Source of the DNA: Desulfobulbus propionicus
GTDB taxonomy: Bacteria > Desulfobacterota > Desulfobulbia > Desulfobulbales > Desulfobulbaceae
Direction: 5' to 3'
NCBI GenBank assembly: GCA_002748755.1
Contig: PDTD01000017.1
Location: 4,747-36,746 of the forward strand
Length of the DNA: 32,000 nucleotides
The notes under the pieces are model-generated. The model was given only the letters and a program-made list of their open reading frames with translations, was not told the DNA's origin and made no database searches. Shown here in pieces: positions 1-32,000 of this stretch. Within the stretch, counting starts at the first letter, position 1, and each line of letters opens with the position of its first letter. The position numbers and the translations under genes are program-made.

Positions 1-107
1 TCACCAACCGAAAGAACGGTTCCGGTTTCTTTCAGGTCGACATCACTTTCGTAGCCAGCGATTTGATCCTTAATAATCTGGCTAATTTCTTCGGCTTTGA
101 TCTGCAT
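1..107 (-). CDS. atpA: F1 ATP synthase alpha subunit, first 35 codons only (gene runs off the window start)
   Basis: Partial, so absent from the ORF track. Reverse-strand translation from the ATG at 107-105 gives MQIKAEEISQIIKDQIAGYESDVDLKETGTVLSVG, the conserved F1-alpha N-terminus. It starts 4 nt after the atpH stop, in the canonical operon order. Confidence 0.8.
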   Translation of the reverse strand, partial: MQIKAEEISQIIKDQIAGYESDVDLKETGTVLSVG

Positions 108-111
108 TTGA

Positions 112-660
112 CTATTCTCTCCCCTTGATAGATTCTTTTAATCCATTAAGTTGTGTCCTTATACTTCCGTCCAGTACAAGATCACCGACCTTTGCGATGA
201 TGCCACCTATGATAGACGGGTCGACCTCAGTCTCAAGTATAACCTTATTACCTGTTATTTGCTCTAGAGTCTTCTGTATCTTACTCTGCAGAGATGCATC
301 CAGTTCAACGGCAGAAATGACTGACCCGTGACTGATATTCTGATCCCTGTCAAACATTACCTGCATCTCATAGGCAATGTCCGGGAGGATATCAGCACGT
401 TTTTTATCTACCAGCAAATTGAGAAAGCCTGTCATAAGAGTATCTGCCTCGACAGATTCAGCTATTTTAGCCATGACCTTCTGTCTCGCCTCAAGGGGGT
501 AGAGTGGATTTGTTAACGCATCCCCTACATTGGCAGCCCTATCATCATAAAAGGCGGCTATAGCGGCAAGAATCGCACTGTACTTCTCTGTTTTCCCCTG
601 CTCTTTTCCAAGCGAAAAAAGCGCCTTTGCATAACGGCGCGCTAATATCGTATTTCTCAC
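112..660 (-). CDS. atpH: F-type ATP synthase delta (OSCP) subunit
   Basis: 182-aa ORF with an N-terminus (ARRYAKALFSLGKE) and C-terminus (GGIIAKVGDLVLDGSIRTQL) typical of OSCP/delta. GTG start overlaps the atpF stop (GTGA). Located between the b subunit and alpha. Confidence 0.85.
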   Translation of the reverse strand: MRNTILARRYAKALFSLGKEQGKTEKYSAILAAIAAFYDDRAANVGDALTNPLYPLEARQKVMAKIAESVEADTLMTGFLNLLVDKKRADILPDIAYEMQVMFDRDQNISHGSVISAVELDASLQSKIQKTLEQITGNKVILETEVDPSIIGGIIAKVGDLVLDGSIRTQLNGLKESIKGRE

Positions 661-1379
661 TGTACCGTACCTACTCTTTCAAGGAACTGTTCAGTAATCG
701 CCACCTGATCATCAGCGGTGAGATTCTTAGCGATTATCTCCTCAGCCATTGCAGTCGCCCTCTCTGCGACCTCGTCTCGCAACATACGCTTGGCCTCTTC
801 AATCTCGGCATGGATTGAAGCCTCGGCATTGCGCCTGATGTCTTCAGCAGCTCGTTCGGCCTCTTTCAGAATACGCTGTTTTTCGTTTTCGGCCTGAGCG
901 ACAGCGCGCTCAACCACATTTTCCATCTCGTGTTCCATATCAGCCAGGCGGGATTCAAACGCGGCGTACTCTGCCTTTGCCGCTTCCTTCTGTGCCTCCA
1001 GCGTTTCAAGCTCGTCTTTAATTTGTTTTTGCCGACCACTGAGCCCTGAGGCAATGGGTTTGCTCAGAAAATAGACCAGCAAAGCAACAAGCCCCATAAA
1101 GTTCATGGTTCGCCAGAGGAGATCTTTCAGTTTTGCTGGAGAAAGAGAGTCAGCATGCGCCGCGTGATTATCTGCATGCACATCAGCAGCCTCATGACCA
1201 GCAGAGGCATCCTGACCGTCCGTCGCTCCATGGGCTGCCTGCACGGCCTGTTCGCTGTGCGTTGGCGCTGCATGGCCATCTCCCTCTTCCGTAACAGAGG
1301 CAAGTACTGATGCAGGAGTGCCAAAGATCAGCACCACCATCAGAACCGGCAATAGTTTTCCAACAATACGCAATCTCAT
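657..1379 (-). CDS. atpF: F-type ATP synthase subunit b with a long signal-like, His/Asp/Ala-rich N-terminal extension
   Basis: 240-aa ORF. The C-terminal ~150 aa are a single TM helix (FMGLVALLVYFL) followed by a long charged coiled-coil region typical of subunit b. ATGA overlap with the upstream b' gene. Confidence 0.8.
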   Translation of the reverse strand: MRLRIVGKLLPVLMVVLIFGTPASVLASVTEEGDGHAAPTHSEQAVQAAHGATDGQDASAGHEAADVHADNHAAHADSLSPAKLKDLLWRTMNFMGLVALLVYFLSKPIASGLSGRQKQIKDELETLEAQKEAAKAEYAAFESRLADMEHEMENVVERAVAQAENEKQRILKEAERAAEDIRRNAEASIHAEIEEAKRMLRDEVAERATAMAEEIIAKNLTADDQVAITEQFLERVGTVQ

Positions 1380-1807
1380 GCTTCCAGACTCCTCCCAAGT
1401 ATCTTTCCGGCCATATCCTTTGCAAAAACTTCTGTTTTCGCTTGCAGATCTTCTCTTGCGCTATCAATCTGCGAACGAATTTCAGCCAGTTTCTGCTCCT
1501 TCTCGCTGCCTACTTCGGTACGAATCGCAGCCAGCTTTTCAGCACCAGAGGCCTGAGCCGTCTCCCTGGCGCTGTCCAATGCCTTTTTCGCTTTATTGCT
1601 CGCCTCACGCATTTTGGCATCCAGCTCTGCCTGACGTTTCTTTGCGCGCTGCTCCAGCTCAACGACTTCGCCACCAAGTGCGCTTATTTTTTGCCTGCGC
1701 TTTTCCAGAATGCCGAGCACGGGTTTGTACAGAATAGCATTGAGTACAACCATCAACACTATCATATTGATGATGTGAATCACCATCGTACTATCAATTG
1801 AAATCAT
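1376..1807 (-). CDS. F-type ATP synthase subunit b' (second stator paralog)
   Basis: 143-aa ORF with an N-terminal TM helix (IINMIVLMVVLNAILYKPV) and then an Ala/Lys/Glu-rich coiled coil. First gene of the b'-b-delta-alpha order. Confidence 0.75.
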   Translation of the reverse strand: MISIDSTMVIHIINMIVLMVVLNAILYKPVLGILEKRRQKISALGGEVVELEQRAKKRQAELDAKMREASNKAKKALDSARETAQASGAEKLAAIRTEVGSEKEQKLAEIRSQIDSAREDLQAKTEVFAKDMAGKILGRSLEA

Positions 1808-1902
1808 ACCTACTACTCCTTGCTACAGAAAAAGGCACAAGATAGCCAAACATTGCGAATGGCGGTTCATACGTCCAACTCGTACTACCAATACGAAAAG
1901 GA

Positions 1903-1931
1903 GTACTAATGAAAAATAATCCTACTGTCAA
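1903..1931 (-). promoter_or_regulatory. Candidate sigma70-type promoter for the atpF'-F-H-A operon
   Basis: On the minus strand: TTGACA (1931-1926), a 17-nt spacer, then TAGTAC (1908-1903), about 95 nt upstream of the atpF' ATG. Sequence pattern only. Confidence 0.3.
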
Positions 1932-1974
1932 ACCCTTTTTAAATAAAACTTATGGGTTTTTTCAGTTACGCTTG

Positions 1975-2979
1975 TTAACGGCTGACTGGTTGTTCCCGCA
2001 TGCTTTGCAGCAAGCGCTCCAGCCCCGCTGCGGTGGAAACCAGCGCTGTATACCCCAGTATTTTTTTGGCCTTGTCATGGTTGAACCAGTGCGACTTGGA
2101 CAATTGCTGGGCCACGAATCGAGTCATTTTGGGCTCACCAGCGAAAGAAAACAGGTCAAAAAGTCCCTCCAGCAGTCCACCAACACCGTAGGCCACAGGG
2201 TAGGAAACCCTTTTGTTGACCAGAGGGATGTTCAACTCCTGGAAGAGCGTATTCACCCACTCCCAAAGCACCACCGGATTTTCCTGACCAATAAAAAAGG
2301 CCTGTCGATCAGCACTGCCGGTCTGGTGAAGGTTTTTGGCAGCAAGGACATGGGCATGAACAACATTCTCAATATAGGTGATATCCACCTTGTTGTTGCC
2401 GGAGCCGACTTTTTTCAGCTGACCTGTACGTCCCCGCTCAACCAGTCTGGGGATAAGATGAGTATCACCAGGTCCCCACACAAGGTGCGGCCTTATGGCA
2501 CATGTTTTCAAGGATCGCTCCCGGAGTCCGAGAACACATTTTTCCGCCTCTATCTTGCTTGCTGCGTAATGACAAAGCGGTTTGGAGGCATAGGGCAACT
2601 CTTCGTTACCATTTTTAATATCCTGACCATCAAAGACCACCGAGGGCGTCGACGTATAGACCAGTACAGGCACCCTGTTCTGCAGGCAGCCAGCAAGAAC
2701 ATTCTGCGTTCCCTGTACATTAACAGAATAATACTCCTGTTTCCTGCCCCAGACACCGGCCTTGGCCGCCACATGGAACACCGTATCCACATCCACAGTG
2801 GCATTCAAAATTGATGCCGGATTACAAATATCTCCCTGGAAGCAGATTATGCCGAGGTCCGAGAGGTGTGGATACGGATTTCTCCCAATGACCCGAACCT
2901 CCAACCCCTGTTCCAGAAGATACCGGGCCAAAGCAAATCCCACAAAACCGTTGCCGCCGGTGACAAGCACTTTTTTCAT
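1975..2979 (-). CDS. oleD: OleD-type NAD(P)H-dependent 2-alkyl-3-oxoacid reductase (3beta-HSD/epimerase SDR family)
   Basis: 334 aa. Rossmann motif VTGGNGFVG at the N-terminus and catalytic YAASK. Last gene of the thiolase / alpha-beta hydrolase / AMP-ligase / SDR series. Confidence 0.75.
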   Translation of the reverse strand: MKKVLVTGGNGFVGFALARYLLEQGLEVRVIGRNPYPHLSDLGIICFQGDICNPASILNATVDVDTVFHVAAKAGVWGRKQEYYSVNVQGTQNVLAGCLQNRVPVLVYTSTPSVVFDGQDIKNGNEELPYASKPLCHYAASKIEAEKCVLGLRERSLKTCAIRPHLVWGPGDTHLIPRLVERGRTGQLKKVGSGNNKVDITYIENVVHAHVLAAKNLHQTGSADRQAFFIGQENPVVLWEWVNTLFQELNIPLVNKRVSYPVAYGVGGLLEGLFDLFSFAGEPKMTRFVAQQLSKSHWFNHDKAKKILGYTALVSTAAGLERLLQSMREQPVSR

Positions 2980-3170
2980 CCTCTGAGACTCTCCCTTATT
3001 CCGTCCCTTTTTTTTGGCTCCAGCCCGTAATGTCCACTGACACCTGCCCTGCCCCTACCAGTTCACCCATGCTCTCTCACTTCTGGTATATACCTGAACA
3101 TCCCGGTACTCTGCGGTTTCTTGAGGTTGGAAGGCCTGATGCGGTCAGGCTGTTTACTGACAGTTTGCTC

Positions 3171-4826
3171 TCAACGGCCCTCGCCAAGTTGCCCTGCTGC
3201 CCAGTCCGCCAGCTTTTCCCTGAATATTTTGGCATTATGCCGGATATCCACAGGAAAAGCACCATGTACCAAAAAGGTCTCGATCGCCCTGGTATGGCTA
3301 TGGCTTTTCGCCAGCAAACGGAGTTCTCTAAAAAGCTGTTCTTGGTTTTGAATGGCACGCACTGGCTCGACCACTATCACAGGACGTTGGGCCCCTTTCT
3401 GCCCAACCCCCACCAGCGCTGAACGGAAAACGGCAGAATGCTGATTGAAGATAGCCTCGCACATTACGGAATAAAAAAGCGTGTCTCCGGCCAGCACCCT
3501 ATGCGCCTTTCTACCGCAAAACCAAAGCCGTTTCTGGTCATCCAGATAGCCGACATCGCCCATTCTGTGCCAGAATGTTCCAGTATCTTCAATTTTAGCC
3601 ATCTGGTTTTCGGTCTCATTGCCATCGTATGCACGGGTGACCACAGGCCCCCTGACCACGATCTCCCCGATTGTGCCGTTATTCAGCACAGAAACGTCCC
3701 GCCAGCGAGACACAGGCCCCTCCGATGGTTCGATAATTAAAACCTCAATACCCGGCAGCGCCCTACCCACACAGGTCCCTGCCCCTAAGACGGTCTGTTT
3801 CCAGGTCTGCTCCACGATTTCCCGCCCCTCCAGACAGACGATGGGCAGACATTCTGTAGCTCCGTAGGGCGTAAATATCTTGGCATCATCAGGCAACACC
3901 GTCTGCAACTCTTCTATAAGGTGTCCAGGCACAGGGGCTCCGGCCATCAAAATTTTTTGAAGCCCCAAGGTAATAGCATGCTCCAGGCAATACTTGCTCA
4001 CCACCTGCCAAATCGCTGGAGAACCAAAGGAGTAGGTCACCTGGTACTTCTGCAGACTGGCAACAAATTTTGCTGGATCCACTTGAGCCGGACGCGTTGG
4101 ATCCATATCAGGAATAACGGCCCTGGCACCCAGAGCGATGGAAAACAAACCAAAGAGAGGGAAACCCGGTTGATCGATATCGCTGCTGCTGATACCAAAA
4201 TAATCACGGATATACTGCAACTGAGTATGAAAAATGCCGTGGGTATATTGTACCCCTTTGGGCGGCCCCGTAGAGCCGGTGGTAAAGATAATTGCGGCCA
4301 GTGCATTGAACCTTGCTGCATGGGTTTCAGGATGCTCATCAATCGGAGTACCTTCCTCGCGATGCTGAGCAGGTGGCAGAGATGCTCCCCGCCACCAGAA
4401 CCATCCCTCCACACAGATTCTCAGTCTGACGCTCTGAAAGGGTTTGCGAAACAGAAGACTCACCAGAACGGCTTTGGGTATGCCGACAAGCACGTCAGGG
4501 CGCACCGATCCGATACAACGCAAAAGATTATTAAACCCCATCCCGGGATCAATAAGAATGACCACAGCCCCCAATTGGAACAGGGCAAAGGTGAGGGCAA
4601 TAAATTCCACTGATGGCCGAACCATCAGCATGACCCGGTCACCCGGCACTACTCCCTGGGCCAGGAGGCTGCTATGATACCCAGCGGTGATCCGGCCAAG
4701 CTCGGAAAAAGTCCAGGAATCCCAGGTGGTTCCTCGTCTAGCGGTCAGCGCGATCTTATGTTCGAGTTCCACGGCCAGATCCTGAAGGACCCGGGCGATA
4801 TTATAATCAGTCTGGGGTGTCTCCAT
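3171..4826 (-). CDS. oleC: OleC-type AMP-dependent synthetase (beta-lactone synthetase family)
   Basis: 551 aa with the AMP-binding signature IIFTTGSTGPPKGV and a later YGATE motif. Its start overlaps the oleB end by 20 nt. Confidence 0.8.
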   Translation of the reverse strand: METPQTDYNIARVLQDLAVELEHKIALTARRGTTWDSWTFSELGRITAGYHSSLLAQGVVPGDRVMLMVRPSVEFIALTFALFQLGAVVILIDPGMGFNNLLRCIGSVRPDVLVGIPKAVLVSLLFRKPFQSVRLRICVEGWFWWRGASLPPAQHREEGTPIDEHPETHAARFNALAAIIFTTGSTGPPKGVQYTHGIFHTQLQYIRDYFGISSSDIDQPGFPLFGLFSIALGARAVIPDMDPTRPAQVDPAKFVASLQKYQVTYSFGSPAIWQVVSKYCLEHAITLGLQKILMAGAPVPGHLIEELQTVLPDDAKIFTPYGATECLPIVCLEGREIVEQTWKQTVLGAGTCVGRALPGIEVLIIEPSEGPVSRWRDVSVLNNGTIGEIVVRGPVVTRAYDGNETENQMAKIEDTGTFWHRMGDVGYLDDQKRLWFCGRKAHRVLAGDTLFYSVMCEAIFNQHSAVFRSALVGVGQKGAQRPVIVVEPVRAIQNQEQLFRELRLLAKSHSHTRAIETFLVHGAFPVDIRHNAKIFREKLADWAAGQLGEGR

Positions 4827-5688
4827 GGACCTTGGTAAAAAATCTATCCAACAGATGTTTCATTTGGGGAAAGGCGTCCTCCAGGATATAGTGGCCTGCC
4901 TGGGGAAAATAATGGGCTTCTGCATTGGGAAAACGTTGCTGCCACTGCCGATAAAAATGATCGTTAAAACAAAAATCCTTACCACCCCAGCAGATGAGCA
5001 TGGGCGTGTCGGCCAGCCGGGCCAGCCCGTACTCTATCCGCCGCAGCCTCTCATAGGAAGGATGGTCAGGGGAGAGAGGAATATCTCTGATAAAATCCAG
5101 CACTGCTTTCCTGTTTTTCCACGAATCATAGGGGGCAAGATAGCCTGCGGCAACCTGTCTGTCCAAAGGTTTACTGACAGCCATGTAACGAGCGGCCCCG
5201 GCAAACCCGTTCACCCCCCGCACCAACAGATCGCCAAGCAGGGGCACCTTGCAAAGCGCGATACGAAAAGGTATCCTGGTTGAACGAAAAGCTGCCGTGT
5301 TCAGCACCACCACTCCCCGGACCATTGAGGCATGCTCCACAGCCCAGCCCAGCCCAATGGCTCCGCCCCAGTCATGCACGACCAGAATGCACGCAGCAAT
5401 CCCCAAATGATCAAGCAGCTGTTCCAGGTGTTGAATACGGGTATCCAGTGTGTAGACGCAATGCTGCGGTTTATCAGAAAAACCACAACCGAGGTGGTCT
5501 GGCACGATAACCCTGTATTGCGGTGCAAACTCAGTCACGAGATGGCGGTACATATACGACCAGGTCGGATTGCCATGTACACAGACAATGGCAGGCCCCC
5601 GGCCCTCATCCAGGTAGGCCACTCTGTTGCCGTTCAGCTCGATATAATCCGGTTGAAACGGATATTGGACCAGTTGTTCTGTCACCAT
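4807..5688 (-). CDS. oleB: OleB-type alpha/beta hydrolase (haloalkane-dehalogenase-like; beta-lactone decarboxylase family)
   Basis: 293 aa with HGNPTWSYMYRH and a VHDWGG nucleophile elbow, typical of the haloalkane dehalogenase-like fold. Overlaps oleA by 7 nt. Confidence 0.8.
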   Translation of the reverse strand: MVTEQLVQYPFQPDYIELNGNRVAYLDEGRGPAIVCVHGNPTWSYMYRHLVTEFAPQYRVIVPDHLGCGFSDKPQHCVYTLDTRIQHLEQLLDHLGIAACILVVHDWGGAIGLGWAVEHASMVRGVVVLNTAAFRSTRIPFRIALCKVPLLGDLLVRGVNGFAGAARYMAVSKPLDRQVAAGYLAPYDSWKNRKAVLDFIRDIPLSPDHPSYERLRRIEYGLARLADTPMLICWGGKDFCFNDHFYRQWQQRFPNAEAHYFPQAGHYILEDAFPQMKHLLDRFFTKVHGDTPD

Positions 5689-6716
5689 TGAAGCGCGAGA
5701 ATCATTGCATTAATACCGGAGCCAATGCCCATAAGCGCTGCATACTCCCCCGATCTGATGCCCCCCTGTTCCACCCCCAGCGCCATGGTTATGGGTGCAG
5801 AAACAGAGCCGACATTGCCAAGAAAAGGCAAGGTTTCAAAATTTTTTTCAGGATTTAGTTGGAGTTTTTCAAACAGCAGCCTGGCGTGGGCGCGACCGAC
5901 CTGATGACAAAAAAAGCGATCTATTTTCTCAGCAGGCCATCCCATGGTCGAGAGAAAATCCTGCCAACAGGCATGGGCAACGGCAACGCCCTGGTGCAGA
6001 AGCTCCTCGGACTCAGTGGACATCAGCGTGCCCTGTTCGGAATTCTGTCCGCCCTGGCAAAGGTTATTGCAGACTGTATTGGTCCGGCAGGAACCGCCAA
6101 GAAGATAATGTCCTGTATCAAGGACATCCTTGCGCGTCATGATCAGGGCAACCGCTCCAGAGCCGATGGTCAGGGATGCAAACAGATGCTTCACGCTTTT
6201 TCGGGTGAGACTGGTATCGGTTCGCATGGCAGTGAGCGTGGACTCAACCAGGTTCTCTGCCGTCTCTCCGGCCACGATAAGGCCAGAGCGAACCTGTCCC
6301 AGCTCCAGCATATTGGCCAGTACGACCACACCGTTGAGAAAGCCCAGGCATGCATTGGAGATATCAAAGATCTGGCAGGTTTGCGGCAAGCCAAGCTCTC
6401 GGTGGACAAAAGCAGCGGTGGCTGGCTCCATCATATCCCGGCAGACCGAAGTAAACAACAGACAACCCAGGTCCTCTGGAGGGATTCCGGCCTGTTCCAG
6501 AGCATGTCGGCCGGCGAGTATGGCGCCCTGACTTGGCCGGGTTCCCGGATGCCACAGCCGCCTGCTGGTGATCCCGCTCATCAGTTCCAGTCTGCCTGCC
6601 GGTAAATTCAGACGGTCATAAAGGCTTTCCAGCTGCTCCTCAATGGCAGTAGAAGTTATCTCTCTTGGCGGTAGGGCATAGCCGAAGTTATGAAGGCAGA
6701 CCTGAGAATAACGCAT
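5682..6716 (-). CDS. oleA: OleA-type thiolase-fold condensing enzyme (FabH/KAS III-like)
   Basis: 344 aa. Active-site Cys context FDISNACLGFLNG, followed by FCHQVG and GNVGSVS (His/Asn of the KAS III triad). First gene of the contiguous oleABCD order. Confidence 0.8.
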   Translation of the reverse strand: MRYSQVCLHNFGYALPPREITSTAIEEQLESLYDRLNLPAGRLELMSGITSRRLWHPGTRPSQGAILAGRHALEQAGIPPEDLGCLLFTSVCRDMMEPATAAFVHRELGLPQTCQIFDISNACLGFLNGVVVLANMLELGQVRSGLIVAGETAENLVESTLTAMRTDTSLTRKSVKHLFASLTIGSGAVALIMTRKDVLDTGHYLLGGSCRTNTVCNNLCQGGQNSEQGTLMSTESEELLHQGVAVAHACWQDFLSTMGWPAEKIDRFFCHQVGRAHARLLFEKLQLNPEKNFETLPFLGNVGSVSAPITMALGVEQGGIRSGEYAALMGIGSGINAMILALQW

Positions 6717-6827
6717 AAGACTCTTTCCATATCCGACAGTGCTCGCTTACACCGCCCTACATTCTTGCTCGTTCATGCATCCTGAACTGGTGTCATTGCT
6801 CCTTGCATACGCCCTCAGCGCCTGCAA

Positions 6828-6848
6828 GTGTTCATGAGTAATCCGGGC
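6828..6848 (+). repeat. MITE-family R-terminus fragment (copy J) fused to the DUF1232 stop codon
   Basis: GTGTTCATGAGTAATCCGGGC followed by TA. The terminal C plus TA forms the minus-strand TAG stop at 6848-6850. A second R-like piece, GTTCATGCATCCTGAAC, lies at 6771-6787. Confidence 0.55.
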
Positions 6849-7111
6849 TAGTCCACTGTGTACCTGTTGGCCCAAGCAATAAGCAGGGCGAACAAGGCCA
6901 AATCGTCCAACATCCCTATAAGTGGAATCCATTCCGGTATAATATCATAGGGAACCAGGACATAGAGGAGTCCGGCCCCAAGGACTATTTTGACAAAGAG
7001 CGGCGTTGATGGGGATACAAATACCCGCCAGGCATGCCGAATCATGCCGATAACCTTCAAGGCTGTATTCGCCGGACCGATCATGGCCTCAGGTAACCAC
7101 TTTGCCGACAA
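6848..7111 (-). CDS. DUF1232 (YkvA-like) small membrane protein
   Basis: 87 aa with the hallmark [19 protein letters not shown] motif between hydrophobic segments. Its start overlaps the FabI-like gene end by 23 nt. Confidence 0.7.
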
Positions 7112-7889
7112 TCTCTGCGTCGTAATAATTCAGCCCCATACCGGCATCCACCACCAGACACTGTCCATTCATCCCCGAAGAACGGGGCGAAAGCAAAAAT
7201 GCCGCCACATTAGCCGCTTCAACGGTCTGGAGTGCACGTTTTCTCAAGGTGGCTTTTTCGGCGAACAGATACGAATCAATATATCCTGGTATACCCGCTG
7301 AAGCCGAGGTCTTCAGCAAGCCCGGACACACCGCATTGAAGCGTACCCCGGAAAAAGAGGAAAAACTTTTTGCCAGAAAGACGACAGAGGATTCCAAAGC
7401 GGCCTTAATAGGAGCCATGTACCCATAATTCTCGGCAGCCATACGGGTAGAGGAAATGGAAACAGTGACCACAGAGGCCTGCTGAGACAATAACGACTTG
7501 AAGTGATGAGCAATAGCCACAAGTGAAAAACAACTGATGTCCACGGCCTGCAAAAAATCTCTTTTCAAAGTCTGGTGGAAAGGCCGCACCCCTGCACTGT
7601 AGTTGGCAAAGGCTATGGAGTGTACCAGCCCATCGATGGTGGCGGCAGCCTCCTGTTTAATCTGATCCCGTACGGTGATAATATTGGCCTCATCTTCCAC
7701 GTCACAGGTAAAGACATGGGATCCGGGGAAAAGTTTTTTTGCCGCAGCAACCCTCGCCTCACTGCGGACCACGTGAATTACCTCTGCACCCGCTTCCACA
7801 AGCACAGTGCCGATGTGCGCCGCCACAGACTTTTTATTCGCCAGCCCGAAAACAACAACTTTTTTCCCCTCAAGTCCAAAGAAATCCAT
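7089..7889 (-). CDS. FabI-like enoyl-ACP reductase (SDR)
   Basis: 266 aa with a glycine-rich N-terminus and a Tyr-x6-Lys signature (YGYMAPIK) characteristic of FabI-type reductases. Starts 2 nt after the FabZ-like stop. Confidence 0.7.
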
Positions 7890-7891
7890 TT

Positions 7892-8341
7892 CTACCTCTT
7901 GAGTGCACAGGAAAAATCTACCTGAACCGCCACTTTGCCAGCCACCTTGACCGATCCTTTAAGAAACCAGGCCCCACCGACGGCCTCCTTCATGCCAGCC
8001 GACACGGTGATCGTGTCCCCTGGCCTAACCTCACGTTTGAACCTTGCCCCCTGAATCCGGGTTAACACAGGAACCCCTTCCTCCACTGCCTGATCTTCTC
8101 TTGCCTGTTCCAGCATAACACTGATAAGCAGAGCGCCAGCCTGAAAAACTGCCTCACAGAGGATGACACCGGGCACCAGGGGATACGCAGGATAATGCCC
8201 TTTGAACATCTCCAGCTCCGGTGGTATTCTTTTCTCCGCAACAATGCTGTCATCGTTGATCTCCACCACCCTGTCCAACCACAAAAAGGGTGGTCTGTGC
8301 GGAATCTTTTCATAAATATAGGACACCCCCTTGTCAGGCAT
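7892..8341 (-). CDS. FabZ-family 3-hydroxyacyl-ACP dehydratase (hotdog fold)
   Basis: Motifs [13 protein letters not shown] and [17 protein letters not shown] place the start at the internal Met (MPDKG, ATG at 8341-8339), which overlaps the fabG stop as TGATG. The track ORF extends to 8401 inside fabG. Confidence 0.75.
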
Positions 8342-9078
8342 CACAGTCCCCCTGTTACCTCGAGGAGCGCACCATTGATATAGGAAGCTCTGGTACTGCA
8401 CAGGAAGAGGACAGCCTCTGCAACCTCATCGGGCCGCCCAAACCGCCTCTGGGGCACCATTTTTTTGTATTCCTGTAGCTGTGATTCAGAAAGATCGTCT
8501 ATCAGGTCAGTGGCTATAAAACCCGGAGAGACACAATTCACTGTAATTTTCTTTTTGGCAACTTCTTTACTCAGTGATTTAGCCAGCCCAACCTGTCCGG
8601 CCTTGGAAGCGGCATAATTGGCCTGACCCGGAAAACCCATGGCACCCATGGGCGAGGTAATGAAGACAATCCGGCCATATTTCTGCTGCATCATGAGCGG
8701 GACGACAAATCGAGACATATGAAAGCCACCACTCAGGTTCACCTCAAGAACCCGCTGCCAGTCTTCCGGTTTCATCATGGCCAGCACGGCATCCCGCCGC
8801 ACCCCCGCGTTGTTAACTAAGATATCAATGGTTGTAAACTGTTCCACCACCCATGTATAAAAATGCTCCACCGCCGTATAATCACTGACATCAAGCTGGT
8901 AGAGCTTCAGTGTTCCCGCAAGCAAAACAGCTTCTTTGGTCAGCTGTTGCGCCGCTGTCTTGTTGCCAGCATAAATTCCAATGACAGTTGCCCCCTGCTC
9001 CAGCAAAGCCCTGGTCACAGCTTTCCCAATCCCACGGGTGGCACCTGTCACGATAGCCTTTTTCCCCTCAAACTCCAC
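8341..9078 (-). CDS. fabG: 3-oxoacyl-ACP reductase
   Basis: 245 aa with TGATRGIGKA, NNAG and YAASKAG motifs. GTG start preceded by AAGGGGG. Confidence 0.8.
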   Translation of the reverse strand: MEFEGKKAIVTGATRGIGKAVTRALLEQGATVIGIYAGNKTAAQQLTKEAVLLAGTLKLYQLDVSDYTAVEHFYTWVVEQFTTIDILVNNAGVRRDAVLAMMKPEDWQRVLEVNLSGGFHMSRFVVPLMMQQKYGRIVFITSPMGAMGFPGQANYAASKAGQVGLAKSLSKEVAKKKITVNCVSPGFIATDLIDDLSESQLQEYKKMVPQRRFGRPDEVAEAVLFLCSTRASYINGALLEVTGGL

Positions 9079-9200
9079 AGTTCCCCCTTGTTATCTCCTC
9101 TCTCATATCCGTACCTTCTTCTTGAATCCAGACCAAGCACTCCCCAGTGGCACCTCGGTCTCCAGTTGTTTCAGCCTTAAACCTGCAGCGTGGTGTCCCT

Positions 9201-9221
9201 GTTCATAGCTGCAGATCCAGG
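9201..9221 (+). repeat. MITE-family R-terminus-like fragment (copy K) abutting the stop of the 9222-10628 gene
   Basis: GTTCATAGCTGCAGATCCAGG is immediately followed by TCA (minus-strand TGA stop, 9222-9224). It resembles the R arm GTTCATGAGACATCCGGGC. The rest of the 143-bp gap is too diverged to align by eye. Confidence 0.4.
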
Positions 9222-10628
9222 TCAACAACGAAGAAAACCATCCACATCATTGGCCACTATAACCCCATAGTTGATGGCCCCCAGCCAGCCGGACATAATA
9301 ATACCAACCGACCCGGCATGAAACAAGCCCGGAATTTCCTTGTGTAGGGATCGGGAAACCTCCAATCCTTCAAATTTAGTACCAAAAGATGTCCCTCTGG
9401 TGTGCAGAGTATAGCGATGAAACGTGCGGGGAGTGGCCGATTCCAGGGTGTCGATTTTGTCCCGTACCCCAGGAAGGTAGCGTTCAAGATCCTGCAGACA
9501 CCGTTCTATCATAGCCTGCTTGGCTTCCAGATATTGATTCTGCTCCAGACCTGCCCAGGCATTGTAATCGGCGTTCATTGAAGCCACAATGGTATAGTCC
9601 GGTTGGTCAGGACGGGTTTTGGGATAGTAAATGGAAAAAGTCCGGCTTGAGGTCTCCATACTGCACAGTTCACTGGCATCGAACTCCGGGGCGGAAGAAG
9701 AGAAAATCAGGTCTCCTATATCAGCAATGGCCTCACCCTTGCGTATCCCCATATAGACTTGGCAGCTTGAATTACTGACTATAACGCGGTCAAATCGAGA
9801 GAGGAAAGCTCCTCCAAATGCTTCCCTGCCAACGAGCTGCTCCACGGTATTGGTTATTCCTGCGTTGGACACCACTGATCGCGCCTCTATAAGGGTGTTG
9901 TCAACCAGCACGCCCTGTATCCGGCCCCGCTCAAGGACGACCCGCTCAACCAGCGCCCGAGTACAAATGGTGACCCCATTGGATTCCAGTTCTTCAGCCA
10001 TAAGGGCAATCAACCTGTCTGTCCCGCCCTGGAACGTAAAAACCCCTTTATTCATGAAGTTGGAAAATACAATACCGTACGTAATGGCCGGTTCGTCCAG
10101 GGTCGAGCCATTGGCATAGGTGATGGGTTCCATGAGTAACCTGTGCACATCACTCCTGCCCGGAAAAAACTGCTCAAACAGTTCCCTGGTGGTCATGGAC
10201 TGTTCATCGTAGAAATTCATGCTGTCCACGGTTTTAAAAAAATCATCAACAGTCTGGGGGTGAATGGCAAACTTTTCCTGGAGAATACGAATAAAGTCTT
10301 CCTTGCTGAAGGTGGTGGTCAAAGTAAACTGCGGGTTATTGAAGACAATATTTGGCAGCGGGACAATGGCGTCTCGAATGGCCTTTCCCCAATATTTTTT
10401 ACAGGTCTTAACCATGCCGTAAGGAAAACCATGGAGGGAAACATCGAAGATATGACCGCCGCGTCTGAACCAAGTTGCCAAGCCGCCAAGCTGAAAATGG
10501 TGCTCCAGAAGCAATACGCTGTGACCTGTCTTGGCCAGCCTGTTGGCACAGGTCAGGCCACCCAGACCTGAGCCGATGACAATAACATCGTAACGGGGCA
10601 GAAGTTGTTTTTTACCTGCACTCTTCAT
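9222..10628 (-). CDS. FAD-dependent oxidoreductase, phytoene-desaturase/amine-oxidase (CrtI-like) fold, paralog 1
   Basis: 468 aa. N-terminal dinucleotide-binding motif [30 protein letters not shown] followed by GGLA. Length and C-terminal GSVGIIMSG region fit the CrtI/retinol-saturase-like family. Confidence 0.7.
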
Positions 10629-10654
10629 AATACGTCTACTTAATGGTGTAAAAC

Positions 10655-10893
10655 TCCCTGCACACCAACTCAGGACAGGGATGTAGTTGTCTGTTCCTGA
10701 TGCAGTTCCTCAGAACGCACCCTCTTTGCACGACCACAGGCACTCTCCCGCGAAGCTAACAACCTTTCTGACTTGTAACAAAACCTTCTGGAAGACGATT
10801 TGAGAAAAATTTGGAATAATTGCTGCAATTACTTTATGTTCTAACTATTTATTCTATTTTCATTTCCATACAATGTTCATGAAAAATTTGGGC
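10655..10893 (+). repeat. Degenerate MITE-family copy (H) between the two flavoenzyme genes
   Basis: L-like CCCTGCACACCAACTCAGG at 10656-10674. The tail and R arm (TTATTCTATTTTCATTTCCATACAATGTTCATGAAAAATTTGGGC) end at 10893, followed by TA. The terminal C plus TA is the gene's TAG stop. The core is badly decayed. Confidence 0.45.
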
Positions 10894-12266
10894 TAGAGTA
10901 CATGGGTATTGACCATAACCACCCCGCTCAGCATGGACCCAACAATGCCCAGATATCCCTGATCGGTACCGGCAATATACAAATTTTTCCAGGGTGTTTT
11001 GCCCGTTGCCAGTTTAACAGGACTGCCGTAGACGGCACCAGCCTTTTTCCGGGTGAATCGCTCAATGGTAAGCGGGGTAAAACTGTCCTGAAAAACAATA
11101 TCCTCGGCATAGGGGCCAATAATCCTGCTGCTGCTTGCAACCGCCTCATGGGCGCAGCGCCTCTTTTCCTGCCGGTATTGTCTAGACGACAACGCCTGCC
11201 AGAGAGAATAATTGGCAGCATTGGTAACCCGTATCTGCGATTCTTCCATCTGTTCCAGCCCTTGAAAGTTTTGGGAAAAACAAATAACCCCCCATTGCGG
11301 ATCAATGAGTTCCCCTGGCTGTCTATAGCGCACCGAGTCGGCATGGCTGTAAAAAAGTATGGCCTCTCCGCTATGCAGCCTATCGGCAACATTCGGTTTG
11401 AGGACCGACAAGGTCTCCAAAAAGCTCATCCGGCCGGTATATTGTGCGGTCTCAGTCTGCCAACCGGTCAACCGTATGGTTTCTGGTATACCGACCGTGG
11501 AGACGATATGCTCTGCAGAAACAGACGTACCATCGGTAAAATGCGCTCTTTGCACCTTTTTCGAGTCATGCTCCAAGGTTTCAACAGCCTTGTTATAGCG
11601 AATCTCCCCCCCGAAGCGCTCGAATTGTTGCAGCACGAGCAGGAGAAAGTCCCGCATGGTGCCTTGGGGACGAAACAATCCTTCCTCGAAAAGAGCCCGG
11701 AACATGATGACAAACTGACCCAGACTCATGTCATCTTCTTCCGCGTTTCCGTAGACCATTGTCGGCAGGAGAATCATGCGCTCCAAAAGGGGTTCGGCAA
11801 GGTGATGGGATAAAAACGCGCGAGCAGACTGCCATGGTTGCACGCTAAAGGCATCATACTCTTTGACAGCCTGCCGCAGGCGTCGGAAACGATCAATACA
11901 GCCGGAGAAGGTCTGAGCAACCTCATCCTCCAGCAAGGCGACATCGTTTGAAAAGCGAATTGTAGCTGAGGGGAAACGTACAAGGGAATACTTCTGCGGA
12001 CATAGCTGGAACGTTTGACGGGAGAGTTTCAGCTGGCGAAACAACAGATTCAGGGGAGCTTTTTTTTCCCCTGGAAGAGCAAAATTCGTCATGGCATGCA
12101 GACCTGTCTCAAAAAACCGACCTTGCCTGTAAAAATAGGAGTTGAGTCCTCCCGGCAATGCATGCTGCTCAACAATAAGTGTCTTGACCCCGAAACGGGC
12201 GGCACGGATGCCTGCGGCAATGCCAGAGAGTCCGCCACCAATAACGAGGAGCTGATAATCAGCCAT
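10893..12266 (-). CDS. FAD-dependent oxidoreductase, CrtI-like fold, paralog 2
   Basis: 457 aa. N-terminus YQLLVIGGGLSGIAAGIRAARFGVKTLIVEQ followed by PGGL. C-terminal GTDQGYLGIVGSMLSG resembles paralog 1. Confidence 0.7.
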   Translation of the reverse strand: MADYQLLVIGGGLSGIAAGIRAARFGVKTLIVEQHALPGGLNSYFYRQGRFFETGLHAMTNFALPGEKKAPLNLLFRQLKLSRQTFQLCPQKYSLVRFPSATIRFSNDVALLEDEVAQTFSGCIDRFRRLRQAVKEYDAFSVQPWQSARAFLSHHLAEPLLERMILLPTMVYGNAEEDDMSLGQFVIMFRALFEEGLFRPQGTMRDFLLLVLQQFERFGGEIRYNKAVETLEHDSKKVQRAHFTDGTSVSAEHIVSTVGIPETIRLTGWQTETAQYTGRMSFLETLSVLKPNVADRLHSGEAILFYSHADSVRYRQPGELIDPQWGVICFSQNFQGLEQMEESQIRVTNAANYSLWQALSSRQYRQEKRRCAHEAVASSSRIIGPYAEDIVFQDSFTPLTIERFTRKKAGAVYGSPVKLATGKTPWKNLYIAGTDQGYLGIVGSMLSGVVMVNTHVL

Positions 12267-12319
12267 AGAAGTTGTACGCCTGCGCTATTCCCTGCTTTTT
12301 CAAGAGCCTGGCAGAATAA

Positions 12320-12571
12320 TCAGGTGTTTTTAAGTTTTGGCTCCAGATAGTTGACACAACTTGTCAAAGTAACCAGTTCTGGATATTCCTCTTCTGGAAT
12401 CTGCACCTGATATCGCTTGCGCAATTCCATGACAATATCCAAGAAATCCATGGAATCCAGATCAAACTGATCACGCAGGGGCTCGTCGGCATCCAGATTG
12501 TCAAAATCTGCTTCTTCATCTATCTCTTCAATGATTTCAAGGACAACATCCTTGATTTCCTCACGAGTCAT
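12320..12571 (-). CDS. Acyl carrier protein (stand-alone)
   Basis: 83 aa from the internal Met (MTREEIKD), preceded by GGAGAGG. Acidic, with the phosphopantetheine-attachment context DLDSMDFLDIV. The track ORF extends upstream to 12634, with no support for the extension. Confidence 0.8.
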   Translation of the reverse strand: MTREEIKDVVLEIIEEIDEEADFDNLDADEPLRDQFDLDSMDFLDIVMELRKRYQVQIPEEEYPELVTLTSCVNYLEPKLKNT

Positions 12572-12642
12572 TCGATAACCTCTCCTCTCCACACAATACC
12601 AGATAAACAAACCAGGGGACTTCTTGCCAGCCAATGGTCATA

Positions 12643-12858
12643 GCCCGAACTTCTCATGAACATTGTGCAGAAATAAAAAAAGTATTATAAAATCAATAAA
12701 CTAGGAAAAAAGTGTCACCAATCTCTCCAAAATATACATCAAAGCTCAGTTCGGCTGTCACCATCTTCGCCAGTGTTTTGACAGTACATAGAGGGTACGA
12801 GAATGCACTGCCCAAAACTGTGCATCTGGCACCGCCTGTGCTAATGAGAAATCCGGAA
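12643..12858 (-). mobile_element. MITE-family copy I (near full length, canonical core orientation) between the KS and ACP genes
   Basis: TA then GCCCGAACTTCTCATGAACATTG (reverse-complemented R arm) at 12643. CATCAAAGCTCAGTTCGG (inner arm), then a diverged core ending CTGGCACC, then GCCTGTGCTAATGAGAAATCCGG (reverse-complemented L arm) ending ~12856. Confidence 0.7.
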
Positions 12859-12943
12859 TCGTTTACGTTCACGTCTCCAACCAGTACCCGGGGGCAATGC
12901 CTCAGCAAGGCCGACAAAGCCGAAACACATACCACAAAAACAG

Positions 12944-14194
12944 TCAGTTTGCCATAAATCTCTTGACTATAACCACTGAATTTATCCCCAGCATCCCAAA
13001 GGAATTGTTAAGAATGGCATGCACCTCGGGGACTGTCCGCGGTTCATCAATGACCAGGCCGCGAAGGTTGCACGCCGGATCCAGTTCATCGATATTGATA
13101 GTTGGATGGACCATATGATCAGTAAAGGTCGGTAGGTTACATGCCAATTCCAACACGCCTGCCGCGCCCATGGCATGGCCGATGGTGGATTTGGTGTTAT
13201 TTATCCATGTGGTGGGGCAATCGTTGAAGAGTTCTCCGACAGCCCAGCACTCCTCCCCGTCCCCCTGGGGAGTCCCTGTGGCATGGGTATTGACAACGGT
13301 TATATGCTCTGGTGACATCCCCGCTTTTTTCAAGGCCATCTCCATACAGGCTTTCTGTCTGGGCCCATATGGCAGAACAAAGTCCCTTGCATCGGAGTTC
13401 ATGGCATAGCCTGCTATCTCACAATATATTGTGGCTTGGCGTTTCAAGGCCTTGTCCAGGCGCTCCAGGGTAAAGATGCAGCCTCCATCGGAAATAACAA
13501 TGCCGTTGCGCCCCTTGTCAAAGGGGCGACTGGCTTGAGTTGGATCTTCGTGCTCCGCCAATGCTCCTTGGGCTTTGAAGCTGGCAAAAATACCGAAAGA
13601 GCCTGTACATTCAGAAAAGCCACCACACAACGCCAGGTCCACCTCATCAAGCAGCAACATCTGAACCCCCTGGATCAGAGAGGCGTTGCCAGCAGCACAG
13701 GCAGCGCCAATAGAGTAGTGGGGACCGGTAATCCCCAGGTTCATGGTTATTTCACCAGCGGGATTATTCAATACGGTGCGGGGATTATGGTGGTGTGTCC
13801 AGTACTGGACGTTGTTGTCAAATTGGCCTATGTTATACACTTCATTTTCCGTTTCAACGGTTCCGTGTTCCGTCAGGCCAGTGTATACTCCAGTTCGGCT
13901 TTTATCATACTCTGTAAAATCGATCCGGGCATCGGTCAAAGCTTCGTTGGCACAATACACAGCCATACATCCGGCGCGGGTGCCCCTCTTGTTTTCACGC
14001 TTTTTACGGTATCGGGTTTCATCAAAACTGCACAGGCCTGCCGGATGAGGCCCCATATATCGCAAGTCCAGAGTGCCAATACCGCTCTTTCCCTCCAGTA
14101 CATTGCTCCTGAATTCTTTGAGGGAAGAAGCCCCGGGGGCCACCAACCCAACCCCGGTTATAACTATACGTTGTGAATCTGCTAATATGTTCAT
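12944..14194 (-). CDS. Beta-ketoacyl-ACP synthase, FabF/FabB-type
   Basis: 416 aa with active-site contexts GAACAAG (Cys), HATGTPQGD (His) and GHAMGAAG (His). First gene of the lipid locus. Confidence 0.85.
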   Translation of the reverse strand: MNILADSQRIVITGVGLVAPGASSLKEFRSNVLEGKSGIGTLDLRYMGPHPAGLCSFDETRYRKKRENKRGTRAGCMAVYCANEALTDARIDFTEYDKSRTGVYTGLTEHGTVETENEVYNIGQFDNNVQYWTHHHNPRTVLNNPAGEITMNLGITGPHYSIGAACAAGNASLIQGVQMLLLDEVDLALCGGFSECTGSFGIFASFKAQGALAEHEDPTQASRPFDKGRNGIVISDGGCIFTLERLDKALKRQATIYCEIAGYAMNSDARDFVLPYGPRQKACMEMALKKAGMSPEHITVVNTHATGTPQGDGEECWAVGELFNDCPTTWINNTKSTIGHAMGAAGVLELACNLPTFTDHMVHPTINIDELDPACNLRGLVIDEPRTVPEVHAILNNSFGMLGINSVVIVKRFMAN

Positions 14195-14535
14195 TCTCTA
14201 TCTTTTCTTCAACTGAGGTCTCCAGGCTCCTGGACTAAAACAATCGTCTGAGAGACTATACAAAAAGTTCTCACTATTCTCAGAGGATGCGAACGTGAGG
14301 ATAAGGAGCAGGCCAGTATAGGTCTGCTCAGACATGAGGAGTTGGATCCTGCGCCTGCCCTATCCGCATGCAGGCAAAAACCAGATCCAAAGCAGACAAA
14401 AAAGAATGCGGAAAACATCTGAAAAGGTCCATGCCGCCCTTTTGCTTATTTCTCAGAATACACCTGTACCCCTAAGTCGGTGAGCCCAGAGAGCAGTAAG
14501 CGGATATGCCCCTCAAAAGACCTGTGCACGCAGCG

Positions 14536-17181
14536 CTACTGCAGCAGTTTTCGGACTATCTCCGGCACTTCGGCCATGGCTTCACCCAGCTTATCAGGCA
14601 TAGAGCCACCGGCCTGAGCCATATCAGGCCGACCGCCCCCTTTTCCACCAACAATGGCAGCGACCTGCTGGACCACCTCACCGGCCTTGATTCTTGTGGT
14701 CAGGTCTTTGGAAACCAGAGACAACAGGGCAGCCTTACCTGCAAACTCGCCGCCAAGCACCGCGACTCCTGAGACCAGTTTATCCCGCACTTTATCACCG
14801 ATTTCACGGAGCGTCTTGGGGCTGTCCAATTGCACAAGGGATGCGACAACCGGCACACCAGCCACCTCAACAGCCCCTGCAATCATCTGCTCCAGATTGG
14901 CCAGGGACATGGAAGCATGTAACGAGGCAATCTCTTTTTCCAGCTCTTTTTGGCGTCTAAGCAAGGCGGCAATCTTGTCCGCTGCGCTCTCAAAAGGTCC
15001 GGCAACAGCTTCGGACACAGCAGCGACATTCCTGATCAAGCCATGCATCCAGGCAACGGCCTCGGCACCAGTCACCGCTTCGATTCGCCGTACGCCTGCA
15101 GCAATACCTGTTTCATGAATTATCTTGAAAAATCCTATGTTGCCGGTAGCAGAGGTATGTGTACCACCACAGAGTTCTTTACTGAAATTGCCGATAGAAA
15201 CCACCCGCACCGTATCTCCATATTTTTCTCCAAAAAGGGCTGTCGCCCCTTCGGCAATGGCCTGCTCACGCTCCATGACCTCTCCACTCACCCGGGTATT
15301 ACGCCTTATCTCATCATTGACAAGTTGTTCAATGCGGATGATTTCTTCAGGAGTAATCGGAGAGAAATGGGTACAGTCAAATCGTAATCGCTTGTCGTCC
15401 ACCAACGATCCGGCCTGTTTCACATGATCTCCCAAGACCTCTTTCAGGGCAGCATGCACAAGGTGGGTTGCTGTATGATTCAAAGCGACAGCGATTCTTC
15501 GCGCTCCCACCTCCAAACAGACGGCTTGACCAACTTTGGCCGTGCCTGCTTCTACCACGCCATGGTGGAGGATGATGCCCTCCGCTGGAGACGTTGTCTG
15601 CTCCACCAAAATCCGTCCATTCTGCCAGCGTATTTCTCCAGAGTCACCGACCTGTCCACCAGATTCTGCGTAAAAGGGAGTTTTCGCACAGACAAAACGA
15701 ACTCTTCTCCCCTGCCCGGCTTGGTCCACCAACTGCCCATGCTCATCAAGAATACCTATAAATTCCGACTCTTCAACCCGGGCGGCATATCCGGTGAAAT
15801 CGCACCGCGTTCCCTGCTCAAGCAGCGTGAGTACGCCCTCGTCCAGATGATCGATATCGCTTCCTTTCCATGACCTCCTGGACTGCTCACGCTGATGTTG
15901 CATGGATTGGTCAAATCCCTGCTGGTCAAAACCGACACCCCGCTCAATGGCAATATCGCGAACGATGTCCACGGGAAAACCGTAAGTATCATAGAGCGTA
16001 AAGATAAAGGTACCGTCAATGACGGCATTCTCGACACGTTTTTGCTGGAGACGCTCTATCTCCTGACCGAGCTTCTGCAAGCCATTGTCTAGAGTTTGGC
16101 CAAACCGTCTTTCCTCATTGCTCACCACTTTGGCAAGCAGCTTCTTTGTTTCTCCTAGGTGCGGATAGGCTGCCACCATATTCTCCGTCACTAAGGCGCA
16201 GACACCAGGAAAAAAGGAATCCAGTCCCAGGGCGCGGCCATAACGAATGGCTCTGCGCATAATTCTGCGCAGTACATACCCCCGCCCTTCATTGGACGGG
16301 AGTACGCCATCTGCCACCAGAAAGGTTGTTGCCCGGGCATGATCCGCAATGACCCGAAGTGAGACATCGTCCTGATCATTATCGTGATACTTTTTCCCTG
16401 CAAGTTTGGCTATATACTCAATAAGCGGGGTAAACAGATCACAATCAAAATTATTGTGTTTCCCCTGAAGAACGGCTGCAACGCGTTCAAGCCCCATGCC
16501 TGTATCAATGGAAGGCTTTGGCAGCGGGGTCATGTTCCCTTCTTCATCGCGATAGAACTGCATAAACACGAGGTTCCAGAGTTCCAGATACCGGTCACAA
16601 TCACATCCCAAAAAACAATCAGGCCTACCGCAGCCAAGGCTTTCCCCCTGATCGATATGAATCTCTGAACAGGGTCCGCAAGGCCCTGTGTCACCCATGG
16701 CCCAAAAGTTGTCTTTTTCGCCCATACGCACAATTCTACCAGCAGGAAGGCCTTGCACCTCTTCCCACAGTGCATACGCCTCATCGTCCTCTTTATAAAC
16801 GGATACCCAGAGTTTTTCGGGATCAATACCAAGTTCTACGGTCAGAAACTCCCAGGCAAAGGCAATAGCCTCCTTTTTAAAATAATCGCCAAAAGAGAAA
16901 TTTCCCATCATCTCGAAAAAGGTATGATGCCGGGCTGTATAGCCAACGTTCTCGAGGTCATTGTGCTTGCCGCCTGCCCGTACGCAGCCCTGGGCCGTTG
17001 TCGCTCGCACATAAGGGCGCTTTTCTTCACCCATGAATACCTTTTTGAACTGCACCATCCCTGCGTTGACAAAGAGCAGGGTCGGGTCATCATGGGGCAC
17101 AAGCGAGGAAGACGCTACCCTGGTATGACCATTTCCTTCAAAAAATTGCAAAAAACGTCTTCGGATCTCTTCTCCAGTCAT
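14536..17181 (-). CDS. alaS: Alanine--tRNA ligase
   Basis: 881 aa with class II AlaRS hallmarks: N-terminal FLQFFEGNGH, FANAGM-like VNAGMVQFK, the editing-domain HTATHLVHAAL / CGGTH zinc motif, and a C-terminal DHHA1-type GGKGGGRPDMAQAGG. Confidence 0.95.
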   Translation of the reverse strand: MTGEEIRRRFLQFFEGNGHTRVASSSLVPHDDPTLLFVNAGMVQFKKVFMGEEKRPYVRATTAQGCVRAGGKHNDLENVGYTARHHTFFEMMGNFSFGDYFKKEAIAFAWEFLTVELGIDPEKLWVSVYKEDDEAYALWEEVQGLPAGRIVRMGEKDNFWAMGDTGPCGPCSEIHIDQGESLGCGRPDCFLGCDCDRYLELWNLVFMQFYRDEEGNMTPLPKPSIDTGMGLERVAAVLQGKHNNFDCDLFTPLIEYIAKLAGKKYHDNDQDDVSLRVIADHARATTFLVADGVLPSNEGRGYVLRRIMRRAIRYGRALGLDSFFPGVCALVTENMVAAYPHLGETKKLLAKVVSNEERRFGQTLDNGLQKLGQEIERLQQKRVENAVIDGTFIFTLYDTYGFPVDIVRDIAIERGVGFDQQGFDQSMQHQREQSRRSWKGSDIDHLDEGVLTLLEQGTRCDFTGYAARVEESEFIGILDEHGQLVDQAGQGRRVRFVCAKTPFYAESGGQVGDSGEIRWQNGRILVEQTTSPAEGIILHHGVVEAGTAKVGQAVCLEVGARRIAVALNHTATHLVHAALKEVLGDHVKQAGSLVDDKRLRFDCTHFSPITPEEIIRIEQLVNDEIRRNTRVSGEVMEREQAIAEGATALFGEKYGDTVRVVSIGNFSKELCGGTHTSATGNIGFFKIIHETGIAAGVRRIEAVTGAEAVAWMHGLIRNVAAVSEAVAGPFESAADKIAALLRRQKELEKEIASLHASMSLANLEQMIAGAVEVAGVPVVASLVQLDSPKTLREIGDKVRDKLVSGVAVLGGEFAGKAALLSLVSKDLTTRIKAGEVVQQVAAIVGGKGGGRPDMAQAGGSMPDKLGEAMAEVPEIVRKLLQ

Positions 17182-17444
17182 TGCTCAACAAAAAAGTAAA
17201 AGTTATATCTAATCGGGCGGAAGGCAGCCCGGGCATGGATGTGCAGTCCCCCTGCAGGCATCTCTTTTGGTCCTGAAAAAAGAAAGCTGCATGATATACA
17301 CGAAATGTTCTCATGCCAATAAAAAAACACCTTCTGCCCTTGTCCAATGCAGGTCGGCAACGCAGGTCGACAACAAATGGGGGCCCAGGGAGCCGGTCTT
17401 GCAAAACCCGGCCCCTTTCCTTGTTCCTGCTCTGTCTGGAAAAC

Positions 17445-17478
17445 AAAACAGGCAGGGCACCCCTGCCCTGCCTGTTTT
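17445..17478 (-). terminator. Intrinsic (bidirectional-looking) terminator downstream of acs
   Basis: Perfect 14-bp stem AAAACAGGCAGGGC / GCCCTGCCTGTTTT with a 6-nt loop, and T-runs on both strands. Lies ~155 nt downstream of the acs stop, beyond repeat copy D. Confidence 0.6.
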
Positions 17479-17497
17479 GTTCTCTTCGGAAACTCTC

Positions 17498-17633
17498 GCC
17501 CGGATTGTTCATGGACATTTTGTCTCCTTTGAAAAAAAAGAGACAAAAACAGATGGATGTAATGTCCGTGAGCAGGTCCGAACTTCGACAAAATATGCAC
17601 CTGGCACAGCCTGAGCTGATAAGAAATCCAGGC
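17498..17633 (-). mobile_element. MITE-family copy D, short core-less variant, in the acs 3' region
   Basis: GCCCGGATTGTTCATGGAC (reverse-complemented R arm), tail with CAGATGGATGT, then only CTGGCACA (the first bases of the core), then GCCTGAGCTGATAAGAAATCCAGGC (reverse-complemented L arm). The last C plus TA is the acs TAG stop (17633-17635). Confidence 0.7.
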
Positions 17634-19621
17634 TAACTGAGCTGTTTTTTCCCTGCCACAAGCTGATCGACAACAGCCGGATCGGCCAGAGTCGAAATAT
17701 CGCCAAAATCAGCAAAATCATCGGCTGCAATCTTACGCAATATTCGACGCATGATTTTACCTGAGCGTGTTTTCGGCAGCCCCGGTGCCCACTGGATCAC
17801 CTCAGGGGTGGCAATGGGGCCTATCTCTTTTCGCACATGCATTCTCAACTCTGCAAGCAGCTCTTCGGTCTCCTCAGCCCAACTCATCAAAGTGACATAG
17901 GCAAAAATGCCCTGCCCCTTAATCGGGTGCGGCATGCCAACAGCAGCAGCTTCTGCCACGGCCTCGTGGGACACCAAAGCAGACTCGATTTCTGCTGTCC
18001 CCAGGCGATGGCCGCTGACGTTGATTACATCATCAAGACGACCCAGTATCCAGAAATAGCCATCCTCGTCGCAACGGGCGCCATCCTCGGGATCATAAAT
18101 ACCCTCATACCGGCTGAAATAGGTTCTCTTGTACCGCTCTGGATCGCCGAAAACCCCCCTGAGCATGCCTGGCCAGGGCCTGCGTATGACGAGATGTCCG
18201 CCCTCATTAACCCCAGCTTCCTCCCCTGCTTCATTGAGTATGGCCGCATCAATGCCAGGCAACGGAAAACTGGCGGAGCCGGGTTTCAGTGAGGTTGCAT
18301 ATGGCAGAGGAGCAATCATAATGCCGCCGGTCTCCGTCTGCCACCAGGTATCAACGATGGGCAATTTTTCCTTGCCCACGTTGACATAATACCACATCCA
18401 GGCTTCTGGATTGATCGGCTCACCCACTGATCCCAGGACGCGCAGACTGCTCATATCATAGCGCTCGGTATGCTCCACTCCCTCCCGCATAAGCGCTCGG
18501 ATAGCAGTCGGAGCAGTGTAAAAGATATTGACCTTGAATTTCTCGACGATTTTCCAAAATCGATCTGGCGCCGGGTAGTTGGGGACTCCCTCAAACATGA
18601 CAGAGGTAGCACCCAGACCAAGAGGGCCATAGAGGATATAACTGTGGCCTGTTATCCAGCCAATGTCGGCTGTACACCAGTATACATCGTCGTCCTTGAG
18701 GTCAAAAGCCCACTGGCAGGTATGCATGACGTAGGTCAAATAGCCTCCAGTGGTGTGCACCACTCCTTTGGGTTTCCCAGTGGATCCCGAGGTATAGAGA
18801 ATAAAAAGCAGATCCTCTGCATCCATGGATTCCGGTGCACAGTCCGATGTAATATCCCTGGCCTCCATTTCTTCGTGCCACCAGCAGTCTCTTCCTTCCT
18901 GCATAGTATGTACTTCAGTCTGTCCCCGGTTGACCACAATGCAGGTCTCCACGCTGTCACATTCCTCCAAGGCCTCATCCGCATTGACCTTGAGCGGAAT
19001 AGCCTTGCCAGAACGCAAAACAGCATCAGCGGTAATCAGCACCTTTGCTTCGCAATCCTGAATGCGACTCTGCAGGGCAACAGCAGAAAAACCTGCAAAA
19101 ACGACAGAATGCACTACCCCCAGCCTAGCACAGGCCAAAAGTGAAATAGCCAACTCCGGTATCATCGGAAGATAAATGGCAACCCGATCACCTTTTTTCA
19201 CGCCTTTCTTTTTTAAGACATTGGCAAATCGACACACCTCCGTATGCAGCATCTGGTAGGTATAAACCCGTACATCCTCTTCAGGTTCACCCTGCCATAT
19301 GAGGGCTGCCTTGTTCCGCCTGCCATCCGTCAGATGGCGATCCAGACAATTTGTTGAAATATTAAGTTTTCCGCCCTTGAACCACTGCACTTCGGGTTCC
19401 GTCAGATCAGCCTCAACCACCGTGTCCCATTTTTTGTCCCAGGTAACGAGTTGTTCTGCCCTCTCCGCCCAAAAGCCTTCTGGATCGTCCATGGATCGTT
19501 TATAGGCTGCCCGGTACTCCTCCATAGATTTGATCCAGGCCTGCTCACGACCTTCCTCTGGCGGCTCAAACGTACTGCCTGCACTCAACAAGCTTGTAAT
19601 TTTAATGTCCTGCTCACTCAT
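17633..19621 (-). CDS. acs: Acetyl-CoA synthetase (AMP-forming)
   Basis: 662 aa with [20 protein letters not shown] and C-terminal [13 protein letters not shown] motifs typical of Acs. Confidence 0.95.
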
Positions 19622-19690
19622 ATTTCCCTCTAACTGAAGCTTTAGGTGTCAGATAAAATGTCTGTTCTTTTAGCGGATCACTGTTGCCTA

Positions 19691-19911
19691 GCCCGGACTT
19701 CTCATCAACTCAGGGAGACCAGGTTCGGGAATTTTTGGTACCTCATTGTGCTTGGGTATATAAGCGACCAAAATACTGCCGAAGGGGTACCGCCCGGGCT
19801 GAGCGCTGGTGAACAGTTTGAAGAAACTGGCCCTTTATCGTATCTTCAAACTTATTGTCTTTCTTTTATATTTTTTCCAATCTCCACACATGTTCATGAG
19901 GATACCAGATC
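19691..19911 (+). mobile_element. MITE-family copy B (full length, canonical core orientation, decayed R arm)
   Basis: TA then GCCCGGACTTCTCATCAACTCAGGG, a core with TTTGGT-N17-TATATA and GCCGAAGGGGTACC, the inner arm GCTGAGCGCTGGTGAACAGTTTG, and the tail ending CATGTTCATGAGGATACCAGATC. Confidence 0.7.
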
Positions 19912-19955
19912 AAGTATCTTCCCCCACGTACCTCTATCACAAAGCAGGTGCACAA

Positions 19956-19975
19956 CCCTCATAAATTCAGGTGGT
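19956..19975 (+). repeat. Solo L-arm/core-start fragment of the MITE family
   Basis: CCCTCATAAATTCAGGTGGT resembles the left junction of copy C (TTTCTCATAAACTCAGGTGGTGCC). Confidence 0.35.
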
Positions 19976-20170
19976 TGAAAAGCTGTCGGGAAACGACCGT
20001 ATGTATCGGAAACAGCCTCGATTCTTGCTGGCCAAAGAAAAAAGAAAACCGAACATTATCAAGACCCTCCCTTTCTTGATAAAAATATACGAGTACTCTT
20101 CCACGCCTGCTTTGTCAAGGTTTATGAATCAAGAGTTCCCCCACCTCGCCCCCTCCCCTTTCTTCTGCTA

Positions 20171-20392
20171 ACCCGGATTTCTCATCAGCTCAGGTGGTGC
20201 CAGGCTCAGGAATTTTGGGTACCTCATTTCACTTGGGTATATGGGTAACCAAAAAACTGCCGAAGAGGGTACCCCCTGAACTGAGCTTGATGAACAGTTT
20301 GTCGTAATGTGAGCCTGCTTACGGGCAACACCTACATCTGTTTTTGTCTCTTTGTTCTCAAATGAGACAAGATGTTCATGAGACATCCGGGC
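20171..20392 (+). mobile_element. MITE-family copy A (best-preserved, 222 bp; used here as the reference)
   Basis: TA | ACCCGGATTTCTCATCAGCTCAGG (L) | ~80-bp core at 20195-20274 | CCTGAACTGAGCTTGATGAACAG (inner inverted copy of L) | ~95-bp tail | GATGTTCATGAGACATCCGGGC (R) | TA. L and R are inverted repeats (CCCGGAT-T/G-TCTCAT). Confidence 0.8.
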
Positions 20393-20952
20393 TAAAATTT
20401 GGCCCCGGCTATACGCCGCGTTCCATTCTCAAGACATGTTCAGCTCCTCAACAAAATCTGGGGGAAGATTCTGCTGAAAAACCGGTTTTAGATTCTTCAA
20501 AAGATTGTAAGGATGCAAGGTTGTAGCGATAATCTCCTTGAGAACAGACTCAAACTTGACAGTTTTGCGAAACTGTTGGATACTTTTTTTAAGGAGTCCC
20601 CTGAACCCGTGCATATTCAACAAAAGCGCAGATACCAGGCAGCAGTGTGCTCGACTTAAAAAAACTATTGCCGTCATGGCCAGCACGGCAGATGGGTCGT
20701 CCCAGAGGGGCTTCGGCATGCTGCTATGCGCCCTGCCTACAACGAGAACCAGCTCCTGTCACCTTGGCTCTTGCTTCTCTTTGAGGACAATAGGCAGCCC
20801 AGGCACAAGCGCTCAAACCTCACGGACTCAGGAATCACCCAAATAAGCGCCCTGACAAAGGGTATCTTACTTACAAAAATTACCAAAAAACTGCCTTACT
20901 TCGGCAGGCGTGCAGGCTCAGCCTGCTGACAAGATAAGAAGACAGGTATGCT

Positions 20953-23628
20953 GTGACTTTTGCTCTCAAACTTCTCACATTTGCACTTAGCCGCCCACAA
21001 AAAACACTTACCCTGGGACTTGTTTTTTTCATTCTGTCCGGCTTTGCCTTTGCCTCCAGTTTTTCCTTTATCATCTCCCGCCACTTGAGCAAAGGCCTCC
21101 CGCATCCGACTCTTTTTAATGAGGAAGAATCAAGCCTCGCTTACCAAGACGACCTGATTGTTGTATTGCGCAACCCCGGAAACACAAAGGGTGTTTTCTC
21201 ACCGGATTATTTACAAAAGGTCAACCAATTCTGCTCGGCATGGAAAAGGTATTCCGGGGAAAACCCAGCACACCCCAGACTCCTGGCTACCGATTACCTC
21301 GGTATCTGCAATGTGGATATGGTCTCTGAAACAACATTGGGTAGCGCTCCATTAACGCCCCTGCTCCCTGAACAATTCACCTTTACCGACGCAGATATTG
21401 ATCAACTTATCCAGAAGATGAACCATAACATCTTTTTCAAGGACCTGATCATCTCAAAAGGGAACCAGTCAACAGCCCTCTATTTGCCCCTGTATGCCCC
21501 GGGAACGACGGCGGCCCTTACTTCTGTCAGCGATGAACTGGTTCGGCGTTTGGAGCTTCAACCGGATCAGGTGTGCAATGCCGGTCTTGCTCTGTACCGT
21601 GAGACCTTGTTTCATCAGGGGCATCGGACAGCGCTCCTTTCTTCTCTACTCGCCGGCTGCCTTATCTGGATAGGTGTTGCCTTAGTTAACAAAAAAGCAA
21701 GCCATGGGATTGTGATTCTGCTTCCGACAGCCAATGCGACTCTAGCCGTCCTACTCGTTCAGACTGCAACAGGAATGCGTGAAGATATCTTTCTCTTCAC
21801 CACGCCTGCTCTTGTCGCCGCCACCACGCTGATACAGGCGTTATGTTTTGCACATCGAATAAACAACAGCACGAAATGGTCGCCAAAGGAACCGGAAAAA
21901 ATTATCTCTGTCCTGGAACCCCTCCTCCCTGCCTGGCTCCGCCTCATGTACGCCCTGATTGCCGCCTGCCTTTCAATAGGTCTGCTTGCACCGTCTCCCC
22001 TGCTGAACATGGCCATGATACTCGCGGTTGGTATCACCATGGCATGGTTCATGCCTCTGTTTTTTGTCCCCGCAGGGCTGGTCGTCTTTGGCCCAACAAA
22101 AAGAAAAAACAAGCCGACAACGTCCTACCTGCTGCCTCCAGAAAGACCGGAGAACACCTTTCATTTTCCGTATGTGGACCGTCTTGTCCGCAACTACTCA
22201 ACAGTGACCTTTGCCGCGGTCAGTGCCTTTACCTTGGCCTGCGCCTTCAGTACCGCGCTTCTCAAACAGCAGGACACCCTCATTTCCTGGTATGGGAAGA
22301 ACCACCATTTCCAGAGAGCGGAACAACTCATCAATAAAAATTTTGCAGGTGCCTACAAACTCATTCTCCGCCTGGAAGCTTCCGACAGAATGTCCCCTTT
22401 GGAAACAATTGCTGGACAACTGAAAAGTGATCTTTTCAGACCTCTAGCCTCACAGCCGGATATCCGTACACGCATCATGCATCAGATAGACGAAGCCCTC
22501 GCCGCCAGCACCAGCAAAGCCGAACTGTACCACACCCTGGCCCACCAGTGGGAGCAGGAACTCAACCATACGCTGGCCGGTGATATCCTTGCCCAGGATC
22601 TCTGGTCCATTGCACTGGACAGCCTTGCAGCTATTACTTACGACGAAAAACCCTTTTCCCATCCTGACATTCTTCGCTACATCGACCAGCTTTCCCTCTA
22701 TTTACGTGACAGGAGCGCAGCCTCCAAGGTCTTTTCAATTGTGGACCTGACCAAAAAGATGCATCAAGATCTCTACGATGGTGCAACACAGCTGTACTCC
22801 ATCCCTGCAACCACCAACGCCGTTCTCCAAACCTGGCAGCAGTATGGGAAAGGCAACCATCCTGAATCTTTTTCCCGCTTTATTAACAGCTCCTACAACG
22901 CCATAAATATTCTCTTGATCCTCAAAGATCCTAGGCCAAAAACACTCCAGCAACTCCAGGACCGAACCCTGCAATACCTGCAGCGGGAAAAACCACCCAT
23001 TCCCCTGAAAATCAGTTGGCAAGGCAGCCTTCAAGACCACATAACCTGGAGTCACCAACTCAGCCTGGCCACCTTGCTGCGATGGGGGACATTCCTGCTC
23101 ACCGCTGCCATCCTCTTCGGAGCGTTCACACAATCGCTGATCAGCGGCAGCGCACTCCTTGGCACTGGCGTTCTGAACCTTATCATCACCCTTGGCATGA
23201 TGGGGCTGCTCGGTATTCCCATCAGCACAGCGTCCACGGCACTTATCGGCCTGCCTCTACTCACTGCGTCCATCTCCACCTGGTATATCCTCTACAGTGT
23301 GACCAGCCTGATAGAAGATGGGGCATCTTATGGCAACGCCCTCAAACAAACCATTGAACACAGTTCGTTTCCCCTTCTCCTGAGTTGCCTGTGTATCACA
23401 GGCGGGGGATTCGTCTTTGCTTTCTGCCCATATACGCTCTTTCATGGAGCAGCTTTCATTGGTTTTACCTCTACTCTTGCCGCCTGCTTGACCGCACTTC
23501 TTCTTCTGCCTTCTCTTGGCTGGCTCCTCTATAGGGAAGCCGAGATACAGCTCTCACCGGCGCCGATTAGAGGAAAACCCGCACCACCTGCAAAGATCGA
23601 CAGGGTTACCGCAGAGCCGGAAAAATAA
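20953..23628 (+). CDS. MMPL/RND-superfamily membrane exporter (predicted lipid or hydrophobic-compound transporter)
   Basis: 891 aa. Topology by eye: TM1, a large soluble loop, a cluster of ~5 TM helices, a second large loop (aa ~440-700), and a second ~5-6 TM cluster, which is the 12-TM two-loop RND/MMPL architecture. GTG is the first possible start after an in-frame TAA. Confidence 0.7.
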   Translation: MTFALKLLTFALSRPQKTLTLGLVFFILSGFAFASSFSFIISRHLSKGLPHPTLFNEEESSLAYQDDLIVVLRNPGNTKGVFSPDYLQKVNQFCSAWKRYSGENPAHPRLLATDYLGICNVDMVSETTLGSAPLTPLLPEQFTFTDADIDQLIQKMNHNIFFKDLIISKGNQSTALYLPLYAPGTTAALTSVSDELVRRLELQPDQVCNAGLALYRETLFHQGHRTALLSSLLAGCLIWIGVALVNKKASHGIVILLPTANATLAVLLVQTATGMREDIFLFTTPALVAATTLIQALCFAHRINNSTKWSPKEPEKIISVLEPLLPAWLRLMYALIAACLSIGLLAPSPLLNMAMILAVGITMAWFMPLFFVPAGLVVFGPTKRKNKPTTSYLLPPERPENTFHFPYVDRLVRNYSTVTFAAVSAFTLACAFSTALLKQQDTLISWYGKNHHFQRAEQLINKNFAGAYKLILRLEASDRMSPLETIAGQLKSDLFRPLASQPDIRTRIMHQIDEALAASTSKAELYHTLAHQWEQELNHTLAGDILAQDLWSIALDSLAAITYDEKPFSHPDILRYIDQLSLYLRDRSAASKVFSIVDLTKKMHQDLYDGATQLYSIPATTNAVLQTWQQYGKGNHPESFSRFINSSYNAINILLILKDPRPKTLQQLQDRTLQYLQREKPPIPLKISWQGSLQDHITWSHQLSLATLLRWGTFLLTAAILFGAFTQSLISGSALLGTGVLNLIITLGMMGLLGIPISTASTALIGLPLLTASISTWYILYSVTSLIEDGASYGNALKQTIEHSSFPLLLSCLCITGGGFVFAFCPYTLFHGAAFIGFTSTLAACLTALLLLPSLGWLLYREAEIQLSPAPIRGKPAPPAKIDRVTAEPEK

Positions 23629-23717
23629 TCAGTTCCCGACTTGCAAGAACAAACACCAAATGCTGTAAAGCAAACAACTGCAACCGATGTCTAAAAAAAC
23701 CAATGAACCAACACCTA

Positions 23718-23936
23718 ACCTGGACCGCTCATGAATACCTGGTTTCACTTGAGAAAAAATAAAAACAGATGGATGTGATCTCCGTGATCCGGCCTGCATT
23801 TCAACAAACTGTTCACCCAAGGCCTGCCCAGGCAGTGCCAGGTCCGGTAGTTTTGGGTAACCCGTTCTCCTTGGGTATATGTGCTGCCAAAATACTGCCG
23901 AAGGGGGTACCCCCTGGGCTGATGAGAAATCCAGGC
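23718..23936 (-). mobile_element. MITE-family copy G, with arms in reverse orientation but the core flipped relative to the arms
   Basis: TA then ACCTGGACCGCTCATGAATACC (reverse-complemented R arm) and a tail with CAGATGGATGTGAT. The inner arm ACAAACTGTTCACCCAAGGCCTGCCCAGG is followed by the core at 23833-23912, which reads in the same plus-strand sense as the core of copy A. It ends with CCTGGGCTGATGAGAAATCCAGGC (reverse-complemented L arm). Confidence 0.8.
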
Positions 23937-24259
23937 TGACACAATGCAGGGAAACATTCAGTCGTCCACCTTTCTCCTGCCTCAATCCAGGACGGATGCA
24001 GGCAGGGGGACCAGCACCGGATGTCATCCACGCTCTGGGCTTTGGCGACCATCAGGCCCCCTGTCCATAACGGCGTCCTCCGCTCCGGATGCCCCAACGA
24101 CAGCACCTTTGAGTGTTCATTCTGTGATCAAAATTCCGCGTATCTCTATTCCCTTTTTGGGAAAGAAAGCTTATATGTTTTCCTTATTCGCCTCACAAAT
24201 GCAGAGGAATCTGCATTGCTCATTAAAAAATGCCGTGCAGAGGATGCTCCCAAGAGGTG

Positions 24260-24344
24260 CACCTATACCCAACTATACCCAAGCAGAATGAGGTACCAAA
24301 AACAACCGTACCTGACACCGCCTGAGCTGATGAAAAACCCGGGC
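24260..24344 (-). repeat. MITE-family copy E, truncated (L arm plus half of the core)
   Basis: The reverse complement reads GCCCGGGTTTTTCATCAGCTCAGG CGGTGTCAGGTACGGTTGTTTTTGGTACCTCATTCTGCTTGGGTATAGTTGGGTATAGG. The element stops in mid-core. Confidence 0.6.
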
Positions 24345-24403
24345 GGGCAAGCAGGATGTTACAGTACCCAGCACAGTCCCCTACACTACCAGGAGAGCCC
24401 ATA

Positions 24404-24625
24404 ATGATTATAAACGACTGGATTCACGTTATAGCCGGCTTATTCATTCTCATCAGTCTTGCCTTGGGAGCCGACCTCAGCGGCAATCCCCTCTTCATAA
24501 GCAAATACTGGCTACTTTTCACAGCTTTTGTAGGACTTAATCTTTTTCAGTTCGGTTTGAGCAAATTTTGCCCAATGGCGCTGATCCTCAAAAAACTCGG
24601 AGTACCCGAATCTAAAACGCATTAA
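24404..24625 (+). CDS. DUF2892 (YgaP-like) two-TM membrane protein
   Basis: 73 aa from MIINDWIH, preceded by AGGAGAG. Two hydrophobic helices and the C-terminal FCPMALILKKLG motif typical of DUF2892. The track ORF start at 24356 lies in repeat-derived sequence. Confidence 0.6.
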   Translation: MIINDWIHVIAGLFILISLALGADLSGNPLFISKYWLLFTAFVGLNLFQFGLSKFCPMALILKKLGVPESKTH

Positions 24626-24669
24626 AAGGCAGGTTATTTTGCCAAGCTTCATTCAAGATAAAAACAGGT

Positions 24670-25617
24670 ATGACCATGACCACCCACACATTGTATGACC
24701 TAGTGATTGTAGGAGGCGGCCCTGGAGGTATGACCGCAGGGATATACGCCCAACGGGCCGCACTCAAGACCATTCTTATAGAAAAAGGCTATCCCGGCGG
24801 CCAGATGGCTGCAACCGATACGATAGAAAACTGGCCAGGAACCGAGAGCATCACCGGACATGAAATGTCGGAAAACTTTCTTGCCCATGTCAAGGCCTAT
24901 AATCTGCCCATTCTACAGGAAGAAGTAGCGGCCGTGGTACCCGGAACACCGTACCACATTGTCCGGCTCGTCAATGGGGAGGAATATCCATGCCATGCGG
25001 TCATCATTGCCGTGGGCGGCAGCCCTCGAAAACTTGGAATCCCAGGCGAACACGACTATTACGGCAAAGGGGTTTCCTATTGCGCAGTCTGCGACGGTTT
25101 CTTTTTTCGCAATAAGACCGTAGTCGTCATCGGGGGTGGAGATTCAGCAGCAGAGGAATCCCTGTACCTGGCCAAAATAGCAAAAAAAGTGTACCTGGTC
25201 CACAGGCGTGATACGCTACGTGCAAGCATGATCCTTCAGGAAAAGGTCCAAGCTGAACCGATAATAGAAATCCTCTGGAACACGGTCGTCAAAGAGATCA
25301 AAGGAGACGATTTTGGAGTCAACGCGGTGAAAATTGAGGATACGAAAAGTGGTGCCCAAAATTGCCTGGAAACCGACGGGGTTTTTGTCTTCATCGGATT
25401 CAAACCCAATCGCCAGATCATTCCAGCTGACACCCCCATGGACGCAGAGGGGTACGTGGTTACAGACTGCAAAGGGGAGACAAACAATCCCGGCATTTAT
25501 GTCATAGGCGACCTCAGACAAAAATATGCCAAGCAGATTGTGGTTGCCGCCGGTGAAGGTGCCACTGCCGCTCTTGCGGCAGCACACTATATTGATTCCA
25601 AAGAAGCCATATCCTAA
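24670..25617 (+). CDS. trxB: Thioredoxin-disulfide reductase (low-Mr type)
   Basis: 315 aa with VIVGGGPGGMTAG (FAD), the redox-active CAVCDG motif, VVIGGGDSAAEE (NADPH) and C-terminal GDLRQKYAKQIVVAAGEG. Confidence 0.9.
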   Translation: MTMTTHTLYDLVIVGGGPGGMTAGIYAQRAALKTILIEKGYPGGQMAATDTIENWPGTESITGHEMSENFLAHVKAYNLPILQEEVAAVVPGTPYHIVRLVNGEEYPCHAVIIAVGGSPRKLGIPGEHDYYGKGVSYCAVCDGFFFRNKTVVVIGGGDSAAEESLYLAKIAKKVYLVHRRDTLRASMILQEKVQAEPIIEILWNTVVKEIKGDDFGVNAVKIEDTKSGAQNCLETDGVFVFIGFKPNRQIIPADTPMDAEGYVVTDCKGETNNPGIYVIGDLRQKYAKQIVVAAGEGATAALAAAHYIDSKEAIS

Positions 25618-25703
25618 ATCACAGCTAAAGACAGTTCTGGAGGCCGGAGCGCCCTGCTTCCATGCCCAAGTGGCCAGAAGAGGGCGTTGGCCGAAAAGGG
25701 CTA

Positions 25704-25913
25704 CCCCAAATTTCTCATAAACTCAGGTGGTGCCAGGTCCGGAAATATTGGGTAACACGTTATACTTGAATATATGCGTTGCCAAAAGACAGCCGCCTGG
25801 GCGGACCTTGGGTGCACAGTTTGTCGACAGTTAAACTGGCTCACCGATATCACATCCACTTGTTTTTATATATTTTTCTCAAATGAGAGGCTATGTTCAT
25901 GCCATATCCGGAC
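25704..25913 (+). mobile_element. MITE-family copy C (full length, canonical core orientation)
   Basis: TA then CCCCAAATTTCTCATAAACTCAGG, a core with TTGGGT-N17-TATATG, the inner arm GGTGCACAGTTTGTCG, and the tail ending CTATGTTCATGCCATATCCGGAC followed by TA. The terminal C plus TA is the TAG stop of the mlaC-like gene (25913-25915). Confidence 0.75.
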
Positions 25914-26539
25914 TACGAATTGGCATTGGGATTTGCCTTTAATGCAGCAATCTTGGCTTCAAGTTGCGCCATGAGTCCCTCGAACTTTTCTTTCCGTACT
26001 ATTGTCTGAAATTGCTCCAGATAATTCCGAATCAAGCTGACGCCCTCGACAACAACGTCATAAATGAGCCACTTCTCTCCTCTCTGGATCAGAATATAGG
26101 ATACAGGTATCTGGGTGCTTCCATCCAGAAACATGGTCTGCACTTCCGCCCTCCTGCCCCGAATTCTCTCCTTGAGGAACTCTATTCGTTGCCCTGAGTA
26201 CCTGTCAACCTGGCGGACATACGCATATTTTAACAATTCTGTAAACAGCTCGGTAAATTGAGATTTCTCCTCTTTGGACAGGGAGCGCCACTGCGAACCA
26301 AGAACCCGTTTGGACATTTCTTCAAAGTCAAACCCTTGGCGAGCCACAGACATAACCTGCTCAACCTTGTCCTCGTTATTTTTCATGGAGTAGGAAGCAT
26401 CGGCTAAGATCTCGGTAATTTCACTTATCATCGGTTGCAGTTGTTCTGTCGGCCCCTGCGCTATCGCAACGGCTTGCTCTGCAAGCCCCCATAAACAGAA
26501 AAAAGGAATCATAAGGATAATAAAAAAATATCGTTTCAT
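25913..26539 (-). CDS. mlaC: MlaC/Ttg2D-family periplasmic lipid-binding protein
   Basis: 208 aa from MKRYFFIILMIPFF (signal peptide), preceded by GGGAGAG. The central FDFEEMSKRVLGSQWRSLSKEEKSQFTELFTELLKYAY region matches the MlaC/toluene-tolerance family pattern. The track ORF extends to 26644 without support. Confidence 0.75.
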   Translation of the reverse strand: MKRYFFIILMIPFFCLWGLAEQAVAIAQGPTEQLQPMISEITEILADASYSMKNNEDKVEQVMSVARQGFDFEEMSKRVLGSQWRSLSKEEKSQFTELFTELLKYAYVRQVDRYSGQRIEFLKERIRGRRAEVQTMFLDGSTQIPVSYILIQRGEKWLIYDVVVEGVSLIRNYLEQFQTIVRKEKFEGLMAQLEAKIAALKANPNANS

Positions 26540-26703
26540 TTTTCTCTCCCGGTTATTCCATGCGAATACACATGCTTCGCAGAGAGTAGAACTCAACAAA
26601 AGGGGAACGTCTTCCCTATCCACAATAGTCACAATAGTGCACACTCAAGACATTTGCAATATATGTCCCAATACAGCACGTCTGGCATTCTGATTGCGCG
26701 CAG

Positions 26704-26952
26704 CTCGAATTTCTCATCAGCTCAAGCCAAATTCCTCATAATAATTGTAAGCAAAAAAAAATAATATAAAAACGATTCCTTAAAAAAGAGCGACTTTGTA
26801 GCAAATAGCTCCAAAATATTCCCCAAAAGCGGCAGCGCCAGAGTGGACTATGGGCCCATTGTGCCCAAGATCCAGACTGGGTATTGGCGACATAGCCATC
26901 TGTTTCTTATTTTTTTCTCTCAAACGAGACTAAATATTCATAAGCGATGCGG
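26704..26952 (+). repeat. Degenerate MITE-family copy F, whose R arm overlaps the MFS gene 3' end
   Basis: L-like CTCGAATTTCTCATCAGCTCAAG at 26704-26726. Tail CATCTGTTTCTTATTTTTTTCTCTCAAACGAGAC followed by R-like ATTCATAAGCGATGCGG. The interior is largely replaced or diverged. Confidence 0.4.
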
Positions 26953-28305
26953 TGTAAGCCGCGGCAGGCAGATCAGGGAGACCAGGCCCAATCCCACCAA
27001 CAGATACCAGGGAAACCAATGGAGAGAGTCTATAAAGGCGGCATTTTCTATGAGAGGTTCATCCCACTGGGGATGGGCCAGACGTTGCTTTTCTCTGGAC
27101 ATGAAGAGCAACCCCGCATAGAGCATCCCGATCAGGCCATAGGCAGCGTTGAAGGCCAACCCCTTAAAACTCAAGACAGTTGCCCTTTCTGCCGAGGAGG
27201 TCATCGCGTTGAGATAGTGGCTAGTAAAAAACGAGGTTGCCATCAATCCTAAAAAAATGATCAGCATGGGGAGTACCCCCAGATAGGGAATGAACAGGGT
27301 CAGGCCGAAAAGAGCGGAGAGCATGGCAACTGAAAGTACGGCCACATTAACACCGGGAGTGAAACGCTCCGTCATCCGGCGGGCCACCCTTGGAACCAGC
27401 AAGCCCACCACAGCGACCATCGACCCTAAAACACCAAAAGTCGATTCAGGGAGATGGATAAGACGATAGTACTGGCTGGTCATAGTCACCAAGAGACGCA
27501 AGGTGTGATCAAACACAGCGGCATAAAGAATGACTGCCAGGGCAAAAGGAGTTTTCAGTATCCACCTGCCTGCGGACATGGTCAAGCCTGTCACCGAGGC
27601 GACAGTGGTTCTCTTCCTTTCCTCTACAGACTTGTGCACCTGGGTATGTGGATCTTTCATCAAGAAGGTGACCAGACAGGCAAACAGAGAAAAGAGTAAG
27701 GTCAGGTAAACCGGATATCTCATCGTTACCTGCTGGGGCAACACCACATCTATGCCGGACCAGTGCAAAACCGCCTGCACCACTCCCGGATCGTATACTG
27801 CAGCGCCCAGGGTCATGGCGACCATAAACCCGACATTCTGAGCCCACATCTGCACCTCAAGTACCCTGGGCCATTGTTTCTCCATGCCCTGCTCTACCAG
27901 AGAATCGTAGGCCAGCGCCTCATCGGCACCACTGGCCATAGCCTCTGCCAGCCCACTGAGAATACGGTTCACCAGAAAAACTGAAAAAACCACCCGCATA
28001 TTACCCAAGGGAACAAAAGCGAGCAAAGCCATTTCAATCACCATGAGCAGACTCGTGGCAAGCAACAGTTTTCTTCGACCAAAAAAATCAGCCAAGGCGC
28101 CGGAAGGGACCTCAGCCAAAACTATGGTAAAAGCCCAGGCCGTGTTCAGCAGGGAAAACTGCTCTATGGTCAGTCCATAGTCAAGAAAAAGAATGGTGAA
28201 GACCGGATAATAAAAACGGGCATTAAAAAGCACACGAAAAAGGACAAAAAGCCTGATATTGGGCTCCCTAAAAGGGGATTTCTTTCCTGGCGCCATAGAA
28301 TTCAT
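26938..28305 (-). CDS. MFS transporter
   Basis: 455 aa with ~12 hydrophobic segments. A GRRK loop follows TM2 (DFFGRRKLLL), typical of the MFS motif A. Confidence 0.8.
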   Translation of the reverse strand: MNSMAPGKKSPFREPNIRLFVLFRVLFNARFYYPVFTILFLDYGLTIEQFSLLNTAWAFTIVLAEVPSGALADFFGRRKLLLATSLLMVIEMALLAFVPLGNMRVVFSVFLVNRILSGLAEAMASGADEALAYDSLVEQGMEKQWPRVLEVQMWAQNVGFMVAMTLGAAVYDPGVVQAVLHWSGIDVVLPQQVTMRYPVYLTLLFSLFACLVTFLMKDPHTQVHKSVEERKRTTVASVTGLTMSAGRWILKTPFALAVILYAAVFDHTLRLLVTMTSQYYRLIHLPESTFGVLGSMVAVVGLLVPRVARRMTERFTPGVNVAVLSVAMLSALFGLTLFIPYLGVLPMLIIFLGLMATSFFTSHYLNAMTSSAERATVLSFKGLAFNAAYGLIGMLYAGLLFMSREKQRLAHPQWDEPLIENAAFIDSLHWFPWYLLVGLGLVSLICLPRLTPHRL

Positions 28306-29291
28306 AAACAGTTAAATATAGCATCATATTGGACGTATTGTGTTTCTTTTTCTATACTTTCACTATCAAGTATCAAATGACGGACAGAGTCCAGCCAGTT
28401 TAACAATGAAGCTATCAGTAATCAGTACATTTCCATTTCATCTTTTACTTCTACTTATCAAAATCACTATTTCTCAGAATAGCAGATCCGGACAAAGTCA
28501 TCCCAGAGAATACCCTCACCCAGCATCCCCCAGCTGTTCTTTGGTTCCAGCTTTCCACCGAATCGCGTATGGAAACCGCCGAGGGCGCCAACGACAGCAC
28601 TTCAAGAGCATTATGTGCAAAGCTTTATAGGCGATCTCGTTATTTTTGCTTGCACACCCTACTGTATTCCAAAAAATTATCTCAGCATTATCAGCTAATT
28701 ATTTATTTTTTTTAGGGAAATCCAGTTATTCCATATAAAAGCATTGCATGTCAACAAAATAATGGGTAGTGGTACATTCCATTTAAAAGTTGCTGATCTT
28801 TCTAGATCTTTCAAACTTATCCAGGAAGTTTCAGTGTTAGAATACACCTCGCCCCCCTTGCCAAGACATCCTCTGACCTGCTTTGTGTTTGTTATTCCTC
28901 CTAACCAATGTCACCCAAACCACTGCAGGAGGGCAACTTCGGGCACAACTTTGCCTTCAAGTTGATATGGGAACCGAAAAATTTAAACAAGTTAAAAACT
29001 TCATCAGACAAATCTGTGGGTAAAAACAAGTACAGGCAAATATACAAGGTTATGATATAGCTTGATTTCTCTGAGTGTATCGCTTCTCAAACCATAGGAT
29101 TTTCTCATGGTCAGTGTTGCTTTCTTGTTCAACCCTTCCCCTATGCCTGCTGAAAACTCTTTGTTTGCATGAAAGGAGTTCAGGATCAGCGGCTTGTGGT
29201 GTCCCAGGCAAGGGCTCCCTTTTTAAGGTAAGGTGATTTGATGAGGAAACCCTCATGGCTCATGCCTGAGAAAAAATGGAGAAGTGCTTTA

Positions 29292-29640
29292 TCAGGCGCT
29301 TACGGTAATACTGGCACATGGGGAGACATAACCGCCATGATCCAGTGCGACATGCTGCTTGATACCAGTTAAACGGAACTCGGTCCAAGGGAATACTGAA
29401 AGGCAGAGATCGAAAATGGAAGTATCCAACGAGTACAGTTTGTTCTTAAACTTGCACTTCTTTTGTCTTGGAGCAAGAGTGGCACAGCGCTGGTGGATCT
29501 TTTCAGATTGTTTTGGCATCAGCAAGTGTAGCTTTTTTCACTTGGTGTGTCCCTAAATGGTTGAGCATGCCCGCCTGTGTCTGCAGACCTTATCTTTTAT
29601 CGTAACCGTCCAGCAGTGACTTTACATTACGATTCCATGA
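29292..29640 (-). pseudogene. Decayed IS4-family (DDE_Tnp_1) transposase remnant, N-terminal part only
   Basis: Minus-strand frames read ...AGMLNHLGTHQVKKATLADAKTI* and then, after a frameshift, KFKNKLYSLDTSIFDLCLSVFPWTEFRLTGIKQHVALDHGGYVSPCASIT. This pattern matches the conserved LYHxGI..V.RSTLADAN ... YALDSTTIDLCLSxFPWAxFRxTKxAIKLHTLLDLRGxIPxFIxIT region of IS4-family transposases. Stops and frameshifts are present and the DDE C-terminal two thirds are missing. Confidence 0.45.
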
Positions 29641-29910
29641 CCTTTATAACTCCGGGTATGCGTTTACAGGATAAACCAGATACTTGTTGGCGGTGCAATG
29701 TAATCATCGCTTCGAGCGTGTTGGGATGGCTCCATAATGCCGAACCGCACCGCCTTGCTCTTCGTCTGCAGCGAACAATGACAATAATGTTTTTATGGGT
29801 ATCCAATCTTTCATCTTTTATGGTATTCTTTTTCATGCCCTGCCTCCTTGGTTATGGCTCTTTATTGTATTCATCAATGTGTCTCTCAACCCCCACATTG
29901 GCAAGGATCA

Positions 29911-31179
29911 ATGAACAGGGAACAATCTGCCGGAGAACCGGCTTTTATCTGTCCAAGCTGCAGTCTGATTATGCAAGCAGCTGCGCCCAGCCCCCATCAT
30001 GGGCTCAAGTGCCCCCGTTGCGCAAAAAACATCTTTAAATACAGGCGCAACTCTCTGGAAAAGACGCTGGCGTATAGTTGTACAGGGCTACTTCTCTTTC
30101 TTCCTGCGGTCTCTCTCCCCCTTTTAACCCTGAGTGTCCTTGGACTTGAATCCAGCAGTTCACTGGCAGGAACAGTATCAACTCTTTTCCACGAGCACGA
30201 TTATCTGGTGGGTTCCGTTGTTCTCTATACGGCGATCTTCGCCCCCCTCTGCATCCTGGCAATACTCTTTCTCGTCTGCTTGGGTATCATCAGACAGTGG
30301 CCGCGCAAGCCCCTGGCAGCACTCTTTCGGCTTTATCACCACCTGTACCTGTATGAATGGGCCATGACCGATGTCTTTCTCATTGGCATTTTTATAACCA
30401 CCATCAAAATGAAGCACAGCAGTACCATCACCTTTGATATTGGTTTTTTTTGTTTTACAGGGCTTGTCCTCATGATCCTTGCCGCGCAATCGACAGCCTC
30501 CGCCCATGTGTTCTGGGAATTACTGGCCCCTTCTTCCAGCGCCCCCGCCAGTTATCGCGTCACGGACAATCAGCTCCCTGCCCCCCCCATACTCTGCTAC
30601 TGCTGTCACAAAGTCATACCGAGCGTCTCCTCACCACTCCCAAAAACCTGTACTCGCTGCGGGAGCGTCCTGTACCGAAGAAAAAAAAACAGTATCAGTC
30701 GAACCTGGGCTTTTTTGCTCACTGCTGTCATTTTCTCCTTTCCTGCCAACATGTTACCTATCATGGAAGTTGAGTCTTTCGGCATCCCGGCCCAATCAAC
30801 GATACTGGACGGCATTCTCTATTTTTTTCGTGAAGGATCATACGGTATAGGGCTTATCATTTTTACTGCGTCAATTCTGGTTCCTCTGTTTAAAATATCA
30901 GGTCTTTCCATACTGCTCCTCTCCATCCAACTGAACTGGAAGTCCTGGTTACGCCACAAAACCATAATGATGCGCTGTATCCAATTCATCGGTCGTTGGT
31001 CGATGCTGGATATCTTTGTCATTACCTTGCTGTCGGCCCTGGTTCGGTTTAACTATCTATCATCTATACAGGCCGCACCGGCCGCACTGTATTTCACAGG
31101 CGTTGTCATATGCACCATGCTGGCGGCTACAACCTTTGATATTCGACTGATCTGGGACAGCACAGAAAGGCTCTCCTGA
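29911..31179 (+). CDS. pqiA: Paraquat-inducible protein A family membrane protein (two PqiA repeats)
   Basis: Two repeats, each with a CxxC...CxxC pair (CPSCS...CPRCA and CYCCH...CTRCG) followed by TM helices. Ends 11 nt before pqiB. The start is uncertain: the ORF is open from 29848, and I chose the Met at MNREQSAGEP. Confidence 0.8.
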   Translation: MNREQSAGEPAFICPSCSLIMQAAAPSPHHGLKCPRCAKNIFKYRRNSLEKTLAYSCTGLLLFLPAVSLPLLTLSVLGLESSSSLAGTVSTLFHEHDYLVGSVVLYTAIFAPLCILAILFLVCLGIIRQWPRKPLAALFRLYHHLYLYEWAMTDVFLIGIFITTIKMKHSSTITFDIGFFCFTGLVLMILAAQSTASAHVFWELLAPSSSAPASYRVTDNQLPAPPILCYCCHKVIPSVSSPLPKTCTRCGSVLYRRKKNSISRTWAFLLTAVIFSFPANMLPIMEVESFGIPAQSTILDGILYFFREGSYGIGLIIFTASILVPLFKISGLSILLLSIQLNWKSWLRHKTIMMRCIQFIGRWSMLDIFVITLLSALVRFNYLSSIQAAPAALYFTGVVICTMLAATTFDIRLIWDSTERLS

Positions 31180-31190
31180 GCAGGTACCCC

Positions 31191-32000
31191 ATGGAACAAC
31201 CCATTCAAAAACAAAAACTTGTTTTGTCCCCCATCTGGATACTGCCCCTCTTAGCCCTGTGTTTGGGAGGCTGGCTTCTGTACACGGGGGTGCGTGAAGC
31301 AGGCATAGACATCACCGTCCATTTTCAGGATGCAAACGGTATCACCCCAGGGAAAACCAAGGTGATCTTCAAAGGCATCCCCATAGGTACCGTGCAGGAC
31401 GTTACTGTTGACCAGAATATGAGCGGCGTCAACATTCTCATTGAAATGAAAAACAGTGCCCGTTCCCTGTTGGTGGAGGACACCGCCTTCTGGCTGGTTA
31501 AACCGGAAGTCTCTGCAGGCCGCATAAGCGGGCTGGACACCCTGCTCAGCGGTACCTATATAGGTGCTCAAAAGGGCAAATCCGACCAATCGGCCTCTTT
31601 TTTCAAAGGGCTGCCAGAAAAGCCTCCCCTTGACCCTGCAATTCCAGGGCTCAGATTCACCTTGATAGCGGATGATCTCTATTCACTGCAACGAGAATCC
31701 AAAATTTATACCAAGAACCTCCAGATAGGGCACATTGAACATTACTTTTTACGAGAAGACGGGAAGATTGCTTTCAACGCATATATCAAACCACAGTTCA
31801 GCCATCTGATCAAAAATGAAACCAGGTTCTGGAACTCCAGCGGCCTCTCCCTGACCGGTAACCTGCAGCAGGGCGTGTCCGTCGATATCGAATCCATCGC
31901 CTCCCTTGTTTACGGTGGTATCAGCTGCCATACCCCTGAAGATATGGAGCAGCAGACAACCCCTGCTGAGTCTGGTGCCATTTTCGCCTTGCACAAAGAT
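31191..32000 (+). CDS. pqiB: PqiB/MCE-domain lipid-transport protein, N-terminal 270 codons (runs off the window end)
   Basis: Open frame from the ATG at 31191: MEQPIQKQKLVLSPIWILPLLALCLGGWLLY (TM anchor), then the MCE-domain pattern ITVHFQDANGITPGKTKVIFKGIPIGTVQDV and a second domain start RFTLIADDLYSLQRESKIYTKNLQIGHI. Absent from the ORF track because there is no stop codon in the window. Confidence 0.8.
   Translation, partial: MEQPIQKQKLVLSPIWILPLLALCLGGWLLYTGVREAGIDITVHFQDANGITPGKTKVIFKGIPIGTVQDVTVDQNMSGVNILIEMKNSARSLLVEDTAFWLVKPEVSAGRISGLDTLLSGTYIGAQKGKSDQSASFFKGLPEKPPLDPAIPGLRFTLIADDLYSLQRESKIYTKNLQIGHIEHYFLREDGKIAFNAYIKPQFSHLIKNETRFWNSSGLSLTGNLQQGVSVDIESIASLVYGGISCHTPEDMEQQTTPAESGAIFALHKD

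Follow-up and report, generated by a model that had tools for sequence, protein, structure and literature searches.

The minus strand of a 32,000-nt stretch of Desulfobulbus propionicus DNA (the window) carries, at positions 14194-6848, a self-contained paralogous type II FAS module together with two differing flavoproteins of the CrtI/PDS fold, and oleABCD follows directly (Table 1). With a probability of about 0.55, the module constitutes a discrete-enzyme counterpart of the Pfa synthase, passing an unsaturated acyl-ACP to OleA. Because it lies repeatedly beside ole genes in several phyla, it is a strong candidate for a route to polyunsaturated hydrocarbons (PUHCs), and a candidate answer to the presence of polyunsaturated C31 hydrocarbons in anaerobes without the usual PUFA megasynthase. 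The direct observations behind this reading are the gene content, the catalytic motifs, the divergence from housekeeping and carotenoid families, the module's conservation across phyla and its recurrent adjacency to ole.

All genes of the original prediction are present on the minus strand, and their family assignments are upheld by Pfam and NCBIfam. The module and oleABCD are contiguous and share one orientation; in the window they are flanked by alaS upstream and atpF'/F/H downstream. The DUF1232 gene, which had been placed within 7089-14194, was also found, but it lies mostly beyond that range. The junctions measure 372 nt (KS-ACP), 53 nt (ACP-Flv2), 264 nt (Flv2-Flv1), 143 nt (Flv1-FabG), -1 nt (FabG-FabZ), 2 nt (FabZ-FabI), 4 nt (FabI-DUF1232), 131 nt (DUF1232-OleA), -7 nt (OleA-OleB), -20 nt (OleB-OleC), and 191 nt (OleC-OleD). 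The expectation that genes overlap or lie 1-2 nt apart except where a repeat has been inserted is thus only partly borne out: repeats do occur in the KS-ACP and Flv2-Flv1 spacers, but the 53-, 131- and 143-nt gaps are free of them. The KS-ACP spacer, only 77 nt long in D. propionicus DSM 2032, contains here a dispersed-repeat copy (12728-12856), and its positions 12641-12685 form one arm of a 45-nt inverted repeat, an arm of which is also present in the Flv2-Flv1 spacer. An 80-aa ORF within the KS-ACP spacer (12693-12935) has no family match.

Table 1. Features of the FAS-flavoprotein module and the adjoining ole genes (positions in the window)
Feature	Position	Strand	Family or content
KS, FabF-type beta-ketoacyl-ACP synthase, 416 aa	12944..14194	-	PF00109 + PF02801
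KS-ACP spacer, 372 nt	12572..12943	none	dispersed repeat copy + inverted-repeat arm
ACP, private acyl carrier protein, 83 aa	12320..12571	-	PF00550
Flv2, CrtI-superfamily FAD protein, 457 aa	10893..12266	-	Amino_oxidase + NAD_binding_8
Flv1, CrtI/PDS-fold FAD protein, 468 aa	9222..10628	-	Amino_oxidase
FabG-type 3-oxoacyl-ACP reductase, 245 aa	8341..9078	-	adh_short/KR
FabZ-type 3-hydroxyacyl-ACP dehydratase, 149 aa from the probable ATG at 8341	7892..8341	-	PF07977
FabI-type enoyl-ACP reductase, 266 aa	7089..7889	-	adh_short_C2
DUF1232 small membrane protein	6848..7084 (or 7111)	-	PF06803
OleA, thiolase-fold head-to-head condensing enzyme	5682..6716	-	NF006720
OleB, haloalkane-dehalogenase-type alpha/beta hydrolase	4807..5688	-	Abhydrolase_1
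OleC, AMP-dependent beta-lactone synthetase	3171..4826	-	AMP-binding
OleD, 2-alkyl-3-oxoalkanoate reductase	1975..2979	-	3Beta_HSD/Epimerase

The FAS-type enzymes retain their catalytic residues. In KS, the triad is intact (Cys164 within SIGAACAAGN, and histidines within NTHATGTPQGD and STIGHAMGAAG), and all three residues align with those of FabF (PDB ID: 4QAV). FabG contains the YAASK motif, FabZ displays GHYP...E with a His/Glu context that aligns with FabZ 4H4G, and FabI has the Y155-x6-K arrangement. The serine of ACP lies within FDLDSMDFLD; its translation most likely starts at the ATG at 12571 rather than at the TTG at 12634, as the former has a strong RBS (GGAGAGGAGAGG stands before the start) and the ortholog in D. 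propionicus DSM 2032 is likewise 83 aa long. FabZ probably starts at the ATG that overlaps the FabG stop by 1 nt, while the DUF1232 protein comprises 78 aa if translation starts at ATG 7084, or 87 aa if it starts at TTG 7111. The scores place these proteins outside the housekeeping families: 294 bits for KS against the fabF model TIGR03150 (cut-off 494), 279 for FabG against TIGR01830 (cut-off 297.75; the cut-off of the NF009466 subfamily is passed), 104 for FabZ against TIGR01750 (cut-off 155), and 166 for FabI against its best FabI equivalog (cut-off 362), with ACP under every AcpP equivalog cut-off in NCBIfam. As all FAS paralogs fall below the NCBIfam housekeeping equivalog cut-offs, the module is not the primary FAS. 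The adjoining OleA exceeds the cut-off of NF006720 (425.7 against 285) and has its active-site cysteine in ISNACLG, and OleC exceeds that of NF006754 (643 against 478), with 533 and 492 bits, under the strict cut-offs, against the olefin beta-lactone synthetase models. The best NCBIfam matches of OleB are haloalkane dehalogenase models, under cut-off, while two OleD models are the top NCBIfam matches of OleD (377 and 338 bits; cut-off 580).

The predicted conservation of the gene neighborhood was confirmed: the core is a unit shared by several phyla and repeatedly adjoins ole. Loci of the genome sample come from Desulfobulbales, Chloroflexota, Planctomycetota, Nitrospinota, Nitrospirales, and Muiribacteriota, and the first five keep the order KS-ACP-Flv2-Flv1-(FabG)-FabZ-(FabI). 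The module genes found adjacent in this sample are FabZ (64/69 loci), Flv2 (next to Flv1 in 62/68), KS (52/57, with orthologs 58-79% identical), ACP (59/65), FabG (61/74), and FabI (39/68), the last being an accessory part of the module. FabI is absent from the Desulfocapsaceae modules and FabG from the Phycisphaerae-type and oleA-oleB-type loci; only loci of the Desulfobulbaceae type have DUF1232 separating FabI from OleA. Of the loci that have long flanks, 17 of 31 from genomes (three more have OleA only) and 13 of 22 from metagenomes show ole genes nearby. At least five different arrangements occur: core-FabI-DUF1232-oleABCD in Desulfobulbaceae, including D. propionicus DSM 2032; oleABCD-core in Nitrospirales (L075); oleCD-core in Phycisphaerae (L063, L071, L079, and L132); oleA-core in Dehalococcoidia, with an OleA-family gene only; and core-FabI-oleA-oleB in about 17 metagenome loci. 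In Desulfocapsaceae, a convergent oleDC pair lies about 7.5 kb off. Within Desulfobulbaceae, the alaS...atp flanks are conserved too, so synteny in that family partly reflects vertical inheritance. The adjacency of the KS-ACP-flavoenzyme-flavoenzyme-FabZ core to ole is far above chance and occurs in several gene orders. Linkage to Ole is frequent but not universal: no ole gene was found within 10 kb in three Nitrospinota loci (L059, L070, and L078) and seven Desulfocapsaceae loci (L021-L023, L026, L040, L045, and L047). No other function is assigned to the upstream genes. Since the core is conserved and often adjacent to ole, and its flavoenzymes fall in no curated carotenoid family, a dedicated type II module feeding Ole is well supported.

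The original prediction recognized no characterized pathway of this composition, but the idea has in part been anticipated: for Desulfotalea psychrophila, Rattray et al. (2009) suggested a novel anaerobic PUFA/PUHC route encoded by FASII clusters that contain phytoene-dehydrogenase-like genes (PMC2649909). This bacterium, from the same order, makes C31:8/C31:9 without a PKS-type PUFA synthase, and its FASII cluster holds the adjacent amine-oxidase genes DP2405 and DP2406 (PMC2649909); a published functional test of the module was not found in the literature. In Geobacter, pfa-like clusters adjoin ole and the product is C31:9 (PMC3098273, PMC4882568). FabD, a thioesterase, and a PPTase are absent from the window cluster, as predicted, and an acyl-CoA ligase is missing as well. 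Two of the gaps that this seemed to leave are largely closed. Evidence indicates that OleA in vivo draws acyl groups straight from the ACP of the synthase (PMC6463001), which bridges the step from the ACP-bound product to OleA; and a dedicated Sfp-type PPTase belongs to orthologous clusters of other phyla, following FabI in 17 genome loci and often standing at the module end outside Desulfobulbales, just as Pfa synthases have their own PPTase, pfaE.

In the favored pathway, the private ACP would carry the growing chain and keep intermediates apart from bulk lipid synthesis, while the specialized KS and FabZ would handle unsaturated intermediates. Flv1 and Flv2 would set those double bonds that are retained through elongation. 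The position of their genes between ACP and FabG suggests that they act on ACP-bound enoyl intermediates, and a need for two regiochemistries might account for the presence of two flavoproteins. Following the accepted Pfa scheme, 16:4n-3 would take seven condensations, three enoyl reductions, two trans-2 to cis-3 shifts, and two trans-2 to cis-2 shifts. OleA would then take two acyl-ACPs directly and condense them head to head, and OleBCD would process what it forms to a long C31:8/C31:9-type polyene hydrocarbon. That the product is polyunsaturated is presumed from the published chemistry of D. psychrophila (PMC2649909).

The module might instead produce unsaturated membrane fatty acids, whether ordinary or unusual, by an anaerobic route, with Ole as one consumer or a mere neighbor; this is unlikely. 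It would then stand in for FabA/FabB, a role that FabX, FabM, FabN, or FabQ play elsewhere. Modules without nearby ole in Nitrospinota and part of the Desulfocapsaceae agree with such a role, the very strong conservation of Flv1 across phyla (58-76%) suggests a core function, and in D. psychrophila one 16:1 isomer and the 18:1 isomers match the PUHCs in 13C depletion (PMC2649909, Table 3), a hint that they draw on one separate pool. Over half of the well-flanked loci, however, have ole within 10 kb, in no fewer than five orders, which a general membrane-lipid role would hardly explain; besides, having its own ACP and its own Sfp-type PPTase is typical of a secondary-lipid synthase, and the PUHC source in the pfa-less D. 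psychrophila would be left unexplained.

The remaining alternatives concern the flavoproteins. Both contain Amino_oxidase and NAD_binding_8 domains with the GxGxxG motif, and their 23% identity over the full length (E 4e-20) marks them as distant paralogs. The AF2 model of Flv1 (pLDDT 83) best matches the folds of 4REP (TM 0.77), 5MOG (0.70), and 4DGK; Flv2 matches CrtI 4DGK with E 2.5e-10. Among 175 representatives (E<=1e-30), the Flv1 clade is tight with a sharp edge, at which identity falls from ~39% to ~30%. One point speaks against the favored pathway: characterized CrtI-family desaturases and isomerases typically produce conjugated bonds, whereas the Shewanella C31:9 compound is methylene-interrupted. 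Judged from sequence, Flv1 and Flv2 may be redox-neutral CRTISO-like isomerases or acceptor-dependent dehydrogenases, either being candidate chemistry.

It is decidedly improbable that the FAS-like genes supply a saturated or mono-unsaturated chain and that the flavoproteins later desaturate the hydrocarbon or ketone outward from the central double bond into a conjugated polyene, in the way CrtI treats phytoene. The CrtI/PDS fold, with carotenoid desaturases as the closest structures, would suit such a task, and the Ole product is phytoene-like, being a long hydrocarbon whose central double bond is cis. In three loci (L096, L098, and L130), Flv1-FabZ-FabI-OleA-OleB are joined but neither KS nor Flv2 stands upstream, and the published analysis of the D. 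psychrophila PUHCs did not locate their double bonds (PMC2649909). On the other hand, Flv2 and Flv1 lie between ACP and FabG/FabZ in nearly all loci and persist where ole is not nearby, and the C31:8/9 formula is the same as that of the PUFA-derived Shewanella compound.

Very improbably, the flavoproteins are reductases (saturases) or auxiliary proteins, and the module supplies Ole with a saturated or branched chain of special length. The CrtI superfamily includes saturases, such as RetSat within the CrtISO family, and the family-specific absences of FabI and FabG suggest interchangeable redox steps; still, both differing flavoproteins are kept even alongside FabI, and relatives are reported to contain highly unsaturated hydrocarbons (PMC2649909). 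That they are genuine carotenoid (or squalene/hopanoid) enzymes placed here by accident is barely credible, despite the annotation "phytoene dehydrogenase" in public records and a carotenoid desaturase as the top structural match: they belong to no curated carotenoid family, with scores far under the cut-offs (92-108 bits for Flv1 and 76-96 for its orthologs against cut-offs of 238-587; 55.6 for Flv2 against 238 in TIGR02734), identity to CrtI is 22-30% over partial alignments only, crtB, crtE, and other isoprenoid genes were not found nearby in the window or the related loci examined, they are almost always linked to KS and ACP, and related, non-orthologous Kuenenia proteins did not complement crtI (PMC4790861). 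An identity of Flv1 and Flv2 with the Kuenenia "ladderane" enzymes was rejected, as they are not orthologs. Some genomes keep Flv1 alone (L007, L064, L114, L156, and L162).

Every long gene between 112 and 19621 lies on the minus strand, and the transcription order is acs, a 140-aa ORF, alaS, the FAS-like/flavoprotein module, oleA-B-C-D, atpF', atpF, and atpH. The locus comprises 12 genes in about 12 kb, with the FAS-like module sitting in the ole operon. The whole gene set claimed upstream of oleA, i.e., a FabF-type ketosynthase (KS), an acyl carrier protein (ACP), two FAD proteins (Flv2 and Flv1), FabG, FabZ, FabI, and a DUF1232 protein, is recovered by family matches (see the table), and the motifs quoted for KS (Cys/His/His), ACP (DLDSMDF), and FabI (Y-x6-K) are intact. 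In an alignment with FabF 4QAV, all three KS residues fall on its catalytic positions, and the ACP orthologue of D. propionicus DSM 2032 has the same length of 83 aa. The flavoproteins are paralogs, as proposed, though only 23% identical (E 4e-20). The claim that neighboring genes overlap or lie 1-2 nt apart wherever no repeat is inserted holds for FabG-FabZ (-1 nt) and FabZ-FabI (2 nt), and also for the KS-ACP spacer (372 nt), which owes its length to a dispersed repeat, and the Flv2-Flv1 spacer (264 nt), which contains a repeat arm; it fails for ACP-Flv2 (53 nt), Flv1-FabG (143 nt), and DUF1232-OleA (131 nt), as no repeat was seen in the gaps other than those two spacers. The other junctions measure 4 nt (FabI-DUF1232), -7 nt (OleA-OleB), -20 nt (OleB-OleC), and 191 nt (OleC-OleD). 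Promoter and terminator scans of 1800-14700 gave 15 hits against 10.3 +/- 3.2 in shuffled sequence and 20 against 15.1 +/- 3.2; these counts are near background and have no bearing on co-transcription.

Features of the window and of selected loci carrying Flv1 orthologues (L-numbers)
Feature	Sequence	Position	Strand	Remarks
KS	window	12944-14194	-	ketoacyl-synt N and C domains; Cys164 in SIGAACAAGN; His in NTHATGTPQGD and STIGHAMGAAG
80-aa ORF	window	12693-12935		no family match
ACP	window	start most likely ATG 12571	-	83 aa; strong RBS; PP-binding; FDLDSMDFLD
Flv2	window	10893-12266	-	Amino_oxidase and NAD_binding_8; GxGxxG
Flv1	window	9222-10628	-	Amino_oxidase and NAD_binding_8; GxGxxG
FabG	window	8341-9078	-	YAASK (Y-x3-K)
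FabZ	window	start most likely ATG 8341	-	FabA/FabZ-fold dehydratase; GHYP...E, aligned with FabZ 4H4G
FabI	window	7089-7889	-	Y155-x6-K
DUF1232 protein	window	start most likely 7084	-	DUF1232 family
Dispersed repeat copies	window	12728-12856, 17490-17609, 19707-19803, 20173-20301, 23826-23922, 24274-24343, 25721-25817		first copy in the KS-ACP spacer
45-nt inverted pair	window	10851-10895 / 12641-12685		brackets Flv2 and ACP
140-aa ORF	window	17178-17600	-	between acs and alaS; no Pfam or NCBIfam match
891-aa ORF	window	20953-23628	+	repeat copies on flanks; no Pfam match at E<=1e-3
DUF6946 gene	L002 (D. propionicus DSM 2032)	11420-12112		230 aa; between Flv1 and FabG
Flv1	L007 (Candidatus Electronema sp.)	10001-11365		75% identity
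PPTase	L053	13467-14054
PPTase	L071 (Phycisphaerae)	12859-13551		followed by a 343-aa alpha/beta hydrolase; no NCBIfam model matched
oleA-oleB	L095 (metagenome)	12865-14923		operon end

Judged by sequence motifs, catalytic residues are present in KS, ACP (Ser), FabG, FabZ (His/Glu), and FabI. The bit scores against NCBIfam equivalog models set these components apart from housekeeping FAS, as each falls under its cut-off: FabF (294, cut-off 494), FabZ (104 vs 155; second model 106.6 vs 113), FabI (166 vs 362), ACP (33 vs 70), and FabG (279 vs 298). One FabG subfamily model was the sole model passed by any of the FAS parts. OleA reaches 425.7 bits for NF006720 (PRK09258 family, thiolase fold; cut-off 285) and carries the active-site Cys in ISNACLG. 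OleC passes NF006754 (643 vs 478), while the OleC- and OleD-specific equivalogs are top matches under their strict cut-offs (533 vs 900 and 377 vs 580, respectively). With OleA and the clustered OleB (alpha/beta hydrolase), OleC (AMP-dependent beta-lactone synthetase), and OleD (SDR reductase) in the order oleA-B-C-D, the window encodes a predicted OleABCD pathway of head-to-head olefin synthesis.

Scanning genomes with aligned Flv1 orthologues gave at least 586 confirmed loci; the best 80 of these were analyzed, and their gene order was read by tblastn with the window proteins. Among these 80, the order KS-ACP-Flv2-Flv1-(FabG)-FabZ-(FabI) occurs in Desulfobulbales, Dehalococcoidia/Chloroflexota, Phycisphaerae/Planctomycetota, Nitrospinota, Nitrospirales, and Muiribacteriota, at 58-76% Flv1 identity. 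When only loci with a contig reaching far enough are counted (again among the best 80 of at least 586), Flv2 is adjacent in 62 of 68, ACP in 59 of 65, KS in 52 of 57, FabZ in 64 of 69, FabG in 61 of 74, and FabI in 39 of 68. KS, ACP, Flv2, Flv1, and FabZ form the near-constant core; FabG and FabI can be dispensed with, and housekeeping enzymes presumably stand in for them. The window's operon recurs between alaS and the atp genes in D. propionicus DSM 2032 and in Desulfogranum mediterraneum, so that synteny within Desulfobulbaceae is partly vertical inheritance and the cross-phylum comparison is the informative one. The DUF6946 gene of DSM 2032 is found neither in the window nor in Desulfogranum. 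Flv1 stands without module partners in Ca. Electronema (L007), Planctomycetota (L064), and Opitutales (L082). In the first of these, a cable bacterium, its neighbors are genes for citrate synthase and a PAS-domain protein, and KS, ACP, Flv2, and ole genes are all missing from the 7-10 kb flanks.

The neighborhood comparison asked for in the original prediction comes out in its favor: the module lies beside ole genes in several phyla, in different gene orders. Desulfobulbaceae and relatives have core-FabI-DUF1232-oleABCD, a Nitrospirales MAG (L075) has oleABCD-core, and four Phycisphaerae loci (L063, L071, L079, and L132) have oleC-oleD-core. In Desulfocapsaceae, a convergent oleD-oleC pair lies about 7.5 kb downstream, past tolQRA-tolB. 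An independent metagenome sample yielded about 17 loci with core-FabI-oleA-oleB, some of them reading Flv1-FabZ-FabI-oleA-oleB without KS or Flv2 upstream. In L095 and some 16 metagenome loci like it, oleA-oleB alone close the operon; a gene for an EF-hand protein after oleB, and a divergent upstream SDR that is a sugar epimerase and not OleD, place oleC and oleD elsewhere or indicate their absence. In Dehalococcoidia, an OleA-family gene (NF006720, 453 bits) is located directly upstream of KS, sometimes as a duplicated OleA-KS pair. Four loci of this type (L051, L061, L065, and L134) have the OleA-family gene and KS, sometimes with ACP, in tandem duplicate upstream of the module and no oleBCD in their flanks, a layout that suggests another end product (e.g., a ketone) or a priming role of the OleA-like enzyme.

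Among the best 80 of at least 586 genome loci, 31 have at least 9 kb on both sides; oleB, oleC, or oleD is present in 17 of these and OleA alone in three more. In the metagenome, an ole gene (at least 40% identity) accompanies 13 of the 22 loci whose flanks reach 5 kb or more on either side. Among bacteria in general, ole genes are present in only a few percent of genomes. Whatever their overall frequency, their repeated juxtaposition with the module in several gene orders argues for functional coupling rather than chance. Comparative genomics thus lends good support to reading the module as a line that supplies Ole in particular. The coupling is not obligatory: Nitrospinota loci (flanked by ispF, U32 peptidase, and SPFH protein genes) and several Desulfocapsaceae loci have no ole genes within 10 kb.

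The absence of a PPTase from the window, stated in the original prediction, is correct, but the link from ACP to OleA need not be left unexplained as was held there. Among the best 80 of at least 586 genome loci, 17 (Chloroflexota, Phycisphaerae, Muiribacteriota, and others) encode an ACPS-superfamily (Sfp-type) PPTase directly after FabI; L053, L071, and the 15 further loci all have versions of the module from outside Desulfobulbales, and the Sfp-type PPTase is seen again in metagenome-sample loci. Co-expression of pfaA-E with oleA in E. coli gave a 31:8 ketone, and the in vivo substrate of OleA was concluded to be acyl-ACP straight from the synthase (Allemann et al. 2019, PMC6463001); with acyl-ACP taken directly, neither a thioesterase nor a CoA ligase need be postulated. 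No FabD was found in the annotated neighborhoods, and housekeeping FabD presumably serves. The module is a conserved and mobile unit with its own ACP, often its own PPTase, a specialized KS and dehydratase, and two distinct flavoproteins, and it is physically coupled to ole.

The module most likely acts as a type II analogue of the Pfa synthase (the multidomain PUFA synthase), supplying unsaturated acyl-ACP to OleA. Following the accepted Pfa scheme and counting from the methyl end, the canonical 16:4n-3 precursor would be derived by seven condensations; cycles 1, 4, and 7 would include an enoyl reduction, cycles 2 and 5 a trans-2 to cis-3 shift, and cycles 3 and 6 a trans-2 to cis-2 conversion. 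Such a scheme would need two different double-bond-handling activities, which matches the two flavoproteins co-conserved between ACP and FabG. In the most far-reaching form of this proposal, Flv1 and Flv2 would be ACP-dependent enzymes that, with no need of oxygen, introduce or retain cis double bonds in the course of type II chain elongation, one setting the Delta-3-type and the other the Delta-2-type double bond; KS, ACP, FabZ, Flv1, and Flv2 would constitute an uncharacterized, horizontally mobile PUFA synthase made of discrete enzymes, which would feed Ole in Desulfobulbales, Phycisphaerae, Nitrospirales, and further groups and, in Nitrospinota, perhaps membrane lipids. This far-reaching reading is tentative, with a probability of about 0.4 for all its parts together; if true, it adds a third route to polyunsaturated acyl chains, besides aerobic desaturases and Pfa megasynthases. 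Of the predicted sequence of events, a probably polyunsaturated or conjugated chain being built and then condensed head to head, the supply of Ole is well supported, whereas the polyunsaturated product and its chemistry are plausible but unproven.

The most serious rival, a general anaerobic pathway to unsaturated fatty acids with Ole as one consumer, draws on the occurrence of the module without nearby ole genes and on the unusually strong conservation of Flv1; set against the repeated ole linkage, it is considered unlikely. The remaining rivals concern the flavoproteins themselves, both of which carry GxGxxG, the FAD-binding Rossmann motif. The AlphaFold model of Flv1 (pLDDT 83, pTM 0.84) superposes best on gamma-carotenoid desaturase 4REP (TM 0.77), plant PDS 5MOG (0.70), and CrtI 4DGK, which indicates that the assignment of the three-domain CrtI/PDS fold is correct. 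For proteins of this fold, action on the finished hydrocarbon, desaturated as phytoene is by CrtI, is conceivable and improbable. Members of the CrtI superfamily act as desaturases, as redox-neutral isomerases (CRTISO), or as saturases, and the family scores (CrtD 108 bits, cut-off 550; CRTISO 103 bits, cut-off 587) do not separate these activities; a role as reductases is nonetheless given little credence. As isomerases, the flavoproteins would require no electron acceptor, which fits strict anaerobes, while desaturases would need a quinone.

That Flv1 and Flv2 are true carotenoid enzymes is hardly credible and appears ruled out by family scores and gene context, in line with what was originally proposed: they score 56-108 bits with the CrtD, CRTISO, and CrtI models (cut-offs 238-587; TIGR02734, cut-off 238.1, gives 91.6 for Flv1 and 55.6 for Flv2), Flv1 orthologues score 76-96 bits, and neither crtB/crtE nor other isoprenoid genes occur in the window or the annotated related loci. 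Among 1.84 billion cluster representatives, Flv1 has only 175 matches at E<=1e-30. Identity to full-length relatives declines from 59% to about 38% and then drops to about 30%, and the outgroups at this level are likewise under the carotenoid cut-offs; Flv1 thus forms its own sharply bounded clade. A metagenome scan from the distant Flv1 representatives (P0123-P0132) recovered main-clade loci instead.

Among known systems, Pfa with OleABCD (Shewanella, and the pfa-ole tandem of Geobacter bemidjiensis; product C31:9) is similar in having a special-purpose synthase with private ACP(s) beside ole, its own PPTase (pfaE), as in module versions of other phyla, the same expected product class (two unsaturated C16 chains joined to a C31 polyene), and an OleA drawing directly on synthase acyl-ACP (PMC6463001, PMC4882568, PMC3098273). 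Unlike Pfa, the window encodes no multidomain type I protein, tandem ACPs, KS/CLF pair, FabA-like DH, or PfaD-type ER; its proteins are all discrete and single-domain (TIGR02813 PfaA: 69.7 bits, cut-off 1010), and the FabF/G/Z/I paralogs are joined by two CrtI-fold flavoproteins of a kind that Pfa systems lack. The FASII clusters of Desulfotalea psychrophila and Kuenenia share the concept of an oxygen-independent FASII extension with amine-oxidase/CrtI-like enzymes leading to PUFA or polyunsaturated hydrocarbon. Compared with the Kuenenia stuttgartiensis 'ladderane'-cluster proteins (sequences from the supplement of PMC4790861), Flv1 shares only 27% identity with kuste3607, its match to kuste3336 is confined to the FAD-binding N-terminus, and Flv2 is about 22% identical to each. 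Identities of 22-27% place the ladderane enzymes in a different subfamily; they are not orthologues, and the window contains no radical-SAM genes, so a ladderane link was rejected.

UfaD of the furan fatty acid pathway and the polyenoic fatty acid isomerase (PAI) of Propionibacterium acnes are FAD amine-oxidase/CrtI-type enzymes that desaturate or isomerize acyl chains, and both were named as precedents in the original prediction. They work on fatty acids that are free or bound to phospholipid, yield conjugated systems, and are not part of a KS/ACP operon; no relationship closer than the superfamily was found, and PAI is absent from the top 50 fold matches of Flv1. FabX of Helicobacter pylori, a flavin-dependent acyl-ACP dehydrogenase/isomerase of anaerobic unsaturated fatty acid synthesis, introduces a cis double bond without oxygen but shares only the concept, being a single enzyme of another fold and family within housekeeping FAS. 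Aryl-polyene/flexirubin clusters likewise have dedicated KS, ACP, FabG-like, and FabZ-like (ApeI-like) paralogs, and FabZ orthologues match PF22818 (ApeI-like), while the window FabG misses the FlxB cut-off (248 vs 340 bits). This identity was discarded, as the window lacks CLF and aryl starter enzymes and has an enoyl reductase and CrtI-like enzymes.

Part of the underlying idea dates from a 2009 paper (Rattray et al. 2009, PMC2649909). According to that study, C31:8 and C31:9 hydrocarbons account for about 5% of the lipid extract of D. psychrophila, and its genome has no counterpart of a PKS-type PUFA synthase. Its FASII clusters contain three genes of the amine-oxidase/phytoene-dehydrogenase-like kind, with DP2405 and DP2406 adjacent. 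The authors proposed a novel anaerobic PUFA pathway, did not mention ole genes, and noted that Planctomycetes too had been reported to contain C31:8/C31:9 hydrocarbons. The species belongs to the order carrying the module, and every Desulfocapsaceae locus recovered has adjacent Flv2-Flv1 inside KS-ACP-...-FabG-FabZ, so DP2405/DP2406 are very probably Flv2/Flv1. Among the top 120 matches listed from a Desulfocapsa orthologue, Desulfocapsa sulfexigens, Desulfopila, and Desulfosediminicola are present and none is labeled D. psychrophila. Kuste3336 and kuste3607 fail to replace CrtI (Javidpour et al. 2016, PMC4790861). Shulse and Allen (2011, PMC3098273) and Yoshida et al. (2016, PMC4882568) found pfa-like clusters adjoining ole in Geobacter (product C31:9), and the pfa-like clusters listed there include none from Desulfobulbales. 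In a review of 2026 (PMC13459092), the desaturase step is still a hypothesis. Literature searches found no paper tying the module gene set to ole or testing the module, the nearest being that of 2009. Apparently new observations are the direct oleABCD fusion, the linkage across several phyla and arrangements, the private PPTase, and the finding that the flavoproteins are distinct from the Kuenenia enzymes.

In Shewanella and Geobacter, the 16:4 precursor of polyunsaturated C31 hydrocarbons comes from a Pfa megasynthase; Desulfotalea has the same compound class without such a synthase, and the precursor source has been a question since 2009. The window locus offers a compact candidate for it directly in the ole operon. 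If so, it would represent new oxygen-independent enzymology making polyunsaturated chains from small soluble parts, of interest to lipid biochemists, for biomarker interpretation in anoxic sediments, and for hydrocarbon/PUFA engineering. It would also clarify the role of CrtI-like genes in FAS clusters, a matter raised by, yet distinct from, the ladderane problem.

The dispersed intergenic repeat, possibly MITE-like, is about 100-130 nt long, with 64-88% identity between copies in both orientations. The spacers of D. propionicus DSM 2032 corresponding to those with repeat sequence in the module measure 55-77 nt. Since the 140-aa ORF overlaps repeat copies (17490-17609), it may not be a real gene; at its position, Desulfogranum has genes for a cNMP/CBS/DUF294 protein and RNase T.

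Follow-up and report, generated by a model that had tools for sequence, protein, structure and literature searches.

The copy of a dispersed repeat located at positions 23716–23937 of the window (the whole 32-kb stretch of DNA that was analysed) raises the question of why its central module reads against its own arms, and whether such a module is a switch that flips or the trace of a single rearrangement. The initial annotation, in which this copy was designated G, described its 80-bp core as flipped relative to the flanks between two short inverted repeats and called the architecture inverton-like.

The window comes from a 149,978-bp contig of a MAG (alaS PIE57700.1, locus tags CSA33_, sequencing run SRR6011892). 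The nearest AlaRS relatives belong to termite-gut MAGs (Emb289P4bin76, Nt197P4bin9) and a Desulfobulbaceae bin (loci L012–L014); since they are only 71–72% identical, the species label Desulfobulbus propionicus given to the MAG at NCBI looks too specific and is probably wrong. The genes of the window are housekeeping only. They comprise those of ATP synthase subunits, of a fatty-acid/aryl-polyene-like cluster, of an RND-like protein of 891 residues and of an MFS transporter, together with alaS, acs, trxB, mlaC, pqiA and a ygaP-like gene. Searches of the window for tRNAs and Rfam families were negative. The gene run on the minus strand at about 2000–14200 resembles an aryl-polyene or specialised lipid biosynthesis cluster, and encodes a 3-beta-HSD/epimerase, an AMP-binding enzyme, an alpha/beta hydrolase, a KAS III, two short-chain reductases, a FabA-like dehydratase (ApeI/ApeP-like hits), two amine-oxidase-like flavoproteins and a KAS I/II.

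Copy G is located between the gene of the RND-like protein and the ygaP-like/trxB genes. The former (20953–23628, plus strand) encodes 891 residues with no Pfam match; the closest homologue that has a name, at 50% identity, is annotated in Desulfogranum japonicum as an “RND transporter family protein”, and a distant ENA match carries MMPL/Patched/sterol-sensing domains. The search for orthologous G loci through homologues of this protein returned only a 100%-identical fragment, PDWI01097655.1, which ends short of G, and the D. japonicum protein, which at 50% identity is too distant for intergenic comparison. PDWI01097655.1 (locus L008) matches 20895–23075 at 99.9% identity, with one indel that shortens the ORF to 650 aa, and thus represents the same organism in a second sample or assembly. 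The search with the ygaP-like gene led to the same Logan contig only.

The reference for the anatomy of G is copy A, a full canonical copy on the plus strand, with GCTCAGG at 20188–20194, the core at 20195–20274 and CCTGAACTGAGC at 20275–20286, as had been annotated. The components of G are as follows:

23716–23937, minus strand (set by the arms): copy G, the whole element, about 219 bp, delimited with nhmmer and the consensus modules.
23716–23832, minus strand: R arm, tail and inner arm of G; 78/104 positions identical to the reverse complement of the copy A segment 20275–20400.
23826–23832, no strand: left bracketing inverted repeat of the G core, GCCCAGG, read directly; base of the hairpin stem.
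23833–23912, plus strand: G core, a quasi-palindromic hairpin module of 80 bp, inverted relative to its own arms.
23913–23919, no strand: right bracketing inverted repeat of the G core, CCTGGGC (CCCTGGGC side), read directly.
23913–23937, minus strand: L arm of G (terminal inverted repeat); 23/28 positions identical to the reverse complement of the copy A L arm.

Both arms, the inner arm and the tail of G therefore lie in reverse, and the core reads forward. The same arrangement is given by nhmmer with separate modules: the part beyond the core (“rest”, 23718–23832) on the minus strand (E 3.6e-15), the L arm (23913–23937) on the minus strand, and the core (23835–23911) on the plus strand (E 4e-13). 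In the segment-wise alignment the cores of A and G share 61/80 positions (76%) on the same strand, against 46/79 (58%) when one is reverse-complemented. Compared with the family consensus, the G core scores 94 on the plus strand and 24 on the strand of its arms, where the background of 2000 shuffles is 13 ± 2 with a maximum of 25. The core consensus is itself 71% identical to its own reverse complement, so that the orientation call depends on some 24 diagnostic positions, the loop CTTGGGTATAT among them; all are unambiguous in G. The repeats GCCCAGG and CCTGGGC around the core form a perfect 7-bp inverted pair, whereas the repeat of the family consensus is about 10 bp long and imperfect. The central module of G is inverted relative to its own arms, exactly between the two repeats and with unchanged flanks, which bears out both the flip and the boundaries of the initial annotation.

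The family to which G belongs was defined by a MAFFT alignment of 16 copies, with a consensus of 227 bp and the layout TA|GCCCGGATTTCTCATCAGCTCAGG – core – CCTGGGCTGACCTTTGGTGCACATTTTGTCGAAAT...TTCAAATGAGACAAAATGTTCATGAGAAATCCGGGC|TA. The terminal inverted repeats are about 19 bp long (GCCCGGATTTCTCATSA; terminal repeat motif GCCCGGATTTCTCAT) and are present, as GCCCGGATTTCTCATCA... and ...TCATGAGAAATCCGGGC, in the consensus and in most copies. A TA dinucleotide stands directly outside the left end in 8/13 copies and outside the right end in 9/13. At least 11 copies or fragments occur in the 32-kb window, all of them intergenic, and nine more in 43 kb of other contigs; they lie between genes only, in either orientation relative to the genes. 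Apart from G, the window contains:

6825–6851, plus strand: solo R-arm fragment.
10851–10895, plus strand: solo tail/R-arm fragment.
12642–12857, minus strand: copy C, divergent canonical.
17492–17635, minus strand: copy D, with an 86-bp internal deletion (consensus 35–120) and GGT microhomology at the junction.
19689–19907, plus strand: copy B, canonical L arm, core and inner arm, with a decayed tail.
20167–20399, plus strand: copy A, full canonical, with L arm, core, inner arm, tail and R arm.
24273–24344, minus strand: copy E, truncated; L arm and left half of the core in the same orientation.
25700–25917, plus strand: copy I, full canonical.
26702–26952, plus strand: copy J, L arm and tail/R arm, with an A-rich stretch (about 70 nt, ...AAGCAAAAAAAAATAATATAAAAACG...) in place of the left half of the core, whose right half is still recognisable.

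Two pairs of these copies enclose genes. Copies A (plus strand) and G (arms on the minus strand) flank the 891-aa gene in inverted orientation and look like the ends of a composite transposon; given the density of the element, this is probably a coincidence. Likewise, inverted R-arm-like ends at 10851–10895 and 12641–12685 (45 nt, 80% complementary) flank an amine-oxidase-like gene (10893–12266); the first is the solo fragment and the second belongs to copy C.

The mean identity of the copies to the consensus is about 78% (55–85% between pairs), which indicates that the family is old. Searches for relatives of the element gave the following results; (i) no protein relatives with the six-frame translation of the consensus as query (E ≤ 10); (ii) no Rfam matches, at gathering thresholds over the whole window and at E ≤ 1 over 19600–26000; (iii) no blastn match of the consensus among PLSDB plasmids; (iv) no match of the exact core pattern CTTGGGTATATN6CCAAAANNCTGCC in GTDB representative genomes or IMG/VR; (v) no match of the element profile in 1.27 Mb around alaS from 80 related genomes; (vi) no copy in the loci of the nearest AlaRS relatives (L012–L014). 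The core pattern does match five loci in the metagenome contigs PDWJ01, which probably derive from the same organism, and these loci were added to the sample of copies. Judged by these searches, the family appears to be restricted to this lineage.

Small size, the lack of coding function, many dispersed copies and terminal inverted repeats, usually next to TA, make up the anatomy of a MITE. Derivatives of IS630/Tc1-mariner elements have such an anatomy, with TA as target. The present element may accordingly be an IS-derived MITE with a TA target, the name MITE being a classification by anatomy because neither a parent transposase nor an empty site was found; it is referred to here as MITE-like. 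Among bacterial MITEs, or small interspersed palindromic repeats, are the Correia/NEMIS elements of Neisseria, the enterobacterial ERIC and the pneumococcal RUP. The present element resembles them in its 100–250 bp of non-coding sequence with terminal inverted repeats and TA at both ends, in the many dispersed intergenic copies in both orientations, in the occurrence of internal-deletion variants and in folding into long hairpins. It differs from them in having no similarity in Rfam, PLSDB, the GTDB representatives, IMG/VR or the 1.27 Mb of the 80 relatives, in having no known cognate transposase, and in one copy with an inverted central module; we know of no description of a central-module inversion in the Correia/NEMIS, ERIC or RUP families.

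The consensus is open in several reading frames, one of them stop-free over 75 codons, and gene callers are misled as a result. An ORF of 140 aa called in the Logan contig (window 17178–17600, minus strand) begins within copy D, and an ORF of 132 aa (window 23629–24027, minus strand) spans G and has no family match.

The frequency of the flip was determined for copies that retain a recognisable core together with one arm or more, in the window, in loci L001–L005 and in a 9-kb Logan extension to the right of the window (L010), about 75 kb in total; to the left, the Logan contigs added no sequence. The core has the orientation of its arms, as scored against the consensus, in 14 of the 15 copies (A, B, C, E, I, L001, L005, the one further copy in the extension, and two each in L002, L003 and L004), and G is the only flipped one. 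At a 50:50 ratio of the two orientations the probability of at most one flipped copy among 15 is 0.0005. The core pattern was searched on both strands, so the census is unbiased with respect to arm orientation; as the sampled 75 kb are part of a multi-megabase genome, the proportion of flipped copies could exceed 1 in 15. The orientation survey proposed in the initial annotation thus yields 14 canonical copies against one.

The core is a long quasi-palindrome with a hairpin stem of about 40 bp. The short repeats TCAGCYCAGG and CCTGGGCTGA fold together with the 80-bp core into one hairpin with the loop TTATACTTGGGTATATG; one side of the stem is the left half of the core plus its short repeat (TCAGCTCAGGTGGTGCCAGGTTCGG.AGTTTTTGGTA), and the other is the right half (TTGCCAAAAGACTGCCGAAGATGGTACCGCCTGGGCTGA). 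The short inverted repeats bracketing the core are the base of a hairpin stem common to all copies. In the core of the best-preserved copy (L003) the folding energy is −54.8 kcal/mol for the sense strand (z −5.9) and −29.6 for the other strand. With a hairpin of 37 pairs specified by hand, 81% of cells are paired across 12 copies, compared with 31–42% in slid controls; this pairing does not exceed that of column shuffles, and no compensatory covariation beyond the shuffles was found in this set. RNAalifold, applied to the first alignment, gave a meaningless structure. The missing covariation indicates a hairpin inherited from the master copy and now decaying. A selected, strand-specific RNA was considered, as the sense strand folds much better in some copies, and was dropped in view of the covariation result and of the weak overall strand asymmetry of wobble-compatible mismatches (25 vs 16). 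No claim is made from the conservation of the loop and the right stem, which is inflated by the retrieval of five loci with that very pattern.

Such hairpins are a classic substrate of replication errors. Template-switch mutation at quasi-palindromes is reportedly the subject of the Ripley model and of work by Lovett and Sinden. The flipped core of G probably goes back to one inversion whose endpoints were the short inverted repeats at the hairpin base; template switching during replication is one process that could have caused it. The sequence of events would be the following. The central module of G would have been inverted once, between the repeats at the hairpin base; the cause would most likely have been a replication or repair error at the inverted repeat, in which the polymerase switched template between the arms; the outcome would be a static and probably neutral variant, fixed at the G locus. 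Such an event would cost the element nothing essential, since a hairpin sequence also folds into a hairpin when reverse-complemented.

Template switching between the arms of an inverted repeat is described to invert the spacer and to homogenise the arms, in a reversible manner (PMC8604942). G resembles these cases in the exact reverse-complement replacement between arms, in its position at a hairpin-forming sequence, in the perfect complementarity of its arms and in the companion microhomology deletion of copy D. Most canonical copies have GCTCAGG on the left and CCTGGGC on the right, and G has the pair GCCCAGG/CCTGGGC; the C in place of the usual T on the L side fits arm homogenisation, at a single position. 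There are two differences. The reported spacers comprise a few bases (2–5 bp) between arms of at least 9 bp (PMC8604942), whereas 80 bp are inverted in G between arms of 7–10 bp, though this spacer is self-complementary; and the event in G is read from paralogous copies rather than from an ancestor–descendant pair.

Copy D had been interpreted as lacking the core almost exactly between the boundaries of the flip in G, so that flip and excision would share one pair of repeats. The breakpoints of D are in fact different. Of the core, D retains the first 8 nt (CTGTGCCA); its sequence then picks up at GGTGCATATTTTG, close to where the inner arm ends, so that both the right-hand short repeat and most of the inner arm are missing. 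This microhomology-flanked deletion is a separate event of a type that palindromes stimulate, not an excision at the inversion sites, and would represent a second, independent instability of the same palindrome. Another small instability of the hairpin is seen in copy L004a (L004:234–329), whose loop carries a 16-nt tandem duplication (CATTATACTTGGGTAT twice).

An alternative to inversion in place is a nested origin, in which the core and its short repeats would be an independent mobile hairpin, inserted into G in the opposite sense. The core is indeed bracketed by its own inverted repeats, copies without the core (D) or with an altered one (J) exist, and insertion in either orientation is normal for transposons. 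On the other hand, no solo core without arms occurs in the approximately 75 kb, no duplication surrounds the core, and D, with its remnant of the core and its loss beyond the right repeat, does not represent an empty site. The common orientation of 14 of the 15 copies is in keeping with one master element in which the core was already present, and the short repeats run on into the hairpin stem instead of forming separate termini. A nested origin is thus considered unlikely.

Comparably low probability is assigned to ectopic gene conversion, by which the reversed G copy would have been repaired from an oppositely oriented copy through the palindromic stem, the core being pasted in the wrong sense. 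The neighbourhood contains many copies of either orientation (plus strand: A, B and I; minus strand: C, D and E), and palindromic stems offer homology in either orientation. However, no sampled copy stands out as similar to the G core, the highest identity of 78% being that of typical pairs, and the homology between copies is low (about 70%), with stems that are short for homologous recombination.

An active inverton, whose core would be flipped reversibly at G, and perhaps elsewhere, by a tyrosine or serine invertase encoded in trans and would thereby alter local expression, is the reading closest to the initial annotation. G shares with the invertons fimS of E. coli, hin of Salmonella and the invertible promoters of Bacteroides a segment with clean boundaries between short inverted repeats, lying opposite to its usual orientation. 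The canonical core also contains weak promoter-like hexamers: TTGGTA-16-TATAGT was flagged in copy E (9/12 match), a weak TTGGCA-15-TATAAT was read by eye on the antisense strand of the consensus, and G stands between the RND-like gene and the ygaP-like/trxB genes. The remaining features point away from a switch. The consensus promoter scan flagged no site in the cores of G, A, B and I, and G does not preserve the TATAAT-like sequence of the loop; a demonstrated promoter is a feature of the known invertons that G lacks. They typically also have a nearby invertase gene, whereas neither recombinases of the tyrosine or serine type nor transposases are encoded in the 32-kb window (Pfam scan of its ORFs) or in the adjoining 9 kb (genes listed for the extension), 41 kb in all; the recombinase that the initial annotation suggested looking for was not found there. 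The unit of 80 bp and its 7-bp perfect repeats are much shorter than in literature examples of invertons, with 14–24-bp repeats around approximately 360–400 bp, and the repeats of G belong to the hairpin of a dispersed repeat and form its base in all copies. Finally, the copies are old and decayed, only one of 15 is flipped, and two assemblies show a single orientation at G. An active inverton is not supported by the data and is regarded as improbable. Of the inverton-like architecture, the segment inverted between short repeats stands, and recombination mediated by these repeats comes close to the favoured single inversion; the likeness to fimS, hin and the Bacteroides invertons finds no support. 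In its broadest form, the proposal would make the core a switching module that flips in vivo at G, and possibly in other copies, through a trans-acting recombinase or reversible template switching, and that would re-orient the weak promoter-like hexamers towards the downstream ygaP-like/trxB genes; this form is very doubtful.

Two Logan contigs from run SRR6011892 are 100% identical to window 13781–29074, and one of them passes through G unbroken, so that an independent assembly reproduces G exactly and in the same single orientation as the MAG contig. The contigs (L006 and L007) meet at 20175–20196, where they overlap by 22 nt within the L arm of copy A. This break was examined as a hint of heterogeneity and rejected; 33 nt there are identical to the family consensus, the contig is unbroken through the core, and the break is most simply a repeat-induced branch of the graph. 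That G is an assembly artefact at the inverted repeat is scarcely credible, for although hairpins and repeats can confuse assemblers and a Logan contig does break in copy A, that break is of the ordinary repeat-induced kind, the two assemblies agree through G, and the perfect repeat of 7 bp lies far below the assembly k, which leaves no ambiguity of orientation.

If the core truly switched, a mobile element would be spreading an invertible unit of unusually small size, and a dispersed MITE family would carry many miniature invertible switches. If instead the single inversion holds, the family is a previously undescribed and very dense one in an uncultured Desulfobulbaceae-related host, averaging one copy or fragment in roughly every 3 kb of the window, and G and D would provide a clean natural example of an 80-bp palindrome-centred inversion and a microhomology deletion at the same hairpin. 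It would also be a caution for tools that predict invertons from the inverted repeats of static genomes, because hairpin repeats with flipped paralogous copies will mimic invertons.
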